Shown here: positions 1 through 64,000 of the stretch, in pieces | How positions within the stretch are numbered: position 1 is the first letter of the stretch | Layout of the letters: every line of letters starts with the position of its first letter | Assembly (NCBI GenBank): GCA_021791445.1 | Contig: JAJYWO010000002.1 | Location: 21,757-85,756 of the forward strand | Direction: 5' to 3' | From: a bacterium | Lineage (GTDB): Bacteria > Patescibacteriota > Minisyncoccia > UBA6257 > UBA9933 | Length of the DNA stretch: 64,000 bases | Notes under the pieces: model-generated | The model's input: only the letters and a program-made list of their open reading frames with translations | Database searches by the model: none | What the model was told of the DNA's origin: nothing | Translations under genes and position numbers: made by a program

Positions 1-804
1 GAAGTTACCGGACGCCTTGAAGAAACAATGACTTTTTTGGCGGATTATCTTGAAAAGGAAGCCAATTGGCGCTCGAAAATCCGCAATGCCATGATATACC
101 CGGTTTTTATTTTGGTTTTATTGGTGGCGGTTGCCATTTTGCTTTTAGTGGTGGTATTCCCCAAACTGGCGCCGGTTTTTGAAGAAATGGGCACGGATAT
201 CCCGATATTCACCAAAATATTTTTGGGCGCGGGAAATTTTATGCTTAATTGGTGGTGGCTGATTATTTTAATGGGGGGTATGGGAGTCATTATGCTGTTG
301 GAATATCTTCAAACTAAAGAAGGTCAGGTTGTGATGAATGAATTGAAAATCAGGATTCCGGTATTTGGAGGGTTGTTCAAAAAAATTTATGTGGCGCGCT
401 TTTCGGAATCTGTCCGCGTTCTTGTCAAAGGGGGAGTGCCGATCGCCCAGGCCATTGAAATAAGCAGCCACAATATCGGCAATATCGCTTACCGTGACGT
501 TCTCCATGAGATTTCCGAAAATGTGAGGGCTGGAGAAATGCTTTCTTCGCTTTTATTGAAAAACGATTATTATTTTCCGGATTTGGTCGGCCAAATGGTG
601 GCGATAGGCGAGTCAACCGGCCGCTTGGATGAAACGCTTTCCAAGGTGTCGGTTCTTTACACGCGCGAAGTGGACAATACTTTGAACAATTTATCCGAGC
701 TTATTCAGCCGGTTTTAATCAGCGTCATCGGCATTTTTGTCGGTTTGCTGTTTGCGGCGGTTTTGGTTCCGATATATAATATAGCGCAAGGGTTTAAATT
801 ATGA
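1..804 (+). CDS. pilC: Type IV pilus assembly protein PilC, C-terminal part (T2SS-F domain). Partial: the frame is open back to the window edge.
   Basis: Supplied ORF 28..804 is polytopic and GspF/PilC-like. The 9 codons upstream are in frame with no stop, so the gene starts before the window. Confidence 0.75.
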   Translation, partial: EVTGRLEETMTFLADYLEKEANWRSKIRNAMIYPVFILVLLVAVAILLLVVVFPKLAPVFEEMGTDIPIFTKIFLGAGNFMLNWWWLIILMGGMGVIMLLEYLQTKEGQVVMNELKIRIPVFGGLFKKIYVARFSESVRVLVKGGVPIAQAIEISSHNIGNIAYRDVLHEISENVRAGEMLSSLLLKNDYYFPDLVGQMVAIGESTGRLDETLSKVSVLYTREVDNTLNNLSELIQPVLISVIGIFVGLLFAAVLVPIYNIAQGFKL

Positions 805-840
805 TTAAACGGTCGAAGAATAATATTAGAATATTTAAAT

Positions 841-1281
841 ATGAAAAAAAATAAAGGTTTTACATTAATCGAAATGCTTATCGTTATCGCCATTATTTCC
901 ATTTTGGCGTCCGTGTTTTTGGTCGGTTTAAGAGGTTTTCGCGCGGGAGCTTACGATTCCCGAAGATTGGCGGATATGCAAAAAGTTCAGAGCTATTTGG
1001 AAATTTATTACACGAGAAATCGCCAGTATCCGAATGTCTCAACTTGGAGCGCCTTGCAAAGCGAATTGATTAATTCCGAGTTGGGAATATCGGCGATCCC
1101 GAACGATCCGGTGCCAAATCAAACTTATTATTACGGCGTTGACAGCACTGATTTTCAGAGTTATGTTTTGGGCGCGAGATTTTCCACTCCCGACCATTCC
1201 TCGCTTAAAGAGGGGACTGAACTCGACGGAACTCAATTCGGCGTCAATTGCGACGATCCGGTATTTTGCATCAGATTCTAA
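841..1281 (+). CDS. Type IV pilin with a prepilin N-terminal cleavage/methylation motif
   Basis: N-terminus MKKNKGFTLIEMLIVIAIISILA is a class III signal (G|FTLIE) followed by a hydrophobic helix. Confidence 0.75.
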   Translation: MKKNKGFTLIEMLIVIAIISILASVFLVGLRGFRAGAYDSRRLADMQKVQSYLEIYYTRNRQYPNVSTWSALQSELINSELGISAIPNDPVPNQTYYYGVDSTDFQSYVLGARFSTPDHSSLKEGTELDGTQFGVNCDDPVFCIRF

Positions 1282-2130
1282 ATGATTAATTATTTATCCT
1301 TTTTTATTATTGGCGCGGCCATCGGCAGTTTTCTTAATGTCATTTCTTTGCGCTACAAGCCGGGCAAAAAGCTTTTCAGCGAAGATGTTATCGCCGGCCG
1401 TTCGCATTGCCCTCATTGCCGAAAAATATTGAAATGGTACGAACTTGTGCCGGTTTTCAGTTTTATAATTCAAAAAGGGAAGTGCCGGCATTGCAAACAT
1501 AAATTATCGTGGCAATATCCGCTGATTGAAACTTTAAGCGGATTGATTTTTATTTTTATTCCGATTTCTCTCGGCGTGCCGATATTCGCTCCGCAGTCCA
1601 TTATCTGGATTTTGATTTTTTTCATTTTTATTTTAATCAGCCTCATAGATTTCAGGCATTACATTATTCCGGACCAATTGAATTTTTCTTTGGCGATCTT
1701 GGGATTGTTTCTGATAAGCATTAAAGAAAAAACCCGGACTTTCGGAATGTTTGAGGGTTCTTTTTTGGGGCATTATTCCGGACTTTTCGGATTGCGCGAC
1801 AATATTTGGATCAATCATTTTTTCGCCGCTTTGTTGGGAATGATATTTTTCGGCTTGATAATCATTTTAAGCCGCGGCCGGGCAATGGGTTGGGGAGATT
1901 TCAAATTAGTCGGCCCGTTGGGATTTATCTTCGGTTGGCCGGATATTTTAATGATTGTATTTTTGTCTTTCATAATCGGCAGCGTTTTTGTCGCTCCGTT
2001 ATTGATAAAAGGGGTTAAAAAAATGAAGGATGTTGTTCCTTTCGGGCCTTTTTTAATAATCGCTTCCTCTTTGACTTTTTTCTTCGGCTATCAAATTATC
2101 AATAGCTATTTCTCGCTTTTTGGGGTATAA
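1282..2130 (+). CDS. pilD: Prepilin peptidase (A24 family) PilD
   Basis: N-terminal CPHC...CRHC zinc motif followed by multiple TM segments. Directly downstream of the pilin gene. Confidence 0.85.
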   Translation: MINYLSFFIIGAAIGSFLNVISLRYKPGKKLFSEDVIAGRSHCPHCRKILKWYELVPVFSFIIQKGKCRHCKHKLSWQYPLIETLSGLIFIFIPISLGVPIFAPQSIIWILIFFIFILISLIDFRHYIIPDQLNFSLAILGLFLISIKEKTRTFGMFEGSFLGHYSGLFGLRDNIWINHFFAALLGMIFFGLIIILSRGRAMGWGDFKLVGPLGFIFGWPDILMIVFLSFIIGSVFVAPLLIKGVKKMKDVVPFGPFLIIASSLTFFFGYQIINSYFSLFGV

Positions 2131-2137
2131 TTTTAAA

Positions 2138-2653
2138 ATGAAGAAAGGATTTTCATTAACCGAATTATTGGTGGTTTTTGCGGTGATTGGCATATTGTCC
2201 AGCGGGCTGGTAATTTACAATCGCGCTACGGAACGCCAAATAATAATTTTTAAGGAACAAGCCAAAATAATGAGCGCCATTCAAAAAGCGAAATCTTTGG
2301 CTTTGGCGACATTTATTCAGCAAGAAGCGCCTTGCGGATACGGCGTTCATTTTGCGGAACCGAATATAATGATTATATTCAAAGAACTTTCTCCTTCGGG
2401 CGACGCAAATTGTTCCGATGTGGACAATATTTACACTTCCAACGCTGAAAATTTTGAAGAAATTAATCTTGATAAGGTTGTGAAATTCAGCAGTCTTGAA
2501 TTAAAAGATGTGGTTTTTACTCCGCCGGAACCGAAAGTTTTTATCGACGGAACGGATACCAGAAATGAAGCGTTAATAAAAATAAAAACCACCGACAATA
2601 AAGGGGAAAAAATAATCAAAGTCACAAATGCCGGACAAATTACAGCACAATAA
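2138..2653 (+). CDS. Pilin-like protein (prepilin-type N-terminus)
   Basis: MKKGFSLTELLVVFAVIGIL motif. ATG at 2138 preferred over the upstream in-frame Met at 2120. Confidence 0.65.
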   Translation: MKKGFSLTELLVVFAVIGILSSGLVIYNRATERQIIIFKEQAKIMSAIQKAKSLALATFIQQEAPCGYGVHFAEPNIMIIFKELSPSGDANCSDVDNIYTSNAENFEEINLDKVVKFSSLELKDVVFTPPEPKVFIDGTDTRNEALIKIKTTDNKGEKIIKVTNAGQITAQ

Positions 2654-3113
2654 GGGGTATCTTTTAATTGAATCCGTTGTCGCCATTACTCTTTTGGTTG
2701 TGGGTTTTTTGGGCATGTTGGCGTTGCTATCCAATTCAATAGCGTTAAACCGCGTCATCAACGACCAATTCATAGCCAATTATTTGGCGGCGGAAGGAAT
2801 TGAAATCATCAAGAATCTCATTGATTCCAATGTTATACAAGGAAAGCCGTGGAATGAAAATATCAACGCCGGCGATTTTGAAGTTGATTATCAAAGTTCG
2901 CAATTGGAGCCGAATCAAGGTAGACCCATTTTATTTGACGAGAATATTAAAAAATATGGATATGGAAGCGGCAATCAAACATTCTTTAAAAGAAAAATTT
3001 CCGTTGATTTTGTGAGTCCGGAACAAGTAAAAGTTAATTCAATCGTTAATTGGTCCACTCGCAAGGGCAAATTTGAAATAAATTTGGAAGACCATTTTTT
3101 TAACTGGAAATGA
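2628..3113 (+). CDS. Pseudopilin-like protein
   Basis: KGYLLIESVVAITLLVVGF resembles a minor-pilin class III leader. Overlaps the previous gene by 26 nt. Confidence 0.5.
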   Translation: MPDKLQHNKGYLLIESVVAITLLVVGFLGMLALLSNSIALNRVINDQFIANYLAAEGIEIIKNLIDSNVIQGKPWNENINAGDFEVDYQSSQLEPNQGRPILFDENIKKYGYGSGNQTFFKRKISVDFVSPEQVKVNSIVNWSTRKGKFEINLEDHFFNWK

Positions 3114-3688
3114 AAAAAAATCTCAAATCTAAAATCTCAAATCTCAAATCTTCAGACGGCTTTACCTTAGTGGAGCTTATTATGGCAATGAGCATTTTTG
3201 TGATTTTGGTGTCAATCGCGGTTGGCGGATTTATCAACATTTTAAGGAATCAAAGACTAGCCATCGCTTTGATGTCCGTTAACGACAATATGAGTTTAAG
3301 CATGGAACAAATGGCGCGCGAAATAAGAACCGGATATAACTTTATCAAAATATCCGACGAGGAATTCCAATTTGTCAACGCAAATAACAGAATAGTTTGG
3401 TATAGGCTGAGCAAGGGCGCCATAGAAAGAGTCACGGAAAACGCGTCTTTGGAAAAGAATCCCCAAAAAATCACCGCTGACAACGTAAAAATAGTGAAAT
3501 TTAACGTGGGAATTTGCGGGAGAAATCTCGACCCGAATTTAATTCTTGATTCTTGCGGCATCGGAGGAAGCGCGTATCCGCCGAGAATCACTTTAAGTTT
3601 TACCATAACCAGCGCCGAACCGGATATTGAAAGATTGAAAATTTTTACCAATATTCAAACAACAATAAGTTCAAGAATATTGATATAA
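3110..3688 (+). CDS. Pseudopilin-like protein carrying an in-frame heptanucleotide repeat
   Basis: DGFTLVELIMAMSIFVIL prepilin motif. N-terminal NLKSKISNLKSS is encoded by (TCTCAAA)n at 3121-3151. Confidence 0.6.
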   Translation: MKKNLKSKISNLKSSDGFTLVELIMAMSIFVILVSIAVGGFINILRNQRLAIALMSVNDNMSLSMEQMAREIRTGYNFIKISDEEFQFVNANNRIVWYRLSKGAIERVTENASLEKNPQKITADNVKIVKFNVGICGRNLDPNLILDSCGIGGSAYPPRITLSFTITSAEPDIERLKIFTNIQTTISSRILI

Positions 3689-3689
3689 A

Positions 3690-5120
3690 ATGACGGCCAA
3701 TATTCCAAAAAATATCAGAGTGAGATTCGCGCCGAGTCCAACCGGCCCTCTTCATATTGGCAGCTGCCGCACGGCTTTGTTTAATTGGCTTTTTGCCAAA
3801 AATCAGGGCGGGGAATTCATTTTGCGCATTGAAAACACCGATGTTGAGCGTTCAAAAAAAGAATATGAAGACGGCATTGTTGAGGGTATGAAATGGCTCG
3901 GTTTGGATTGGGACGAGTTTTACCGCCAATCGGAACGGCTGGATATTTACGAAAAATATCTTAAACAGCTTTTAGACGAAGAAAAAGCGTATTATTGTTT
4001 TTGTTCCAAAGAAGAACTTGAAGCCGACCGGCAAGCGATGTTAAGCCAGGGGATTGCGCCGAAATACGGCGGCCGATGCAAAAAATTTTCAAAACAAGAA
4101 AGCGAAGAAAAAATAAATAAAGGAGAATCTGCCGTTATCCGTTTTAAGATGCCGTTAAAGGAAATTGAATTTCATGATATGATACGCGGCAAGGTGAAAT
4201 TCAACAGCGAGTTGATAGGGGATATAGTAATAGCGAAAAATCTGAAAGAACCGCTTTATAATTTCGGAGTCGTTGTTGACGACTATGAAATGAAAATCAG
4301 CCATATAATTCGCGGCGAAGACCATCTGGCCAATACGCCGAAACAAATCGCCATTCAGGAAGCGCTTGGATTTGAAAACGTGAAATATGCTCATTTGCCT
4401 TTAATTTTAACTCCGGACCGCCGCAAAATGTCCAAGCGTTATCTTGATGTCGCTTTGGAAGATTACCGGCAAAACGGCTATTTGGCTGAAGCGATCGTCA
4501 ATTTTACGGTATTTTTGGGTTGGCATCCAGTTGATGACAGGGAAATTCTTTCGCTTGAAGATTTAATCAAGGAATTTGACATAAAAAGGGTTCAAAAAGC
4601 CGGCGCGGTTTTTAATGTGGATAAGCTGGACTGGTTGAATTCGCAATACATTAAAAAGATGGACGCTTCGGAATTGGCTTTGAAGATTAAAAATTTTATT
4701 CCCTCGCAATGGCAATCTGACGAAGAATTGCTTATTAAAGCGATTGGAGCGGAAAAAGAAAGAATGAGAACGTTGGCGGAATTCAAAGATTTGGCAGGTT
4801 TCTTTTTTGAATTGCCAAATTACGAAAAAAATCTTTTAATATGGCGCGATGCGGCTCCGGAAAAAATTATTGAAAATTTGAAAATGATCGCCATGGAACT
4901 TGAAAAAATCGATGAAATGATGTTTAATAAAAAGGACTTGGAACAAATAATTATGCCGTTGACGGAAAAATACGGCGTTGGCGACTTGCTTTGGCCATTA
5001 AGAACCGCCTTAAGCGGCAAACAGGCGTCGCCCGGACCGTTTGAGATTTTGGAAGTTTTGGGCAAAAAAGAGTCGCTTAAACGGATTGAAATCGCGATAA
5101 ATAAATTGCAAAATAAATAA
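3690..5120 (+). CDS. gltX: Glutamyl-tRNA synthetase
   Basis: PSPTGPLHIG (HIGH) and KMSKR motifs. 476 aa. Confidence 0.9.
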   Translation: MTANIPKNIRVRFAPSPTGPLHIGSCRTALFNWLFAKNQGGEFILRIENTDVERSKKEYEDGIVEGMKWLGLDWDEFYRQSERLDIYEKYLKQLLDEEKAYYCFCSKEELEADRQAMLSQGIAPKYGGRCKKFSKQESEEKINKGESAVIRFKMPLKEIEFHDMIRGKVKFNSELIGDIVIAKNLKEPLYNFGVVVDDYEMKISHIIRGEDHLANTPKQIAIQEALGFENVKYAHLPLILTPDRRKMSKRYLDVALEDYRQNGYLAEAIVNFTVFLGWHPVDDREILSLEDLIKEFDIKRVQKAGAVFNVDKLDWLNSQYIKKMDASELALKIKNFIPSQWQSDEELLIKAIGAEKERMRTLAEFKDLAGFFFELPNYEKNLLIWRDAAPEKIIENLKMIAMELEKIDEMMFNKKDLEQIIMPLTEKYGVGDLLWPLRTALSGKQASPGPFEILEVLGKKESLKRIEIAINKLQNK

Positions 5121-5123
5121 AAA

Positions 5124-5330
5124 ATGAACGATTTTTCAAATTTTCTTTTAAATAATCAATTTTCCGGCAAATTAAAGGAATTGTTTAATTTAGGCTTAAT
5201 ATTGGCGGATAGGATATCTTTTTTATTAAAAGATGTCATTTTGTGGATATGGGATATATTCAGCAGAGTATTCGGATCTGTTTTGCAATTTACGATTGAT
5301 TTGGTAAATTTGGTTTTGAGTTATATATAA
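5124..5330 (+). CDS. Small hypothetical protein (68 aa)
   Basis: ORF only. No recognisable motif. Follows gltX by 3 nt. Confidence 0.25.
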   Translation: MNDFSNFLLNNQFSGKLKELFNLGLILADRISFLLKDVILWIWDIFSRVFGSVLQFTIDLVNLVLSYI

Positions 5331-5426
5331 GAGAGTAATCGCGAATAATATAAAAAAGCAGATTTTACGATAATCATATTCATATTATTGTCGTAAAATG
5401 TATATTGTGCGACACTTGTGACACAG

Positions 5427-6803
5427 ATGAAGAAAGCAATCCGCATACATTTTATAGGCATAGGAGGCATTGGAGTAAGCGCGTTAGCGCGCTATTTTTT
5501 GTCTGAAGGCCATAAAATCAGCGGTTCGGACGCTTCCCGTTCGGAAATCACAGACGAATTAAAGAAAGAAGGCATAAAGATCTTAATTGGCCACAAAGCG
5601 GCTAATATCTTCAAGAGTATCGATTTAATAATTCATAGCGCCGCTGTTAATAAAAATAACCCAGAAATTGGAGGGGCTGAAAAACTTGGCATTCCCCTGC
5701 AATCTTACAGTCAGGCGCTCGGCGAATTGACGAAACAGCATAAAACAATTGCCGTGGCCGGCACTTGCGGCAAAAGCACCACCACCGCCATGCTTTCGCT
5801 TGTTTTTGCAAAAGCCGGATTAGACCCAACCGTGATAATCGGCACCAAACTTAAAGAATTTGGCGAAAAAAATTTCAGGAAGGGCAAAAGCGATTATTTA
5901 ATAATAGAAGCGGACGAGCATTTCAAGTCTTTTTTGGATTACTCCCCTTTTGCGGCTATTATCACCAATATTGACCGCGATCATTTGGATTTTTATAAAA
6001 ATCTCAATAATTTAAAAAAATCTTTTCTGGACTTCATCGGGAATATTTGTTCAGGCGGCGTTTTAGTTGTTAATAAAGACGATAAAAATTTATTCGGTTT
6101 AAAAAATAAAATCCAAAAAATTGCCAAGAAAAATAAATTAAAAATTATCTGGTATGGCAAAGAGGAAAAATTAAAAAATATTTTAAAAATACCGGGCAAA
6201 CACAATGTTTCCAACGCAACAGCTGTTCTTGAAATGGCAAAAGCGGTCGGCGTAAAAGAAAAAGTCATTTTAAGAGCGTTAAGCGAATACCGCGGCGCCT
6301 GGCGCAGAATGGAATACCGTGGAAATCTCAAATCTCAAATCTCAAATCTCAAAATTTCGGTTTATGACGATTACGCTCATCACCCCTCCAAAATAAAAGC
6401 CGCTTTGGCGGGATTTCGCGAAAAATATCCGAAATCGCGAATTATTTGCGTTTTCCAACCGCATCAGTTACAGCGGTTAAAATATTTATTCAAGGAATTT
6501 TCCGAATCATTCAATGACGCAGATGATTTAATTTTATTGGATGTTTATAAAGTAAAAGGCCGCGATGAGTCTCCTTCTAAAATTAATTCTCAAAAACTGG
6601 CAGAAGCGATAAAGAGAAAGAAAAATTCATCAGAGGTTTTATATCTCAAATCCGCCGGCTGGCGGGAAAATAATCTCAAAAAAGAGATTGAGAATATTAT
6701 TCGCAATTCGCGGCATTCGCATACATTCGCGGATTCGTATCATGTAATAGTGATGATGGGCGCCGGAGACATTTATAAATTAACCGATAAATTAATTAAA
6801 TAA
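5427..6803 (+). CDS. murC: UDP-N-acetylmuramate--L-alanine ligase (MurC/Mpl family)
   Basis: IHFIGIGGIGVSALA..GSD N-terminus and AGTCGKSTTT P-loop. The ATG at 5427 is preferred over the GTG at 5418. Contains an in-frame (AATCTCA)4 repeat at 6324-6352. Confidence 0.8.
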   Translation: MKKAIRIHFIGIGGIGVSALARYFLSEGHKISGSDASRSEITDELKKEGIKILIGHKAANIFKSIDLIIHSAAVNKNNPEIGGAEKLGIPLQSYSQALGELTKQHKTIAVAGTCGKSTTTAMLSLVFAKAGLDPTVIIGTKLKEFGEKNFRKGKSDYLIIEADEHFKSFLDYSPFAAIITNIDRDHLDFYKNLNNLKKSFLDFIGNICSGGVLVVNKDDKNLFGLKNKIQKIAKKNKLKIIWYGKEEKLKNILKIPGKHNVSNATAVLEMAKAVGVKEKVILRALSEYRGAWRRMEYRGNLKSQISNLKISVYDDYAHHPSKIKAALAGFREKYPKSRIICVFQPHQLQRLKYLFKEFSESFNDADDLILLDVYKVKGRDESPSKINSQKLAEAIKRKKNSSEVLYLKSAGWRENNLKKEIENIIRNSRHSHTFADSYHVIVMMGAGDIYKLTDKLIK

Positions 6804-6818
6804 GTTAAAAATAAAAAA

Positions 6819-6846
6819 ACGAGCAGTTTAACGTTAAACTGCTCGT
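6819..6846. terminator. Bidirectional rho-independent terminator between murC and the nudix gene
   Basis: Hairpin acgagcagtttaacgttaaactgctcgt with A/T runs on both sides. Confidence 0.5.
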
Positions 6847-6859
6847 CGTATTTGAGATT

Positions 6860-7252
6860 TTATTTACGCATTTTTTCCACAATCCGACTATGGGCAGGAT
6901 GAAATTCCCCTTTCCTGATTAACTCTAAAACATCGGAAATTGGAAAAATTTTTACTTCTTCATCTTCATCGCTTATTTGTTTTAAGCCGTCGATACAATC
7001 TGTTTTTACGCGGAAGAAAACTTTAATATGATTCCCTTTTTCCTGTTTGGAAATCATTTTTAAGTCTTCTAAATTAACCACAATACCCGTTTCCTCTTCC
7101 AGTTCGCGCACAGCGCATTGTTCTGCGGTCTCGCCGAAATTACTTTTCCCGCCCGGCAGTTTCCAATAAATGGGCGCCGGTTTGTGCGGATCGCGAACTA
7201 CAATCAGTCCAAGCGGCGTTGTAACCATTACTATCGCTGCGTATGGTATCAT
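6860..7252 (-). CDS. Nudix hydrolase
   Basis: Nudix box GGKSNFGETAEQCAVRELEEETGI. RBS GGAGGTG lies upstream. Confidence 0.8.
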   Translation of the reverse strand: MIPYAAIVMVTTPLGLIVVRDPHKPAPIYWKLPGGKSNFGETAEQCAVRELEEETGIVVNLEDLKMISKQEKGNHIKVFFRVKTDCIDGLKQISDEDEEVKIFPISDVLELIRKGEFHPAHSRIVEKMRK

Positions 7253-7263
7253 ACCACACCTCC

Positions 7264-7356
7264 TTAGTATATAAAAATACCGTATAAGATAATCCCCACT
7301 ACTATTAACGCTGGTAATAATGCGCTAATAATAGCCGTATATCTAAAACTTTTCAT
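7264..7356 (-). CDS. Unannotated 30-aa hydrophobic peptide (MKSFRYTAIISALLPALIVVGIILYGIFIY)
   Basis: My own translation. GGAGG RBS 6 nt upstream of the ATG. Its stop is followed immediately by the nudix RBS. Single predicted TM helix. Confidence 0.4.
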   Translation of the reverse strand: MKSFRYTAIISALLPALIVVGIILYGIFIY

Positions 7357-7383
7357 ATTTCCTCCAATTTTAAGAACATTTTT

Positions 7384-7434
7384 ATCTCAAAATGAGATAT
7401 TATAATATAAGCATATTTGATTTATTTTGTCAAT
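7384..7434 (-). promoter_or_regulatory. Sigma70-like promoter (TTGACA-N17-TTATAT, read on the minus strand) with palindrome ATCTCATTTTGAGAT at the predicted start site
   Basis: Hexamers read directly from the sequence. About 50 bp of this module is repeated at 8765-8817. Confidence 0.45.
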
Positions 7435-7471
7435 AGTTGCGCTTTGGCTTTTGAATTGATAAGATAAATTC

Positions 7472-8239
7472 GTGTATTATTCCAATTTAGAGGGTTTTAA
7501 AAAGCTTTCCGGCTATGAAATAGACGGCGTTTGGTATCCGCGCGTCACGAAAATCGTGGAAATCAAGGCTAAGCCGGCTTTATACAGATTTTACGCGGAA
7601 TTGAACAATTTTGCCGAAGGCGAGTCGATAAAGGAAAAATCCGCCAGCGAAGGCACTTTAATCCACGAGGCGGCGGAGAAAATTTTTATCGGCGAATCCC
7701 CTGTCATTGACCCGTCAATCGCGCCTTCCATTGAAGCGCTTGTTAATTTTATTGAGAAAAAGAATATTCAAGTTGACCCGGAATTTGTTGAAAAGCAAGT
7801 TGTCCATTACGGAGACCGTTACGCCGGCACATTGGATGCCGTGGCTTTAATTGACGGGAAATTGGGCATCTTAGACATTAAAACATCGCAAGCCATTTAT
7901 CGCGATTACAATCTTCAGACATCGGCTTACATAGCCGCTTTGCACAGCAGTTTGAATAATCTTCAGACGAGATGGATTTTAAGGATAGATCAAACCAAGA
8001 TTTGCTTGAAATGCGGCGCCGTGTTGCGTTCCAAGGGCGGGCGGGATAAAATCCGCGCGCCGAAAGTGAAAAACGGCGTCAATCACGAAAAATGCGAGCA
8101 TCGCTGGTCCGAGCTTCGCGGTGAAATAGAACTTAAAGAATTTCCCTATTGGCAGGAGGATTACAAGGCGTTTTTGGGAGCGAAAAAGTTATGGGAATGG
8201 GAAAATGAGTATTGGTTGAAGAAGGCGGGATATTTATAA
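7472..8239 (+). CDS. PD-(D/E)XK family nuclease with a C-terminal zinc ribbon
   Basis: GTLDAVALIDGKLGILDIKTSQAIYRDYNLQTSAY gives D..D-x-K and QxxxY motifs. C-terminal CLKCG...HEKCEH. Likely a GTG start. Confidence 0.6.
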   Translation: MYYSNLEGFKKLSGYEIDGVWYPRVTKIVEIKAKPALYRFYAELNNFAEGESIKEKSASEGTLIHEAAEKIFIGESPVIDPSIAPSIEALVNFIEKKNIQVDPEFVEKQVVHYGDRYAGTLDAVALIDGKLGILDIKTSQAIYRDYNLQTSAYIAALHSSLNNLQTRWILRIDQTKICLKCGAVLRSKGGRDKIRAPKVKNGVNHEKCEHRWSELRGEIELKEFPYWQEDYKAFLGAKKLWEWENEYWLKKAGYL

Positions 8240-8264
8240 GGAAAAATTTTATTTTCCCTCAACC

Positions 8265-8365
8265 CGCTTCGCTCGCCCCAGCGAGGCGAGCTCGCTTATT
8301 CCTCGGCTCGCTCCCCCGCCTGCGGCGGGGACCATGCCCGCTCGCCTGCGCAGGTTTCGGAGAAA
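8265..8365. repeat. GC-rich cluster of three hairpins (GCTCGCC/GGCGAGC, CCCCGCC-TGC-GGCGGGG, CCTGCGCAGG), REP-like
   Basis: Seen in the sequence. Strongly GC-rich against an AT-rich background. It generates the spurious ORF 8212..8484. Confidence 0.5.
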
Positions 8366-8454
8366 ACAAAATTTTTCCTTATAAATTTATTATTGTTATA
8401 AAAAAACAGCCCGGCAAGGTTTTTATCCTTGAACCGGGTCTTATTAAATTAATT

Positions 8455-8688
8455 TTACTTTTTTACAAGACGAAATGCTCTTAATTCTGGATTTGCCGTT
8501 TTCCAATCTCTTGCGTACTCAGCCCTAAGATCACTAATAAAAGGTATTATGTCTAGCGCTAAAAGATCAGTGCAGTAAATCTTGTGATTTTCGTTTGTGA
8601 ACCTTATAAAACCATTTTTCATCTGATAAAATTCCATTTTTTCATTTTTTTGATCATAAATAATCATATCTCCTTCTTTCAATTTCAT
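8455..8688 (-). CDS. Hypothetical protein (77 aa)
   Basis: ORF with an AGGAG RBS. Downstream of the second copy of the promoter-operator module. Confidence 0.5.
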   Translation of the reverse strand: MKLKEGDMIIYDQKNEKMEFYQMKNGFIRFTNENHKIYCTDLLALDIIPFISDLRAEYARDWKTANPELRAFRLVKK

Positions 8689-8724
8689 AAATTTTCTCCT
8701 TATATCCTTTCGTTTTTTATAAAG

Positions 8725-8817
8725 AACAAATATCTCTTAATGAGATGTTTATCTTAGGTTTTTAAACATCTCAAAATGAGATGTTATAATATAAGCATAT
8801 TTGACTTAATTTGTCAA
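8725..8817 (-). promoter_or_regulatory. Second copy of the TTGACA/TATAAT promoter, with two ATCTCA..TGAGAT palindromes
   Basis: AACATCTCAAAATGAGATGTT at 8765-8785 and ATCTCTTAATGAGAT at 8731-8745. Same 50-bp module as 7384-7434. Confidence 0.45.
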
Positions 8818-8979
8818 CTAAGAGCACTTTTCAATAATAATCGGGGCGCGGGTGAATTCGCGGTTTGCCAGATAGCCTAAACCGAAACTCAAAGTGGCGA
8901 CAACAATAATTAAAAACGCAATCATAATATCGCGTTGATTTTCTTTAAACCACTCCTTAAAAGAGTTTATAAAGTCCAT
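8818..8979 (-). CDS. Unannotated 53-aa small membrane protein (MDFINSFKEWFKENQRDIMIAFLIIVVATLSFGLGYLANREF...)
   Basis: My own translation. One TM helix. Its stop abuts the -35 box of the downstream promoter. Confidence 0.35.
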   Translation of the reverse strand: MDFINSFKEWFKENQRDIMIAFLIIVVATLSFGLGYLANREFTRAPIIIEKCS

Positions 8980-9002
8980 AAAGTTTATAAAGTTATAAAG
9001 TT

Positions 9003-9731
9003 TTAAATATTAAGATAGTTGCTCCACTTATCGTACAGTTCCTTCGTCGCTCTTAAATCGCCAGCGTTGTATCGGGCGATTTCCAAAAATTTTTTCTCTT
9101 TGTACAATCTGCCAACGTCGTCTCCGGTGACGCCGTCTTCTTTGGGGCTTTTTATGTTAAAAAGTTTGCTCCACAAATGCAGACTCCCCTTTTTGCGCAT
9201 ATTACCTTGAAAAGTGAGCTGGTCCGCCAAATCAATGTGCGTACAAGTTTTTTGTTGATATAAATACCGACTTTCGGAAAGATTTTTCGTGGGTCTGATA
9301 CCGTGATAAGCCGAGCGAATCATCAAAAACGGTCCGTCAAATTGCCGGCTGCTGAATCCGATAAATTCATCGTATATTTGGCTGCCCTTCCAGAAATGTT
9401 CCAACATTTCTTTTTCCGTCATTTGCTTGAAAGTGATGCCGTTTTCGCTGAATTCCTCTCCGCCAGCCGGCGGATTTTGTCCGGGCGCGCTGTAATAAAC
9501 AACCCCTTGGTTTTTCGCGTAATCCAAAACGCCGATTGCCACAATTTCTCCGGTTAAAGGCGAAAAACCGAGCCCGTTTTTCAGTTCTTCCAGAGCCACT
9601 TGATAATCCTCTTCTCCAGTTGATTCCTTTTTAATCCAGCGCGTCAAAGAATCTTGCGTTGTCTCGTCCAAAGAATCAAAATCAACTCCGATTGTCTCAA
9701 TATCAAAAATAAGCTTATTAGTTATTGACAT
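9003..9731 (-). CDS. RNase H-like 3'-5' exonuclease (DEDDy type)
   Basis: FDIET (Exo I), HIDLAD and Y-x3-D (YNAGD) motifs. Confidence 0.55.
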   Translation of the reverse strand: MSITNKLIFDIETIGVDFDSLDETTQDSLTRWIKKESTGEEDYQVALEELKNGLGFSPLTGEIVAIGVLDYAKNQGVVYYSAPGQNPPAGGEEFSENGITFKQMTEKEMLEHFWKGSQIYDEFIGFSSRQFDGPFLMIRSAYHGIRPTKNLSESRYLYQQKTCTHIDLADQLTFQGNMRKKGSLHLWSKLFNIKSPKEDGVTGDDVGRLYKEKKFLEIARYNAGDLRATKELYDKWSNYLNI

Positions 9732-9772
9732 ACGCTTGAATTATATACTATAATTCAAGGAATTCAAAATTT

Positions 9773-10048
9773 ATGGCGCATACTAAATCAGGAGGCTCTA
9801 CTAAGTTAGGCAGGGACTCCATATCAAAAAGACTTGGAATAAAGAGGCAAGAGGGGCAGGCGGTGAAAGCCGGCGAGGTTTTGATTCGCCAAAGAGGAAC
9901 CAGATATTTGCCGGGATTAAACGTTGCCCGAGCCGGAGACGATACTTTGTACGCCTTAAAAGACGGTGTGGTTAAGTTTTCCCAAAAGAAAAAGACGAAA
10001 TTCGACGGTAATCATCGTTATATTACGATGATAACGGTTCAGTCTTAA
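9773..10048 (+). CDS. rpmA: Ribosomal protein L27
   Basis: [21 protein letters not shown]27 signature. Confidence 0.9.
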
Positions 10049-10490
10049 TTTTAACCGTTGTTTTTACTCCTTTACCGAGATTTATCTCTATTTGATGTTC
10101 GCCGATTATTTTAATCGGCTTTTCTAATTTAATTTCCAGATTATTCTCAACATATCCGCGCAAATCTGCGTTTATATCTGCGTCAATCCGCGTTTTGATG
10201 TCTTCTTTCGTAATAGAGCCAAACACTTCACCCTTTTTACCGACATTGAGCGAAAATACGAATTCGCGCTCGGATAATTCTTTTACTAAAGATTCCAGTT
10301 TTGATTTCAATTCTTTTCCTCGTTTTTCCAGCGATAATTTTTTCGCTTCCAATTCTTTTGTCGCGGAATCAGTGGCGATTTTCGCCAACCCTCGGGGAAT
10401 CAGAAAATTTCTGGCGTAGCCGTCTTTAATTTCCTTAATGTCAAATTTTTTGCCGATTCCCTTTATATTTTGGAGAATAATTATTTTCAT
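10023..10490 (-). CDS. rplI: Ribosomal protein L9
   Basis: [32 protein letters not shown]. Confidence 0.85.
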
Positions 10491-11752
10491 AATTGAGATT
10501 TCAAAATCTCTATCGCTTTTTCTAGTTGCGGGTCGCGGTCGGCTTTAATATCTTCTTCCGTGAGATTCACTTCATAATCCGGAATAATGCCGTTTTTCTC
10601 AATCAAGCCGCCGTTCGGCATCAGCCAATGCGCAACGGTTATTTTCACCGATGAACCATCATTTAATTTTTCAAGTTCTTGAACCGTTCCTTTGCCGTAG
10701 CTTTTTTTGCCGATTAATTTAATTCCCCTGTTGTCGCGCAAAGCGCCGGCAAGAATTTCTGAAGCCGAAGCTGAACCCTCGTTTATTAAAATCACCATCG
10801 GCATATCTTTGAAAAATCCGCTGTTATTCGCTTTAAACTCTTCTTTTTCGCCGGAGCCGAATTCTTCGGTTACAACCAATTCGCCCGGTTTCAAAAACCA
10901 ACCCGCTAAATTAACGGATGCTTCCAGATAGCCGCCCGGATTATTCCTTAAATCAAGAATAATTCCTTTTGGATTTTGCATTGCTGCTTTGACGGCTGAT
11001 TGGTAAAACAAGAACGGCGCGTTTTCGTAAAAATTATAAAGATGGAAATATGCGATGTCTTTTCCTTCGGTTTCGCTCAGGGCAAGCATTTCAAAATCAA
11101 TGGTTGGAATTTGAATTATGTCGCGAACAATGGGAAATTCTTTCGGTTCGTTCCAGCCGTTTCTTTGAATGGTTAAAACAACGGTCGTTCCGCGCGGCCC
11201 TCTTATCAATTTAACTGCTTCGTCAACCGACATATCGATTGATACTTTGTCGTCTATTTTTAATATTTTATCCAGCGCTTTTAAGCCCGCTCTTTCCGCC
11301 GGAGTGTCTTTCAGCGGCGAAATTACAACCAGTTGGTCGTTGCGTCGGCCGATTTCCATTCCCACGCCGGAAAATTCGCCGCTGATTTCCTCATTGAATT
11401 TTTTAGCGTCCGACGGCGGCATAAAGACCGTGTTCGGGTCTTCCAAAGAATCAAACAAGCCGGAAATAGCGCCATAAACAAGTTTTTGATTGTCAACTTT
11501 TCCGGTGTCAACGTATTTTTCTTTCAAAATTTTCCACGCCTGCCAGAAGATATTAAAATCAACGGCTTCGGGTTTGCCTTCTTCAATATTGGCGACTCCG
11601 CGGAAAATAACGGTTTGGGGATTTTCAACGCCTTTGTTGTATCCCAAATAAAAGGCTTCTGCGGCTATTACGGCGACGATTGCCAACATAATTATCGCGC
11701 GAAACCATTTATTTTTAATGACTGTTTTGATAAATTTTTTCATTTTAAGCAT
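10487..11752 (-). CDS. ctpA: Carboxy-terminal processing protease (S41, PDZ-containing)
   Basis: GSASASEILAGALRDN...SYGKGTVQ catalytic region. N-terminal TM segment. Confidence 0.85.
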   Translation of the reverse strand: MLKMKKFIKTVIKNKWFRAIIMLAIVAVIAAEAFYLGYNKGVENPQTVIFRGVANIEEGKPEAVDFNIFWQAWKILKEKYVDTGKVDNQKLVYGAISGLFDSLEDPNTVFMPPSDAKKFNEEISGEFSGVGMEIGRRNDQLVVISPLKDTPAERAGLKALDKILKIDDKVSIDMSVDEAVKLIRGPRGTTVVLTIQRNGWNEPKEFPIVRDIIQIPTIDFEMLALSETEGKDIAYFHLYNFYENAPFLFYQSAVKAAMQNPKGIILDLRNNPGGYLEASVNLAGWFLKPGELVVTEEFGSGEKEEFKANNSGFFKDMPMVILINEGSASASEILAGALRDNRGIKLIGKKSYGKGTVQELEKLNDGSSVKITVAHWLMPNGGLIEKNGIIPDYEVNLTEEDIKADRDPQLEKAIEILKSQL

Positions 11753-13172
11753 TTTGATATTTTACACGAAAAAATTGAAAATACAAGACAAAAGTTATTA
11801 TTGCCAGATAATAAATTATTGCGCTTAAAATTCCCATATTGTTGCCGATTGGCAGAGAAATTCCGGAAAATATGTCAATGATTTTCAATTCATAAGCAAG
11901 AAATAAACTCACAAACCAGCCGTAAACCGCTGCCAGCGGCAAAGCGATGAATTCCAACGCCGCTAACGCGAATCCCATAATCATTATAATGGGAATCGCT
12001 TCCAGCACTAAAATATTTGCCGGCAGAGACAATAAGGAAAAATTGCCGAAATTCGCCAGAAGCAAAGGTATAACTGCCAATTGCGCCGAAGTTGTTGTCA
12101 GAAAATTTTCCCGCCAATTCAAAAAACCGCCTCCTTCTTTCATTTTGAAAAATTTTCTGATTGCCGGTGAAAGATAAACAATGCCGAGCAGCGCCATAAA
12201 CGACAGTTGAAATCCCAAATCAAAGCGCAGGATTTTCGGATTGTATAAAATCATTATGAAAGCCGCGGCAATAATGGCGTTGCGCATGCTGTGGACGCGG
12301 CCTATTTGTTTTGCCAATAAAATTATTCCGCCCATTACTGCGGCGCGGACCACCGACGCTTCAGCGCCGGTCATTAAGACAAAAAATGTAATTATTATAA
12401 GCGTGAACCAAAAAACCGATTTTCGGCGGCTGAAAAACTCCAAAAAAGACGAAATGGCGATAACGATAATCGTAATGTTTTGCCCCGATAAAGCTACTAA
12501 ATGAGTTGTGCCACTTTTCGCCATTTTATCTTTCAGTTCTTGGGAAAATTCCGCGCGTTCACCCAATGTGATTCCGGACAAAAAGGCCGCTTTTTCCGCT
12601 TTTAATGTTTTATGAAAAACGGCGATAATATTTTCTTTTAACTTGAAAAGTTTTGATTTTAAATACGAACCTTGATTTTCAATAAGCAGTTCTGTTTTTG
12701 GAAAATTTATCGTTCCAAATATATTGTCTTTGCTGAGATAATCCGCGTATCCTTGCGGTTCGGGTTTTTTAATTACCCCTTCGAATTTTATTAAATCTCC
12801 ATAATTGAAACTCGGGTATTGTCTAACGGTGGCGGTAATTTTTCCGGAATAAGGCGGTTGAAGCGCGATGGTTAATTTTTGCGCATTTCCTTTTTGCGGA
12901 TAGCTAACCACAATTCCGTCAAATGTTGTTTTCTCGTTGAATGAAATATTGGTTTTTTGTTCTTGAATTGCGCCGTATAAATTGCAATAAAAAAATCCGG
13001 CCAAAATAAAAAATGACAAAGCCGCAAACCATTTTAAACGATAAATTAAAAATATGGCTGATATTAAAAAAACCGATAAAACGGCTATTGCCGGAATTAA
13101 TTGAAAACTGGCAATAAAAACACCAATAAGAAAAAAGGAGACGGAATAAAAGAAAATATCGTAAAGGCGCAT
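11745..13172 (-). CDS. comEC: ComEC/Rec2-family competence channel protein. No beta-lactamase domain.
   Basis: Polytopic membrane protein with a GTTHLVALSGQNITII competence-domain motif. Confidence 0.65.
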   Translation of the reverse strand: MRLYDIFFYSVSFFLIGVFIASFQLIPAIAVLSVFLISAIFLIYRLKWFAALSFFILAGFFYCNLYGAIQEQKTNISFNEKTTFDGIVVSYPQKGNAQKLTIALQPPYSGKITATVRQYPSFNYGDLIKFEGVIKKPEPQGYADYLSKDNIFGTINFPKTELLIENQGSYLKSKLFKLKENIIAVFHKTLKAEKAAFLSGITLGERAEFSQELKDKMAKSGTTHLVALSGQNITIIVIAISSFLEFFSRRKSVFWFTLIIITFFVLMTGAEASVVRAAVMGGIILLAKQIGRVHSMRNAIIAAAFIMILYNPKILRFDLGFQLSFMALLGIVYLSPAIRKFFKMKEGGGFLNWRENFLTTTSAQLAVIPLLLANFGNFSLLSLPANILVLEAIPIIMIMGFALAALEFIALPLAAVYGWFVSLFLAYELKIIDIFSGISLPIGNNMGILSAIIYYLAIITFVLYFQFFRVKYQNA

Positions 13173-13173
13173 T

Positions 13174-13701
13174 TTAATATTTCGGCTGGATTTCTTTGAT
13201 TTTTAATTTAAAATTAACTAATCGCGCCAGGGCGTATAATAACGACGAGAGACGGTTTAAATAAGCCAAAGATTCGTCGTTGGGTTGTGTTTTTTCGCTT
13301 TCAAAATACGCGATTGCTCGTCTTTCCGCGCGTCGCGCCACAGCGCGTGTATAATCAAAATACGCCGCTAGTTCATTGCCGCCCGGAAGGAAAAAACTTT
13401 TAATCGGCGGCAATTGTTTTTCAATATCGTCGATTATTTTTTCAATTTCATCTATTTTATCTTGGGTGATTTTTTTATCGGCGCCAGCGATTTTCGCTTG
13501 AATAATAAAAAGATTATTTTGAACTTGTTCGATAATTTTAAGTTCAAAATCAGCCGCTTTTGTTTTACAAATCCCCAATAAGGAATTAAGTTCGTCCAGT
13601 GAACCCAAAGATTCCGTCAAAGCGGAATTTTTGGAAAATCTTTGTTTGCAGCCGAATGCGCTTGTATCCCCTTTGTCGCCTTTACGAGTGTATAAAGCCA
13701 T
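13174..13701 (-). CDS. PduO-type ATP:cob(I)alamin adenosyltransferase-like protein
   Basis: MALYTRKGDKGDTS...LGSLDELNSLLG matches the PduO/MMAB N-terminal signature. Confidence 0.65.
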   Translation of the reverse strand: MALYTRKGDKGDTSAFGCKQRFSKNSALTESLGSLDELNSLLGICKTKAADFELKIIEQVQNNLFIIQAKIAGADKKITQDKIDEIEKIIDDIEKQLPPIKSFFLPGGNELAAYFDYTRAVARRAERRAIAYFESEKTQPNDESLAYLNRLSSLLYALARLVNFKLKIKEIQPKY

Positions 13702-13714
13702 TAAGCAAATTTTA

Positions 13715-14836
13715 TCAAATTATCACCCCGCCGCCAAGCATTTCGCCTTTTTTGTCGTAGAATACGGCGGATTGGCCGGGAGCTATAAATTTAACAGGCG
13801 CGTCAAATTCAATTTTCAATTTTGAATTCTGAATTTTCAATTTCGCCGAAACTAATGGTTGGCGATAACGCACTCGCGCGTAAATTGTTATTCGCTTATT
13901 CGCGCGAATTAGAGAATAACAATTTGGATTTATAAAATTTACACCTGTCAATTGGATTTCTTTTCTGTATAACGCCGGACTATCTTCTCCTTCGGCAACC
14001 ACAATAATATTTTTCTTTATATTTTTTTCAACCACATAATATGGCTTTTTGGAGCCGCCGATGCCCAATCCGTGCCGCTGGCCGATGGTGTAAAAATGCG
14101 CGCCTTTGTGTTTGCCTATTTTTTTGCCGAAAATATCCAAAACATTCCCCCTTTTTTCGGGAATGTATTTTTTTAAAAAATCATCAAGCGAAACTTTTCC
14201 CAAAAAACAAATTCCCTGTGAATCCTTTTTTTCGGCTGTCGCCAATCCGGCTTTTTTGGCGATTTTTCGCACTTCGTTTTTCAAATAACCGCCAATCGGG
14301 AAAAGACAATGCTTTAATTGTTTCTGCGTCAAAGTCCAAAGGAAATACGATTGATCTTTATTTGTGTCTTTGGCTTGCCAAAGACTAAATTTTGAATTTT
14401 GAATTTTGAATTTTGAATTTGTTTGGGATTTGGGATTTCGAATTTGGGATTTTTGCAAGCGGACATAATGACCGCTTGCGATGTAATCCGCTCCCATTTT
14501 CAACGCTTTATTCAGAAATAAGCCGAACTTAATTTCGCGATTACACATCACATCCGGGTTCGGCGTAATCCCCTTCTTATATCCTTTTACCATATATTCC
14601 ACCACTTTCTTTTTGTATTCTTCTTCAAAATCCCAAACGTAAAAAGGAATTTTCAATTTTTCAGCCACGCGGCGAGCGTCTTCGGCGTCGCGCTCGCTGC
14701 ATCCGTCTAAATTATAACAGCGCATAAAAACACCGACTACTTTATAGCCTTGTTTTTTTAATAATAAAGCGGCGACGCTGGAATCAACGCCGCCCGACAT
14801 TGCCACAAATACAGTTTTCTTATTATTTTTCTTCAT
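13715..14836 (-). CDS. mnmA: tRNA 2-thiouridylase MnmA
   Basis: VFVAMSGGVDSSVAA PP-loop. Carries two in-frame heptamer repeats, at 13808-13845 and 14406-14473. Confidence 0.9.
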   Translation of the reverse strand: MKKNNKKTVFVAMSGGVDSSVAALLLKKQGYKVVGVFMRCYNLDGCSERDAEDARRVAEKLKIPFYVWDFEEEYKKKVVEYMVKGYKKGITPNPDVMCNREIKFGLFLNKALKMGADYIASGHYVRLQKSQIRNPKSQTNSKFKIQNSKFSLWQAKDTNKDQSYFLWTLTQKQLKHCLFPIGGYLKNEVRKIAKKAGLATAEKKDSQGICFLGKVSLDDFLKKYIPEKRGNVLDIFGKKIGKHKGAHFYTIGQRHGLGIGGSKKPYYVVEKNIKKNIIVVAEGEDSPALYRKEIQLTGVNFINPNCYSLIRANKRITIYARVRYRQPLVSAKLKIQNSKLKIEFDAPVKFIAPGQSAVFYDKKGEMLGGGVII

Positions 14837-15512
14837 TAAGCTGTTTTATAACATTTTTTAAGTCATCTGGCAATTCGGCTTCTATTTTTATTCGCTCACC
14901 GTTTTTTGAACTGAATTCCAATGATTCGGCGTGAAGAAATTGGCGCTTTAATCCCAATGGATTGTCTTTTGGCCCGTAAAGCGAATCACCGATAATCGGA
15001 TGGCCGATTGAAGCCAAATGCACTCTGATTTGATGAGTTCTGCCGGTTCTTGGTGACGCTTCCACTAAAGAAAAGTTTTTTAAATATTTTAAAACTTTAT
15101 ATTCGGTAATCGCGACTTTTTCATCTTTGCCTTTATGAATCGTTCTTTTAACGCTTCCCGATTTTATCATAATCGGCTTTTCTATAACGCTACTTTTCGG
15201 TTTTATTTCTCCGTACGCCAAAGCCAAATATTTCTTTTTTATTTTATGTTCTTGAAAAAGTTTTTTGGCATAATTGAAAAAAATTTGATTGCGGCAAATT
15301 AAAATCACGCCGGAAGTGTCTTTATCTAAGCGGTGCACTATTCCCGGTCTGATTTGCGGTTCATCCCCCACTTTTTTTATTTCCGGATATTTTTTAAGAA
15401 GCCAATCCGTCAAAGCCGGCTCCGACGAATTTTTTACAGGATGAACCAATAACCCGGCCGGTTTGTTAATTGCCGCAAAATCTGGAGTCTCGTAAATTAC
15501 TTCGATTTTCAT
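14823..15512 (-). CDS. RluA-family pseudouridine synthase
   Basis: HRLDKDTSGVIL catalytic motif. Start moved to the ATG at 15512 so it does not overlap tRNA-Val. Confidence 0.8.
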   Translation of the reverse strand: MKIEVIYETPDFAAINKPAGLLVHPVKNSSEPALTDWLLKKYPEIKKVGDEPQIRPGIVHRLDKDTSGVILICRNQIFFNYAKKLFQEHKIKKKYLALAYGEIKPKSSVIEKPIMIKSGSVKRTIHKGKDEKVAITEYKVLKYLKNFSLVEASPRTGRTHQIRVHLASIGHPIIGDSLYGPKDNPLGLKRQFLHAESLEFSSKNGERIKIEAELPDDLKNVIKQLNEEK

Positions 15513-15587
15513 TGGTGCGCGATAGAAGGATTGAACTTCTGACCTCTTCAATGTCAATGAAGCGCTCTACCACTGAGCTAATCGCGC
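15513..15587 (-). tRNA. tRNA-Val(GAC)
   Basis: Cloverleaf folded by hand. Anticodon loop TTGACAT. CCA is encoded. Confidence 0.85.
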
Positions 15588-15635
15588 ATATTATTTTTAC
15601 GATTAATATTATTTATTATTTTTTTATTTTTGTCC

Positions 15636-15652
15636 GCCTTCGGCGGATGAAC
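15636..15652. repeat. REP-like hairpin TCCGCC-TTC-GGCGGA in the tRNA-Ile/tRNA-Val spacer. A tRNA-Val 5' fragment lies nearby at 15733-15756.
   Basis: Seen in the sequence. The reverse complement of 15733-15756 (GCGCGATTAGCGAAGTGG) resembles the tRNA-Val 5' acceptor and D arm. Confidence 0.45.
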
Positions 15653-15759
15653 GCTCTTCCTGGGTGGCTTTTATTGTCTGTAAGCCGCCCGTTGGCCTGA
15701 TATAAATTTTACTTCGTAAAATTTATGTGGCCAACCCACTTCGCTAATCGCGCAATTTG

Positions 15760-15832
15760 TGCGAGTGGAAGGAATCGGACCTTCGACCTCCATATTATCA
15801 GTATGGCGTTCTACCACTGAACTACACTCGCC
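15760..15832 (-). tRNA. tRNA-Ile(GAT)
   Basis: Cloverleaf folded by hand. Anticodon loop CTGATAA. Confidence 0.85.
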
Positions 15833-15841
15833 TATTAAAAT

Positions 15842-16057
15842 CTATTTCATTATCCCTATTTTTTTTAATCCGTCAAAGTTTATTTTAGGAATTCCATTTT
15901 CTTTAATCGTTCCTTCTCCGAGCGCTCCGCCGGCTTTTATCACTAAAAATCTAATGGCGTAAAAAATAAATCCGATTACGGCAATCAATAAAATCAAGCC
16001 GGAGACAACGAACATAATTTCTTTCTTTTTATTTTTAAAAGTAAAAAACTTTTCCAT
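15842..16057 (-). CDS. Small membrane protein, possibly a PilN-like pilus assembly component
   Basis: Single TM helix. Start is uncertain because the full ORF overlaps the upstream gene. Confidence 0.3.
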   Translation of the reverse strand: MEKFFTFKNKKKEIMFVVSGLILLIAVIGFIFYAIRFLVIKAGGALGEGTIKENGIPKINFDGLKKIGIMK

Positions 16058-16544
16058 TGAATAGCATTTTAAATTTCTTGTCCCGTTCGCTAATATCAAC
16101 ATTTTCCAATTTAACAACGTACTGGCTGTTTTCAACCGATCTCAAAAAAGCGATTAATCCGTTCAATTCCCCTTCCGCGCTGGCTGTCAAGCCGAGCGAT
16201 TTCAAATCGCCCGACGATTTGGCGTCTTCGCCGGAAAAACTTGATGTAAGACTTATTTTATTTTGTCCCGCCGCGATATCCAATTCTTTTGAGAAATTTA
16301 TTAGCTGATCCTTTGTCGGCAAAAGATTTTCAATTCCGAAAACATACGGCTGAACTTTATTGATTTCGCCGCGCATGGTTGACAGAGAATTAATTATTTT
16401 TGAGCGCAAACTTATTTCATTCCGGACTTCCTTTATTTGCTCGGATTTTTTTGAAATGTCAATTCCGACAAAAACCAAACCGCCAGCCAAGATTAAAATC
16501 GCCAAAATTCCCAATCCCGCTGTTAAAATCAACTGCTTTCTCAT
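16035..16544 (-). CDS. PilO-like type IV pilus assembly protein
   Basis: N-terminal TM segment, a coiled-coil stretch, then a periplasmic domain. Lies divergent from dprA. Weak assignment. Confidence 0.4.
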   Translation of the reverse strand: MRKQLILTAGLGILAILILAGGLVFVGIDISKKSEQIKEVRNEISLRSKIINSLSTMRGEINKVQPYVFGIENLLPTKDQLINFSKELDIAAGQNKISLTSSFSGEDAKSSGDLKSLGLTASAEGELNGLIAFLRSVENSQYVVKLENVDISERDKKFKMLFNGKVFYF

Positions 16545-16556
16545 ATAATTATAATA

Positions 16557-17465
16557 ATGAAGAAAAGTTATAAAATCAACAGTATAAAAATAACAGATTC
16601 AAATTACCCTTCTTTGCTTAAAGAGATTCCGGACGCGCCGGAAAAGCTTTATATTATCGGCGAATTGCCGCCGGATTCTCCGATTGGCGGACCGCATATC
16701 GCCATTGTGGGCACAAGAAAAGCCGGTGCGACAGGCCGCAGATTTGCCAGAGAGTTGGCGAAAAAACTTGTTGAATCGGGCGCCGTTATTGTGAGCGGTT
16801 TGGCCATGGGAATTGACACCGCGGCCCACGAAGGCGCGGTTTTGGCCGGCGGCAAAACAATCGCAGTTTTGGCGAATGGACTGGACACAATTTATCCGGC
16901 GCAAAATGAAAATTTGGCCGAGAAAATTCTTGAATTTAACGGAGCAATTATTTCCGAATATGAACCGGGGACGCCGTCTTTCCAAAATCAATTTCTTGAA
17001 CGCAACCGCATTGTAAGCGGTTTAAGCATTGCCACAATCGTCATTGAGGCGCCCGAACATTCCGGTTCTTTGGTTACCGCGCGTTTGGCGGCTGAACAAG
17101 GCCGCGATGTTTTTGTTATTCCGGGCTCTATTGATAATCCTAATTATCGCGGTTCACATAAGCTTATTAGGGACGGCGCGGTATTGGTCGCTTCTATTGA
17201 AGATACTATGGAAGAATTGGGTGATAAAATTCCAAATTATAAATCACAAATTACAAATAAATCACAAATACAAAATTACAAAAAACAAATTAAAGATGAA
17301 AATCAATTGATAATTTATAAAGCGCTTCAAGAAGCCGGCGGACCACTTACTATTGACGAAATTGTCAAAATAACTAAACTTGAACCCCAAATCGCCAATC
17401 AAGCCGTTGCTTTTTTAATTATCGCTGAGATAATAAAAGAAGCGGATGGAAAATATAGTTTATAA
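16557..17465 (+). CDS. dprA: DNA processing protein DprA (Smf)
   Basis: IAIVGTRKAG...VIVSGLAMGIDTAAHEGAL Rossmann-like core. In-frame repeat at 17236-17292. Confidence 0.85.
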   Translation: MKKSYKINSIKITDSNYPSLLKEIPDAPEKLYIIGELPPDSPIGGPHIAIVGTRKAGATGRRFARELAKKLVESGAVIVSGLAMGIDTAAHEGAVLAGGKTIAVLANGLDTIYPAQNENLAEKILEFNGAIISEYEPGTPSFQNQFLERNRIVSGLSIATIVIEAPEHSGSLVTARLAAEQGRDVFVIPGSIDNPNYRGSHKLIRDGAVLVASIEDTMEELGDKIPNYKSQITNKSQIQNYKKQIKDENQLIIYKALQEAGGPLTIDEIVKITKLEPQIANQAVAFLIIAEIIKEADGKYSL

Positions 17466-17468
17466 AAA

Positions 17469-19643
17469 ATGAATTTAATAATTGTAGAGTCCCCGACAAA
17501 GACAAAAACAATTTCAAAATATCTCAAAGGAAATTATATTGTCCGCGCCAGTGTGGGGCATATTCGCGATTTGCCGAAAAGCAACAAAAAAGCTATAGAC
17601 ATTCCGGCCGGTTTTGTTCCGCATTATGAAACCATTCCGGGCAAAGAAAAAATCATTAAAGAAATAAGCAACGACGCCAAAAAAGCGAAAAAAGTCATTC
17701 TAGCCACAGATCCTGACCGCGAAGGAGAAGCAATCGCCTTTCATTTGACTCAAGCGCTTAATTTGGATGAAAACAAAACCCAACGCATTGTTTTCAATGA
17801 AATCACCCAATCTGCCGTTGAAGAAGCTATAAAACATCCGCGCGCCATTGATATGGATTTAGTCAGGGCTCAAGAAGCGCGCAGGGTTTTAGACAGATTG
17901 GTTGGTTACGATTTAAGCGGTTTGATTTGGAAAAAAGTGCGCTACGGCTTGTCGGCCGGCCGCGTTCAATCCCCCGCTTTACGCATAATAATGGAACGGG
18001 AGCGCGAAATCCGCGCTTTTATTCCGGAAGATTATTGGATAATCAGCGGAGAATTCAAAACCGAACACGGCAATAAAATTATTTTAACTTGCGATGAACA
18101 GCCGAAAAACGAAAAAGAAACCAGCCGCATTATTGAAACAGCGAAAAAAAATAAAAATAACTGGCAAATCGTAAATATAAGTCAAACCGAAGCCAAGCGT
18201 TCGCCGCGTCCGCCCTTTATCACTTCCACTTTGCAGCAGACTGCCAGTTCGCGGCTCGGTTATTCCCCTTCCCGCACAATGTCCATTGCCCAGAAACTTT
18301 ACGAACAAGGGCTTATCACTTATATGAGGACGGACAGCGTGAATCTAAGTAAAGAAGTTTTGCCGCAGATTTACGGAACAATAGAAAAGCAATTTGGAAA
18401 AGATTATCTTCAGCCGAGAATTTATACATCCAAAAGCAAAACCGCCCAGGAAGCGCACGAAGCCATTCGGCCGTCCAATGCCGGATTAAAAACAGCGGGG
18501 GCTAACGATGAACAGAAAAAACTTTATCAACTTATCTGGCAAAGAACAATCGCTTCACAAATGGTTGACGCGAAAATTTTACGGACGAAAATTTCCGCGA
18601 ATATTTTGTCAGGAGGAATTCCGAATTTTTCCGTTAACGGCAGTATTATGCTGTTCCCCGGCTGGTTGGCGGCTGATCCCGCGGCGCGCGGCGAAGATGT
18701 TGAATTGCCGAAATTAAATCAAGGCGAGAATTTGAAATTATTGGATATTTCAAGCGAAGGCAAGCAAACCGAACCGCCTTCAAGATACACTGATGCCGGC
18801 CTAATTAAAGAACTTGAAAAACGCGAAATCGGCAGGCCGAGCACTTACGCGTCAATCATTAAGACAATCGTTGACCGCGGTTATGTTGAAAAAGAAGGAA
18901 AAACTTTGAAGCCGACCGATACCGGAGACGTTGTAAGCACTTTTTTGGAAAACAATTTCGCTAAATATATTAGCGATTCTTTTACCGCGGAGATGGAAAA
19001 CAAACTTGATGAAATAGCGGAGGGAAAAAGAAAATACGAAAAAATGCTTGGCGATTTTTACAAGCCGTTTTTGAAAGAAGTAAAAGCTAAGGAAAAAACG
19101 GCGGAAAAAATTACCAATCTCGGCGAAGCGGATAAAAAACATAAATGCCCTGTTTGTAACGGGCCAATGGTGATAAAACTTTCCCGAACCGGCAAGTTTT
19201 TAAGCTGCGCTAAATTTCCCGAATGTTCCGGCGCGCGTAAAATAGACGGTTCAATAATGGAAGGTCCGAAAGAAACCGGTGAAATTTGTCCGCAATGTGG
19301 AGGTAAGTTAATTGAACGCGAAGGCAGGTTTGGGAAATTCGTGGCTTGCTCTAATTATCCGAAGTGTAAATTTATTAAAACCAGTGCTGAAGAAGAAAAT
19401 CGCCGCAAAACCGGTGTGAAATGCCCAAGTTGCGGGAAAGGCGAGATTACGGAACGCCGCGGCAGATTCGGCTTATTTTATTCCTGTTCCAATTATCCCA
19501 ACTGTAAATTCATCATGAAATCCCGCCCAACGGACAATATCTGCAAACTCTGCGGTTCCCTAATGATGGAGGGGACAAAAACAATTCCGGAAAGGTGTAG
19601 TAATGTAAAATGTCCGAATAATAGGCCAGATAAGAAAAAATAA
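17469..19643 (+). CDS. topA: DNA topoisomerase I
   Basis: N-terminal TOPRIM (IVESPTK) and C-terminal C4 zinc ribbons. Confidence 0.9.
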   Translation: MNLIIVESPTKTKTISKYLKGNYIVRASVGHIRDLPKSNKKAIDIPAGFVPHYETIPGKEKIIKEISNDAKKAKKVILATDPDREGEAIAFHLTQALNLDENKTQRIVFNEITQSAVEEAIKHPRAIDMDLVRAQEARRVLDRLVGYDLSGLIWKKVRYGLSAGRVQSPALRIIMEREREIRAFIPEDYWIISGEFKTEHGNKIILTCDEQPKNEKETSRIIETAKKNKNNWQIVNISQTEAKRSPRPPFITSTLQQTASSRLGYSPSRTMSIAQKLYEQGLITYMRTDSVNLSKEVLPQIYGTIEKQFGKDYLQPRIYTSKSKTAQEAHEAIRPSNAGLKTAGANDEQKKLYQLIWQRTIASQMVDAKILRTKISANILSGGIPNFSVNGSIMLFPGWLAADPAARGEDVELPKLNQGENLKLLDISSEGKQTEPPSRYTDAGLIKELEKREIGRPSTYASIIKTIVDRGYVEKEGKTLKPTDTGDVVSTFLENNFAKYISDSFTAEMENKLDEIAEGKRKYEKMLGDFYKPFLKEVKAKEKTAEKITNLGEADKKHKCPVCNGPMVIKLSRTGKFLSCAKFPECSGARKIDGSIMEGPKETGEICPQCGGKLIEREGRFGKFVACSNYPKCKFIKTSAEEENRRKTGVKCPSCGKGEITERRGRFGLFYSCSNYPNCKFIMKSRPTDNICKLCGSLMMEGTKTIPERCSNVKCPNNRPDKKK

Positions 19644-19647
19644 AAAA

Positions 19648-19680
19648 TACCGGCGAGATCTAGATGATCTGCCGGTATCT
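19648..19680 (-). terminator. Rho-independent terminator for the minus-strand operon ending at 19689
   Basis: Hairpin taccggcagatc/gatctgccggta followed by a T-run on the minus strand. Confidence 0.5.
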
Positions 19681-19688
19681 ATTATAGT

Positions 19689-20006
19689 TTAACCCTCTCC
19701 GACTAATCCGTCGTCGGTAATATTTAATGCATCTTCCGTACCATCAATAACAGGGGCACATTCTTTACAGATTTTTATCCATTTTGCGGCCCATAAAACT
19801 TCTTCACGGTAATTGAGGCCTTCCATTCTTGTTCCTTTGAGGATTTTTATGTTTGAAATTTCTTTTTCTATTTTTTCCAAATCCCCATTGTATTTTTCGA
19901 ATAATTTCTCTGCCGTAGCGTGCGCTCCGGCAACTGTGCTTTGCGCATCAACCATGTCAAGTTCCGGACGTATAGTCGGTTTCTGCTTTATGGCTAATTT
20001 CTGCAT
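19689..20006 (-). CDS. Hypothetical protein (105 aa)
   Basis: ORF with an AGGAGG RBS. No motif assigned. Confidence 0.5.
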   Translation of the reverse strand: MQKLAIKQKPTIRPELDMVDAQSTVAGAHATAEKLFEKYNGDLEKIEKEISNIKILKGTRMEGLNYREEVLWAAKWIKICKECAPVIDGTEDALNITDDGLVGEG

Positions 20007-20064
20007 AACATTTCCTCCTTATTTTTGGTCGGGGTGGCCGTTCGCAGGGCGGCTTCTCCTGTTC

Positions 20065-20265
20065 TTAACAGGCAAGAACCTCGGCTTGTCCTACCCACAC
20101 CCGTTTTTTTATGATTTCGGAGTGAAAGAATTCAACGCCCCACACCCGCCTTTTTCCTTGGGACATATTTCTTTCGCCATCGGCCCGCCGTTTTCCAATA
20201 TATATCCGCAGTTTACGCAGATATAATCTATCCTCGGGGTAAGACCTTTAAGATTTGGACTTGTC
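20065..20265 (-). CDS. Unannotated 66-aa basic protein (MTSPNLKGLTPRIDYLRKLRIYIGKRRADGERNMSQGKRRVWG...)
   Basis: My own translation. GGAGGTG RBS 8 nt upstream. Missing from the supplied ORF track. Arg/Lys-rich, which suggests nucleic-acid binding. Confidence 0.35.
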
Positions 20266-20331
20266 ATATACATAAACACCTCCATATAAATTTATTGAAA
20301 ACATCTGATTATATGTTAAACTATAACCACT

Positions 20332-22044
20332 ATGGATGTCAAGGATTTAATTAGGGATTATTTTAATGATGATGAAAAGCGGCTTATCAGGCGCGCTTTT
20401 GATTTTGCCAAAAAACAGCACCAAGGGCAGAAAAGAAAATCCGGCGAGCCGTATTTTACCCATTGTTTTCAAACCGCGCTAAAACTTGCCGAATGGCAAA
20501 TGGACGCTACGACAATCTCCGCCGGTTTGCTTCACGATGTTATTGAAGATACGAAAATCCCGCTGGAAAATTTTAAAAAAGAATTTGGCGAAGAAATCGC
20601 TTTTCTTGTTGACGGCGTCACGAAAATCGGACGTGTGAAATATCGCCAGCAAAATGGTGAAGTGACCGCCATACAATCGGAAAATATCCGCAAGATGATT
20701 TTGGCGTTGAGCCAGGATTTACGCGTCATATTCATCAAACTCGCCGACCGATTGCATAATATGAAAACGCTCGGCGCTCTGCCTCCGCAAAAACAAAAAA
20801 GGATCGCCTTGGAAACCGCGGAAATTTACTCGCCTATCGCCTATCGCTTGGGAATGGCGAATTTGGCCGGCGAATTGGAAGATTTAGCCTTCCCCTTTCT
20901 TCATCAAAAAGAATATAAATGGCTTTCGGAAAACATTAAAGAAAAATTTGAAGAGCGCCAGAAATATTCGGAAAAAGTGAAAATTGAAGTTGAAAAAGCG
21001 CTGAAAGAGCACAAAATAGAGCCGATAAAAATAGATTTCCGCGCCAAAAGATACAGCAGTTTGTATAAAAAATTGTTCCGGACCAGTATGAATCTGGAAC
21101 AGATTTACGATTTAGTGGCGTTGAGAATAATTGTGAAAACAGTTGAAGAATGCTACGCGGTTTTGGGCATTATTCATCAACTTTGGCCGCCTATGCCCGG
21201 CAGAATAAAAGATTATATTGCCATGCCGAAGCCGAACGGCTATCGCAGTTTGCACACCACGGTTTTCTGCGTTGACAACAAGCCGACCGAATTTCAAATC
21301 AGGACTGCGGAAATGCATGAGGAAGCGGAAAACGGCATCGCGGCTTATTGGGCTTATTCCCAGGCAAAAAGCGGCAAAGATTATCAAAAAAAGAAAGCGA
21401 TTTTCGCGGAGAAAAAGGAATTGGCGTGGATTAACCAATTAAAAGAATGGCAGGGAGAAACCGCTGGTTCCGAAGAATTTCTGCAATCATTGAAAATAGA
21501 TTTTTTAAAAGACAGGATTTTCGCCATTACTCCCAAGGGCGAGGTTGTTGATTTGCCGGCTGGTTCCACTCCGGTGGATTTCGCTTATATGATTCATACG
21601 GACATAGGCAACCAATGCGTCGGCGTGAGGATTAACGGTAAAATAATGCCGCTTGATTATCAACTGCAATCCGGAGATTTGGTGGAAATTCTGGTGCAAA
21701 AAAGCAAAAAACCGTCGCAATCCTGGCTTGAATTCGCCAAAACTTCCATTGCCAAAAAAAGAATCAAGGCGGCGCTCAGAGGTTTGCCGAGCATTATGCG
21801 CGGAAAATCCGATATATTTGAATTCAAAATAATCGCCGAAGACAGAGTTGGGTTGATTAAGGATGTTTCATCGGTGTTTTCCCGGAGCCATATTAACATT
21901 CAAAATCTCAATACCGCCGATATGGCGGAACAATCGGTAGTCAGGGCGCGCTGCGAAATAAACGAGGAAAAAACCGCCAAGTTATTGGTCTTGAAATTGA
22001 AAAAAATAAAAGGAGTAAGGGAAATAAGTTTTAGGAGGGCTTAG
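20332..22044 (+). CDS. rsh: Bifunctional (p)ppGpp synthetase/hydrolase (RelA/SpoT homolog)
   Basis: HD domain (HDVIEDT), synthetase motif RIKDYIAMPKPNGYRSLHTTV, TGS and ACT regions. Confidence 0.9.
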   Translation: MDVKDLIRDYFNDDEKRLIRRAFDFAKKQHQGQKRKSGEPYFTHCFQTALKLAEWQMDATTISAGLLHDVIEDTKIPLENFKKEFGEEIAFLVDGVTKIGRVKYRQQNGEVTAIQSENIRKMILALSQDLRVIFIKLADRLHNMKTLGALPPQKQKRIALETAEIYSPIAYRLGMANLAGELEDLAFPFLHQKEYKWLSENIKEKFEERQKYSEKVKIEVEKALKEHKIEPIKIDFRAKRYSSLYKKLFRTSMNLEQIYDLVALRIIVKTVEECYAVLGIIHQLWPPMPGRIKDYIAMPKPNGYRSLHTTVFCVDNKPTEFQIRTAEMHEEAENGIAAYWAYSQAKSGKDYQKKKAIFAEKKELAWINQLKEWQGETAGSEEFLQSLKIDFLKDRIFAITPKGEVVDLPAGSTPVDFAYMIHTDIGNQCVGVRINGKIMPLDYQLQSGDLVEILVQKSKKPSQSWLEFAKTSIAKKRIKAALRGLPSIMRGKSDIFEFKIIAEDRVGLIKDVSSVFSRSHINIQNLNTADMAEQSVVRARCEINEEKTAKLLVLKLKKIKGVREISFRRA

Positions 22045-22064
22045 GTTTTTAATAGCGCCCCCCT

Positions 22065-22322
22065 CTAAAACTTTTCTCGCTCACGACGCTCAGGTTAAAT
22101 AAATCAAATCACTCCAATCGCCCCGCACCTTTTCTTTTAATGATTTTTCTTTAATTTTACACTTAAGACGAAAGTCGGCTTCGCCTTTTAACTTTTTTTA
22201 TACTGTAAATCATGGCTGGAAAAGGTGCGGGGCTTCAATCCGCTCATTGATTTATAATTAACCTTGCGCGATGTTCGCTATGAAAAGTTTTGGAGGAGGG
22301 GTGTAAATAAAACTGAAAAATT
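22065..22322 (+). repeat. MITE-like element, copy A. About 60-bp imperfect terminal inverted repeats flank a 14-bp stem (GCCCCGCACCTTTT/AAAAGGTGCGGGGC) that encloses roughly 95 nt.
   Basis: The termini match the reverse complement of 42055-42306 at about 85%. The core differs between the two copies. Confidence 0.55.
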
Positions 22323-22480
22323 TTTCCGTAGTGAGTATCGCGGAAGAGCGTCTAAAAATCTGTTCATTTATAGCGTAGCGAGCCAGGCCCCCGAGCGAAG
22401 GCGAATTGGGTGGCGAGCAGCGTAATAAATGAACAAGATTTTTACGCTCTGGAGCGCCTACGAACGAGGAAAGATTTTTC
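22323..22480. repeat. Nested long inverted repeats around a GC-rich core (gcgagc-type), between copy A and parB
   Basis: CTGAAAAATTTTTCC/GGAAAGATTTTTCAG and GCGTCTAAAAATCTGTTCATTTAT/ATAAATGAACAAGATTTTTACGC pair with each other. Confidence 0.35.
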
Positions 22481-22492
22481 AGTTTTGATAGC

Positions 22493-23554
22493 TTATTTAG
22501 GATTCAGTTTTTCAATAATCCCTCTGATTTCTTCGGGTGAGAAGAATGAAATGATAATTTTCCCCTTTTCTCCTTCTCCGCCGGCCGGCGGATCTATTTT
22601 CACCGGAGCGCCGAGAAGTTCCATCAACTGTTCCTGTAAGGCGCCGAGTTCCGGGTCTGTTGTTGGAATTTTCGCGTCTGCCGGCTGGCGGATGGTTTTT
22701 TCTTCCGTTGGTTTTGTTTCGCGCCTGATTTTATTTTTTAATTCCCTGACGCTTAAATTATTCGCCAAAAGGTCGTAAAAAGCCGCCATCTGCTGGCTTA
22801 AGTCGTTAATGGTCAAAAGCAACCTCCCTTGGCTGTCGTTTATTTTTCCTTCCGCGAGCGCGTCTTGGATTTCCGTGGGCAGATTCAAAAGTCGTATCGT
22901 GTTGGCGATTGTTTCACGGCTCTTGCCGAGCTTGGCGGCAATTTCCCTTTGAGTCAAACCAAAATGGTCTTGTAATTTGGCGTAAGCTCTGGCGGTTTCA
23001 ATGGAATTAAGATTGGCGCGCTGGATATTTTCCACAATCGCCATTTCCATTTGCGGAGCGCCCGGAGCGATTCTTTTAATAATCGCCGGAATCCGCTCAA
23101 GTCCCGCCAATTTTGAAGCCATCAATCGGCGTTCTCCGGCGATAAGCTGATATTCAATTTGCGTGCCGTTTTCAACTTCGTGTTCTATTTTCGTAACAAC
23201 TATAGGTTGAATAATTCCGAATTCGCGGATTGACGCCGCCAGTTCTTTAAGCGATTCTTCGTCAAAAGTTTTTCGCGGCTGGAAAGGATTGGGTTTTATT
23301 TTTTCTATTTCAATATGAAAAATCGCGTCTTTGTGGAAAGAAGATTTTTCTTCCACTGATTGCGGTTTAACTGCTTGCGGCTGTTCTTGCAGTTGCGTTT
23401 GCTGCGGCTGGACTTGCGGTTGAGAAACTTGCGCTTGTTGAATTTGCGGCGCGAATTCGTGATAATGTTCTGTATCCGTCAAAGGCAGCATAAACGGCGC
23501 TTCTTCCTGCGGCTGTTGAGATTGTTGGGGTTGTTGAATATTTTGTTCGTCCAT
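22493..23554 (-). CDS. parB: ParB/Spo0J-like partition protein with a Gln/Pro-rich N-terminal extension
   Basis: ParB N-domain (GIIQPIVV..GERR) and HTH. The first ~70 aa are Q/P-rich low complexity. A copy of the REP hairpin sits in frame at 22687-22702. Confidence 0.8.
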   Translation of the reverse strand: MDEQNIQQPQQSQQPQEEAPFMLPLTDTEHYHEFAPQIQQAQVSQPQVQPQQTQLQEQPQAVKPQSVEEKSSFHKDAIFHIEIEKIKPNPFQPRKTFDEESLKELAASIREFGIIQPIVVTKIEHEVENGTQIEYQLIAGERRLMASKLAGLERIPAIIKRIAPGAPQMEMAIVENIQRANLNSIETARAYAKLQDHFGLTQREIAAKLGKSRETIANTIRLLNLPTEIQDALAEGKINDSQGRLLLTINDLSQQMAAFYDLLANNLSVRELKNKIRRETKPTEEKTIRQPADAKIPTTDPELGALQEQLMELLGAPVKIDPPAGGEGEKGKIIISFFSPEEIRGIIEKLNPK

Positions 23555-23609
23555 CTCTTGATTTTAACTAAAAAAATAATTATTATCAATAAGTAAATTA
23601 TTAAATTTT

Positions 23610-23690
23610 GCCCGGGTGGCGGAATGGCAGACGCGCGCGACTCAAAATCGCGTGCCGTAAGGCATGGGAGTTCGACTCTCCCCCTGGGCA
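23610..23690 (+). tRNA. tRNA-Leu(CAA)
   Basis: Long variable arm. Anticodon loop CTCAAAA. Hand-folded, and the acceptor pairing is slightly irregular. Confidence 0.75.
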
Positions 23691-23705
23691 CCGACTCATA
23701 TAACC

Positions 23706-23756
23706 GCTCCCATAGCTTAGTGGTAAATCCGCCAGCTGGCGGACTTTTAAGCAATT
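23706..23756 (+). pseudogene. tRNA-Lys 5' fragment in which the D-stem 3' strand and anticodon-stem 5' strand are replaced by palindrome TCCGCCAGCTGGCGGA
   Basis: GCTCCCATAGCTTAGTGGTAAA is identical to the 5' end of the intact tRNA-Lys. It then runs palindrome (23728-23743) followed by CTTTTAAGCAATT. Confidence 0.5.
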
Positions 23757-23768
23757 AATTAATATATT

Positions 23769-24032
23769 ATGGAAAAATTTTTTGTCTATGCTATTTACAA
23801 TAAAGAAAAGAATAAAATTTATATTGGACATACAATTAATTTAGAAAATAGATTAAAAAGACATAATGGGTTATTGAAAAATAAAAATAAATCATTTACA
23901 AGTAAAAATAGCGGCGTATGGGAAATAATTTATAATGAGAATTTAAATGCAAGAAAAGAAGCGATTCTAAGAGAAAAACAATTAAAAAGCGCTAAGGGTA
24001 GAGAATTTGTAAAAAGTTTGATAAGAATATAG
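23769..24032 (+). CDS. Stand-alone GIY-YIG nuclease (YhbQ/Slx1-like, 87 aa)
   Basis: FFVYAIY...IYIGHT.NLE.RLKRHN plus conserved downstream E and R..GRE residues. Confidence 0.75.
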   Translation: MEKFFVYAIYNKEKNKIYIGHTINLENRLKRHNGLLKNKNKSFTSKNSGVWEIIYNENLNARKEAILREKQLKSAKGREFVKSLIRI

Positions 24033-24064
24033 AATATAAAATATTGGGTAAAAAATATAAATAC

Positions 24065-24135
24065 GCTCCCATAGCTTAGTGGTAAAGCAGTTGCCTTTTA
24101 AGCAATTGATCAAGGTTCGATTCCTTGTGGGAGCA
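24065..24135 (+). tRNA. tRNA-Lys(TTT)
   Basis: Canonical cloverleaf. Anticodon loop CTTTTAA. Discriminator A. Confidence 0.9.
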
Positions 24136-24151
24136 CATTTGGCTTTTTTAA

Positions 24152-24228
24152 ATCCATAGCTTAGTGGTAAATCCGCCGGCTGGCGGACTTTTAAGCAATT
24201 GATCAAGGTTCGATTCCTTGTGGGAGCA
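24152..24228 (+). pseudogene. tRNA-Lys-like pseudogene with a degenerate 5' acceptor and palindrome TCCGCCGGCTGGCGGA (24172-24187) in place of the anticodon-stem 5' strand
   Basis: The 3' two-thirds are identical to tRNA-Lys. The 5' acceptor AAATCCA cannot pair with TGGGAGC. Confidence 0.5.
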
Positions 24229-24240
24229 AATTAAATAAAA

Positions 24241-24266
24241 ATACCCGATATTGTCGGGTATTTTTA
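24241..24266 (-). terminator. Terminator after dnaJ
   Basis: Hairpin atacccgatattgtcgggtat plus a T-run. Confidence 0.5.
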
Positions 24267-24267
24267 T

Positions 24268-25383
24268 TTAATCCATTTCTTTTTTTAAATCCTCCAATAT
24301 TTTTTTCGCTTTCGCATTCGGTTTTTTCGGGGTTTTGATTTTCAGTTCAACAACCAGATTACCGCGGCCGTGCGAGCCGAAAATCGGCATCCCCTGTTTT
24401 GAAATTATCAAATCTCCTTTCAAATCAAAATTTTCCGGAATTTCAATCTGGATTTTATTGCCGTCAATCGTTGGCGCTTCAATTTTTTCTCCCAATAAAA
24501 TATCAACCAGCTTCACTTCTTTTTTAACAAACAAATCATTTCCGCGCCTGTTGAAAATATGATGCGGCTTTATTTTGATTCGAACATAAAGGTCGCCGGT
24601 TCCCGCCCCTTTTTCTCCGGCTTCGCCCGCGCCTTGAACTTTTATTAATTGTCCGTCCATTATGCCCGCCAAAATTTCAATTTTTACATTGCGTTCGCCG
24701 GAAATTCTTCCGGCGCCGCGGCAATTATGGCAAACTTTTTTCGGAATCTGTCCGCTGCCTTGGCATTCTTTGCATTGTTTGATTTGGGTAAAATTGCCGA
24801 AAAAGGTGCTTCTCGCTTCTTTAATCTCTCCCCTGCCTCCGCAAACAGCGCATTTTTCCAATCCTTCTTTAATATCATAGCCTTTGCTTTCGCATTTTTC
24901 GCAAGAAACGGAAATGCCGTATTTTAATTCTTTTTTCGCGCCGTAAAAAGCTTCTTCAAGCGTTATTTCCTGGATAATTTCAACATCCGCTCCGCGATGG
25001 TAAGTGCGGCGTTTTTGTCTTACGCCCATTCCTTCGAAAAACGCGTTGAAAATATCGCCCAAGTCGGCCATATCGCCGAAAGCCGAAGGGTCCCAGCCCG
25101 AGGCTGGTCCGCCTTGGGCGGAAAAATCAAATCCGAATCCAAACGGACCGTTTCCATCGGAAGCGAATCCGCTTTGGCCGTCAAAAACCCTGCCGTATTT
25201 GTCATATTGCTCCCGCTTGTTTTTATCCGACAAAACCGCGTACGCCTCGGCGATTTCCTTGAATTTTTTTTCATCGCCGCTTTTTTTGTCCGGATGATAT
25301 TGATGCGCTAATTTTCGGAAAGCTTTTTTAATTTCGTCTTCCGACGCGCCTTTGTTTATGCCGAGAATTTTATAGTAATCCAA
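24268..25383 (-). CDS. dnaJ: Chaperone DnaJ
   Basis: J domain with HPDK and four CxxCxGxG repeats. Apparent TTG start. Confidence 0.9.
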
Positions 25384-25465
25384 CGCAGTTCATAAAGTTA
25401 TAAAGTTATAAAGTTATAAAGTAAAATTTAGAAAACTTTATAACTTTAAAAACATTATAAACTTT

Positions 25466-26470
25466 CTACTTTAATATAATTATCTCCTTGCTTCTTCCTT
25501 CAAGCTCCACATTGGCGAAACCGAACGCCAAAAGAAGTTCGTAGATTATGAACGCCAAAAAAGAAATTATCAAGCGAACCGGCATCGCCAAAATTTCCAA
25601 AGTCATAAAAATAGTCAATACGATGCCGATTAAAATTATTGATTTGATATTTTCCGGAAAAGAATTGAATTTGTATTTCGCCGCCTCGTAAAGCGCTTCG
25701 CTGATTTTAAGATTTCCGCTTACGGGCGCGCCGATGAAATCAACGGCTTTCGCTTCAATTTCTCCGGCCGCTTGTTTGACCATTAAATTTTTGACGGCTT
25801 TCGGCAAAATGCTTAATTCCGGAGTCTGTTCAATCTGTTTTTTCGCCAGACTTTCGGCGAATTCTTTGAATGTGAGCGATAAATCCAATTCAGGATAAAA
25901 TTTTTGCGCCACTAAAACCGAAGGCGACAAGATTTTATTAAAATTAGACTCGGAAATGAAAAAATCTTTTTTCTCCGCGGAATCGGCGTAAATGTAAACA
26001 ACGCTTATAAATAAGAAAATGGCCGCCACGGCCTTCGGCAAAACCGTTTTGCTTATTTTCCAAAAGCTCACTTTAAGCGAATTTTTAAGTTCCCTGATTC
26101 CGTTAAGATTAGCCGCGATCAACGCCAAAAAAACAAAAGCGATTCCGATTAATATCGCGGTATTGGAAACATTGTCGTAAAAAGCCGCCAACAATCCCGC
26201 GCAACTCAAAAAAATCGCCAAAACGCTGATTTTAAAGCTTTTAATGAAAAGCGTTTGCAAAAGAAAAATTATCAGGAAAATAGTTACGGATAATCCGGAA
26301 AATAAAAGAAAATTTCCTTCGTTGCCTTGAAAAAATAATTTAAAAAAATAACCGAAAGCGGAAAGCGAGGCAATGCTTAAAACCGCCAAAACGGCGATTT
26401 TAAGCATTGACCTGTCGGTATCAACCGAATTCGCAATTGTATTACTGCTGCTGTTGTTGTCCTGAGTCAT
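25466..26470 (-). CDS. Polytopic membrane protein of unknown function, between dnaK and dnaJ
   Basis: Multiple hydrophobic helices. No motif assigned. Confidence 0.45.
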
Positions 26471-28277
26471 CTTGTTTTGGTTGATTATACATCGCCGCGC
26501 CGATTTTTTGAAGCTCCGCGGAAAGTTCGGCTGTTTTTGATTTAATCGCTTCCATATCTTGTCCGTCTTTGACTGATTTTAATTCCGTTATTTTAGCGTT
26601 CACCGCGTCTTTAACTTCTTGTGAAACTTTATCGCCGGCTTCGGTAACCGCTTTTTCAGCGGCGTAAACCGCCTGCTCCGCGATATTTTTCGCTTCAATT
26701 AATTCTTTCTTTTTCCTGTCTTCCTCGGCGTGCGCCGCGGCTTCTTGTTTCAATTTTTCTATTTCGTCTTTGGAAAGCTGGGTTGACGCTTCAATGCGCA
26801 CGGTTTGAGTTTTGTTTGTGGCTTTGTCTTTCGCCGAAACGCTCAAAATTCCGTTGGCGTCAATGTCAAAAACGACTTCCACTTGCGGGATGCCGCGGGG
26901 AGACGGCGGAATGCCGTCCAAAATAAATCTGCCCAGTGTTTTATTGTCAGTCGCCATCGCGCGCTCTCCTTGTAAAATATGGATTTCAACGGATGTCTGA
27001 TTATCCGCCGCGGTTGAAAAAACTTGCGATTTGGAAGTCGGAACAGTCGTATTTTTTTCAATCAACGGAGTGAATACTCCGCCGAGAGTTTCAATTCCGA
27101 GTGAAAGCGGAGTAACGTCAAGCAAGAGAATGTCTTTAACGTCGCCCTGGAAAATTCCGGCTTGCACTGCGGCTCCAGATGCCACAACTTCATCGGGATT
27201 GATTCCTTTATGCGGTTCTTTGTTGAAAAGTTTTTTAACCGCTTCCTGAATTGCCGGCATTCTGGTTTGTCCACCGACAAGAACAATTTCATTAATGTCG
27301 GAAATTTTAAATCCCGCGTCTTCTATGGCTTTTTTGGTCAAATCAATTGAATGATTAATGTCTTCGGCCACCAATTCTTCCAACTTGGCGCGCGTCATTT
27401 TTATAACGAAATGTTTCGGTCCGGACGCGTCGGAAGTGATGTACGGCAGATTGATTTCCGTTTCAAAAGCAGTTGAAAGTTCGTGTTTGGCGCGTTCCGC
27501 CGCTTCTTTCAATCTTTGCAGCGCCAATGGATCTTTGGAAATATCAATGCCTTCCTGTTTCTTGTATTCTTCAACCAAAAATTGGATTATCTTCTTGTCA
27601 AAATCGTCTCCGCCAAGATGAGTGTCGCCGCCCGTGCCTTTCACTTCAACCACATCGTCGCCGACTTCCAAAATGGAAATGTCAAAAGTTCCGCCGCCAA
27701 AATCGTAAACAACGATTTTTTCGTTTTTCTGGCGGTTTAAGCCGTAAGCCAGAGCCGCGGCCGTGGGTTCGTTGATGATTCTGCGGACTTTAAGGCCGGC
27801 TATTTCTCCGGCGTTTTTCGTGGCCTGCCTTTGAGAATCGTCAAAATACGCCGGAACCGTGATAACGGCTTCTTCTATTTTTTCTCCGGTTTTCGCCTCG
27901 GCGTCGGCTTTTAATTTCGCCAAAACCATGGCGGAGATTTCTTCCGGCTTATACCACTTGTCGCCCATTTTCACTTCAACGCCTCCGGTTGAAGATTTTT
28001 GAATGTCAAACGGAAACCACGCTTTGTCTCTTTGCACTTCCGCATCGTCAAAATTGCGGCCAATAAGGCGTTTTACCGAAAAAATCGTGTTTTTCGGATT
28101 AACGACTCCCTGGCGCTTCGCCAAGAGCCCAATCAATCGTTCGTTATTTTTGTTTAGCGCCGCAACTGACGGAGTGGTGCGATTGCCTTCGTAATTTTCC
28201 AGAATCTTCGGTTCGCCCGCTTCCACTATCGCCATCGCCGAATTTGTTGTTCCTAAATCTATACCTAAAATTTTCAT
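26442..28277 (-). CDS. dnaK: Chaperone DnaK (Hsp70)
   Basis: [18 protein letters not shown] and the Hsp70 signatures. Confidence 0.95.
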
Positions 28278-28298
28278 AGTTTTATTTTTATTTTAATT

Positions 28299-28790
28299 TT
28301 ATTTACTTATTTTTACCCTTGCCGGCCTGACCAGTTTACCGTGCAATAAATATCCTCTTTCCACTTCTTCAACAATCGCGCCACTCGGCTTATCCGAATC
28401 AACGCTCACAATCGCTTCCTGTAAAGATGGGTCGAACGGCTGCCCGGTTGAAATAATAACTCGTTCCAAACCGTTTTGTTTAAGAATATCCTCCAATTGT
28501 GCCCTGATTAAATAAATACCCTTTTCCACTTTGCCTTCCTTTTCCAATGCCGCCAGAGCCAAATCAAAGCTGTCCAAAACCGTTATCAAATCTTTAATAA
28601 TCGCTTCTTGGGAAAATTTCGCCATCATTTCAAATCTTTTCATCTCGTCTTTCTTGTAATTTATCAAATCCGCTTTCGCCCGCTTCCATCCGTCAAGATA
28701 TTCATCGCGCTCTTTTTGGCATTTGTTTAATTCATTATTTTCTCCGTTTATTTCAGATTTTTGTTCGTCGTTTTTTTGAATATCGTCCAT
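28299..28790 (-). CDS. grpE: Nucleotide exchange factor GrpE
   Basis: GrpE coiled-coil plus a C-terminal beta domain. Positioned upstream of dnaK. Confidence 0.85.
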   Translation of the reverse strand: MDDIQKNDEQKSEINGENNELNKCQKERDEYLDGWKRAKADLINYKKDEMKRFEMMAKFSQEAIIKDLITVLDSFDLALAALEKEGKVEKGIYLIRAQLEDILKQNGLERVIISTGQPFDPSLQEAIVSVDSDKPSGAIVEEVERGYLLHGKLVRPARVKISK

Positions 28791-28864
28791 TGTATAATTA
28801 TAAATATGTTTTCATAAAATATTTATTTTCGACCATTCGCTTTATAAACATTTATCTTATAAAA

Positions 28865-28902
28865 TATAACATTTTATCTACGATCGCAAATAAAATGTTA
28901 TA
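28865..28902. promoter_or_regulatory. 38-bp palindromic operator TATAACATTTTATCTACGATCGCAAATAAAATGTTATA, about 75 nt upstream of grpE
   Basis: Inverted repeat seen in the sequence. It belongs to the four-member family, with the others at 28990, 29688 and 45311. Confidence 0.5.
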
Positions 28903-28989
28903 TTTTAATAATAATATCTATTTTTAATAAATCAATAGTAAATTATATAGATAAAATATAGTTAATTCAATTTTAGAATAAAAATAAAA

Positions 28990-29027
28990 TATAACAAATT
29001 GTTTACGATCGTAAGTAATTTGTTATA
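28990..29027. promoter_or_regulatory. Second palindromic operator TATAACAAATTGTTTACGATCGTAAGTAATTTGTTATA
   Basis: Inverted repeat with a central TTACGATCGTAA. Lies between the regulator stop and grpE. Confidence 0.5.
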
Positions 29028-29038
29028 CAATATTAAAA

Positions 29039-29662
29039 TTATTCTTCAAAATTTTTAAATTTTTCAAATATTCCGTCATCATCTATTTCTCCAATAGTAA
29101 TCATTCTAATACATTGATAGAGATTTTTCCTTAAAATATCCTCATAAACATCTTCTTCAATGGGTCGCTTTCCCATAAAAACACTTCTCTGTATTGGTTG
29201 ATAATTTATTGACAATAATTGAAATCTTAACCAGTCGCGTTCTTTTCTTTTCTTCTCGGGGATATCAAACATCACCATTCTCCATTTACCGTCCCATGTT
29301 TCCCGCTCCGGTTTATTTTCTTTGTTCTTTAAAAAATCGATTATTTTCAAGCCGGCCGAAGTAATATGATATTTCCTGCCTTTTTTCGTTATCAATCCTT
29401 TTTGCTGAAGCCGCCACAGCGTTGTTCGCGCGCTGTTTTTTCTCATATTTTGCAGTTCGTCGTAATAATCCCAAAAATTCCCGAGATTTGCCATTTTGCC
29501 GTAGCTTCTTCCCAAACTATGTCCGCCGGTTTCCAAAATTTCCGAAAGCGCGGCTGTTCCCCTTTCCGCCAGTCCGAAAATCAGGGCCAAGCCGGCCATA
29601 CTGACATTAATCGGCAATTCTTCAACGGTTTTTTTTAGTTGTTTTTTATTTATGCCGGACAT
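29039..29662 (-). CDS. PaaX-like transcriptional regulator (N-terminal wHTH plus PaaX_C-like domain), in the position usually held by hrcA
   Basis: The wHTH region reads LGRSYGKMANLGNFWDYYDELQ...TTLWRLQQKGLI. The C-terminal WDGKWRMVMFDIPE..R..R..LR..L...QRSVFM matches the PaaX C-domain pattern. Confidence 0.55.
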   Translation of the reverse strand: MSGINKKQLKKTVEELPINVSMAGLALIFGLAERGTAALSEILETGGHSLGRSYGKMANLGNFWDYYDELQNMRKNSARTTLWRLQQKGLITKKGRKYHITSAGLKIIDFLKNKENKPERETWDGKWRMVMFDIPEKKRKERDWLRFQLLSINYQPIQRSVFMGKRPIEEDVYEDILRKNLYQCIRMITIGEIDDDGIFEKFKNFEE

Positions 29663-29687
29663 TTATTATTTTTTATTCCGCATTAAA

Positions 29688-29731
29688 AAGTATAACATCT
29701 TACTGCCGATCGGCAATGAAATGTTATACTT
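29688..29731. promoter_or_regulatory. Palindromic operator AAGTATAACATCTTACTGCCGATCGGCAATGAAATGTTATACTT, 26 nt upstream of the regulator gene and divergent from cysS
   Basis: Near-perfect 44-bp palindrome of the same family. Confidence 0.5.
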
Positions 29732-29803
29732 TTTGTATTTTATTAATATCCTTGGAGTTGTCAATAGTTGCGCATAAAGAGGAAATTTAATAGAATTAAC
29801 GCA

Positions 29804-31165
29804 ATGATTAATCTTTATAATACTCTCGCCCGGAAAAAACAGACCTTTAAACCGTTAAGGGGCAAAAATGTCGGAATTTACACTTGCGGACCCACAGTTT
29901 ACAATTTCGCCCATCTTGGAAATTTAAGAACTTATATTTTTGAGGATATTTTGAGGCGCGTTTTAAAATATAACAGCTATAAAGTTAAGCAAATAATGAA
30001 TATAACCGATGTGGAAGATAAAATCATCAAAAAAGCCCAGCAAGAAAAAAAGAATATCAACCAAATTACCAAACCTTACGCGAAAATTTTTCTTGAAGAT
30101 TTGAAGAAATTGAGCATTGAAAAAGCGGAAAAATATCCGCTGGCGACGAAACACATTAAAGAAATGATCGCTTTAATAAGCGGCTTAATAAAAAAAGGCA
30201 TTGCTTATAAAGGAGAAGACGGCTCAATATATTTCAACATTCAAAAATTCAAGAATTACGGCAAACTCTCGCAACTCCAAAAAAGAGAAATTAAAATCGG
30301 CGCAAGAGTGAGCGCTGACGAATACAACAAAGAACAAGCGCAGGATTTTGTTTTATGGAAAACGAAAAAACTAAATGAGCCGTTTTGGAAAAGTCCGTTC
30401 GGCGACGGCCGGCCGGGTTGGCATATTGAATGTTCGGCAATGGCGATGAAATATCTCGGCAAGACCTTTGACATTCACGCCGGCGGCGTTGATTTGATAT
30501 TCCCCCATCATGAAAACGAAATCGCTCAGTCCGAAGCCGCGACCGGAAAAAAATTCGTCAATTACTGGCTGCACGGAGAGCATCTTTTGGTCAATAACGA
30601 AAAAATGTCAAAATCTCTTGGCAATATTTATACTTTGCGCGATTTAGAGCAAAAAAATTTCAATCCCCTTGCCTTTCGCTATCTTGTTTTGACTTCCCAT
30701 TACCGCTCAAAATTGAATTTTACTTGGGAAAGTTTGCAGGCGGCGCAAAATGCGCTAAACAATTTACATAATGAAATGATAATAATTAACGCCGATAAAA
30801 AATCAGCATCAATCAGTGAAAATCAGCGTAAATTAGCGTATGAAAAACAATTTTTAGATGCGATTAATGACGACTTAAACACGCCAAAAGCCATAGCTTT
30901 GGTACGGAAAATTGTTAAAGATAAAAATCTTTCTTCAAACGCCAAAAAAAGCCTTGTTTTAAAACTTGATAAAGCGCTTGGATTGGGGTTGAAAAACGTA
31001 AAATCTGAGAAAATTCCGCTTAAAATCAAACAAATGGCGGATGAACGGGATAAATTAAGAGCAAATAAACAGTTTATCCCCGCCGACCTCTTGCGAAAAA
31101 AAATAGAAGAATTAGGATACATTGTAGAAGACACCGCCGCAGGGCCAAAAATTTTAAGAAAATAA
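29804..31165 (+). CDS. cysS: Cysteinyl-tRNA synthetase
   Basis: MINLYNTL..R start, HLGNLRTY (HIGH) and KMSKS. The ATG at 29804 is preferred over 29768. Confidence 0.9.
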   Translation: MINLYNTLARKKQTFKPLRGKNVGIYTCGPTVYNFAHLGNLRTYIFEDILRRVLKYNSYKVKQIMNITDVEDKIIKKAQQEKKNINQITKPYAKIFLEDLKKLSIEKAEKYPLATKHIKEMIALISGLIKKGIAYKGEDGSIYFNIQKFKNYGKLSQLQKREIKIGARVSADEYNKEQAQDFVLWKTKKLNEPFWKSPFGDGRPGWHIECSAMAMKYLGKTFDIHAGGVDLIFPHHENEIAQSEAATGKKFVNYWLHGEHLLVNNEKMSKSLGNIYTLRDLEQKNFNPLAFRYLVLTSHYRSKLNFTWESLQAAQNALNNLHNEMIIINADKKSASISENQRKLAYEKQFLDAINDDLNTPKAIALVRKIVKDKNLSSNAKKSLVLKLDKALGLGLKNVKSEKIPLKIKQMADERDKLRANKQFIPADLLRKKIEELGYIVEDTAAGPKILRK

Positions 31166-32497
31166 ATGAACATCAAATTGCCTCCGCAAGACATAGAAGC
31201 CGAGCGTTCCGTGTTGGGAGCGCTCATGCTGGACAAAAACGCCATCATCAGAGTGGCGGATTTAATCACAGCCGAAGATTTCTACCAGCCATCGCATTCA
31301 AAAATTTTTAAAGTCATTTCCGATCTTTTTAATAAAAACGAGCCGGTTGATATTTTAAGCGTTACCAACAAATTAAAAGATGGAAAACAATTAGCGGATA
31401 TCGGCGGTTCAAGTTATCTGACGGAGATTGTGAGCGGCGTTCCGACCGCGAGCCATATCGCCCATTACGCGAAAATAATCCGCGACAAAAAAGTTTTGCG
31501 CGAATTGATTACAACTTCTTCTGAAATCGCGGAAAGGGTTTTTGATAGCCAAAAAGATTCCGAAAATCTGCTTGATGAGATAGAACAAAGAATTTTTTCC
31601 ATCGCCCAAAAATCAAATCCGAAAAATTTCATCCACCTAAAAGACGAACTTAAAGACGCTTATGAAAGAATTGAAAAACTGCATCAGGGAGAGAAAGGAT
31701 TGCGCGGCGTGACAACCGGCTTCAGCGAAATAGACCATTATCTTTCCGGACTTCAAAAATCCGATTTGGTGATTCTCGGCGCCAGACCGTCGGTCGGAAA
31801 AACGACTTTTGTCCTTGATATCGCCCGCAACGCGGCCGCGGCCGGACACGCCACGGCAATATTCTCCCTTGAAATGTCCCGCGAACAGATTGTTGACAGA
31901 TTTATTTCATCAGAAGCCAAAGTGCCTTTGTGGCGGCTTAGAACGGGTCGCTTGACTGACGAAATAGACTTCCAGATGATTCAAGAGGCGTTAGACAAAT
32001 TGTCGCAACTGCCGATTTTTATTGACGACACGCCGTCGCCGAATATTCTGCAAATACGAGCAATGGCAAGGCGTTTGCAAGCGGAAAACCCGAATCTCGG
32101 ACTCATTGTTATTGACTATGTCCAACTTGTTATGCCGCGGACCAATTCGGAAAATATGGTTCAGCAATTTACGGAAATCAGCCATGGATTAAAAGCGCTG
32201 GCGAGAGAGCTTAATCTGCCGGTTTTGGCGGTTTCCCAGCTTAACCGCGCTGTTGACCAAAGAGAAGTGAAAATCCCCCGTTTGTCCGACCTTCGCGAAA
32301 CCGGATCTTGGGAACAGGACGCGGATGTTGTGATGTTTATTTACCGTAAAGACCGCGATAAGCTCAATCCCACGCTTGAAGAACAAAATATGGCGGAAAT
32401 TATCATTGCCAAACACAGAAACGGGCCGATTGGTTCGGTGCAGCTGAAATTTGACCCGGAAAAAGTGAGCTTCAGCCAGATAGATAAGCTGCATTAG
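31166..32497 (+). CDS. dnaB: Replicative DNA helicase DnaB
   Basis: N-terminal DnaB domain and Walker A GARPSVGKTTF. Confidence 0.9.
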   Translation: MNIKLPPQDIEAERSVLGALMLDKNAIIRVADLITAEDFYQPSHSKIFKVISDLFNKNEPVDILSVTNKLKDGKQLADIGGSSYLTEIVSGVPTASHIAHYAKIIRDKKVLRELITTSSEIAERVFDSQKDSENLLDEIEQRIFSIAQKSNPKNFIHLKDELKDAYERIEKLHQGEKGLRGVTTGFSEIDHYLSGLQKSDLVILGARPSVGKTTFVLDIARNAAAAGHATAIFSLEMSREQIVDRFISSEAKVPLWRLRTGRLTDEIDFQMIQEALDKLSQLPIFIDDTPSPNILQIRAMARRLQAENPNLGLIVIDYVQLVMPRTNSENMVQQFTEISHGLKALARELNLPVLAVSQLNRAVDQREVKIPRLSDLRETGSWEQDADVVMFIYRKDRDKLNPTLEEQNMAEIIIAKHRNGPIGSVQLKFDPEKVSFSQIDKLH

Positions 32498-32503
32498 CTG
32501 CGC

Positions 32504-32574
32504 TAGCTTCATTAGCTTCGTTAGGTTAAAATTATTTTTCTAAAAGCTAAGGAAGCTAAAAGCTAATGAAGCTA
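32504..32574 (+). promoter_or_regulatory. 15-bp perfect inverted repeat (TAGCTTCATTAGCTT/AAGCTAATGAAGCTA) whose 3' arm contains the recR start codon
   Basis: Seen in the sequence. The arms are 41 nt apart. Additional AGCTAA repeats lie between them. Confidence 0.35.
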
Positions 32575-33207
32575 AAAGTTAAATTGTTGCCTCAATCAAT
32601 TAAAAATTTTATAGACGCTTTCTCGGGTTTGCCGGGAATCGGGCCGCGCCAGGCAACGCGGTTGGCTTTTAAATTGGTGGCCGGCGGAAAAAATAAAATT
32701 GAAGAATTAAGCAGGGCGGTTAGTGAACTAAAAAATCTCAAACTTTGCTCGCAATGCTTTTTTATTCATTCCAATTTTGAAAGTCTTTGCGATATTTGCA
32801 AAAATCCGAACCGCCGAAAAGACATTATAATGATTGTTGAGAAAGAAACCGATGTGATTTCATTGGAACGGCCGAAAAAAATCAACGGCCGCTATCTTGT
32901 TTTAGGAGAATTGGATAAAGCCGGAATTTTGGAAAGCGGGCAAAAACTGCGCTTGAACAATTTGAAAACTTTTATCACTAAGGAATTGGCGGACCCTTCG
33001 GCAGGCTCAGGGCAAGGCAAGGCCGAAGAAATTATAATTGCCACCAATCCCACGACTTACGGCGATTTAAACGCTTCCATCATCGCCAAAGAACTGACGG
33101 GATTCGCCAAAAAAATAACCCGTCTCGGCCGCGGCATCCCGACCGGCGGAGAAATAGAATTCGCGGATGAGGATACTTTAGGAGCGGCGTTGGAGAGAAG
33201 GAATTAA
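32566..33207 (+). CDS. recR: Recombination protein RecR
   Basis: C4 zinc finger CSQC...CDIC plus a Toprim domain. Confidence 0.9.
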   Translation: MKLKVKLLPQSIKNFIDAFSGLPGIGPRQATRLAFKLVAGGKNKIEELSRAVSELKNLKLCSQCFFIHSNFESLCDICKNPNRRKDIIMIVEKETDVISLERPKKINGRYLVLGELDKAGILESGQKLRLNNLKTFITKELADPSAGSGQGKAEEIIIATNPTTYGDLNASIIAKELTGFAKKITRLGRGIPTGGEIEFADEDTLGAALERRN

Positions 33208-33231
33208 AAAAAACCGTCGAAAAGGCGTTTT

Positions 33232-33534
33232 TTACGCGATTTCCACTTCTGTGAACGGCTGTTTGTGGCCTTTTTTCTTGCGATAACGAGTTTTGGAATG
33301 GTATTTGAAGACGATTTTTTTCTTGTCTCTCGCCTGCCTTAATACTTTGGCTTCAACTTTCGCGCCTTCAACATAGGGCGTTCCAATTTTAACGCTATCG
33401 CCGTCAGCCGCGAGCAAAACCTTGTCAAAAACAACTTTGCCGTCTTTTTCAGCGTCCAATTTCTCTATTTTTAATTTTTGGCCGGAAGAAACTTTATATT
33501 GTTTGCCTCCGGTTTGGATGATTGTGAATTCCAT
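33232..33534 (-). CDS. rplU: Ribosomal protein L21
   Basis: MEFTIIQTGGKQYKV. Confidence 0.9.
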   Translation of the reverse strand: MEFTIIQTGGKQYKVSSGQKLKIEKLDAEKDGKVVFDKVLLAADGDSVKIGTPYVEGAKVEAKVLRQARDKKKIVFKYHSKTRYRKKKGHKQPFTEVEIA

Positions 33535-33535
33535 A

Positions 33536-33880
33536 TTAATTAACGGAAATAATAACCGATATCGCTATTAAAATCAAGATGCTGATTACTAAACTGCCAA
33601 AACTAAAAAGATAAGAGAGAAAACGCTGGCGATTATAAAGAAAATCCGCCAGAAAAAAATTCATCAAAATAATGACAAAAGCGGAGAATAAAATGCCGAA
33701 AATATCCGTTTTCCCGCCGAAAAAATCAATTCCTTTGTACGCGTCAAAATGGATAACCAACGGCGAGGGCGTATTTTGCAGCTTCATAAACGCCACAAAA
33801 GATAAAAAAAACAGCGTCAAGAAACTCAACACAAAAACAACTCTTAGATATTTGTCTTTTAATGTGGAATAAAAAAGCAT
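33536..33880 (-). CDS. Hypothetical membrane protein (114 aa)
   Basis: Three hydrophobic helices. Abuts rplU. Confidence 0.4.
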   Translation of the reverse strand: MLFYSTLKDKYLRVVFVLSFLTLFFLSFVAFMKLQNTPSPLVIHFDAYKGIDFFGGKTDIFGILFSAFVIILMNFFLADFLYNRQRFLSYLFSFGSLVISILILIAISVIISVN

Positions 33881-33890
33881 TTATAAAATG

Positions 33891-33962
33891 TGTCCCCACG
33901 AGGAATCGAACCTCGATCTTGGGTTCCGCAAACCCACACTCTATCCATTGAGCTATGAGGAC
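33891..33962 (-). tRNA. tRNA-Arg(GCG), an unusual anticodon
   Basis: Hand-folded. Anticodon stem TGGGT/ACCCA with loop TTGCGGA. Confidence 0.7.
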
Positions 33963-33965
33963 AAA

Positions 33966-34535
33966 TTAAAATCTTATTAATTCCGAAAGCGAATCAGTCA
34001 AAGATTTCGGAAGTTCTTCCTGCGGAGCGAATTCCGCGATAAATCCCTTGATGGCCGGTTCGTCTTTTGGGTAAATGTTGATTTTCAAAAACGGAGATAT
34101 TTTGGCTTTCAGTTTAAGCACCAGTTTTTTATACTCCGCTTCTTCGCCATTCTCGTAGATTTCGGAATGAATGTCAAAGCTTTCCAGATTTTCCATCGGA
34201 TAAAATTTTCTTTTTTCACTGTTCGGCAAACCGATGAATATCCCCTTCTCGTTGATTTTAATTTCCCAAATCGGCGGAAAGCGATTGGATAAATGGTTTA
34301 TTATAAAAAAAGCGATGACAACAAAAACGGCGAACAGAAAATTCTCCTGCCAGATGGAAAAAGCGAACAGGATTATCGCGACAATCAAACTCACCCAAAA
34401 CCACGAAACGTCCTTTGGCCGGTATTCGTATTCCGGAATCTGCCAGGAAATTTCTCCGGATTTTTCCTTCAAATGGCTTGCCCGCTCTTTTTCAATTCGT
34501 ATTGGTTTTTTGTTTCTTAAATCAATTACCGACAT
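33966..34535 (-). CDS. Hypothetical membrane protein. Start trimmed to MSVIDL so it does not overlap tRNA-Ser.
   Basis: Two TM helices then a soluble domain. The longer ORF start would lie inside the tRNA. Confidence 0.4.
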   Translation of the reverse strand: MSVIDLRNKKPIRIEKERASHLKEKSGEISWQIPEYEYRPKDVSWFWVSLIVAIILFAFSIWQENFLFAVFVVIAFFIINHLSNRFPPIWEIKINEKGIFIGLPNSEKRKFYPMENLESFDIHSEIYENGEEAEYKKLVLKLKAKISPFLKINIYPKDEPAIKGFIAEFAPQEELPKSLTDSLSELIRF

Positions 34536-34536
34536 T

Positions 34537-34623
34537 CGGAGAGGGTGGGATTCGAACCCACGGTTCGGTTTCCCGAACAACTTCTTAGCAGGAAGCTGCT
34601 TTCGACCGCTCAGCCACCTCTCC
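34537..34623 (-). tRNA. tRNA-Ser(GCT)
   Basis: Long variable arm. Anticodon loop CTGCTAA. Discriminator G. Confidence 0.85.
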
Positions 34624-34630
34624 AATATTG

Positions 34631-34873
34631 TTATTCTTGAAAAAGATATTTAATTCGTTCTCTTCCTTTCCCTGACTTCAAAAATAATTCTTCTCTTTTG
34701 GCATCTTTCTCTGAAATAAAAGCTTCATAATAAATTAATTCCCAAGGACCATTGTTTTTAGTAAAAATAGAATTGCCGGAATTATGTTCTCTGATTCTTC
34801 GTCTTAAATCATTAGTATAAGCCTTGTATAATTTATTATTTTTTAAACTTTTTAATATATAAACATAATACAT
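34631..34873 (-). CDS. Stand-alone GIY-YIG nuclease (80 aa), immediately upstream of tRNA-Ser
   Basis: YYVYIL...LYKAYTNDLRRRIREHN plus a conserved E and GRE. Confidence 0.75.
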   Translation of the reverse strand: MYYVYILKSLKNNKLYKAYTNDLRRRIREHNSGNSIFTKNNGPWELIYYEAFISEKDAKREELFLKSGKGRERIKYLFQE

Positions 34874-34883
34874 AAAAATTAAT

Positions 34884-34929
34884 ATTACTACTCTCAGCCC
34901 TAGGCTGATCCGCCTCGGGCGGAAGCCAC
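34884..34929 (-). repeat. tRNA-Ser 5'-like fragment (GGAGGCGTGGCT) interrupted by two hairpins, TCCGCC-CGA-GGCGGA and TCAGCC-TAG-GGCTGA, then GGCTGAGAG
   Basis: Minus-strand reading compared with tRNA-Ser GGAGAGGTGGCTGAGCGG. Same architecture as 23706-23756. Confidence 0.45.
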
Positions 34930-34981
34930 GCCTCCAAAAAATCCTTGTAATTATCGCAAATTTCTGATACTTTTACAAGAT

Positions 34982-36430
34982 ATGTCTGAAAATCAAAATA
35001 AAAATTTACTCCTGCGTTCTCCTATTGTGGTGATAATGGGGCATGTTGACCACGGCAAAACCAGTTTGCTGGATTTTATTCGTCGGACAAATATCACTGC
35101 CAAAGAAGCCGGCGGCATTACGCAATCCATCGGCGCGTATGAAATAGAGCACAATTCCAAAAAAATCACATTTATTGACACGCCCGGACACGAGGCGTTT
35201 TCAAAAATGCGCGGACGCGGAGCGAAAGTCGCTGATTTAGCGATTTTAGTGGTAGCGGCTGACGACGGCGTTAAACCGCAAACCAAAGAATCCATTGATA
35301 TAATCAATGAAACAAAAACGCCTTTTATTGTCGCCATCAATAAAATAGACAAACCGAACGCGGATATTGAAAAAACGAAAAATGATTTAATGGCAAACGG
35401 CGTTTTGCTTGAAGGATACGGCGGCAATGTGAGTTGGCAAGCGATTTCCGCCAAAACCGGCCAGGGCGTCAATGAATTGCTTGATTTAATTTTATTGGCC
35501 GCGGAAATGGAGAATTTGACTTACAATCCCGAAGAAAACGCGAGTGGTGTGATTATTGAAGCCAAAGCCGACAGCCGAAGCGGAATAATCGTTTCGGCAA
35601 TCGTCAAAAACGGCGTTCTTAAAACCGGCGACAAAATCGCCACTCCCAGCGCTTGCGGAAAAATAAAAAATCTGGAAAATTTCCTCGGCAAAAAAGTCGC
35701 CGACCTCTCCCCTTCCAGTCCGGCGATGATTCTCGGATTTGAAACTCTACCGCAAATCGGCGAAGAATTTGTAAGCGGGAATATTGAATTGGCTGAAATA
35801 AAAATGGGAACAACGGGAAAAATTCCAACGCAATTTGTTTCTGAAAAAGAAGGATTGATGACTCTTAATTTAATTTTAAAAGCCGATGTTTCCGGTTCGC
35901 TTGAAACCTTGTCTGAAATAATCAAAACACTCGGAAGCGAAACGGTGAAAATCAATATTATCAACGAATCAATCGGCGAAATAACCGACGGCGACATCAA
36001 AAGCGCGGTTTCCAGCAACGCTATAATCGCCGGCTTCCGCGTCAAAACGAACAAAATCGCGGAAAATTTGGCAAAAGCGCAAAACGCAAAAATCATTTTG
36101 TCGGAAATAATTTACGAACTGGTTGAAAAAATACAGGACGAAGTAAAACTTTTGGAAAAACCTTTGCCGCAGGGAGAATTGGAAGTTTTAAAAATTTTCA
36201 ATCAAAAAGGAAAAAAACAATTAGTTGGAGGAAAAGTTATCGCGGGAAAAATAAAAAACAACAGCCGCTTGAAAATTCTGCGCGACAATAATGAAATCGG
36301 CAGCGGTAAAATCGCCAGTTTGAAGAAAATAAAACAAGAAGTCAATGAAGTTCTTCTTAATGAAGAATGCGGGCTTATCTTTGAATCGGATATCGCCGTA
36401 AACGCCGGCGACCGCTTGATATGGCAGTAA
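34982..36430 (+). CDS. infB: Translation initiation factor IF-2, short form lacking the N-terminal region
   Basis: G domain VVIMGHVDHGKTSLLD, DTPGHEAF and NKID. Confidence 0.85.
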   Translation: MSENQNKNLLLRSPIVVIMGHVDHGKTSLLDFIRRTNITAKEAGGITQSIGAYEIEHNSKKITFIDTPGHEAFSKMRGRGAKVADLAILVVAADDGVKPQTKESIDIINETKTPFIVAINKIDKPNADIEKTKNDLMANGVLLEGYGGNVSWQAISAKTGQGVNELLDLILLAAEMENLTYNPEENASGVIIEAKADSRSGIIVSAIVKNGVLKTGDKIATPSACGKIKNLENFLGKKVADLSPSSPAMILGFETLPQIGEEFVSGNIELAEIKMGTTGKIPTQFVSEKEGLMTLNLILKADVSGSLETLSEIIKTLGSETVKINIINESIGEITDGDIKSAVSSNAIIAGFRVKTNKIAENLAKAQNAKIILSEIIYELVEKIQDEVKLLEKPLPQGELEVLKIFNQKGKKQLVGGKVIAGKIKNNSRLKILRDNNEIGSGKIASLKKIKQEVNEVLLNEECGLIFESDIAVNAGDRLIWQ

Positions 36431-36452
36431 TTGTGAAATAAAATAAGCCTGT

Positions 36453-36524
36453 GGCCAGATGGCGAAGAGGTAACGCGGCGGTCTGCAAAACCGCTATGCG
36501 AGGGTTCGAATCCCTCTCTGGCCT
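36453..36524 (+). tRNA. tRNA-Cys(GCA)
   Basis: Anticodon loop CTGCAAA. Discriminator U73. Confidence 0.8.
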
Positions 36525-36526
36525 AT

Positions 36527-36590
36527 TTATAAAAGGCGCTGGGCGATTCCGCCCCAGGCCTCCAAGCTTAAAGGCGCTTTTTTATTTAAT
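36527..36590 (+). terminator. GC-rich hairpins followed by a T-run, after tRNA-Cys
   Basis: CTGGGCG..CGCCCCAG and GGCGCTTTTTTATTT. Confidence 0.4.
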
Positions 36591-36596
36591 AAAAAT

Positions 36597-38009
36597 ATGA
36601 CTAAGAAAACAAAAATAATCGCCACCATCGGGCCGGCGACTGAAAATAAAATAATGATGGAAAAAATGGCGCTGGCGGGAATGAACGTCATCCGTCTCAA
36701 TTTTTCCCACGGTTCGTACGCGGAACACAAAAACAGAATCAATCTGGCGCGTTTTGTTTCGCAAAAAATCAACAAGCCGATTGCGGTTTTACAGGATTTG
36801 TCCGGCCCCAAAATAAGAATCGGCGATTTTTATCAGGAAAACGTTGAATTGAAAAACGGCAAGAAATTTGTTTTAACGACCGAAAAAATCATTGGCGACG
36901 AAAATAAGGTTTTTATAAATTACAAAAATATCGCCGATGAAATTGAAAAAGGCGCGACGATTTTGCTTGATGACGGAAAAGTGGAATTGCGGGTTGAAAA
37001 AATTTCCGGCAATAAAATAATCTGCCGCGTCATCATCGGCGGAAAAATAAAAGGTAGAAGAGGCGTCAATTTCCCGGGAAGCTGTTTGAAAATAAGCTCT
37101 CTTACGGAAAAAGACAAAGAAGACATAAAATTCGGAATTAAAAATAAAGTTGATTTTATGGCGATTTCTTTTGTGCGAACGGTGAATGATATTTTGGAAT
37201 TAAAGAATATTTTAAAAAGAGCGAGGGCGGACATTAAAGTTATCGCCAAAATAGAAACGCAGGAAGCGGTTGAAAACATAGACGAAATAATAAAAGAAGC
37301 GTACGGAATAATGGTGGCGCGCGGAGATTTGGCGGTGGAAGTCGGCGCGGAACAAGTGCCGATTCTCCAAAAAATGATTGTCAAAAAATGCAACGACGCG
37401 GGCAAGCCGGTTATTATCGCCACGCAAATGCTGGAATCAATGATTAAAAATCCCGTGCCGACGCGAGCCGAAGTCAATGACATCGCCAATGCCATTTTAG
37501 ACGGCGCGGACGCGATAATGCTTTCCGAAGAAACCACTTTGGGGGATTTCCCGCTGAAAACAATTGAAGTGATGGCGCGGGTAGCCAGACACACGGAAGT
37601 TAATTTCAATTACGAAAAATTGCTGGAAAACGGCCATTTGACATCTAAAATCATTACCAATTCCGTAAGCTACGCCGTGGCGAATGTCGCTCACAATGTC
37701 GGCGCGAAAGCGATTATCGCGCTCACTGAAAGCGGCGGCACGGCGAAAATGATTTCCCGCTATCGCCTAAAACAGCCGATTCTGGCTTTGACGCCGAATT
37801 CAAAAACATACAATCGCTTGGCGTTAAGTTTTGGCTGCTATCCGTATTTGATAAATCAATTCAAAGACATTTCCGAAGTCGTTGAAACCGCGAAAAAGAT
37901 GGTTTTGAAAAATAAGCTGGCGAAAAAAGGCGAAAAAATCGTGATTTCCGCCGGCATTCCTTTTGGAAAATCCGGCAGCACCAATCTTTTAATCGCGGAA
38001 ATTGTGTAA
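36597..38009 (+). CDS. pyk: Pyruvate kinase
   Basis: TKIIATIGPA...NFSHG and the MVARGDLAVE signature. Confidence 0.9.
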   Translation: MTKKTKIIATIGPATENKIMMEKMALAGMNVIRLNFSHGSYAEHKNRINLARFVSQKINKPIAVLQDLSGPKIRIGDFYQENVELKNGKKFVLTTEKIIGDENKVFINYKNIADEIEKGATILLDDGKVELRVEKISGNKIICRVIIGGKIKGRRGVNFPGSCLKISSLTEKDKEDIKFGIKNKVDFMAISFVRTVNDILELKNILKRARADIKVIAKIETQEAVENIDEIIKEAYGIMVARGDLAVEVGAEQVPILQKMIVKKCNDAGKPVIIATQMLESMIKNPVPTRAEVNDIANAILDGADAIMLSEETTLGDFPLKTIEVMARVARHTEVNFNYEKLLENGHLTSKIITNSVSYAVANVAHNVGAKAIIALTESGGTAKMISRYRLKQPILALTPNSKTYNRLALSFGCYPYLINQFKDISEVVETAKKMVLKNKLAKKGEKIVISAGIPFGKSGSTNLLIAEIV

Positions 38010-38044
38010 TATAATAAAAAAAACGCCCGGGTGGCGGAATGGTA

Positions 38045-38124
38045 TACGCACACGACTTAAAATCGTGAACCGTAAGGTGTGTGGGTTCGAGTCCCACCCC
38101 GGGCAAATCCAATAGCGTGTCGCT
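38045..38124 (+). tRNA. tRNA-Leu(TAA)
   Basis: Long variable arm. Anticodon loop CTTAAAA. Confidence 0.85.
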
Positions 38125-38148
38125 TGATGATTTAATGAAATAACGGCT

Positions 38149-40239
38149 ATGGAATTTTTAACCTCGCTTTTACCTAAAATTCAGCACCTTGGTGCGCTCG
38201 GGTATTGGATAGTATTGCTTATTTCTCTGGCGGAATCGCTGCCATTTATTGGCTTAATCATCCCCGGCGCTATTTTAGCCGGACTTTTTGGTTTTTTCTC
38301 CGCGCAGGGATATCTTGATATCGGAAACCTGATTTTGTTTTCTGCCATAGGCGCAATACTCGGAGATAACATTAGTTATTATCTCGGCACACGGGGTACG
38401 AAACTTTTCCGTCAGGAAAATAAAATACTCAAATTGAGCCATTTAGAAAGCGGCGAGCGATTTTTCAAAAAGCATGGCAATAAAAGCATTTTCTTGGGAA
38501 GGTTTATCGGCCCGCTTCGGCCCATCATTCCGTTTGTCGCGGGACTTTTCCGAATGGATAGAAAAGCTTTTCTGTTTTGGAACATTATCAGCGGTGTTCT
38601 TTGGGCGATTTCTTTTTTGCTTCTTGGCTATTTCTTTGGCGGCGCATTAAACGCGATTGGGATTTGGTCAAGCCGCGTGGGGTTATTTGTTCTTGCAGTG
38701 GTGATTTCTGTAATCATCATTCGTATTCTCGTAAAATACGCGCCGCCGTTTTTTGCCTTTCTCAAATCGATTTCTCTGTCTATAAAAGAAGCTTTTATTC
38801 TCAATCCCGACATCAAAAATTTTATTGTCAAACACCCGATACTTTCAAACTTTGTCCGCAACAGATTGAATAAAGAGAGATTTTCCGGCTTGTCTCTTAC
38901 ATTGCTTGGCGTAGCGTTTGTGTATGTTCTTGTTCTGTTTTTCGGCATTATTGAAAACATCATCACTTCAGATGTTATTGTTGCAGCAGATACGCGCGTG
39001 GCAAATCTTTTAGCCGCTTTTCGCGATGTCGAGCTAATAAGAATTTTTACATGGATAACGCTGCTGGGGAAATGGCAAATTATTATAAGTTCGGCGATCG
39101 TTCTTTCCGCAATTCTTTGGTTATGGCGAAAAAGATTGTATCTGCTCCCTTTTTGGGTAACGATTGTCGGAAGCGAACTTTTTAATTCTCTCGGAAAGTT
39201 GGCATTCCATCGCGCGCGACCCGGTGTTGCTTTTTATGCCGAGGACACTTTTTCGTTCCCCAGCGGGCACGCAACGATTTCTGTCGCGTTTTATGGCTTT
39301 CTCGCATATATTTTGTTTAGGCAAATCAAAAAATGGAAGTACAAAATCAACGCGCTTTTTTTCGGAATTGTAATTATTCTCGCAATCGGCTTAAGCCGTC
39401 TGTATCTCGGAGTCCATTTTTTGAGTGATGTATGGGGCGGTTATCTTTTGGGCGCACTTTGGCTTTTAATAGGAATATCTATCTCGGAATGGTTGCGCCG
39501 CCGCAAGCCGTCGCCGTCATTTACTCCGGCACAGCAAGCAAAAGTTTTTGCGTCAATCCTGATTCTTGCCGAAATTATTTTTTATGTTAATTTTGCTCTT
39601 CGTTATAATCCGCCTGTCGTCCGCCAAGAAACGACAAATGTGTTTGTGGTTGCCAATGTGTTAAGGGAATTTTCCGACAAAAATATCCCGCGTTTTACCG
39701 AAACTCTAATTGGCGATACGCAAGAGCCGTTAAGTTTTATCGTGATTGCCGAAAATGACCAGAAAATTTTTGGTGCGATGCGAAAGGCGGGATGGTATCG
39801 CGCTGATACCGCAACGTTTGCTTCTGTTGCCAAGCTTGCGAAATCGGCAATTTTAAATAAAAACTACCCGACCGCGCCGATGACCCCGTCATTTTGGAAC
39901 GCCAAAGTGCATGATTTTGGTTTTGAAAAACCGACCGAAACACAAAGCGTACGCGAGCGGCATCACGCGCGATTTTGGCGAACGCCATTTGAGATGCAAA
40001 ACGGCAGGCGCGTATATATCGGAACGGCAAGCGAAGATGTTGGCTTGAAGTGGTTTATCACTCATATGATCAAACCGGATATTGATACGGAGCGAGAGCT
40101 TTTGTTTTCCGATTTGGAAAATACCGGTTTTATCCTCAATTTTGCAAAAAAAAAATTTGTTGAGCCGACGCTCGGCAAGAATTTTTCAGGGGACCAATTT
40201 TTCACTGACGGCGAGGTGTATATTATTAATCTGAAATAA
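38149..40239 (+). CDS. Membrane protein fusing a DedA/SNARE-associated domain, a PAP2 phosphatase domain, and a roughly 230-aa C-terminal extracytoplasmic domain
   Basis: DedA motif in LAESLPFIGLIIPG. PAP2 motifs RP, PSGH and SR..LGVHFLSD. Confidence 0.65.
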   Translation: MEFLTSLLPKIQHLGALGYWIVLLISLAESLPFIGLIIPGAILAGLFGFFSAQGYLDIGNLILFSAIGAILGDNISYYLGTRGTKLFRQENKILKLSHLESGERFFKKHGNKSIFLGRFIGPLRPIIPFVAGLFRMDRKAFLFWNIISGVLWAISFLLLGYFFGGALNAIGIWSSRVGLFVLAVVISVIIIRILVKYAPPFFAFLKSISLSIKEAFILNPDIKNFIVKHPILSNFVRNRLNKERFSGLSLTLLGVAFVYVLVLFFGIIENIITSDVIVAADTRVANLLAAFRDVELIRIFTWITLLGKWQIIISSAIVLSAILWLWRKRLYLLPFWVTIVGSELFNSLGKLAFHRARPGVAFYAEDTFSFPSGHATISVAFYGFLAYILFRQIKKWKYKINALFFGIVIILAIGLSRLYLGVHFLSDVWGGYLLGALWLLIGISISEWLRRRKPSPSFTPAQQAKVFASILILAEIIFYVNFALRYNPPVVRQETTNVFVVANVLREFSDKNIPRFTETLIGDTQEPLSFIVIAENDQKIFGAMRKAGWYRADTATFASVAKLAKSAILNKNYPTAPMTPSFWNAKVHDFGFEKPTETQSVRERHHARFWRTPFEMQNGRRVYIGTASEDVGLKWFITHMIKPDIDTERELLFSDLENTGFILNFAKKKFVEPTLGKNFSGDQFFTDGEVYIINLK

Positions 40240-41980
40240 AGCCGGCGATTGATAAAGAGGTTTGCGGTTTGGCGGATACCGGAAAAATTGTTCTCGCCAC
40301 CACTCGTTCGCCTTCATTCAATCCAAAAATAATTTCCGTGAATTCGTCGCTGGCGATTCCGATTTCCACTTTTTGCTTTCTCGGCGCTTTGTCTGAAACA
40401 AATCCTTGCCTGTCTCTTGAACTTGCCAACGGCCCGTCGAATATCTCAACATAATGCGAATCCCCCTGAGATTTTACGGCGCTGTTCGGAATAATAAGAA
40501 CATCTTGTTTTGTGTCCGTAATTATGGAAGCGCTCATGCTCATTCCGGGTTTTATCAATTCTTCTTGCGAATCAAAAATTATTTTTACGGTATAAGAAAC
40601 GACTCCGAAAGAAATTTCGCCAATAGTGTCAATTTCGCTCACTTCGCCGTTAACGCTTAAGTCCGGGATCGCGTCAAAAGTCAGAACCGCTTTTTGTCCG
40701 GTTTTTATTTTAGCGGCGTCAATTTCATTCAAACTTATCTCGGCAATATGGTAAGTCGTCACCATGGTCGCCGCCGCGCTGTTAACGGAAATTGTGTCTC
40801 CTTGTTTAAAATTTATTTTCGCCGCAATGCCGTCAAAAGGCGCGCGAATGGAATAATCGTTAAGATTTTCCTTGGCATCCAAAAGCGCGTTTTCTTTCTG
40901 CTGAACCGCCAATTCCTGCGCCTGAATATCCAACTCATCCGCTCCGGCTTTAAGTTTGGCAAGCGATTCAATTTTTTCGGCGATTGTCCTATCGGCATTA
41001 GCAATGGCTGTTTTGGAATCTTCAATAGTTTGCTTAATCGCCAAAAGATTCAATAAATGCGAATTTGCTTTTGAAGTGTAGGTGTTAAGCGAACTTTGAT
41101 GCGCCGCTACGGTTGAAGGCGCGGTAATACTATGCAGAGTCATCACATCTTTTACAAAATCAATGAAATTATTGGAGGTTTTTACGGCGTCTGCGATTGT
41201 TTTCGCGGTGCCGTAAGTTTCCATAATTAAAGATTCCAAAGTTTGCGCGTCGGAAGTTCTGGAAACAGCTTTGTAATTTTCAAAATTTTTATTATATTGC
41301 TGCCGCGCCAAAGTGTATGCCTGATTAACGCCGATTTTATACGTGTCCGTTTTTTGCTGTTCCCAAGTTGAAGACTGGCTGGCGTACCAATCTATATTCC
41401 ATTGAGAAACGGATATTGTGCTTTTGTATAAAATATCCTCCAAGCCGGTTATTATGGTCGGGAAATCAAGAAAAGCATTGGAAACCGCGTTAAATCCGTC
41501 GTCATACGCTTTCTGCAAATCGTTTTCCGCTTTTCGTTTTGATTCTTTTGCCTGCGCCAGAGCGTTTTCCGCCTGTAAGATAGAAAGGGTGTCGGCCGGT
41601 TTTTTCAATTTTTCCAAAGCCAGTTTCGCGGAATCAAGATTCGTTTGGGCGTCGCGAACCGCTTTTTGAGCGTCGCGGCTGCCAATTTGAAGAAGTAAAT
41701 CTCCAGTTTTTACTTCTTGGCCGTTAGCGACCGCCACAAAAATCACATCTCCGGAAACTTTTGATTTGACGTCTATTTGGTTAAAAGCGGAAATTTGTCC
41801 GGTTCCGGAAATGGAAGCCGTAATCGTTCCCTTTTCCGCCCGCGCCAAAATATAAACCGTCTCTTCGCCTTTTTTAAAAACCAAAGAATAAATTCCATAT
41901 CCGCCTCCCAAAACCGCCAAGGCGATTATCAATGAAACAATTTTTCGTTTAATAATAAATTTTATAATTTTTTTTAACAT
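40226..41980 (-). CDS. HlyD-family periplasmic adaptor (membrane fusion protein)
   Basis: N-terminal TM segment, long coiled coils, and a C-terminal beta-barrel region. No partner pump is adjacent. Confidence 0.55.
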   Translation of the reverse strand: MLKKIIKFIIKRKIVSLIIALAVLGGGYGIYSLVFKKGEETVYILARAEKGTITASISGTGQISAFNQIDVKSKVSGDVIFVAVANGQEVKTGDLLLQIGSRDAQKAVRDAQTNLDSAKLALEKLKKPADTLSILQAENALAQAKESKRKAENDLQKAYDDGFNAVSNAFLDFPTIITGLEDILYKSTISVSQWNIDWYASQSSTWEQQKTDTYKIGVNQAYTLARQQYNKNFENYKAVSRTSDAQTLESLIMETYGTAKTIADAVKTSNNFIDFVKDVMTLHSITAPSTVAAHQSSLNTYTSKANSHLLNLLAIKQTIEDSKTAIANADRTIAEKIESLAKLKAGADELDIQAQELAVQQKENALLDAKENLNDYSIRAPFDGIAAKINFKQGDTISVNSAAATMVTTYHIAEISLNEIDAAKIKTGQKAVLTFDAIPDLSVNGEVSEIDTIGEISFGVVSYTVKIIFDSQEELIKPGMSMSASIITDTKQDVLIIPNSAVKSQGDSHYVEIFDGPLASSRDRQGFVSDKAPRKQKVEIGIASDEFTEIIFGLNEGERVVARTIFPVSAKPQTSLSIAGFISD

Positions 41981-42054
41981 ATTTTCCGCTTACCTTTTAA
42001 ACAATTATATCAAAAATATTGCAAAAAATCTTTTCGCATGTTCTAATAACCTTT

Positions 42055-42306
42055 TTTTTATTACGCCCCTCTCCAAAACTTTTCATAGCGAACATCGCGC
42101 AAGGTTAAGGATAAATCAATGAGCGGAATGAAGGATTTTTTGACTATAAATTTAATGGTCGGAAAACTCCTGACATAATTTTACGAAGTAAAATTATGGC
42201 GGAGGGTAAACGGGCACCGTTAAATTTATTCAAAAAATCAGATTGGAGCGATTTGATTTATTTAACCTGAGCGTCGTGAGCGAGAAAAGTTTTAGAGAAG
42301 GGCGCA
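42055..42306 (-). repeat. MITE-like element, copy B. Inverted relative to copy A, with the same terminal repeats and a different core that contains hairpin CATAATTTTAC-TTCG-GTAAAATTATG.
   Basis: Both ends match 22065-22322 in reverse complement. Abuts the stop codon of the SIMPL gene. Confidence 0.55.
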
Positions 42307-42311
42307 CCTCC

Positions 42312-43094
42312 CTACTCTATCTCGTATCTTAAAATTACATTGACCTTTATTTCCTGCGAACCGGGTTCTATTTGCGGGGCCGGCAAAGAAGTTTCCATCG
42401 CGGTTTTCGCAAAACCGCCGATTCCATATCCGTAAATCGGCTCCGAATAGCCGCCCTCGTCAATGGAAAGCAATTTCCCGACTTTAAAATCCCCCGCTTC
42501 GGCAATCAATTTCGCCCGCTCTTTAGCTTTTTTAATCGCTTCTTCGCGCGCTTTATCTTGAATAACTGATAAATCGTCAATGTTGAAAGAAAGCTGGGAA
42601 ACCGAATTGGCGCCGTTTTGGACAACTCCCGCCATAATATCGCCTATTTTTTCAAAATTTCTTATTTTTACGGCAATCGTTTGGGTAATCGTATATCCGA
42701 CGATTTCAGCCGGCGGACACGGCTCTGCCGCTTCCCGCGAAATCGGACAAGAATAATACTGGTACCGCGGGTCAAGATTGTAATTTTGCGTTTTAATGTC
42801 TTTATCCACGACTCCGCTTAATTTCGCGAAATTGATTATTTTATTCGTTTTGTCGGTATTTTCCTTTTGCAATTTAGCGATATCTTTGCCGCCCTCGGTT
42901 ATCACGCTAAAAGTGAATTGCGCGATATCCGGAATCGCCGTTATTTTACCCTCTCCGCTCGCTGAAAAACTGCGGAAAGAAGACGGCTGAATAGATTTTG
43001 AATAACTGTTCACGTACGACATTACCGACAAAGCGAAAATAAACAAAACCGCGATTATGGCAATACCGAGATAATTTTTTATTTTTATATTCAT
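42312..43094 (-). CDS. SIMPL/DUF541 (BP26-like) periplasmic protein
   Basis: N-terminal signal/TM segment. Family-level resemblance only. Confidence 0.45.
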   Translation of the reverse strand: MNIKIKNYLGIAIIAVLFIFALSVMSYVNSYSKSIQPSSFRSFSASGEGKITAIPDIAQFTFSVITEGGKDIAKLQKENTDKTNKIINFAKLSGVVDKDIKTQNYNLDPRYQYYSCPISREAAEPCPPAEIVGYTITQTIAVKIRNFEKIGDIMAGVVQNGANSVSQLSFNIDDLSVIQDKAREEAIKKAKERAKLIAEAGDFKVGKLLSIDEGGYSEPIYGYGIGGFAKTAMETSLPAPQIEPGSQEIKVNVILRYEIE

Positions 43095-43171
43095 ATTAAT
43101 TTAATTTTAAATTACATCAACAATATAAAACCCCTAAATTTTAGGTTTGATAAAATTTTATCATAAAAACA

Positions 43172-43423
43172 TTACGCTGAATACACTTTGTCGTTTTCAC
43201 GCGCCTTTTCCTCCACCTTAATCCCCACTTCCTGTCCTTCTTCCGCTTTGTCTATTTCCTTATGATTATACTGCATTGAATCAATTTTCTGCGTAAAATC
43301 CGTGTGGCTGCCCCTGATAGCAATCGTTTCTCCCCTTTTAATTGCCTTATTAAACTTAACAATCGCTACGCCAATGCCGCCGTAATAATGGGTTATTTCG
43401 CCGATTGGCTTTTCTTCTGCCAT
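43172..43423 (-). CDS. Hypothetical 83-aa protein, possibly an EF-Tu-domain-2-like beta-barrel
   Basis: GEITHYYGGIGVAIVKF..GETIAIRG. Weak. Confidence 0.35.
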   Translation of the reverse strand: MAEEKPIGEITHYYGGIGVAIVKFNKAIKRGETIAIRGSHTDFTQKIDSMQYNHKEIDKAEEGQEVGIKVEEKARENDKVYSA

Positions 43424-43567
43424 AAAAATGATTTTGAATTAACGCGACCTTTGGATTATTTTAATTTTTTATAAGCCAGATAAATTAAAACGCCAAGAGC
43501 GATGCCGAGAATTATGAACCGCAGATAATCCTGCATCGCGGACCAATCATGAATAAATTATACTTTA

Positions 43568-43867
43568 TTATTCCAAATTTTGCCAAGCTAAAATTCCGCC
43601 TTCGAGATTAAAACAATCTTTGTTTAACGAAGCCGCTATATTTGCGGCTACGGCGCTTCTGGCTCCGCTGCGGCACATAAAAATAATTTCCTTATTCCAA
43701 TCAATTTCATTTATCCGTTCGGATAATTCCCCCAAAGGAATCAATTTCGCGCCTTCAATATGCGATTCTTCATATTCTTCCGGCTGGCGGACATCTATAA
43801 TTTCAATGTCGCCGCCTTTTGATTTGATAAGTTCGCGCAATTCTTCGGCGCTTATATTTTTAACCAT
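43568..43867 (-). CDS. Single-domain rhodanese (sulfurtransferase)
   Basis: Active-site CRSGARS. Confidence 0.8.
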   Translation of the reverse strand: MVKNISAEELRELIKSKGGDIEIIDVRQPEEYEESHIEGAKLIPLGELSERINEIDWNKEIIFMCRSGARSAVAANIAASLNKDCFNLEGGILAWQNLE

Positions 43868-43927
43868 TTTTATATTTTACGCTTATTGTAAAAAAATAAA
43901 AGGGCTCCGAAGAACCCCTAAACATAT

Positions 43928-45304
43928 TTATTCTCCTTTTATAACCGCCACGGGAACCAAGCGCGCGACTTTTTTTGACAATCCGGCTTGATGGGTAATT
44001 TCAACGACTTCGTCTATATTTTTGTACGCCTGCGGCGCTTCTTCGGCGATGCCGCGCATTGAATAACATTTCACTATGATATTTTTACTTCTTAAATTTT
44101 CGACAATCTCTTTCCCGGATAATGTTTTTATCGCCTGATGCCGGCTCATCATTCTGCCCGCGCCATGAGCCGAAGAATAAAACGCTTCCTTGCCGCTTTC
44201 TTGGCCGATTAAAACATAAGAAGCCGTTCCCATTGAACCCGGAATCAAAACCGGCTGGCCGGGGAAAGCCCGTGTGGCGCCCTTGCGATGAACTATTAAA
44301 TTATTCTCAATTTTAGCGATATTATGCGCGACATCGTATAAAACACTCAACCCTCGGCCATTTAACGCTTTATCCCACACTTGCCGAACATAATGAGTAA
44401 TCATTTGCCTGTTCGCCCAGGCGAAATTCGCTCCGCAAGCCATTGCCTTGAAAAATCTTTGGCCTTCCGCGGAATTAAACGGCGCGCAAGCCAATTCCCT
44501 ATCCGGCAATTCAATGCCGTATTTCGGCATCACTTGAACCATTAAGCGAATATAATCCGTGGCAATCTGATGCCCTAAACCGCGGCTGCCGGTGTGAATC
44601 ATTACAACGACTTGATTCTCAAATAAGCCGAATTTTTTGGCGGTTTCTTTATCGTATATTTTATCAACTTTCTGAATTTCCAAAAAATGATTGCCCGAGC
44701 CGAGCGTGCCGACTTGATCTCGGCCGCGATTTTTCGCAATTTGCGAAACTTCTAAAGCGTCCGCCCAATCCAATTTGCCGTTAGATTCGCAATTTTCAAT
44801 ATCCTGTTTTTCGCCGAATCCTCGTCTTACAATTTCCTGCGCTCCGTTTTCCAAAATTTTATCCAATTCGGAAACGTTTAATTTCTGCAGATGCCCCCTG
44901 CCTAATCCTGATGGCACAGTTCTTTGGATTTCCGTTGCCAAAGCGTCAAGATGATTTTTGATTTCATCAATAAAAATATTTGATTTCAATAATCTCACCC
45001 CGCAATTCTGATCATAACCCACGGCGCCCGGAGAAATTACGCCACCCTCAACGCGTGTGGCGAAAACGCCGCCGATAGGACTGCCATATCCTTCATGCGC
45101 GTCCGGCATCACAATCGCGTATTTTTCAATCCCCGGAAGCGTCGTCAAATTAACCAACTGCTCCAAGCTTCTGTCCTGAAAAATATATTCCAGCATTTTT
45201 TCGCTGGCGTAAATTCTTGCCGGCACTTTCATATCGCTCCGAAAAGATTTGGGGATTTCCCATAAATAATCGCTGATTTTAATTAAATCTTGTTTATTTA
45301 TCAT
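43928..45304 (-). CDS. rtcB: RNA 3'-phosphate ligase RtcB
   Basis: Conserved RtcB histidine-containing segments: HTGSRGLGHQ, HNIAKIE and SAHGAGR. Confidence 0.9.
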   Translation of the reverse strand: MINKQDLIKISDYLWEIPKSFRSDMKVPARIYASEKMLEYIFQDRSLEQLVNLTTLPGIEKYAIVMPDAHEGYGSPIGGVFATRVEGGVISPGAVGYDQNCGVRLLKSNIFIDEIKNHLDALATEIQRTVPSGLGRGHLQKLNVSELDKILENGAQEIVRRGFGEKQDIENCESNGKLDWADALEVSQIAKNRGRDQVGTLGSGNHFLEIQKVDKIYDKETAKKFGLFENQVVVMIHTGSRGLGHQIATDYIRLMVQVMPKYGIELPDRELACAPFNSAEGQRFFKAMACGANFAWANRQMITHYVRQVWDKALNGRGLSVLYDVAHNIAKIENNLIVHRKGATRAFPGQPVLIPGSMGTASYVLIGQESGKEAFYSSAHGAGRMMSRHQAIKTLSGKEIVENLRSKNIIVKCYSMRGIAEEAPQAYKNIDEVVEITHQAGLSKKVARLVPVAVIKGE

Positions 45305-45310
45305 TTATTT

Positions 45311-45356
45311 AAAGTATAACATTTTGTTGTCGATCGACAACAAAATGTTATACTTT
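45311..45356. promoter_or_regulatory. 46-bp perfect palindrome AAAGTATAACATTTTGTTGTCGATCGACAACAAAATGTTATACTTT, 6 nt upstream of the rtcB ATG
   Basis: Same family as the grpE and regulator operators. No Shine-Dalgarno sequence lies between it and the ATG. Confidence 0.55.
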
Positions 45357-45378
45357 TCGCAATTTATAATTATTATTC

Positions 45379-45900
45379 TTACAATCTAAATCTCTCCAAA
45401 ATTTCGTATTCCGCGCCGTTGCGCGATAAATGCGAGCGCATAATTATAAATTCTTCGACTATTTCTCGCCAATTGATTTTATCGTCTATTTTTTTAACGG
45501 GAAAATTTTTAAAATCTTCCGGCCGAAAGCGCGCCAAAGTTAAATGCAGTAAAAAATCGTTTCTTTCGCTCGGCATATTCAGCGCGTTTTCCAATAATTT
45601 CTTCAATTCAATAATTTGCTTCGGCGTTTTACCGATTGCCCAAATTAAGCGTGGCGAATAACTATTTGTACCAAAAGAAACTTTTTCAAAATTCATTTCA
45701 AAAGAACCGATTTTGCTTTCAATTGTCTTTAAAATATCCTTAACTTCGTCAATATTGTCTTCCTCCCACGGAGGAATTAAGGTAATATGAAGATTTTTGC
45801 CCTCCAACCAGCGCGCCGGCAAATCCGAATAAAATTCCCGATATTTCTCAATTTCCTTTTGCAATTTTTTCGAAATCGGAATGGCAATGAATATTCTCAT
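45379..45900 (-). CDS. thpR: 2H phosphoesterase (LigT/ThpR, 2'-5' RNA ligase)
   Basis: Two H-x-T-x motifs (HITLIP and HLTLAR). Confidence 0.75.
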   Translation of the reverse strand: MRIFIAIPISKKLQKEIEKYREFYSDLPARWLEGKNLHITLIPPWEEDNIDEVKDILKTIESKIGSFEMNFEKVSFGTNSYSPRLIWAIGKTPKQIIELKKLLENALNMPSERNDFLLHLTLARFRPEDFKNFPVKKIDDKINWREIVEEFIIMRSHLSRNGAEYEILERFRL

Positions 45901-46304
45901 ACATCAAAAACCAAAATAGTTTCCCATTCGCCTTTTTCGTTTTTCTTAATATCGGCTTCGTGGTAAGTGACAGCCTTGATATCTTCGTCAAAATTTTCAA
46001 CCGCTACGCCGTAAATTTCCGCTTTTAATTCTGTCTCGCTGAACTGTAAAAATTTTACATCAGCATAAATCTCTTTGTTTATTTGCGATTGCGCCAAAAC
46101 CTCGCTTAGAAAATCCACCAAAAGCGCTGTTTTGTCCGGCGATTGAATTTTAATCAGTTTTTTCGATATTGAAATTTGTGGTTTGTAATTTGGAATTTGA
46201 ACAAATGTCATTCCTTGTAACGCGTCGCGAAAAAGCGTTTCCAAATCTCCCGCCCTTACCGACATTCTCACATCCGCCGTATGTTTCAAAAATTTAAAAG
46301 GCAT
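45897..46304 (-). CDS. Archease (RtcB activator)
   Basis: N-terminus MPFKFLKHTADV matches the archease pattern and the size is right. Co-oriented with ligT and rtcB. Confidence 0.65.
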   Translation of the reverse strand: MPFKFLKHTADVRMSVRAGDLETLFRDALQGMTFVQIPNYKPQISISKKLIKIQSPDKTALLVDFLSEVLAQSQINKEIYADVKFLQFSETELKAEIYGVAVENFDEDIKAVTYHEADIKKNEKGEWETILVFDV

Positions 46305-46412
46305 AAAATAAAATCACTTTTTTAATCTTTTGATTTATTATATCATTTTTTGCTTTATTGCGATATCTGAATTCGTATTGCGCGTTAAATTATAATTTTC
46401 TATAATAAAGTT

Positions 46413-46829
46413 ATGGCTTTTATAAAATGGGATATGTCGTACAGCGTCGGCGTAAAAATGATTGATGCCCAGCATCAGAAGCTTTTTGCGCTGATTAACG
46501 ATTTTTATAATTCCGTAAAAATGAAAACGGAAAATCTGGAACCGGTGGATTCCGCTTTGCAGGATTTATTTTCCTACATTGATTTTCATTTCAAAACCGA
46601 AGAGAAGTATTTTGAAGAGTTCGGCTACGAAAAAACCGAAGAGCATAAAAAACAACACAAATTTTACGAAGACAAAATAAAAGACTTGAATGAACGGTAT
46701 CAAAAAACCAAAAACGAACAAGAAATCAGCGAAGAAATAATAAATTTCATCAAAGACTGGATTTCAAACCACATTAAAATTTCCGACAAAGAATATAAAA
46801 TATGCTTTAACGAACACGGATTGGTTTAA
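46413..46829 (+). CDS. Hemerythrin-like metal-binding protein
   Basis: The translation has spaced His/Glu pairs compatible with an HHE cation-binding fold: H..H...E...F, HKKQH and EH. Confidence 0.6.
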   Translation: MAFIKWDMSYSVGVKMIDAQHQKLFALINDFYNSVKMKTENLEPVDSALQDLFSYIDFHFKTEEKYFEEFGYEKTEEHKKQHKFYEDKIKDLNERYQKTKNEQEISEEIINFIKDWISNHIKISDKEYKICFNEHGLV

Positions 46830-47584
46830 TCAAATTCTCTTACTGCGGAAACATAGGCGCAATAATCGCAATTGTCGCCTGCCTCGGGAATTTCATCTCT
46901 TACTAAACACTTATGCGCTTCTGTAATAGCGCCCTCCACCCATTTATCATCGCCTTCGTAAGGGATAAGCGTAATGTCAAATTCCAATCTTGCGTCAAAC
47001 GCTTTTTTATCCGTTATGCCGTTGCAATAAACGAAATATCCGGTGTCTGAAACCTTGAATTCGTTTTTCCGCAAAAGCCACTGATAAATTTCCATCTGCC
47101 TTTTATAGCTGTCCTGCCACGCTTTGTCCAACGCTTCTATTTTTTCATTCTTGCTGGTTGCCTTGTAATCAACCACAATATATTCCCTTTTTGAGTTTTG
47201 CCACAGATCGTCAATCGCGCCGGTTATTAAAAAATTCGTCGGCTCATGCAAATACTGCACTCCGGTAAAATTATGCCGCCACAAATCCAAATTTTTATGG
47301 TTAATGGGAACGGCGTCAATGCCGTATTTTTCAATCAAAGGATGTTTCTGATTTTTCGCCCGGTGGATGTCAAATTCTTTTTTAAGCAAAGCGTCAACCG
47401 CGCTGTTCAAGCTGAAAGGAAATCCCGGGGGACGGCCGATTCCCAAACGCCGATCCAAATAAAAACACCTCGGGCATTCCAAAAAGAGCTCCAACTTGGA
47501 ACGGCTCACTTTGAACGGACTGCTTGAATTCGGATTAAAGATATTATTTGTTCTTTTGGGATTATAATATTCGGACATTATCAA
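46826..47584 (-). CDS. Cas4/RecB-like PD-(D/E)XK nuclease with Cys pairs at both termini
   Basis: ECPRC N-terminal and CDYC C-terminal pairs. Motifs IDDLW...VVDYK and QMEIYQWLL (QxxxY). Confidence 0.55.
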   Translation of the reverse strand: MIMSEYYNPKRTNNIFNPNSSSPFKVSRSKLELFLECPRCFYLDRRLGIGRPPGFPFSLNSAVDALLKKEFDIHRAKNQKHPLIEKYGIDAVPINHKNLDLWRHNFTGVQYLHEPTNFLITGAIDDLWQNSKREYIVVDYKATSKNEKIEALDKAWQDSYKRQMEIYQWLLRKNEFKVSDTGYFVYCNGITDKKAFDARLEFDITLIPYEGDDKWVEGAITEAHKCLVRDEIPEAGDNCDYCAYVSAVREFD

Positions 47585-47625
47585 AGTATAGCCGAATAAA
47601 AGAGTAAAGCAATATTAGCTTTTAT

Positions 47626-47844
47626 TTAATTTAATTCAATAATCTTCTGCTTTGAATTTTTTCCCAAAACGATTTCCAAGCGCGATTTGGGGATTTTAAG
47701 GTGTTCCGCCAGCGCCTTAATAACCGCCGCGTTGGCCTTTCCCTCTTGCGCCGGCTCTTTTACTTGAATTTCAAAGCTTGTTTCGCCGATTTTTTTGATT
47801 TTCGCTTCTTTGGAATTCGGTTTCGCTTTGACAAAAAATTTCAT
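47626..47844 (-). CDS. DUF167/YggU family protein
   Basis: Overall similarity to YggU (72 aa). Confidence 0.6.
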   Translation of the reverse strand: MKFFVKAKPNSKEAKIKKIGETSFEIQVKEPAQEGKANAAVIKALAEHLKIPKSRLEIVLGKNSKQKIIELN

Positions 47845-47956
47845 TTTCTTATTATTTCAACTTTACCATTTTTAAATTTTACCAATTTTGACGAATGTCC
47901 AATAATTTCCCCTCCATTATGAAGCAAAGCGAGTTTTCCCCACGGCGGATTTTTTT

Positions 47957-48352
47957 TCATATAACGCTCAATGCCTCATAAATCTCGCCCGTTATTTTTC
48001 TCAATAATTCCCGTTTTTTCCAGAAAGAATTGCTTTCCGAAACATTTTTATCCTTAATTTTATTCAATTCCAAAAGCGCCATATATCTCTCGTGCCCCAA
48101 ATCAACGTTTGATTTTGCGTTGGCGTCCTCCAACCCCTGATAAATTTTTTTCAAATTTTTATATTTATCGGGAATTTTTAATGCTTGGTTGGATTTTTTC
48201 CGCGACGAAAGACCGCTAGAAAGAGACGGGTTTAATTCAATATACTCCACAAAATCGTGGATAGCTTTGAAAAAATCAAAACTCGCGGGCGTTTTTGACA
48301 CCTTTTTAAACTTTTTATCCAAACCGATTTTTAAATTCTTCGCTGATTTCAC
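47957..48352 (-). CDS. Hypothetical protein (131 aa)
   Basis: ORF only. Confidence 0.4.
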   Translation of the reverse strand: MKSAKNLKIGLDKKFKKVSKTPASFDFFKAIHDFVEYIELNPSLSSGLSSRKKSNQALKIPDKYKNLKKIYQGLEDANAKSNVDLGHERYMALLELNKIKDKNVSESNSFWKKRELLRKITGEIYEALSVI

Positions 48353-48518
48353 CCCCGCATCATAACGAGTTTATATTTAAAACTTTTTATTTAAAATTGT
48401 TTTAAAATTTGGCTCGCAATTTTTTATTTTATCCCCCGCAATCACCAAGTAAAACTCGTTTGGTGTGGGGGTTCATTAATTATATTTTACCATAATTCCG
48501 GCAAAATAGCGAATTTTA

Positions 48519-48547
48519 TTTGACAGAAACATTATTATCTACTATGC
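48519..48547 (+). promoter_or_regulatory. Putative cspA promoter TTGACA-N17-TATGCT, with a leader of about 60 nt
   Basis: Hexamers seen in the sequence. The long 5' UTR is typical of cold-shock genes. Confidence 0.4.
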
Positions 48548-48605
48548 TTTAATAGTGTTATTTACACAGGAAACATAGTCGAATTTCTGAATAAAAAATA
48601 AACAT

Positions 48606-48806
48606 ATGAACGGAACTATTAAAAAATTGATTACGGACAAGGGATTTGGATTCATTTCTCGCGAAGGCGAAGCAAAAGATCTCTTTTTCCATTCCAATGA
48701 ATTAATTGGAGTGACATTTGACGAACTTAAAGAGGGCGATGCCGTCACCTTTGAAGTCGTTGATGGCGAAAAAGGCCCGAGCGCCAAAAACGTGTCGCGC
48801 GCTTAA
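48606..48806 (+). CDS. cspA: Cold-shock protein (CspA family)
   Basis: GFGFI (RNP1) and FFH (RNP2). 66 aa. Confidence 0.9.
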   Translation: MNGTIKKLITDKGFGFISREGEAKDLFFHSNELIGVTFDELKEGDAVTFEVVDGEKGPSAKNVSRA

Positions 48807-48821
48807 GCGTAACATTTTAAA

Positions 48822-48850
48822 AACCGCCCTTTATCGGGGCGGTTTTTTAT
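48822..48850 (+). terminator. cspA terminator
   Basis: CCGCCCTTTATCGGGGCGG followed by TTTTTTATTT. Confidence 0.6.
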
Positions 48851-48949
48851 TTAAAAAATATCGGAATTTCCAGAGCATCGTCATAATTTCTTTGCTTATG
48901 TTTTTTTAACCAAGTCATTGAACAATTCCATAGAATTGTTCAATAAATC

Positions 48950-48980
48950 AAAAACCTCCTGATTATCAGGAGGTTTTTAT
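48950..48980 (-). terminator. Terminator downstream of the intron-containing tRNA
   Basis: AAACCTCCTGATTATCAGGAGGTTT hairpin with T-runs on both strands. Confidence 0.5.
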
Positions 48981-48988
48981 TTGTAAAG

Positions 48989-49273
48989 CTCCGCAGGTAG
49001 GATTCGAACCTACGACCAACCGCTTACACTTATCTTAATATTTCTATTAAGGGTGGACTATATCTTCGCCATTAATAAATAAATTTATTATTAGGCGTTT
49101 TGGTATCTAGTCTCTACGGCGCCTCCGACAAAACGTCGGAGTTCCCACGGTATTACCACTTCCTTACTATGGCGGAAAAGGCTTCACCGTTATCCCAAAA
49201 TGTTCATTACTAAGTTTCCTTAGAAAGCTGCGTTATTTCACAGGCGGCCGCTCTACCACTGAGCTACTGCGGA
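48989..49273 (-). tRNA. tRNA, probably tRNA-Asn(GTT), interrupted by a 213-nt group I intron in the anticodon loop
   Basis: Exons give TCCGCAG/CTGCGGA acceptor, D arm GCTC/GAGC, anticodon stem GCCGC/GCGGT, T arm GTAGG-TTCGAAT-CCTAC, and discriminator G. The Asn identity assumes the splice follows CUGU and lands before UAA. Confidence 0.65.
49027..49239 (-). ncRNA. Group I intron (self-splicing ribozyme) with no ORF
   Basis: R-like element GTAGAGACTAGA and S element AAGATATAGTCC, which form P7. The 5' exon ends in U and the intron ends in G. A possible P1 pairs exon CUGU with intron GCAG. Confidence 0.6.
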
Positions 49274-49311
49274 ATATTCAATTTTTACGAATTACAGTAT
49301 ATAATTTCGGA

Positions 49312-50661
49312 ATGAAAATTGCAATCTTGGGATTCGGCAGCGAAGGAAAAGCGGTTTTGAAATTCCTTCAACAACGCGGACAGACGCGGAACAAACGCGG
49401 AATAACGCGGAATAATAATGAAATTTGGATTTTGGACAAAAATCATAATTTAAGGCCTCCGCAAGGCCTTCAATTTCAAGTTGGCGAAAATTATCTAAAA
49501 AACCTCGCTGATTTTGACATTGTTTTTCGCTCACCCGGAATCCCCTACAACTTGCCAGAAATTCAAAACGCGATTAAAAAAGGCGTAAAATTTTCCGGCG
49601 CCACAGACTTATTTTTTCAAAACGCCAGAAAAATCGGCTGTAAAATAATCGGCATTACCGGCACCAAAGGCAAGGGCACGATTTCAACTTTGCTTTACAA
49701 AATTTTGCGGAATGCCGGCAAAGATGTTTTTTTGGCGGGCAATATCGGCAAGCCCGCGTTGGATATTCTAGCGAAACTCAAAAAAAATTCCATCGTTATT
49801 TTGGAAATGTCCAGTTTTCAATTACAAGACTTACAACATTCTCCGGACATCGCCGTTGTTTTAAATGTTTTTGAAGATCATCTGGATAGCCATAAAAATT
49901 TTAAAGAATACATCAGCGCCAAGGCGCAAATTGCCAAATTCCAAAAACCAAATTCCAAAATATTCTATGACGCGAGCAATAAATGGAGCAAGTGGATTGC
50001 GCAAAAAAGCCCTGCCCAAAAATTCCCAATAAACCCTTTATTCTCTAATTCTGCAGAATTAGAGAATAAAGTAAAATCTGTCGTAAAAATACCGGGCGAA
50101 CATAATTTAAAAAACGCCGTAATAACGGCGACAGTGGCTAAATCCCTCGGCATTCCGGAAAATATCATCTTAAAAACCGTCAAAAACTACCGCGGCATGG
50201 AGCACCGCCTGGAATTGGTTCATTCCAACATTCTCAAGAATGTTGGAATGAATTTTTTTAACGATTCTGCTTCAACGAATCCTTATACAGCTGCGGCCGC
50301 GATTCGCGCTTTTCCGAATCAGCCGAAAATTTTAATCTGCGGAGGAAAAGACAAAAATCTTGACTACGCTCCCCTCGCCCAGGCATTAAAAAATTCTAAA
50401 ACGAAAATGGTAATTTTATTCGGCGAAAATAAAAAAAAAATAAATAAGGCAATCAATAATCAAAAACTAGCAATCAGGAAAGTGGAAAATCTACAACAAG
50501 CCGTTCAACTCGCCTACAAAACCGCTAAGCAATTACAACAATTAAAACAATATAACAATACAAACATCATCTTCTCCCCCGCCGCCGCCAGTTTTGACAT
50601 GTTTAAAGATTATAAAGACCGAGGCGAACAATTCAAAAAAATCGTGAAAAAGTTGAAATAA
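49312..50661 (+). CDS. murD: UDP-N-acetylmuramoylalanine--D-glutamate ligase
   Basis: MKIAILGFG N-terminus and GITGTKGKGT P-loop. In-frame decamer repeat (AACGCGGAAT)n at 49370-49412. Confidence 0.85.
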   Translation: MKIAILGFGSEGKAVLKFLQQRGQTRNKRGITRNNNEIWILDKNHNLRPPQGLQFQVGENYLKNLADFDIVFRSPGIPYNLPEIQNAIKKGVKFSGATDLFFQNARKIGCKIIGITGTKGKGTISTLLYKILRNAGKDVFLAGNIGKPALDILAKLKKNSIVILEMSSFQLQDLQHSPDIAVVLNVFEDHLDSHKNFKEYISAKAQIAKFQKPNSKIFYDASNKWSKWIAQKSPAQKFPINPLFSNSAELENKVKSVVKIPGEHNLKNAVITATVAKSLGIPENIILKTVKNYRGMEHRLELVHSNILKNVGMNFFNDSASTNPYTAAAAIRAFPNQPKILICGGKDKNLDYAPLAQALKNSKTKMVILFGENKKKINKAINNQKLAIRKVENLQQAVQLAYKTAKQLQQLKQYNNTNIIFSPAAASFDMFKDYKDRGEQFKKIVKKLK

Positions 50662-50691
50662 ATTAAATTTGATGATAATATTCGTTTCAAT

Positions 50692-50765
50692 GCGGGTGTA
50701 GCTTAGCGGTCTAAAGCACTGCCCTGTCACGGCAGGGATCGCCGGTTCAAATCCGGTCACCCGCG
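50692..50765 (+). tRNA. tRNA-Asp(GTC)
   Basis: Anticodon loop CTGTCAC. Discriminator G. Confidence 0.9.
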
Positions 50766-50771
50766 CAATCA

Positions 50772-50800
50772 TAAAAAGAGGCGAATCGCCTCTTTTTATA
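50772..50800. terminator. Bidirectional terminator (tRNA-Asp on one side, gatA on the other)
   Basis: AAAAGAGGCGAATCGCCTCTTTTT. Confidence 0.6.
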
Positions 50801-52250
50801 TTTTTTCATACCACTGCCCTATTCCCAAAATATCCGCTTCGCGGAAGGGCTTACCGATTAACTGAAAGCCGACAGGTAGTCCGTTTGTTCGCGTTGGAAT
50901 GGAAATCGCCGGTAAACCCGCCAAATTCACGGGAATCGTGAAAATATCCTCCAAATACATCTGCAAGGGGTCGCTGGTTTTTTCGCCGATTTTGAAAGCC
51001 GGCGACGGCGAAACCGGAGTCAAAATCACATCAATATCCTGAAACGCCTTGTCAAAATCATTTTTTATCAATCTCCGCACTTTCTGCGCTTTGGAATAAT
51101 AAGCGTCGTAATAGCCGTGAGACAACACGAAAGTTCCCAAAATAATTCTCCGTTTCACTTCATCACCAAATCCCAACCCCCTTTGTTTCAAATAAATGTC
51201 CGAAAGATTTAAGATTTGAGATTTGAGATTTGAGATTTGACTATAACGGATGCCATCAAATCGCGCCAAATTTGCGCTCACTTCCGCCGGCATAATAATA
51301 TAATAAGAAGACAAGGCGTATTTCGTATGCGGCAGACTAATTTCCTTAAATTCAAAACCTTGCGATTTTAAAATATTTATCGTTTCCTGAACCGCTTTTT
51401 GGGTTTCTTTATCAAGACCCTTAATAAAATATTCTTTTGGCAATCCGATTTTCAATTTTTTGATTTTTTCAAAATCCGGATTCAATAATTCATCGCTATA
51501 TCTGCCAGTCGACGGATTAACGCTTGTGGAATCAAATTCGTCTTTCCCGCTGATTTCTTTGAATAAAATCGCCGCGTCTTCAACGGTTTTCGTTATGGGT
51601 CCGATTTGATCCAAACTGGACGCCATTGCCATCAATCCATAACGCGAAACCGCACCGTAAGTCGGCTTTAATCCGACCACACCGCAAAAATTGGCTGGCT
51701 GGCGGATTGAACCGCCGGTATCCGAACCCAAGGCCGCCACGCACATATTCGCGGCAACAGCGGCCGCCGAACCGCCGGAAGAACCGCCCGGCACTCTTTC
51801 CAAATCGCGGGGATTTCTCGTTTTCTGAAAAGCGGAATTCTCCGTTGACGAACCCATGGCAAATTCATCCATATTGGTCTTTCCTAAAAATATCGCGTCG
51901 GATTTTTTTAATTTTTTAATGACTGTGGCGTCATAACTCGCTTTGTAATTTTCCAAAATTTTTGAAGCCGAAGTCGTTATTTCCCCGTTTATTAAAATAT
52001 TGTCTTTAATCGCCAGAGGAACGGCGCCAAGAACGCCTATTTTGCCGCTACTGTTTAATTCGGCGTCAACAATATTCGCTTTCGCCAAAGCCGCGTCTTC
52101 GCTTGTTCGCAAATACGCGCCGATTTCTTTATCCCGCGATTTTATCAAATCAAAAACCGCTTTCGTAATTTCAAGAGCGGAAAATTTTCTATCAACCAAC
52201 CCCTGATGAAATTTTTTAATGGTTAAATTTTTTAAATCCATTTTATTCAA
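50796..52250 (-). CDS. gatA: Glutamyl-tRNA(Gln) amidotransferase subunit A
   Basis: Amidase signature GGSSGGSAAAVA and GGSIRQPA. In-frame (GATTTGA)4 repeat at 51209-51241. Confidence 0.9.
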   Translation of the reverse strand: MNKMDLKNLTIKKFHQGLVDRKFSALEITKAVFDLIKSRDKEIGAYLRTSEDAALAKANIVDAELNSSGKIGVLGAVPLAIKDNILINGEITTSASKILENYKASYDATVIKKLKKSDAIFLGKTNMDEFAMGSSTENSAFQKTRNPRDLERVPGGSSGGSAAAVAANMCVAALGSDTGGSIRQPANFCGVVGLKPTYGAVSRYGLMAMASSLDQIGPITKTVEDAAILFKEISGKDEFDSTSVNPSTGRYSDELLNPDFEKIKKLKIGLPKEYFIKGLDKETQKAVQETINILKSQGFEFKEISLPHTKYALSSYYIIMPAEVSANLARFDGIRYSQISNLKSQILNLSDIYLKQRGLGFGDEVKRRIILGTFVLSHGYYDAYYSKAQKVRRLIKNDFDKAFQDIDVILTPVSPSPAFKIGEKTSDPLQMYLEDIFTIPVNLAGLPAISIPTRTNGLPVGFQLIGKPFREADILGIGQWYEKI

Positions 52251-52551
52251 AAACGCCGGGAACCTTCAAAAAATCCCTTTCTTTTTCCGGAAAAGCGTTG
52301 ATTAAATCAATCGCCGGAGTTTCGCATTTTATTTCTTTGTCCTCACAGAAAACATTTGTCAATTCCGCGGCGCCGGCCATCGGCTCAACGCCGGAAACGT
52401 CAACTTCTTTCAATTCCTCAAAATGACCGAAAATAGCGGCTAAGTCGCCCAATAATTTTTCTTCTTTGCTTGAATCAATTTCAATTCTCGCCAATTCCGC
52501 CAATTTTTCCAAAGTTTGCTTATTGATTTTTTCGCTCATAAATTTTTTCAA
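52243..52551 (-). CDS. gatC: Glutamyl-tRNA(Gln) amidotransferase subunit C
   Basis: Size (102 aa) and position immediately upstream of gatA. Confidence 0.75.
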   Translation of the reverse strand: MKKFMSEKINKQTLEKLAELARIEIDSSKEEKLLGDLAAIFGHFEELKEVDVSGVEPMAGAAELTNVFCEDKEIKCETPAIDLINAFPEKERDFLKVPGVFE

Positions 52552-52927
52552 TATCTTTTTCCATTTTCCCTATTTTTTCTTTAAGCTCAAACAAAACTTT
52601 CATCTGAGCGCGCTGTAAATCCAATTCAGTTCTTATTTCCGATTCTTCTTTTTCTTCTATCTTCTTTTCCTGTTTCAGACCGGAAAAAATAATGTAATGG
52701 CCGATAAAAAACGAAACAAAAAGTCCGGTCATTAAAAGGATAATTAAACTGATTATAATGGAAGCCATTGCGCCCAAACCGATTTCATCCGCCAAATGCC
52801 AAATTCCGCGCCAAAAAAGCACAATTCCGGTTCCGCCGACCAAGGCGTACAAAATCGGATAATGGCTTAATTTACTTCTTAACTTATCCTCTAATTTGTC
52901 AAAAAATTTTATTATTTTTCCCGCCAT
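52520..52927 (-). CDS. Hypothetical membrane protein (135 aa)
   Basis: Two TM helices and a charged coiled-coil tail. Confidence 0.4.
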   Translation of the reverse strand: MAGKIIKFFDKLEDKLRSKLSHYPILYALVGGTGIVLFWRGIWHLADEIGLGAMASIIISLIILLMTGLFVSFFIGHYIIFSGLKQEKKIEEKEESEIRTELDLQRAQMKVLFELKEKIGKMEKDIEKIYERKNQ

Positions 52928-52934
52928 TTTACTT

Positions 52935-53939
52935 TTAATAATTTATTCCAACTGCTTTTTTTACTTCTTGCATTGTTTTTGCGGCAATTAATTTCGCTTT
53001 TTCCGCGCCGCTTTGCAAAATTTTTCTGACTTTATCCGGATTTTCCTTAAGTTTTTTCAGATCTTTTTGAAACGGCTCTAAAAACCCGACAACCGCTTCA
53101 CCGACATCTTTTTTGAATTCACCGTAATTCTTCCCTTCATATTCCTTTTCAAGCTGTTTTATTGTTTTTCCGGAAGCCAGCGAATAGATTTCCAAAAGAT
53201 TGGAAATGCCGGGCTTTTTTTCTTTATTGTAAATTACTTCTTTTCCCGAATCCGTTACCGCTCTTTTTATTTTTTCTTTTATTAAATTCGGCTCGTCGGT
53301 CAAAGCGATGTAATTGGCGGGGCTCTTGGCCGATTTTGACATTTTTTTCAGCGGATCATCCAATCCCATAATGCGCGCGCCTTCTTTTCTGATAATCGCC
53401 TGCGGAACAACAAAAATATCGCCGTACAAATTATTAAACCTTCTGGCAAGCGTTCTGGCAAGCTCAACATGTTGTTTTTGGTCTTCACCCACCGGCACAA
53501 AATCCGTTTTGTAAAGCAAAATATCGGCTGCCATTAAAACCGGATAATTAAAAAGTCCGACATTAACTTTACTGCGAAATCTTTTCGCTTTGTCTTTAAA
53601 TTGCGTCATTAATTCCAATTCCGGAATTTTCGCGATTGTATTCAAAATCCACGCCAATTCCGTATGCTCTGACACATCGGATTGAATAAAAATCGTCGAT
53701 TTCTCCGGATTTATGCCGGCCGCCAGATAAATCATCGCGGTTTCTAAAATTTTTTCGCGAAGCTTTTTCGGCTCCTGATAAACTGTCATCGCGTGATAAT
53801 CAACAATGGAAAACACGCATTTATGTTTATTCTGCAACTCCACCCATTGCTTAATGGCGCCCAAATAATTGCCCAAATGAAGAACCCCGCTCGGCTGCGC
53901 CGCCGAAAAAACCACTTTATTTTTAAAATCCTTTTGCAT
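52935..53939 (-). CDS. trpS: Tryptophanyl-tRNA synthetase
   Basis: FSAAQPSGVLHLGNYLGA (HIGH-like) and KMSKS. Confidence 0.9.
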   Translation of the reverse strand: MQKDFKNKVVFSAAQPSGVLHLGNYLGAIKQWVELQNKHKCVFSIVDYHAMTVYQEPKKLREKILETAMIYLAAGINPEKSTIFIQSDVSEHTELAWILNTIAKIPELELMTQFKDKAKRFRSKVNVGLFNYPVLMAADILLYKTDFVPVGEDQKQHVELARTLARRFNNLYGDIFVVPQAIIRKEGARIMGLDDPLKKMSKSAKSPANYIALTDEPNLIKEKIKRAVTDSGKEVIYNKEKKPGISNLLEIYSLASGKTIKQLEKEYEGKNYGEFKKDVGEAVVGFLEPFQKDLKKLKENPDKVRKILQSGAEKAKLIAAKTMQEVKKAVGINY

Positions 53940-53953
53940 ATATACAGATTATA

Positions 53954-56038
<2,085 letters not shown>

Positions 56039-56076
56039 TTAAACATTATATCAATAAAAAACAGCCGCGTGAACGG

Positions 56077-56526
56077 CTAATTTTTTATTGATATAATCCT
56101 TTCGTTTTCTTTTTCTCCGTATTTTAACTTTATCGCAATAACTTTTTTCGGCAGTATACGCCCTATTCTTTCCGGCCATTCTATTAAAACGATGTTTTCC
56201 GGATTATTTAATATTTCTCTTATTCCCATATTTAAAATATCTTTCGGCTTGTGGATGCGGTAGCAATCAATATGATAAATTGATTTATAATCTTTATAAC
56301 TTTTAACTTTATAACTTTTAACTATTGTGAAGGTGGGACTGGTGATTTTTTTTCTGATTCCCGCGCCGCGCAAAAAACCTTGGACAAAAGTCGTTTTGCC
56401 GGCTCCCAAATCGCCGCTTAAAGTCAACGTCAACGCAGATTTGCGCAAAAATTTAGCGCCTAAAATTTCCCGCGCCAATAATTTCGCGATTTTTTTCGTT
56501 TGAAACGAAGAAGTTGTTTTAATCAA
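56077..56526 (-). CDS. tsaE: tRNA t6A37 biosynthesis ATPase TsaE
   Basis: GDLGAGKTTFVQG P-loop. In-frame 15-bp tandem repeat at 56289-56324. Confidence 0.8.
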   Translation of the reverse strand: MIKTTSSFQTKKIAKLLAREILGAKFLRKSALTLTLSGDLGAGKTTFVQGFLRGAGIRKKITSPTFTIVKSYKVKSYKDYKSIYHIDCYRIHKPKDILNMGIREILNNPENIVLIEWPERIGRILPKKVIAIKLKYGEKENERIISIKN

Positions 56527-57043
56527 ACCTTACTCTTAATTTTTTCGGTTTGTCGCGGAGAATTTTAGGAAGAACAATTCTTAAAATTCCATTCCTGAAA
56601 GAAGCCACCGCTCTATCGGCGTCAATTTCTTGCGGCAAAATAACAGTACGGGTGAATTTCCCCCAAAAACATTCTTGGCAAAGATATTCCTTGTTGGAAT
56701 CTTTGTCTTCTTTGGAACGCTTGCCGTTTATGGTAACCGAATCAATCGTTATTGAAACGTCTATGTCTTCCCCTTTTACGCCGGCAATCGCCGACTCTAT
56801 CACATAACTCGTATCCGTCGCGTAAACGTCAACCGCCAACTGGCCCTCTTCTTGTTCGTCGGCCATTTCATTAGTTTTATCTTTTAAATCTTTTTCCATT
56901 TTTATATTTTCCTTGCCGCTATTTTCATCGGCAGCAAATTTAAAACTCTTTCCGTTTTGCCGACCATTTGAAGAGTTAAAACCGGAAAATTTTCCATCCG
57001 GCCCAACGCCGGCCAATTTTGCAAAAAAATTTTTCTCATCCAT
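56519..57043 (-). CDS. Hsp20/alpha-crystallin family small heat-shock protein
   Basis: ACD with a C-terminal ILRIVLPK motif. Confidence 0.7.
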   Translation of the reverse strand: MDEKNFFAKLAGVGPDGKFSGFNSSNGRQNGKSFKFAADENSGKENIKMEKDLKDKTNEMADEQEEGQLAVDVYATDTSYVIESAIAGVKGEDIDVSITIDSVTINGKRSKEDKDSNKEYLCQECFWGKFTRTVILPQEIDADRAVASFRNGILRIVLPKILRDKPKKLRVRFD

Positions 57044-57049
57044 AAAATT

Positions 57050-57748
57050 TTATTTTATTTGTTCAAAATCCTTAAAAACGACCAATGCGATAATTATCAA
57101 TAAAAACAGCGGATAAAGTAACATGCTTAAAACGCTTATCTTGCTGGAAATAAGTATAAGATAATTGAAAAAACCGTGCAAGACACTGGCGATGACAAGA
57201 CCTGTAATAATTTTTAATTTCCATCCGCCGGCCGACGGATTAATTTTCAATAAACCCTTTGCCCAATAATAGCCGACAATGGCCGAGCTTAAAGCGTGCA
57301 ATAAAGTGGCGCCATTGAAACGAATAACTAAAAGTCCGTAAATTCCGCCGTCTTGCCAACCGTTGTCTATGAAAGCGCTCGCGGCCAAAAAGATATTTTC
57401 CAAAGCCGCGAACCCCAAAGCCGCGGTAATCATATAAATCATCGCGTCAACCGGCTCGTCGAAATCCTTATCGCCTTTCACGGTGGCGTAAACCACCAAA
57501 AATTTCAAAACTTCCTCAACCGCCCCTAAAACCAAAAAAGAGAAAAAATCAAATTCTCCGATTTTAAAAAAATTCAAAATGTCCTTGAAAAAAATCTGGA
57601 AAACCACCGCCATAAAAGCGACTATCATTCCCCAGATAAAAACCCGCGCCAGCTTTTTTTTCGGCTCCGGGTGGTCATCCTCTTTCAAAAAGAAAACAAG
57701 CCAGATTAAAGACGGCAAAACGCCGAGCAAAATAGCAAAAATCAACAT
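57050..57748 (-). CDS. PrsW-like intramembrane protease
   Basis: EEVLKF (EExxK), GFAALENI and conserved His residues within TM helices. Confidence 0.5.
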   Translation of the reverse strand: MLIFAILLGVLPSLIWLVFFLKEDDHPEPKKKLARVFIWGMIVAFMAVVFQIFFKDILNFFKIGEFDFFSFLVLGAVEEVLKFLVVYATVKGDKDFDEPVDAMIYMITAALGFAALENIFLAASAFIDNGWQDGGIYGLLVIRFNGATLLHALSSAIVGYYWAKGLLKINPSAGGWKLKIITGLVIASVLHGFFNYLILISSKISVLSMLLYPLFLLIIIALVVFKDFEQIK

Positions 57749-57775
57749 TAATAAATTATACTTGAAAATTTAATT

Positions 57776-59851
57776 TTATTCCCATTTGTCAACCATTAAA
57801 AAGTCCGCATTTTTACTGGGCAAATTCTGGTAAATTTCCTCGGTAATAAACGGCATAAAAGGATGGAGGAGTTTAAGAACAGTATAAAGTATAAAGTATA
57901 AAACAGTAAGCGTTTCGGCTGAATTGTTGTTTTTTGAATATTCAATGTATTTATCCGCTAAATCATGCCAGATAAAATCATAAAGCGTATGAAGCGCCTG
58001 TCCGAATTCATAATTTTCAATATCTTTTTCAACGGATTTTTTCACTTGTTCTAATTTCTCCAAAATTTCTTTATCTTCTTTTGATAATTTTAAATTTGAA
58101 AATTCATTGGAAATTGGAAATTGGAAATTGGAAATTCCAGTTCGTTCCAAGACGAATCTGGCTATATTCCAAATTTTATTAGCAAATTTCTTTCCGGCCA
58201 TCACGTGTTCTTCCGCCCAATGAATATCCTGTCCGCCCATCGCCTGCCAAATCAAACCGAAACGCGTGGCGTCGGCGCCGTATTTTTCAATCAATCCCAT
58301 CGGGTCTATTCCGGTCCCAAGCGATTTTGACATTCGCTTGCCGTCTTTGGTTAAAATCGTCGCGTGAATAATAACATCGCTGAACGGCTCCTTGCCCATA
58401 AATTCCGTTCCGGAAAACACCATTCTTGCTACCCAAAGGTTGATAATATCGCGCGCGGTTGATAAAACCTGTGTCGGATAAAATTCTTTCAAATCCTTGT
58501 TGTTTTTATCGGGCCAACCAAGAGTGGCAAAAGGCCAAAGCGCCGAAGAAAACCAAGTGTCCATAACGTCATTTACGCCTTCAATTGGTATTTTATGCCC
58601 CCACCAAATCTGCCGCGAAATACACCAGTCTTTGATGTTTTTCAGCCAATCCAAATAAACCTTTTCCCATTTCTGCGGATGAAATCTTATTCTCCCGCTT
58701 TCAACGGCCTTAATGGCTGATTTCGCCAATTCATCCATTTTTACGAACCATTGCAAAGACGGGATCGGTTCCACTATGCCATTACAACGATAACATTTGG
58801 CGACGCCATGAGTATAATCTTCCTCTTTTTCCAATAATCCCAATTCTTTCAATTTTTCAATCACTTTTTCCCGACATTCTAAAACTTTTAACCCTTCGCA
58901 AATCTCCCCCGCCAATTGAGTCATTCTGCCTTTCTCGTCAATAATTTTATAAATCGGCAAATTATGCTTTTCTCCCATTTGCGCGTCATTAAAATCGTGC
59001 GCCGGAGTAACTTTCACCGCGCCGGTGCCGAATTCTTTTTCAACCAAATCATCGGCAATAATCGGAATTTCCCTGTTTTGAATCGGCAATAAAACGGATT
59101 GTTCGACAAATTCTTCATATCTTTCATCTTTGGGATTAACCGCCACCGCGGAATCTCCCAACATTGTTTCGGGACGCGTTGTGGCAACAATTATATTACC
59201 GCCCCTTTTTAGCGAATATTTGATATACCATAACTTTGTTTTTTCCTCTACATATTCAAGCTCTAAATCTGACAAACTGGTTCCGCAACGCGGACACCAA
59301 TTTACGACTCTTTCTCCCTGATATATCCATCCTTTTTTATAATAATGATTAAACGCTTCCTGAACCGCTTTTGAATAATTTTCATCCATTGTGAAAGCAG
59401 TGCGCGACCAATCGCAAGAAGCGCCCAGTTTTTTAAGCTGGTCCAAAATTATATTCCCGTATTTTTCTTTCCATTCCCAAACTTTTTCCAGAAATTTTTC
59501 TCTTCCCAATTGATGGCGGGACAATCCTTCTTTTTTTAATTGTTTTTCAACGACATTCTGCGTGGCAATGCCGGCGTGGTCCGTGCCAGGAATCCAAAGT
59601 GCCTTGTATCCTTGCATTCTTTTATAACGAATCAAAATATCCTGAATTGTCGCGTTTAAAGCATGCCCCATATGAAGCGAGCCCGTCACATTCGGCGGCG
59701 GAAGAACGATGGTGAACGTTTTACCTTCATTCGGATTATCAGCCCGAGGCTGATGCGCTTCCGGCGCAAAAAAACCGCTCTGCTCCCAAAACTTGTAAAT
59801 TTTTTCTTCCGTTTCTTTTGGATTATATGGCTGATTAAATTTCTCGTTCAT
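57776..59851 (-). CDS. valS: Valyl-tRNA synthetase (short form)
   Basis: PPPNVTGSLHMGHAL and KMSKSLGT. In-frame (GGAAATT)4 at 58109-58136 and a REP hairpin at 59735-59751. Confidence 0.9.
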   Translation of the reverse strand: MNEKFNQPYNPKETEEKIYKFWEQSGFFAPEAHQPRADNPNEGKTFTIVLPPPNVTGSLHMGHALNATIQDILIRYKRMQGYKALWIPGTDHAGIATQNVVEKQLKKEGLSRHQLGREKFLEKVWEWKEKYGNIILDQLKKLGASCDWSRTAFTMDENYSKAVQEAFNHYYKKGWIYQGERVVNWCPRCGTSLSDLELEYVEEKTKLWYIKYSLKRGGNIIVATTRPETMLGDSAVAVNPKDERYEEFVEQSVLLPIQNREIPIIADDLVEKEFGTGAVKVTPAHDFNDAQMGEKHNLPIYKIIDEKGRMTQLAGEICEGLKVLECREKVIEKLKELGLLEKEEDYTHGVAKCYRCNGIVEPIPSLQWFVKMDELAKSAIKAVESGRIRFHPQKWEKVYLDWLKNIKDWCISRQIWWGHKIPIEGVNDVMDTWFSSALWPFATLGWPDKNNKDLKEFYPTQVLSTARDIINLWVARMVFSGTEFMGKEPFSDVIIHATILTKDGKRMSKSLGTGIDPMGLIEKYGADATRFGLIWQAMGGQDIHWAEEHVMAGKKFANKIWNIARFVLERTGISNFQFPISNEFSNLKLSKEDKEILEKLEQVKKSVEKDIENYEFGQALHTLYDFIWHDLADKYIEYSKNNNSAETLTVLYFILYTVLKLLHPFMPFITEEIYQNLPSKNADFLMVDKWE

Positions 59852-59872
59852 AATGAATCAGCGCGCTCCGTT

Positions 59873-60670
59873 TTAACGGAGCGGCTCGACATAAATTTCC
59901 GTTCTATTCGGGTCCGCGAAAGTGAAGCTCACTGCCGAAGGCGCCGTTGCGCCGAGCAAAACTACTTCTTTCGGGAAAATTATTTTGAAATATCTTTCCT
60001 CAAACGCTTTCAAATTGTCCAGTTCGGTTTTGGAAGCGCTGATTTTAATATTATTGGAGGTCGCCAAAAATCCGACCAGCCGGATTTTTCTCAGCGGATA
60101 AGCGTTTTCATTGATTATATATCCGCTCACCTCCACGCCCTTGCCGCTCTCGCTCATTTTTACAATCCTTTCTCTGATCTGCGTCTTGGGCTTCGGAAAT
60201 TTCTCGGTTGCCAGCCATTGAACATCCGAAAAGGAAATTTTAATTTCGCCGATATCGGAATAATTCAAATCCGCGAGTTCAAACACGTATTTTATTTCCG
60301 AAGCGTAAATAAAAGAACTGTTGGAAATTGTTTTTATTTTTACGCCGCTTTTATTATAAATATCAAAAACATAAGAAAATCGGCTGGCGCCGTAATTGGT
60401 ATTGGAATTTTTAATCTGCGTCGCAAACGCCGCTTTGCCGTTAATCGGAAAATAATTGCTCCAAACCGATTGAAGCGGCAATAAAGTTTTTATTTCGCAA
60501 GCCGCGCACGGCCCGCCGCAATCAATTCCGATTTCGCCCTGATTTTTTTTCTCGTCAAAACAAGTCGGCGCCGGCTTTAAAAACAAAAAATAAATTCCCG
60601 CCAGAATCAAAAAAACAATCGCCAAATATCCGGAACCGTAAATTATTTGCTTAATCAAACGTTTTCCCAT
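59873..60670 (-). CDS. Hypothetical secreted or membrane protein. Start trimmed so it does not overlap 5S rRNA.
   Basis: The ORF as listed would run into the 5S gene, so an internal Met at MGKRLIKQ is used. One N-terminal TM helix. Confidence 0.35.
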   Translation of the reverse strand: MGKRLIKQIIYGSGYLAIVFLILAGIYFLFLKPAPTCFDEKKNQGEIGIDCGGPCAACEIKTLLPLQSVWSNYFPINGKAAFATQIKNSNTNYGASRFSYVFDIYNKSGVKIKTISNSSFIYASEIKYVFELADLNYSDIGEIKISFSDVQWLATEKFPKPKTQIRERIVKMSESGKGVEVSGYIINENAYPLRKIRLVGFLATSNNIKISASKTELDNLKAFEERYFKIIFPKEVVLLGATAPSAVSFTFADPNRTEIYVEPLR

Positions 60671-60705
60671 TAATAAAATTATACATATTTTCGGCAAATA
60701 AAAAA

Positions 60706-60821
60706 GCCGGCAAACCCTACTTTCCCAGCCGTCGAAACAGCAAGTATCATCGGGACTGCGCACTTTCACTGTCCTGTTCGGAATGGGAAGGAGTGGTGCA
60801 TACGCAGCTAAATCACCGGCA
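60706..60821 (-). rRNA. rrf: 5S rRNA
   Basis: Reverse complement contains CCCATTCCGAACAGGACAGTGAAA with complementary termini GCCGGTG/TTGCCGGC. Confidence 0.8.
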
Positions 60822-60843
60822 GAATACCAAACATACCAATAGC

Positions 60844-60932
60844 AATCGTAAAATTATTTCTGAAACCTAAACGGAAGCGCAGTCCGCCCTGGGCGGACGT
60901 GAGCGGGTTGAAGAAATAATTTTACGATTGCG
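60844..60932. repeat. 20-bp perfect inverted repeat (GCAATCGTAAAATTATTTCT/AGAAATAATTTTACGATTGC) enclosing REP hairpin TCCGCC-CTG-GGCGGA, in the 23S-5S spacer
   Basis: Seen in the sequence. Could be a processing stem or an inserted element. Confidence 0.4.
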
Positions 60933-60979
60933 TTTCAAAACTTATCCAACTTATTGAATCTTAAATTTTTGAAGAAAAC

Positions 60980-63958
<2,979 letters not shown>

Positions 63959-64000
63959 CTTCTCGAATTTAAGATTCAAGAAGTTGGACAATTTATATTT

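Follow-up and report, generated by a model that had tools for sequence, protein, structure and literature searches.

Inverted hairpin-forming repeats bracket a 19.7-kb segment of a Candidatus Wolfebacteria-like genome

Two intergenic elements in opposite orientation, A and B, were characterized in a 64,000-nt stretch of bacterial DNA, hereafter called the window. They probably belong to an intergenic repeat that is non-coding, forms hairpins and is present in three or more copies in a genome of Candidatus Wolfebacteria-like Parcubacteria (CPR), a placement based on homolog names. The repeat would be a non-autonomous mobile element of the MITE/REPIN/ERIC kind. Its copies inserted recently, immediately downstream of stop codons and in spacers that were very short, and in related families paired changes have preserved the hairpin. 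CPR (Patescibacteria) have small genomes that are commonly held to be poor in mobile DNA; here, several hairpin families fill spacers that are just 16-31 nt long in relatives. A full-text literature search found no description of such elements in this lineage; the type of element is ordinary, and the lineage is new for it.

RESULTS

Copies A and B share their arms and differ in their cores

The sequence-only reading of this DNA had placed one copy of an inverted, MITE-like pair at 42055-42306 and its partner 19.7 kb away, with parB, the chaperone operon, cysS, dnaB, recR, infB and pyk in between. The inverted pair was found at that place, with essentially the same boundaries for copy B (Table 1) and a weak similarity that continues for 9 nt past it, down to 42055. 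The separation (19,760 nt, from 22303 to 42064) and the list of intervening genes were also correct. A repeat search of the window returned two arm pairs, one of 65 nt with 95% complementarity (22055-22119 and 42241-42305) and one of 68 nt with 93% complementarity (22233-22300 and 42066-42133). The 5′ arms of A and B are identical over at most 47 consecutive nt, and the 3′ arms over at most 37. The description of A and B as two copies thus holds for the arms (65-68 nt, 93-95%) but not for the cores of ~110 nt, which are unrelated. The A/B alignment detected no similarity between the two cores, homology being confined to both ends, and no other copy of the A core was present in any fetched sequence.

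The A/B similarity could also have arisen by chance or from an assembly error, for instance the collapse or duplication of a repeat; nothing speaks for this beyond the general risk of metagenome assembly. However, each arm matched with a BLAST E-value of ~2e-24, and arm probes of 32-34 nt matched these two sites only, where 0 matches were expected from shuffled sequence. Furthermore, both loci were base-for-base identical in independent assemblies (NCBI, ENA and Logan), on the basis of which we reject this explanation as extremely improbable.

The genes upstream of A and B are each on the strand of their own element. Copy A begins 10 nt past the relA/spoT stop codon and copy B 6 nt past that of the SIMPL/DUF541 gene; at its other end, 83 nt separate B from the start of the HlyD-like gene. 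The last relA codons (AAGTTTTAGGAGGG, 22015-22039) are complementary to the outer A 5′ arm (22060-22084) and so resemble the 3′ end of A. These codons are relA's own and also occur in the relative L085; insertion might favour targets that resemble the element's ends, or the mRNA might have an alternative pairing here.

Table 1. Elements, their parts and the neighbouring genes. Positions refer to the window unless a contig is given; the strand of an element or part is its own orientation.
Feature	Position	Strand	Description
Copy A, whole element	22055-22303	plus	249 nt
A core	22120-22232	plus	113 nt; hairpin closed by GCCCCGCACCTTTTC / GAAAAGGTGCGGGGC
Copy B, whole element	42064-42305	minus	242 nt
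B 5′ arm	42241-42305	minus	GC clamp GCGCCCTTCTCT, then AAAACTTTTC, then TCGCTCACGACGCTCAGGTTAAATAAATCAAATCGCTCCAATC; 95% identical to A 22055-22119
B core	42134-42240	minus	107 nt; self-contained hairpin; common to copy C, unrelated to A core
B 3′ arm	42064-42133	minus	CTTCATTCCGCTCATTGATTTATCCTTAACCTTGCGCGATGTTCGCTATGAAAAGTTTTGGAGAGGGGCG; 93-94% identical to A 22233-22303
Copy C	L083 9273-9507		Other contig of MAG GCA_023474725.1; between UPF0102 gene and 105-aa ORF + folD
Element X	22308-22487	minus (sense)	180-nt rod hairpin in relA-parB spacer; fold z -9.7
Element Y	8232-8386	plus	Hairpin starting at stop codon of ORF 7472-8239
Element Z1	60842-60931	minus	Hairpin in 23S-5S spacer; sense orientation of rRNA
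relA/spoT	20332-22044	plus	Upstream of A; Pfam HD_4, RelA_SpoT, TGS, ACT
parB	22493-23554	minus	Convergent with relA; Pfam ParB_N, HTH_ParB, ParB_C
HlyD-family adaptor gene	40226-41980	minus	Downstream of B; Pfam HlyD_D23, HlyD_3
SIMPL/DUF541 gene	42312-43094	minus	Upstream of B; Pfam SIMPL

Each copy folds into one rod hairpin with an exchangeable tip

Copies A and B, 242-249 nt long and without an ORF, each fold into a single rod hairpin (-100 kcal/mol and z -9.9 for A; -91.9 kcal/mol and z -8.9 for B). When folded as RNA, the rods gave z-scores of -8.3 to -9.9 on either strand, and a comparison of sense and antisense folding energies did not favour the sense strand. Copy C, described below, was folded as DNA on the sense strand only and gave z -11.1. 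The rods of A and B are closed by a basal clamp, GCGCCC../..GGGGYG, above which stands an A-run/T-run base (AAAACTTTTC ... GAAAAGTTTT). The arms are conserved and their pairing is imperfect (5′ TCGCTCACGACGCTCAGGTTAAATAAATCAA; 3′ TTGATTTAT..TTAACCTTGCGCGATGTTCGCTATG), with a bubble of 12 x 13 nt that has a near-identical word on either strand (CTCCAATC and TTCAATCC; TCCAATC / TTCAATC). The tip of the rod is the core, a self-contained apical hairpin that is exchangeable among copies, and the terminal inverted repeat CTCYAAAACTTTTC is found at both ends of A, B and C.

The apex of the B core (CCATAATTTTAC TTCG GTAAAATTATG, 42170-42200) closely resembles a small hairpin at 15705-15728 in the tRNA-Ile/tRNA-Val spacer.

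No Rfam family was found for the elements at gathering or E-value thresholds, where the only models to match, weakly and at scores well under the threshold, were long-hairpin models of plant microRNAs. An intrinsic terminator was rejected because the U-tract signature is missing; the 3′ arm is followed by GTAAATAAAA in A and by TAATAAAAAAAA in B. A terminator scan at the element ends also found none beyond chance.

A third copy, mosaic modules and empty sites in relatives

The core of copy C is that of B with one difference, and its arms are 96-98% identical to the A and B arms. Its ends, which are AT-rich (TTTTCTCC ... GGAGAAAA), take the place of the GC clamp, and it has a perfect 18-bp repeat, TTTTCTCCAAAACTTTTC. 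Comparison of the clamp in A and B with that in C showed five pairs changed on both sides. The modules group the copies in conflicting ways, in that the clamp is common to A and B and not to C, whereas the core is common to B and C and not to A, indicating exchange between copies or module replacement.

To the 448 nt of the relA-parB spacer in the window correspond 31 nt in L085 (RelA 83% identical) and 16 nt in L096 (RelA 75% identical). The UPF0102-folD spacer, which holds copy C in L083, measures 20 nt in L082 (FolD 96% identical), and copy B is absent from the SIMPL-HlyD spacer of L094. As the closest relatives have empty spacers at the orthologous positions, A, B and C inserted recently. 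With regard to target duplications, TA is present on both sides of A and not of B, CATT maybe flanks C, and the relatives' spacers are too diverged to align.

Copy C also lies within a block of ~740 nt (L083 9263-9995) that comprises the copy, a promoter, the 105-aa ORF of unknown family and a terminator. This block is missing at position 1250 of L082, the strain with the 96% identical FolD, and TATTTAA is found on both flanks. The 105-aa ORF beside C showed no similarity to a 105-aa ORF near relA.

Comparison with known repeat systems

The term "MITE-like" applies in the broad sense, since the elements are short and non-coding, have terminal inverted repeats, occur in at least three copies and are missing from the relatives' spacers; size, terminal inverted repeats and dispersed copies with filled and empty sites are those of classical MITEs. 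However, no transposase was seen: the 64-kb window and ~60 kb of the organism's other contigs contained no transposase, RAYT or recombinase gene. For prokaryotic MITEs, a 3′-UTR location, effects of RNase III/E and nesting or clustering have been documented (PMC10969869; PMC2649163).

REPINs have conserved ends, a hairpin-forming spacer and frequent compensatory changes, and insertions of one REPIN within or next to another occur (PMC3116915). Like these RAYT/TnpAREP-mobilised elements, A, B and C have inverted conserved ends and a less conserved hairpin spacer and are extragenic. In contrast, they are ~250 nt long, compared with ~70-110 nt for REPINs, they are known in three copies rather than hundreds and no RAYT was seen in the available sequence. 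In addition, REPIN arms are short REP palindromes preceded by GTAG, whereas the arms of A, B and C are without GTAG and are not palindromic in themselves. By the structure of their arms, which carry no GTAG-REP, the elements fall outside the REP/REPIN class.

The ERIC/IRU and Correia (CREE) elements, 100-250 nt long, are palindromic with imperfections; they are intergenic and transcribed, often lie at gene 3′ ends, fold in the mRNA and influence its processing by RNase III/E (PMC10969869; PMC2649163). A, B and C are likewise imperfect palindromes at gene 3′ ends, but they have no sequence similarity to ERIC or Correia, belong to a CPR lineage and have no evident IHF site or promoter function. 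The TA duplication of Correia elements has no consistent counterpart in A, B and C. ERIC size variants exist through internal insertions or deletions. Mosaic modules and mixed small repeats in one spacer (A with X, and X with W in L094; see below) are reminiscent of BIMEs and of pneumococcal BOX/RUP/SPRITE (PMC10969869), although the modules described here are nested along one rod hairpin and not placed side by side.

Several other candidates were rejected. Integron attC sites measure 57-141 nt, compared with ~245 nt here, the flanks are core genes and there is no integrase; in addition, the order of the attC boxes (R''-L''...L'-R', RYYYAAC...GTTRRRY) is reversed, the 5′ arm containing GTTAAAT and the 3′ arm TTAAC. 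The arms gave no match to parS. For 6S RNA, Y RNA (considered because RtcB is nearby), retron msr/msd and TIGR arrays, the defining sequence order, partner gene or Rfam match was missing.

No copies outside this organism were found in the public collections scanned, and the known copies number three. Public genome contigs gave 21 matches to a 19-mer, all of them chance matches in GC-rich genomes, but this 19-mer was poorly placed, just beyond the break point of short-read contigs. Metagenome contigs gave 0 matches to a 20-mer and 39 matches to an 18-mer, which BLAST showed to be chance matches. Three exact-word scans of viral contigs returned 0, 0 and 2 chance matches, and a distant BLAST search of phage and plasmid records returned no match. 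Similarly, nhmmer profiles of the arms, run on every CPR locus that was fetched, revealed no additional copies. Sliding-window folding was too coarse for listing elements, and hairpin detection by self-BLAST missed known ones.

Related hairpin families keep their pairing

Rod hairpins of other families are present in the window (Table 1) and in L094. Element X has the minus strand as its sense strand and therefore follows the parB stop codon. It is 86-90% identical to L094 9766-9950, at a different locus after the HlyD gene. Between these two members, 9 of the 60 predicted pairs are changed on both sides and 0 are broken. The X arms are distantly similar to the A arms (z 4.8 in sense versus 1.7 in antisense), and the 5′ arm of X contains GTAG and its 3′ arm CTAC, in asymmetric positions. 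The HlyD-ABC transporter spacer that holds the X copy in L094 (9756-10170) is 415 nt long and has two rod hairpins, the second being W; in L095 (1597-1599), the same spacer is 3 nt long.

The Z family comprises Z1, Z2 (L094 7843-7948, in the SIMPL-HlyD spacer) and Y. Z1 and Z2 are related with an E-value of 8e-11, and the similarity of the Y arms to Z1 and Z2 gave z-scores of 6.5 and 9.8, respectively. An internal motif is invariant between Z1 and Z2 (TTCTTCAACCCGCTCACG and CTGCGCTTCCGTTTAGGTTTCAGAA on its 5′ and 3′ strands, respectively), whereas the basal and apical helices differ in sequence and are still paired. Eight of the 32 pairs in this family are changed on both sides, with 0 broken. 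The pattern of A versus B, in which conserved arms surround an exchangeable apical hairpin, recurs in Z1 versus Z2. The arm similarity between A and Z was not significant.

Relative to the adjacent upstream gene or rRNA, eight of nine elements are in sense orientation; the exception is W in L094, which appears antisense. Given the small count, this bias is suggestive only. A and X are 5 nt apart in opposite orientations, each in the sense of its own gene, indicating that the bias goes with transcription rather than with replication. No usable signal for the direction of replication came from GC skew. If the sense bias and the preserved pairing hold genome-wide, the elements would offer a tractable example, from an uncultured lineage, of mobile modules of RNA structure that shape 3′ ends.

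These observations raise the question of whether the elements are primarily functional structured RNAs, acting as modules of the upstream transcript for 3′-end processing, termination or stability, with the hairpin kept by RNA selection and spread being secondary. Compensated pairs with none broken in the X and Z families across species are consistent with this explanation, as is the asymmetric internal motif of Z1 and Z2, which is invariant though the flanking helices differ. The sense orientation of eight of nine elements points the same way, but the count is small and W is apparently antisense. Z1 lies inside the rRNA operon transcript. However, the orthologous sites of the closest relatives are without the elements, indicating that no gene depends on them. 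Furthermore, the folding energy has no strand preference, the C-like variant on the MAG contig L080 has uncompensated changes in the core apex, and Rfam has no match. We consider a primarily RNA-based role rather unlikely.

We tentatively raise the possibility, itself somewhat doubtful, that A/B/C, X and Y/Z are one undescribed superfamily of mobile rod hairpins in Wolfebacteria-like CPR that combines all of the following features. Its members may have a conserved asymmetric internal motif (TTTTC..CGCTCACG on the 5′ strand and TGCGC....GAAAA on the 3′ strand) between freely exchangeable basal and apical helices. The hairpin may be kept by selection across species, and insertion may occur directly after stop codons in sense orientation. 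If this is true, the elements would be a mobile, modular 3′-end RNA or single-strand-DNA module, and their arms would be hotspots for module shuffling and chromosomal rearrangement.

For A, B and C, the preferred reading remains that of a non-autonomous intergenic repeat. Such an element would be co-transcribed with its upstream gene, and the hairpin would therefore come to lie at the 3′ end of the mRNA. By analogy with Correia and ERIC elements, it may block read-through or serve as a substrate for a double-strand RNase. An enzyme encoded elsewhere, with the folded single strand as its target, would mobilise the element. The arms would incidentally provide short substrates for homologous recombination; such recombination has probably moved modules from copy to copy and may at times rearrange the chromosome.

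Inversion of the segment between A and B

The sequence-only reading had also proposed that A and B could mediate inversion of the segment between them, and had pointed to invertible-promoter switching in some bacteria. Inversion is possible in principle, but the homology consists of two ~65-nt arms and no second orientation has been demonstrated. In inversions mediated by IS elements or rRNA operons, inverted homologous sequences also bracket the segment, but that homology extends over kilobases, compared with 65-68 nt per arm here. Promoter switching is inapplicable, and an inverton was rejected, because the segment comprises 19.7 kb of housekeeping genes, with no recombinase gene nearby and no recombinase domain in the window.

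That the A/B pair drives a real, polymorphic 19.7-kb inversion, extending from parB to the HlyD-like gene and produced by RecA-dependent recombination between the arms, seems quite unlikely to us. Although recA, ruvC and recR are present, the arms are just 65-68 nt long with at most 47 consecutive identical bases. A comparison of synteny, which had been named as a check, also spoke against inversion: the relatives without the repeat (L085, L096 and L094) share the orientation of the window, and their relA-parB and SIMPL-HlyD junctions are unchanged, an outcome that the sequence-only reading had listed as refuting inversion. The window junctions are also found in the k=141 MEGAHIT contigs L070, L073 and L076 and in the MAG contigs L022/L071 and L027/L075. 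All k=141 and MAG contigs that span A or B have the parental A/B arrangement.

Logan contigs, assembled with k=31, stop 38-48 nt into the arms, as expected of a dispersed repeat. The sole exception to the parental arrangement is L072 (Logan SRR22746143_81484, k=31), which has an exact A x B recombinant junction. It runs from the parB flank through the outer end of A (CACCCCTCCTCC), a 37-nt shared block and the B-specific GGAT into the B core and the B 5′ arm, and is thus the exact product of a crossover in the 3′ arms. However, blocks of 37-47 identical bases are unresolvable in a k=31 graph, in which a chimeric path uses genuine k-mers only. Every 31-mer of the L072 path is also in the parental genome, and L072 may therefore be an assembly-graph chimera. 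The reciprocal relA-HlyD junction was not found among the 7 relA and 10 HlyD contigs that were read.

Junctions between B and C were found in both reciprocal forms. The MAG contig L030 runs from SIMPL through B into the right flank of C, and L080, a MAG contig of the same accession series, runs from UPF0102 through the C-like element into the right flank of B. The switch in L030 occurs within ≤41 nt, so that this contig is a chimera only if k was below ~45. The left side of L080 is ~97% identical to L083, whereas 2.07 kb on the right match the window at 100%; this contrast suggests a chimera between strains. Both contigs may be chimeras. Recombination at these repeats is plausible, and the mosaic modules, which imply earlier exchange among copies, argue that it occurred in the past; an A-B inversion is not demonstrated.

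In practical terms, such repeats break short-read assemblies and can yield chimeric or recombinant junctions in MAGs. If it exists, a 20-kb invertible segment would matter for strain-level genome plasticity.

Other repeats and insertions

Near-perfect palindromes of ~46 bp (TATAACA...GTCGATCGAC...TGTTATA) were found at 28861-28923, 28986-29048, 29687-29749 and 45311-45373 of the window, at 2355-2407 of L030 and at ~10835-10880 and 12549-12608 of L083. Some surround a PaaX-like regulator gene and the grpE-dnaK-dnaJ operon, and others precede RtcB or follow folD. These palindromes look like candidate operator sites of one regulator. RtcB itself is intact in the window (458 aa; compare ~45035-45072) and is split into 53 + 368 aa by a short replaced stretch in MAG GCA_023474725.1 (L027 881-934).

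A free-standing GIY-YIG ORF (23769-24032) lies between partial duplicates of tRNA-Lys (23710-23762, 24154-24206 and 24188-24232) and adjoins an intact tRNA-Lys (24065-24136); it looks like an insertion into a tRNA gene. A direct repeat of 50 nt with 94% identity (7384-7433 and 8768-8817) brackets a PD-(D/E)XK-like ORF (7472-8239), element Y and a small minus-strand ORF, and it may stem from duplication of a promoter region or mark where an inserted block begins and ends. Finally, a sub-threshold match to the cspA thermoregulator (32.5 bits, with a threshold of 78) was found at 48585-48850, upstream of a terminator-like pair at 48818-48979.

Follow-up and report, generated by a model that had tools for sequence, protein, structure and literature searches.

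A perfect 46-bp palindrome lies just upstream of rtcB in the 64,000-nt stretch of DNA analysed here (the window), from a tiny-genome member of the Patescibacteria, and we consider it reasonably probable that it is the promoter and operator of a minimal PaaX-family repressor, with a leaderless rtcB controlled together with the repressor gene and grpE-dnaK-dnaJ. The sharing of this palindrome by rtcB, grpE-dnaK, and the gene for a PaaX-like repressor points to a stress regulon that has not been described. The archease-ligT-rtcB cluster itself is an ordinary RNA end-healing and sealing cluster. Coupling of archease to a bacterial RtcB, regarded as notable in the first-pass annotation, is already known and common, having been stated for diverse bacteria (Desai et al. 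2014; PMC3973293).

The RNA-repair cluster and the palindrome at rtcB

The features of the cluster, in window coordinates, are as follows.

45897..46304, minus strand: archease gene, 135 aa; PF01951 positions 1-136 of 136, E=3.9e-26
45379..45900, minus strand: LigT/ThpR 2H phosphoesterase gene, 173 aa; TIGR02258 and PF02834
43928..45304, minus strand: rtcB, 458 aa; PF01139 positions 1-426 of 426, E=4.6e-161
46337..46345, minus strand: TGATATAAT, read from the sequence as the putative extended -10 for archease-ligT and lying 32 nt 5' of the archease ATG
45311..45356, no strand: perfect 46-bp palindrome (halves AAAGTATAACATTTTGTTGTCGA and TCGACAACAAAATGTTATACTTT) whose 38-bp core spans 45315-45352; the PaaX-like repressor is predicted to use it as operator, and the predicted rtcB promoter lies within it
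45335..45340, minus strand: -35-like hexamer TTGTCG inside the palindrome (promoter scan)
45313..45321, minus strand: extended -10 TGTTATACT, which is the proximal operator half-site, with the hexamer TATACT at 45318-45313 (promoter scan)
43900..43919, minus strand: terminator-like GC-rich hairpin AGGGGTTCTTCGGAGCCCTT and then T-run TTATTTTTTT, directly 3' of the rtcB stop codon (terminator scan)

Profile searches (PF01951, TIGR02258, and PF01139) bore out the three identities proposed from the first reading, including that of the 135-aa protein, which matches the archease family over its full length; the genes are indeed co-oriented and contiguous, all on the minus strand. The archease has P. 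horikoshii archease 4n2p as its best PDB match, and the alignment retains the HTAD and KAVTYH motifs, with the tip residues kept (N-terminal H-T-A-D and C-terminal KAVTYH ... D). The LigT/ThpR protein scores 89.5 bits with TIGR02258 (cutoff 65.7) and aligns end to end with P. horikoshii PH0099 (1vdx), with both HxT motifs (HITL and HLTL) conserved; its ATG overlaps the archease TGA as ATGA. RtcB matches P. horikoshii RtcB 4dwr in the PDB with E=1e-149, and in a residue-by-residue comparison with PH1602 the NCG (Cys), GSGNHF, HTGSRGLGH, HRKGA, and HGAGR (His) motifs are all identical or conserved. Its best PDB matches are from P. horikoshii, T. thermophilus, and human, and it reaches 216 bits with the E. 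coli-type model NF007153, for which the cutoff is 407; it is thus predicted to be a 3'-phosphate RNA ligase of the archaeal/eukaryal, archease-dependent type. As claimed earlier for rtcR and rtcA, no RtcR, RtcA, or sigma-54-activator domain is present among the more than 35 window ORFs scanned.

The palindrome was initially placed in front of the whole operon, but the order is archease, ligT, palindrome, rtcB; lying in the 74-nt spacer between ligT and rtcB, it precedes only rtcB and not the whole cluster, and archease-ligT lies upstream with its own putative extended -10. A scan for the palindrome core found none in the intergenic region upstream of archease. The element is perfect over its 46 bp, as first described, and is separated from the rtcB ATG by the 6 nt AAATAA. 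Its 38-bp core reads TATAACA-N9-CGATCG-N9-TGTTATA, with two 7-bp inverted half-sites (TATAACA and TGTTATA) whose centres are 31 bp apart (7-N24-7) around an invariant CGATCG. A degenerate-core scan of the window gives exactly four matches, each with zero mismatches, where 0.01 are expected. The proposed match of the half-sites to those at grpE is confirmed, with the rtcB and grpE sites all matching the degenerate 38-bp core without a mismatch.

The palindrome also has the geometry of a promoter. On each of its strands the promoter scan picks out TTGTCG-16-TATACT with TG upstream, and the -35-like position reads TTGACG in many related sites. A gap of 8 nt separates the extended -10 from the rtcB ATG, inside the 6-9 nt range in which such spacings peak genome-wide; -10-like hexamers are found 6-9 nt before the start codon in 18 of 42 window genes, and across sites the start codon most often lies 10-22 nt from the core. 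There is no Shine-Dalgarno sequence at rtcB, as reported, although this is not specific to rtcB: only five of the 45 long ORFs in the window have one, the genome is SD-poor, with a gene-start design that appears leaderless from the -10 spacing, and at rtcB the -10 box and the proximal half-site coincide. Since SD sites are scarce in the genome and its -10 boxes lie 6-9 nt from start codons, the rtcB mRNA is probably leaderless (start at about 45306-45304), and it is probably repressor controlled.

A PaaX-like candidate regulator and its predicted operators

The other three copies of the core lie at a single locus, together with a gene for a likely regulator.

29039..29662, minus strand: candidate regulator with wHTH and Cas2-like (PaaX_M) domains, 207 aa; PF20803 E=5.4e-17, HTH_45
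29691..29728, no strand: operator copy flanked by the regulator gene (28 nt) and the divergent cysS (39 nt)
28990..29027, no strand: operator copy, the distal grpE site, 11 nt after the regulator stop codon
28865..28902, no strand: operator copy 74 nt before the grpE ATG
24268..28790, minus strand: chaperone genes, predicted co-regulon; grpE 28790..28299, dnaK 28277..26442, a 334-aa ORF, and dnaJ 25383..24268 (Pfam GrpE, HSP70, DnaJ)

The PaaX-like gene at 29662..29039 had been overlooked in the earlier reading. The gene usually found in the position upstream of grpE-dnaK is hrcA, and in the window a PaaX_M protein takes its place. In an AF2 model of the 207-aa protein (pLDDT only 70), the top Foldseek matches are PaaX 8a39, 3kfw, and 3l09, followed by Cas2 proteins. 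It scores only 43 bits with TIGR02277, the PaaX equivalog model (cutoff 264.6), and ends after the Cas2-like domain instead of extending to ~305-316 aa; it is a PaaX relative, not PaaX. No sensor domain is recognisable in it. All of its 94 homologues are ~200 aa long, and all have PF20803.

The association between this protein family and the palindrome extends well beyond the window. The palindrome family adjoins PaaX-like homologues in ~20 Patescibacteria loci, down to 30% identity, and of 64 proteins whose genes lie no more than 130 nt downstream of a palindrome, 11 belong to PaaX_M, the most frequent family, and 6 to GrpE, the next. The arrangement of regulator, palindrome, and cysS is repeated in five other loci (L035, L041, L047, L055, and L142), and grpE lies directly 3' of the palindrome also in L006, L007, L041, L047, and L055. 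Four distant homologues (L148-L151; 30-45% identity), picked by protein similarity alone, all have a 38-bp palindrome just upstream, and in three of the four there is another just downstream or inside the next gene. Moreover, the half-site co-varies with the recognition helix: S(A/V/L)RTxLWRL accompanies (T/C)ATAACA, GGRVILHRL accompanies TATTACA, and RFYEMINRL accompanies ACTTGTA.

Distribution of the palindrome and alternative readings

Among GTDB species genomes the core is found at 61 loci with 69 sites, one to eight exact copies per genome, essentially all in Patescibacteria/Parcubacteria. Targets in relatives include grpE-dnaK, an HtrA-like protease (three genomes), ClpP, an M16 peptidase, and LemA. 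The first-pass annotation took retention of the palindrome at the rtcB loci of close relatives as a test of its reading, and here the result is divided. The palindrome is absent from the nearest independent rtcB relatives (78-80% identity: L062 and L144-L147), and in L062 ligT and rtcB overlap by ATGA. At least five other lineages nonetheless have it at archease/rtcB: L088 (where the ATG follows 12 nt later), L101, and L106 carry it between the two genes, and L024 and L066 carry it within archease, where it occupies one and the same codon position. Additionally, in L068 a PaaX-like regulator with its sites lies directly 3' of rtcB. Because the closest independent relatives lack the palindrome, rtcB is at best a peripheral, lineage-specific member of the regulon. 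In distant lineages the regulator adjoins ksgA and not grpE, so the 'heat-shock' label may hold for the clade of the window only.

About a quarter of 88 sites lie away from gene 5' ends. By crude ORF calls, 13 lie between divergent genes, 11 between convergent genes, and between about 9 and about 16 within genes. The convergent examples include L001 (a membrane-protein ORF facing a GTPase-like ORF) and L020 (two long ORFs), with neighbour identities read from the sequence, and several of the intragenic sites are in frame and conserved (an RluA-type synthase in three genomes, archease in two, and KsgA in two). Because some copies are intragenic or between convergent genes, a spreading element remains a rival to the operator. 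On this account, which we judge unlikely, the palindrome belongs with REP, RPE, or MITE repeats, short sequences that propagate themselves, and the wHTH-Cas2-like protein whose gene it flanks may bind or mobilise it; the rtcB copy is a recent insertion, and its promoter and operator traits are incidental or secondarily co-opted. Presence and absence at orthologous positions fit it, as in the 74-nt spacer of the window against the ligT-rtcB overlap in L062, and in the RluA-type synthase of L021, which has a 10-aa in-frame insertion lacking from its 75%-identical window orthologue; in sequence, the L021 38-mer does not differ from the rtcB site of the window, despite its place in a different gene. 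A copy lies on either side of the PaaX-like gene in the window, L022, L038, L041, L047, L055, L068, L149, and L150 (the two being identical in L150), an arrangement that resembles REP-flanked RAYT genes.

Sequence identity among the copies bears on the same question. At the 'variable' positions, site identity is 0.68 within genomes and 0.41 between them (0.90 in JAGLUP), 25 of the 88 sites are perfect 38-mers, and the likeness of sites within a genome goes far beyond what a transcription factor would require. The differences between sites are symmetric changes in both arms, which fit copy-and-paste or structure-driven evolution as well as operator co-evolution; quasipalindrome correction, an established mutational mechanism, can also give such changes neutrally. 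However, copy number is very low for a repeat of this type, with four copies in 64 kb (three at one locus) and no more than eight exact copies per genome, and different genomes retain sites at orthologous regulatory positions, in front of the regulator gene, grpE, and htrA. A co-oriented gene comes next after the regulator's downstream copy in every locus examined, and no transposase, terminal repeats, or target duplications were seen.

Alternatively, the palindrome could act as RNA during read-through from archease-ligT, where a 21-bp hairpin before the rtcB AUG would terminate or attenuate transcription, serve as a processing or stability site, or block rtcB translation. The 90-nt intergenic RNA does fold at -29 kcal/mol (z=-7.3) into a 21-bp stem with a GAUC loop, the copy at 28990-29027 after the regulator stop is followed by TTTTATTTTTATT on the sense strand, and a bidirectional terminator would be sensible for copies between convergent genes. 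Nonetheless, we find this improbable. T-runs flanking the convergent sites are inconsistent, and the genome has canonical GC-rich terminators, such as that after rtcB. The wobble (G:U-type) mismatches in the arms have no sense-strand bias (24 sense and 18 antisense), and action as RNA leaves unexplained both the obligate adjacency to the PaaX-like gene and the co-variation of helix and half-site. An Rfam covariance-model search of the window gave rRNA and tRNA matches only, with none for the palindrome. A role as intrinsic terminator was rejected: the stem is AT-rich, 21 bp long, and followed on the rtcB strand by AAAUAAAUG with no U-tract, and the terminator scan makes no call. Because the wobble mismatches lack the strand bias of a sense-RNA hairpin and the element is not terminator-like, the palindrome is best read as a putative DNA operator.

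Least credible, and very doubtful, is that the palindrome is no more than a strong sigma-70-type promoter, symmetric and bidirectional, or else that another factor binds there, with no dedicated PaaX-like repressor and with the likeness to grpE reflecting promoter strength and not co-regulation; TTGnCG-16-TATAyT with TGn on both strands, the copies between divergent genes (such as regulator/cysS and htrA/GT2), and a centre that in many genomes reads TTGACGATCGTCAA, two overlapping -35 hexamers, are in its favour, but most window promoters are plain TATAAT boxes with no palindrome, distant-lineage palindromes lacking a -10-like sequence (L150 TTTACCAAG..., L068 ACTTGTA...) still flank the PaaX-like gene, and the CGATCG centre is invariant even where -35-like bases are missing (JAGLUP and L044).

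A predicted regulon and its relation to known systems

If the palindrome is the operator of the PaaX-like protein, the cluster would be split in this lineage into two transcription units. Archease and ligT would keep their own promoter and be translationally coupled through the ATGA overlap, and the rtcB transcript would end at the hairpin right after the gene. The rtcB-proximal half-site would double as the extended -10 and give an mRNA that is leaderless or has a 1-2 nt leader, the leaderless start being the presumptive norm in an SD-poor genome. The repressor, a predicted winged helix and Cas2-like dimerisation domain with the PaaX effector domain missing, would bind as a dimer that covers both -35 and -10 and keeps RNA polymerase out, the way PaaX acts on its own promoter; once binding was lost, rtcB would be turned on along with the repressor gene and grpE-dnaK-dnaJ. 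Actual binding, repression, and the reason for co-inducing an RNA ligase we infer, and a heat-shock or proteotoxic-stress signal is a guess from the target genes (grpE-dnaK, htrA, clpP, M16 peptidase, and lemA). In Sulfolobus acidocaldarius, RtcB and a 2'-5' RNA ligase are strongly heat induced (PMC10653856).

The closest parallel is PaaX of E. coli and Pseudomonas, which has the same N-terminal winged helix and Cas2-like dimerisation domain (PF20803; best fold match 8a39). E. coli PaaX binds a 6-N27-6 inverted repeat (TGATTC-N27-GAATCA), autoregulates, and competes with RNA polymerase (PMC9493321). In both systems short inverted half-sites lie ~2.5-3 helical turns apart (7-N24-7 here), and the operator stands at the regulator's own gene (in the window and ~20 other loci) and overlaps promoter elements; repression by RNA polymerase exclusion is therefore plausible (PMC9493321). 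Unlike PaaX, the 207-aa protein lacks the C-terminal phenylacetyl-CoA-binding domain, its host belongs to the Patescibacteria, its predicted targets are chaperone, protease, RNA-maintenance, and housekeeping genes in place of aromatic catabolism, and its operator adds the invariant CGATCG centre and a near-perfect spacer symmetry.

The genetic arrangement recalls HrcA-CIRCE and HspR-HAIR, with the repressor gene directly upstream of grpE-dnaK(-dnaJ), an inverted-repeat operator overlapping the promoters of the chaperone and repressor genes, and a predicted logic of negative autoregulation and de-repression under stress. However, the protein is PaaX-like and neither HrcA nor of the MerR type, the operator is 38-46 bp and not the 27 bp of CIRCE, and feedback by chaperone titration is purely hypothetical here. 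CIRCE (TTAGCACTC-N9-GAGTGCTAA) has no match in the window with up to three mismatches allowed, and the window has no HAIR sequence.

As in the RtcR/sigma-54 rtcBA systems of E. coli and Salmonella, a stress-linked transcriptional switch would stand directly before rtcB, but here RtcB is of the archease-dependent type, RtcR, RtcA, and a sigma-54 activator are missing from the ORFs scanned, and the predicted control is by a repressor at a sigma-70-type leaderless promoter. The archease-rtcB 'tRNA splicing operon' (Desai et al. 2014, 2015) has its counterpart in the ~58 of 80 related rtcB loci in which archease is co-oriented and immediately upstream, often with a 1-4 nt gap; in the window a LigT/ThpR gene and the promoter/operator cassette are inserted, with rtcB predicted to be transcriptionally uncoupled. 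Among the related loci, LigT lies between archease and rtcB only in the window (with its duplicate, L143) and in L062. REP/RAYT systems and Rickettsia palindromic elements (RPE) share with our palindrome a presence at several places per genome, some in frame and some between convergent genes, a specific protein gene flanked by copies, and orthologous loci that differ in having the element. They differ in that ours is of very low copy number, is conserved at regulatory positions, and has promoter elements whose spacing to the start codon is fixed; its protein is a wHTH-Cas2-like PaaX relative, where that of REP/RAYT is a Y1 transposase.

We also entertain, tentatively and as something rather unlikely, a broader proposal in which Parcubacteria-type Patescibacteria possess a portable cassette, promoter plus operator, made up of the minimal wHTH-Cas2-like (PaaX-derived) protein and its palindrome of 38-46 bp. 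Such a cassette would have displaced HrcA/CIRCE at grpE-dnaK, spread by copy-and-paste, even in frame (archease, rluA, and ksgA), and rewired the membership of stress regulons, rtcB included. The Cas2-like domain might then help to recognise or propagate the element in its hairpin or cruciform form.

Patescibacteria (CPR) have very few regulators and are mostly uncultured, and to our knowledge almost nothing is known experimentally of their transcriptional regulation. The 207-aa protein and the 38-bp DNA site offer a concrete candidate regulator-operator pair, whose predicted regulon takes in grpE-dnaK-dnaJ and proteases, joined in several lineages by the RNA ligase RtcB. RTCB has a role in the metazoan unfolded-protein response, and a proteostasis link in these bacteria would echo both that role and the heat induction of RtcB in Sulfolobus. 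If the proposed regulon is correct, the PaaX-like repressor would be a third non-homologous solution to the repression of chaperone genes besides HrcA and HspR, the rtcB site would be a leaderless promoter embedded in its own operator, and RNA repair would be tied to the proteostasis response in bacteria that lack RtcR/sigma-54.

The rtcB gene cluster and the palindrome before rtcB

The first-pass annotation described co-oriented archease, LigT and RtcB genes with a palindrome beside them, and this observation is confirmed, its interpretation being supported in part; profile searches recovered all three protein families.

RNA-repair genes in the window
46304..45897, minus strand: archease, 135 aa; PF01951 full length, E=3.9e-26
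45900..45379, minus strand: LigT/ThpR 2H phosphoesterase, 173 aa; TIGR02258, 89.5 bits versus a cutoff of 65.7
45304..43928, minus strand: RtcB, 458 aa; PF01139 full length, E=4.6e-161

On sequence grounds these assignments are solid. TIGR02258 is the RNA 2',3'-cyclic phosphodiesterase model, and the best PDB match of each protein is its Pyrococcus horikoshii counterpart, relative to which RtcB conserves the NCG, GSGNHF, HRKGA, and HGAGR motifs, LigT keeps both HxT motifs, and archease keeps HTAD and KAVTYH. The window RtcB is of the archaeal/eukaryal, archease-using type, and the E. coli-type RtcB model scores far under its cutoff. The ligT ATG overlaps the archease TGA (ATGA), and beyond the rtcB stop codon lies a GC-rich hairpin and T-run (43919-43900). 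Coupling of an archease to a bacterial RtcB had been singled out as notable, but it is known from the bacterial archease-rtcB operons of Desai et al. (PMC3973293, PMC4604427), and archease lies directly upstream of rtcB in ~58 of 80 metagenomic relatives (56-79% identity); LigT is present in only two of these (L062 and L139). The trio itself is ordinary. As had been proposed, rtcR and rtcA appear to be missing, with no RtcR, RtcA, or sigma-54 activator domains in the window ORFs scanned. There is some functional tension between the phosphoesterase (45379-45900) and RtcB (43928-45304), as ThpR-type 2'-phosphate ends are not ligatable by RtcB, and the window has no RtcA to re-cyclise them.

The palindrome, said to precede the operon, is real and ends 6 nt from the rtcB ATG, but it lies inside the cluster, ahead of rtcB only. 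It is a perfect 46-bp repeat (45311-45356; AAAGTATAACATTTTGTTGTCGA followed directly by TCGACAACAAAATGTTATACTTT) within the 74-nt ligT-rtcB spacer, and is followed by AAATAA and the start codon. Within the palindrome, a promoter scan identified TTGTCG-16-TATACT preceded by a TG on each strand, and the rtcB-strand -10 hexamer lies at 45318-45313, 8 nt short of the ATG; with the hexamer so placed, the proximal operator half-site would also be the -10 box of an rtcB transcript, predicted to be leaderless or to have a 1-2 nt leader. A repressor bound on the palindrome would block the rtcB promoter. Archease-ligT has a separate putative extended -10 (TGATATAAT, 46345-46337, read from the sequence), and no palindrome is present in its upstream region. 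When folded, RNA reading through from ligT forms a 21-bp hairpin (-29 kcal/mol, z=-7.3) that ends 6 nt before the AUG, and in an organism largely without Shine-Dalgarno sequences rtcB expression is therefore probably reliant on its own promoter.

The reported absence of a Shine-Dalgarno sequence before rtcB holds, but it is a trait shared with the window at large, where such a motif precedes only 5 of 45 long ORFs. A TATAAT-like hexamer lies 6-9 nt before the start codon in 18 of 42 window genes, the distribution peaking sharply at 6 nt; this -10 spacing is a signature of leaderless mRNAs and suggests that they are pervasive. Examples of such starts are at 49287-49311, 56039-56060, and 57749-57765. 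Among the other window features, the minus strand carries 23S (60969-63962) and 5S (60705-60820) rRNA genes (rRNA region 60705-63962), and a 298-aa ORF at 59873-60769 is probably spurious, as it has no Pfam match and overlaps the 5S gene.

A candidate PaaX-like regulator and its putative operators

Four window sites, and no more, match the palindrome core, TATAACA-N9-CGATCG-N9-TGTTATA, all without mismatch, versus 0.01 expected; the claim that the rtcB half-sites match those of the grpE operators is supported.

Core matches in the window
28865-28902: upstream of grpE
28990-29027: upstream of grpE
29691-29728: ahead of a 207-aa ORF (28 nt) and next to the divergently oriented cysS (39 nt)
rtcB site: the fourth match, before rtcB

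The 207-aa ORF (29662..29039) occupies the usual place of hrcA, ahead of grpE-dnaK-(orf)-dnaJ. Its product combines a winged helix with the PaaX Cas2-like middle domain (PF20803, E=5e-17), and the structures closest to its AlphaFold model (pLDDT 70) are E. coli PaaX (8a39) and the PaaX-like 3kfw and 3l09, followed by Cas2 proteins. It lacks the C-terminal effector domain and scores 43 bits versus 265 with TIGR02277; it is a truncated PaaX relative, not PaaX. A protein search identified 94 homologues, all ~200 aa with the same domain, and variously labeled hypothetical, PaaX, or Cas2. Residues 45-61 form a conserved, low-confidence loop of ~17 residues (GPGRGLGRSY-like) interrupting the winged-helix region, and may serve in sensing or in partner binding. 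Another family of palindromes, TTATTCTCTAATTC-N4-GAATTAGAGAATAA, has two copies, at 13882-13925 and 50036-50071 that are apparently intragenic (in mnmA and a MurD-like ligase gene), with seven half-site matches versus 1.3 expected.

When one genome per GTDB species was scanned for exact cores, 69 sites turned up in 61 loci, essentially all Patescibacteria/Parcubacteria, with 1-8 per genome. Genes for homologues of the 207-aa protein directly adjoin a site in L002, L022, L028, L031, L032, L035, L038, L041, L047, and L055, as does grpE(-dnaK) in L006, L007, L041, L047, and L055. PaaX_M is the commonest family (11) among 64 proteins encoded ≤130 nt downstream of a site, followed by GrpE (6), CysRS (4), which is the regulator's divergent neighbor, KsgA (3), and RtcB (3, inflated because some loci were fetched via RtcB). 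Other site-adjacent genes code for an HtrA-like protease (three genomes), ClpP, an M16 peptidase, LemA (two), TsaE, and—identified by sequence reading or aggregate family counts—Fmt, TyrRS, and TypA. In L005 (530, 2094), L018, and L050 one palindrome is common to the divergent protease gene and that of a ~500-aa GT2-like membrane glycosyltransferase, which in L005 has copies at both ends.

Four distant homologues (30-45% identity) picked by protein similarity alone each have a 38-bp palindrome immediately upstream, and three of the four have a second one, either shortly after the gene or within the gene that follows. These palindromes have changed outer motifs (CATAACAC, TATTACAC, TTTACCAAG), and the CGATCG center is kept in all but one. 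Across the family, half-site and recognition helix vary in step. The PaaX-like gene adjoins ksgA and not grpE in L148, L149, and L151, all distant lineages, and palindrome copies lie within ksgA in L049 (78 and 372) and L151 (4872-4909). The best explanation of the rtcB site, and one we consider more likely than not, is that it is an operator of the PaaX-like type with a leaderless promoter for rtcB inside it.

Distribution at rtcB loci and other readings of the palindrome

The first-pass annotation had taken the palindrome's retention at rtcB in close relatives as a test of its reading; it is absent from the nearest independent ones (L062, 79%; L144-L147, 78-80%). There, ligT and rtcB overlap (ATGA, L062) or only 1-4 nt separate archease from rtcB (L145, L146), so the window arrangement is derived, with rtcB uncoupled by the ~77-nt cassette spacer. 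L143, a public MAG contig (GCA_023474725.1, JAMCXT010000008.1), is 100% identical across ligT, palindrome, and rtcB over the compared region, bar a masked N run that leaves its rtcB annotated as split or partial; it probably comes from the same organism and lends no independent support. Phylogenetic footprinting with L142 was rejected, its intergenic regions being too close (95-97% identity) to inform.

Farther afield, CGATCG-centered 38-bp palindromes separate archease from rtcB in L088 (where the site is 12 nt from the ATG), L106, and L101, and in L068-L070 the regulator gene and its two sites directly follow rtcB. In L024 (3751-3788) and L066 (3568-3605) a palindrome lies in frame within archease, in both cases at the same codon, ~116 nt from the gene start, with TATAACA and TATAGCA half-site variants, and with a GTG 8 nt downstream in L024. 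L106 also has a LAGLIDADG homing-endonuclease-like ORF (1952-2758, within 1749-2760) between palindrome and rtcB; ahead of that ORF, 12 nt past the palindrome, the rtcB 5' end is duplicated (MQKQDFKKISDWLW...).

The main rival, which we regard as unlikely, is that the palindrome is a REP-like, copy-and-paste element. Eleven of 88 distinct sites lie between convergent genes and ~9-16 are intragenic (by crude ORF calls), several of them in frame and conserved: in an RluA-type pseudouridine synthase gene in three genomes (YNxxxxIxNKxLY; L021 5878-5915, L023 440-477, L052 813-850), in the archease gene (two genomes), and in ksgA (two genomes). The L021 copy, ~240 nt upstream of mnmA, is identical in sequence to the window rtcB 38-mer and constitutes a 10-aa insertion missing from the 75%-identical window orthologue (14823-15557). 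Identity at 'variable' positions is 0.68 within genomes versus 0.41 between (0.90 in one genome), 25 of the 88 sites are perfect 38-mers, and inter-site differences are symmetric in both arms. Within-genome similarity, convergent and intragenic sites, and symmetric changes fit operator-repressor co-evolution with quasipalindrome correction, and they also fit copying; no convincing target-site duplications flank the window insertion.

Whether the palindrome is a DNA operator or a 5' UTR hairpin had been raised at the outset. Action as an RNA hairpin is disfavored, and we give it little credence: G:U-type mismatches have no sense-strand bias (24 versus 18), the rtcB strand has no U-tract, no intrinsic terminator is called at the palindrome, and Rfam has no match to it. 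A plain promoter, with the motif on both strands, is the least probable reading.

Known systems and the extent of the predicted regulon

As a putative operator, the palindrome has a parallel in E. coli, where PaaX recognizes TGATTC-N27-GAATCA, acts as the repressor of its own promoter, and is a competitor of RNA polymerase there (PMC9493321). The 7-N24-7 layout of the window sites is of the same design, and the candidate regulator would most plausibly work as PaaX does at Px, keeping RNA polymerase off by steric exclusion at an inverted repeat with wide spacing. In genome location and in regulatory logic it takes the place of HrcA, and the window differs from CIRCE/HAIR systems, having neither element, and from RtcR/sigma-54 control. 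Our literature search, of incomplete coverage, found no described PaaX-like, Patescibacteria, or dnaK regulon of this kind, nor rtcB in a bacterial heat-shock regulon. RtcB and a 2'-5' RNA ligase are reported to be heat induced in Sulfolobus (PMC10653856), so co-regulation of RNA repair and proteostasis is physiologically reasonable. Because palindromes recur at archease/rtcB but are absent from the nearest relatives, rtcB would be a recurrent yet peripheral regulon member; the core of the regulon in this clade looks like the regulator itself and grpE-dnaK.

Follow-up and report, generated by a model that had tools for sequence, protein, structure and literature searches.

A tRNA-Asn(GUU) gene predicted to be split between U35 and U36 by an ORF-less group I intron: a further copy of a class described in Patescibacteria

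The classical group I introns of bacterial tRNAs, which are classed IC3, interrupt tRNA-Leu(UAA) of cyanobacteria and plastids (between positions 34 and 35), fMet (33/34), and Arg(CCU) and Azoarcus Ile(CAU) (36/37). A survey of 95 complete Patescibacteria genomes (Nakagawa, Amikura, Omae, Suzuki 2026, mSystems 11:e01536-25, PMC13011429; bioRxiv preprint 10.1101/2025.07.03.662931) reported group I introns in 15 tRNA-Asn(GUU) and 3 tRNA-Asp(GUC) genes. The authors identified position 35/36 as the characteristic insertion site, with 35/36 insertions enriched in Patescibacteria and the tRNA-Asn 35/36 introns predominating among the phylum's tRNA introns. They found most of these introns to lack endonuclease genes, and made an assignment to subgroup IA, with no tRNA intron of the phylum placed in IC. 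They also demonstrated self-splicing in vitro for the tRNA-Asn intron of GCA_016700035.1 and the tRNA-Asp intron of GCA_001029755.1, sequencing the junctions and using a terminal G-to-C mutant as control (PMC13011429).

Here we describe a split tRNA gene on the minus strand of a 64-kb stretch of DNA, referred to below as the window. The gene spans 285 nt (49273..48989) and consists of an exon of 34 nt, an intron of 213 nt, and an exon of 38 nt; we consider it highly probable that it is a tRNA-Asn(GUU) gene of a Patescibacteria genome, interrupted at U35/U36 by a group I intron without an open reading frame. The 5′ exon (49273..49240; UCCGCAG-UA-GCUC-AGUGGUA-GAGC-G-GCCGC-CUGU) contributes the acceptor 5′ strand UCCGCAG, the D arm, the anticodon-stem 5′ strand GCCGC, and the loop residues CUGU, ending in CCUGU at U35. 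The 3′ exon (49026..48989; UAA-GCGGU-UGGUC-GUAGG-UUCGAAU-CCUAC-CUGCGGA-G) begins with U36, A37, and A38 and continues with the anticodon-stem 3′ strand GCGGU, the variable loop, the T arm, the acceptor 3′ strand CUGCGGA, and the discriminator G. The two halves are complementary over seven acceptor pairs and five anticodon-stem pairs, which places the insertion between anticodon positions 35 and 36. CCA is not encoded, the discriminator G being followed by CUU. Among the intron-less tRNA-Asn homologues from metagenomes (L122-L201), the 12 commonest sequences all end in GGAGCCA, unlike the gene in the window, and this suggests that they come from other lineages. The intron itself occupies 49239..49027 (minus strand, GAAAUAACGCAG...GAUAAGUG) and contains no homing-endonuclease ORF; an intron-encoded protein was rejected as a candidate, the only ORFs overlapping the intron being of 22 and 37 aa.

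Judged from its sequence, the insert belongs to the group I introns. When Rfam was run locally on 901 nt (48700..49600), RF00028 (Intron_gpI) matched over the full model (1-253) and scored 59.9 bits (gathering score 50; E-value 1.6e-14). The intron went unreported when the whole window was scanned with Rfam, whether at the gathering or at the E-value threshold, and since the local bit score exceeds the curated cut-off, we attribute these misses to artefacts of the size-dependent speed filters in Infernal. The core motifs GTAGAGACTAGA (49117..49106) and AAGATATAGTCC (49066..49055) pair as P7. As a paired core motif, AGACTA...ATATAGTC is present a single time in the 64-kb window, where 0.01 occurrences are expected, and the core-motif search found no second copy of the tRNA-Asn intron family there. 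A minimum-energy fold alone recovers P2, P4, P5, P6, P7, P8, and P9 (z = -2.7).

Homologues were collected by scanning a species-representative genome collection with the pattern TAGAGC-N6-CTGT...AGACTA...GATATAGTC, which returned at least 119 stretches, nearly all of which, among the matches listed, lie in Patescibacteria MAGs. Choosing the 3′ splice site by running ARAGORN on every downstream G proved too permissive, with several amino-acid calls per locus, and was substituted by a strict splice rule requiring a 7-nt loop, a 5-bp anticodon stem, and a 7-bp acceptor stem. This rule yielded at least 41 tRNA-Asn genes (exon end CUGU, 3′ exon start UAA) and at least 46 tRNA-Asp genes (CUGU and CAC), at least 87 together, and left 32 of the 120 matches listed unassigned. 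A number of matches lie in MAGs that bear the labels Gammaproteobacteria, Bdellovibrionales, Bacteroidetes, Clostridia, Ignavibacteriota, Planctomycetales, or Omnitrophota (loci L027, L029, L039, L053-L055, L070, L072, L084, L086, L089, L092, L104, L109); the contigs may belong to Patescibacteria and have been wrongly binned or labelled, or they may represent true occurrences beyond the phylum.

A MAFFT alignment of 39 Asn-type precursors separates two intron lineages, and the intron in the window falls in the larger one, which we call A2 (31 sequences, namely the window and 30 homologues from other genomes). The second lineage, A1, comprises 8 of the 39 tRNA-Asn introns (L023, L032, L033, L040, L043, L066, L078, L115) and is characterized by GGTGAATTGCNGGAAACC...GCAGCCAAGC...GAAGGTTCAGAGACTA; several of its members carry small hairpins inserted directly after P7, and its P4-P6 presumably resembles the Azoarcus-type IC3 arrangement. 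From its sequence, the intron of GCA_016700035.1 that was spliced in vitro (PMC13011429) looks like a member of A1.

A structural model drawn by hand from the sequence in the window (anticodon stem, P1-P6, P6a, the P7 pseudoknot, P8, P9.0, and P9) was projected onto the structure-blind MAFFT alignment of A2. Across the alignment, 96.4% of cells are paired, and 29 of the 52 modelled pairs show compensatory change, distributed over P2, P3, P4, P5, P6a, P8, P9, and P9.0. None of 500 shuffles was as good, and sliding the 3′ partners by one to three columns reduced the paired fraction to 35-42%; these contrasts are to be read with the reservations that the model was drawn from one of the aligned sequences, which inflates the contrast with the slid registers, and that the sequences are related, so that shuffle counts are not probabilities. 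A further bias comes from the search pattern, which imposed CTGT, AGACTA, and GATATAGTC, and thus P7 and four of the P1 pairs give no covariation evidence. Despite this bias, on the aligned sequences, independent compensatory changes are carried by P2, P3, P8, P9, and the fifth P1 pair.

All of the following helices are given on the minus strand. P1 (49243..49228) is formed by the exon residues CUGU (49243..49240) and the first intron residue G1 (49239), which pair with CGCAG (49232..49228) across the loop AAAUAA, so that exon CUGU is held on intron GCAG (49231..49228). At the 5′ splice site stands the U35.G wobble (49240 with 49231), which is U.G in 31/31 sequences. The four exon pairs are likewise invariant in 31/31, though CTGT was fixed by the search pattern, and the fifth, intron-internal pair covaries (CG 13, GC 13, AU 3, UG 2). 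P2 (49223..49210) is a CUAAG-GAAA-CUUAG hairpin with a GNRA loop and compensatory changes in five of five pairs. The 5′ strand of P3, UUUUGG (49200..49195), pairs with CCAAAA (49103..49098), which creates the P3/P7 pseudoknot; P3 is 100% paired, with compensatory changes in four of six pairs. P4 (ACGGU/ACCGU) encloses P5 and its loop (49190..49147) and is 100% paired, with an AU/UA swap in 11/31 sequences, and the outer pair of P5 covaries between GC and CG. P6 (GG/CC) and P6a (CUCCGAC/GUCGGAG) occupy 49146..49118 in the cmscan alignment, with P6 invariant and three covarying pairs in P6a.

The 5′ strand of P7, a G, a bulged A, and GACUA (49114..49108), pairs with 49060..49055 as GACUA/UAGUC plus a G-C pair across the bulge. 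It is 100% paired and invariant in 31/31 sequences, but since the search pattern required AGACTA, P7 is uninformative on covariation; by analogy with other group I introns it is presumed to be the guanosine-binding helix. P8 (49097..49067) is a CGCC...GGCG hairpin with an A/U-rich inner stem, recovered by the minimum-energy fold, 100% paired, and with compensatory changes in three of its four outer pairs. No extra helices were seen between the 3′ strand of P3 and P8 in the lineage of this intron. J8/7 and the 3′ strand of P7 (AAGAUA-UAGUCC, 49066..49055) are placed by both the Rfam alignment and the family alignment. P9.0 (49054..49028), in which AC (49054..49053) pairs with GU (49029..49028), encloses P9 (UUAAUA-GAAA-UAUUAA, 49050..49035); its second pair is CG in 26, UA in 4, and UG in 1 of the sequences, and P9 covaries in six of six pairs. 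The terminal G (omega G, 49027), directly preceded by the covarying P9.0, marks the 3′ splice site and is G in 31/31. Loops L2 and L9 are GAAA in the window, and GNRA in 30/31 and 31/31 members of the family, respectively.

This picture bears out most of an earlier note made on the same DNA. The note had proposed a 213-nt group I intron in the anticodon loop of a probable tRNA-Asn(GUU) at 48989-49273, which proved right to the base, on the minus strand, and a complete 72-nt cloverleaf from the two exons, which the 34- and 38-nt exons do form. The R-like and S core elements that it paired as P7, its P1 between exon CUGU and intron GCAG, and the U and G that it placed at the ends of the 5′ exon and the intron are all present, and its statement that there is no ORF inside agrees with the two short overlapping frames described above. 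The covariance-model search with RF00028 that it proposed as a check gave the match reported above for the 901-nt scan.

An intron may retain a recognizable core and yet have decayed, and if this one no longer spliced, the gene would be a tRNA pseudogene and another locus would supply tRNA-Asn. We regard this as very unlikely. It would be in keeping with the lack of a strict 11-nt tetraloop-receptor motif in both P5 and P8 of the window sequence, and with the fact that only a 64-kb window of the genome is in view. The strict motif, however, is found in P8 of only 5/31 and in P5 of only 15/31 members of the family, so that many relatives likewise do without it. The remaining evidence points away from decay: all 52 modelled pairs are standard in the window sequence, every family-invariant column is intact, the exons yield a perfect cloverleaf, and the 285 nt are identical in two further public assemblies, three in all.

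The identity of the host tRNA also requires consideration. Joined in silico, the exons (72 nt) fold as tRNA-Asn(GUU) in ARAGORN, with the loop CUGUUAA, and in 122/122 uninterrupted genes from a metagenome scan that share the acceptor 5′ strand, D arm, and T-arm core, the loop is CTGTTAA; the best intron-less match to the predicted spliced product is identical at 68 of 72 positions. When annotated tRNA-Asn genes of Synechococcus phages are aligned, their match covers query positions 248-285, the 3′ exon from the exact predicted junction. In a BLAST comparison with E. coli genomes, the best match of the spliced tRNA was tRNA-Arg (83.6%), a comparison that is uninformative on identity across phyla, and similarity alone is no proof of Asn. 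In the fetched intron-bearing genome loci we found no intron-less tRNA-Asn or tRNA-Thr(UGU), the tRNAs seen being Thr(GGU), Thr(CGU), and Asp, and the 64-kb window contains no second, uninterrupted tRNA-Asn. The earlier note had remarked that the unspliced loop would read as a His-like GUG anticodon; this is true of the letters and carries no functional weight.

ARAGORN in its default mode does not detect the split tRNA-Asn gene in the window, and in intron mode (-i) it reports the precursor as tRNA-Thr(tgt) i(33,213). Under that reading, the host would be tRNA-Thr(UGU), with an intron of the same length shifted by 2 nt (splicing after U33, terminal G at 49029). This alternative also has U at position -1, G at the end of the intron, and a 7-nt loop (CUUGUAA). 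It would, however, leave P1 without a U.G wobble at the splice site, U33 being paired with A in the conserved P1, and its alternative omega position (49029) is A in 4/31 sequences and covaries within P9.0, whereas G 49027 is invariant. None of the 122 intron-less homologues reads TGT, and all read GTT. The pair U1-A72 together with a discriminator G, as found in this tRNA, is what we take to be the bacterial tRNA-Asn pattern. Moreover, the same 2-nt mis-call by ARAGORN and tFind, of tRNA-Asn(GUU) as Thr(UGU) at 33/34, has been documented and was disproved by the sequenced spliced product of a related gene (PMC13011429). We thus reject tRNA-Thr(UGU), which we hold to be exceedingly improbable, on the grounds of the P1 wobble position, the invariant G 49027, and the absence of TGT homologues, and consider the Asn host settled, because the P1 wobble, the invariant terminal G, the 122/122 CTGTTAA loops, and the phage tRNA-Asn alignment agree.

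A chance resemblance or an assembly chimera, in which unrelated tRNA fragments flank no intron at all, would fit the absence of the intron from the whole-window Rfam scans but is refuted, to a negligible residual probability, by the local E-value of 1.6e-14, the strong covariation seen across homologues from at least 30 other genomes, the identical locus in independent ENA and NCBI assemblies, and the match of the exon halves over 7 acceptor and 5 anticodon-stem pairs.

For the split tRNA-Asn(GUU) gene, then, we propose the following course of expression. A promoter-like site, TTGCAA - 17 nt - TATACT (49324..49296, minus strand), stops 22 nt short of the tRNA 5′ end and may be the promoter of the gene; the consensus scan that found it returned 3 sites against 1.9 expected in shuffles, which is weak evidence. 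On the other side, 9 nt past the tRNA 3′ end, an intrinsic-terminator-like hairpin (48979..48949, minus strand), a palindrome between A- and T-runs, may serve as its terminator. A precursor of about 300 nt would run from the promoter-like site, about 22 nt upstream, to this hairpin. Its intron would fold into the P1-P9 core with the P3/P7 pseudoknot, as the covariation indicates, and exon CUGU would pair with the internal guide GCAG, such that U35.G sets the 5′ splice site, in line with sequence and conservation. Following the established group I mechanism and the in vitro splicing of related introns (PMC13011429), free guanosine bound in P7 would attack after U35; on the same basis, the terminal G 49027, placed by P9.0, would then replace the guanosine, and the 3′ OH of U35 would attack after 49027. 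Ligation would give, as predicted in silico, a 72-nt tRNA-Asn with the loop CUGUUAA, which would then be matured by RNase P and by a CCA-adding enzyme, the latter being expected because CCA is not encoded.

The palindromic hairpin at 48949..48979 is common to the tRNA-Asn gene and to a convergent gene, csp, which encodes a cold-shock domain (CSD) protein (48606..48806, plus strand), and could terminate transcription both ways, including that of csp. Rfam also gives a weak cspA match at 48585..48850, with 32.5 bits where the gathering score is 78; it lies across the coding sequence of csp.

Could the intron be more than a tolerated passenger, and act as an RNA-level gate on what is possibly the sole tRNA-Asn gene? 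We consider this very unlikely; if it were true, guanosine- and Mg2+-dependent splicing would make the amount of mature tRNA-Asn depend on the nucleotide or energy state of the cell. Along with tRNA-Asp, the locus contains gatC/gatA, which presumably encode the amidotransferase of the tRNA-dependent route to Asn-tRNA. In the literature, a regulatory role of tRNA introns has been raised just as speculation (PMC13011429).

The assignment of the host genome to Patescibacteria, which the earlier note had guessed at in speaking of a Patescibacteria-like setting, is supported by two comparisons of sequence. MurD, encoded nearby, clusters at 90% identity with a protein that carries the name 'Patescibacteria group bacterium', and the closest introns among the matches listed, at about 76% identity, come from Paceibacterota, Moranbacteria, and Parcubacteria MAGs. 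Exactly the same 285 nt are present in an ENA contig (ERZ27237183:k141_1227082) and in an NCBI MAG (GCA_027339105.1), and both matching loci are at least 99.96% identical to the window over 5-6 kb.

Two other RNA loci of the window may be mentioned here. An uninterrupted tRNA-Asp(GUC) (50692..50766) lies directly beside gatA/gatC (span 50692..52551). Elsewhere, 10 of 10 fetched loci with a gatA homologue near an intron-bearing tRNA are of the Asp type (L003, L012, L046, L065, L069, L077, L079, L082, L096, L116). The linkage of tRNA-Asp to gatA thus looks conserved, with a homologous intron present or absent there depending on the lineage. In the 23S rRNA gene (60969..63962, minus strand), about 65 nt are inserted behind model position 312 and a shorter stretch near 282 (about 63540..63625); because the gene measures 2994 nt against the 2925-nt model, it contains no large rRNA intron.

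These results have some bearing on annotation. Standard tools either miss the split tRNA-Asn, as ARAGORN does in its default mode and Rfam on the whole window, or mislabel it as tRNA-Thr, as ARAGORN does in intron mode, and routine annotation probably overlooks such introns because of size-dependent Rfam filters. Because such genes are missed or mislabelled, estimates of genome completeness and of the tRNA complement in Patescibacteria will be biased unless introns are searched for locally. The count of at least 87 cases in species-representative genomes suggests that the class is far commoner than the 18 tRNA-Asn/Asp cases from complete genomes.

Compared with the described systems, the intron in the window adds one previously unlisted member to a class that has been published and is backed by experiment (PMC13011429), and is in that sense already known. 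The earlier note had expected an Asn host in Patescibacteria to be unusual, an expectation that does not hold given the published class and the at least 41 further tRNA-Asn cases in our genome scan; the window copy and the added cases extend the class in number, not in kind, and are ordinary for the phylum. The intron shares with the published Asn class its host tRNA, anticodon, 35/36 site, phylum, U at position -1, and terminal G, as well as the Thr(UGU) 33/34 mis-call by ARAGORN and, as in most members, the lack of a homing-endonuclease gene. It differs in its source, a draft MAG outside the 95 complete genomes surveyed. The intron of GCA_030583765.1 in their Table S3 (Paceibacteria, 205 nt) is of the same lineage and collinear with ours through all core elements, the identity being 69% when counted over the alignment and 75% relative to the shorter sequence, whereas the two introns spliced in vitro are only 57-58% identical to the intron in the window and have another P4-P6 sequence. 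The tRNA-Asp(GUC) 35/36 introns belong to the same family, with exon end CUGU on GCAG and the core GGGATAWCGGTGAA...CCGTAGAGACTAGATACC, and that of GCA_023898525.1 is 59-74% identical to the intron in the window; they differ in their host, tRNA-Asp, and in a 3′ exon that begins with CAC.

With the classical bacterial tRNA introns, the intron in the window has in common its compactness (about 200-250 nt), the absence of an ORF, its location in the anticodon loop, GNRA loops on P2 and P9, and the R/S core sequences AGACUA and AAGAUAUAGUC, and the mechanism of splicing is presumed, by analogy, to be the same. It differs from them in host tRNA and insertion site. Its P4-P6 (GGGAUAACGGUGAA.../...UAAUACCGUGGGAAC) is also unlike the Azoarcus-type GCCAAGC, as we take the Azoarcus sequence to read. 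The label IC3, suggested by its size and its GAAA L2 and L9 loops, was not adopted here, as the window sequence is without strict receptor motifs and none of the tRNA introns of Patescibacteria is assigned to IC (PMC13011429).
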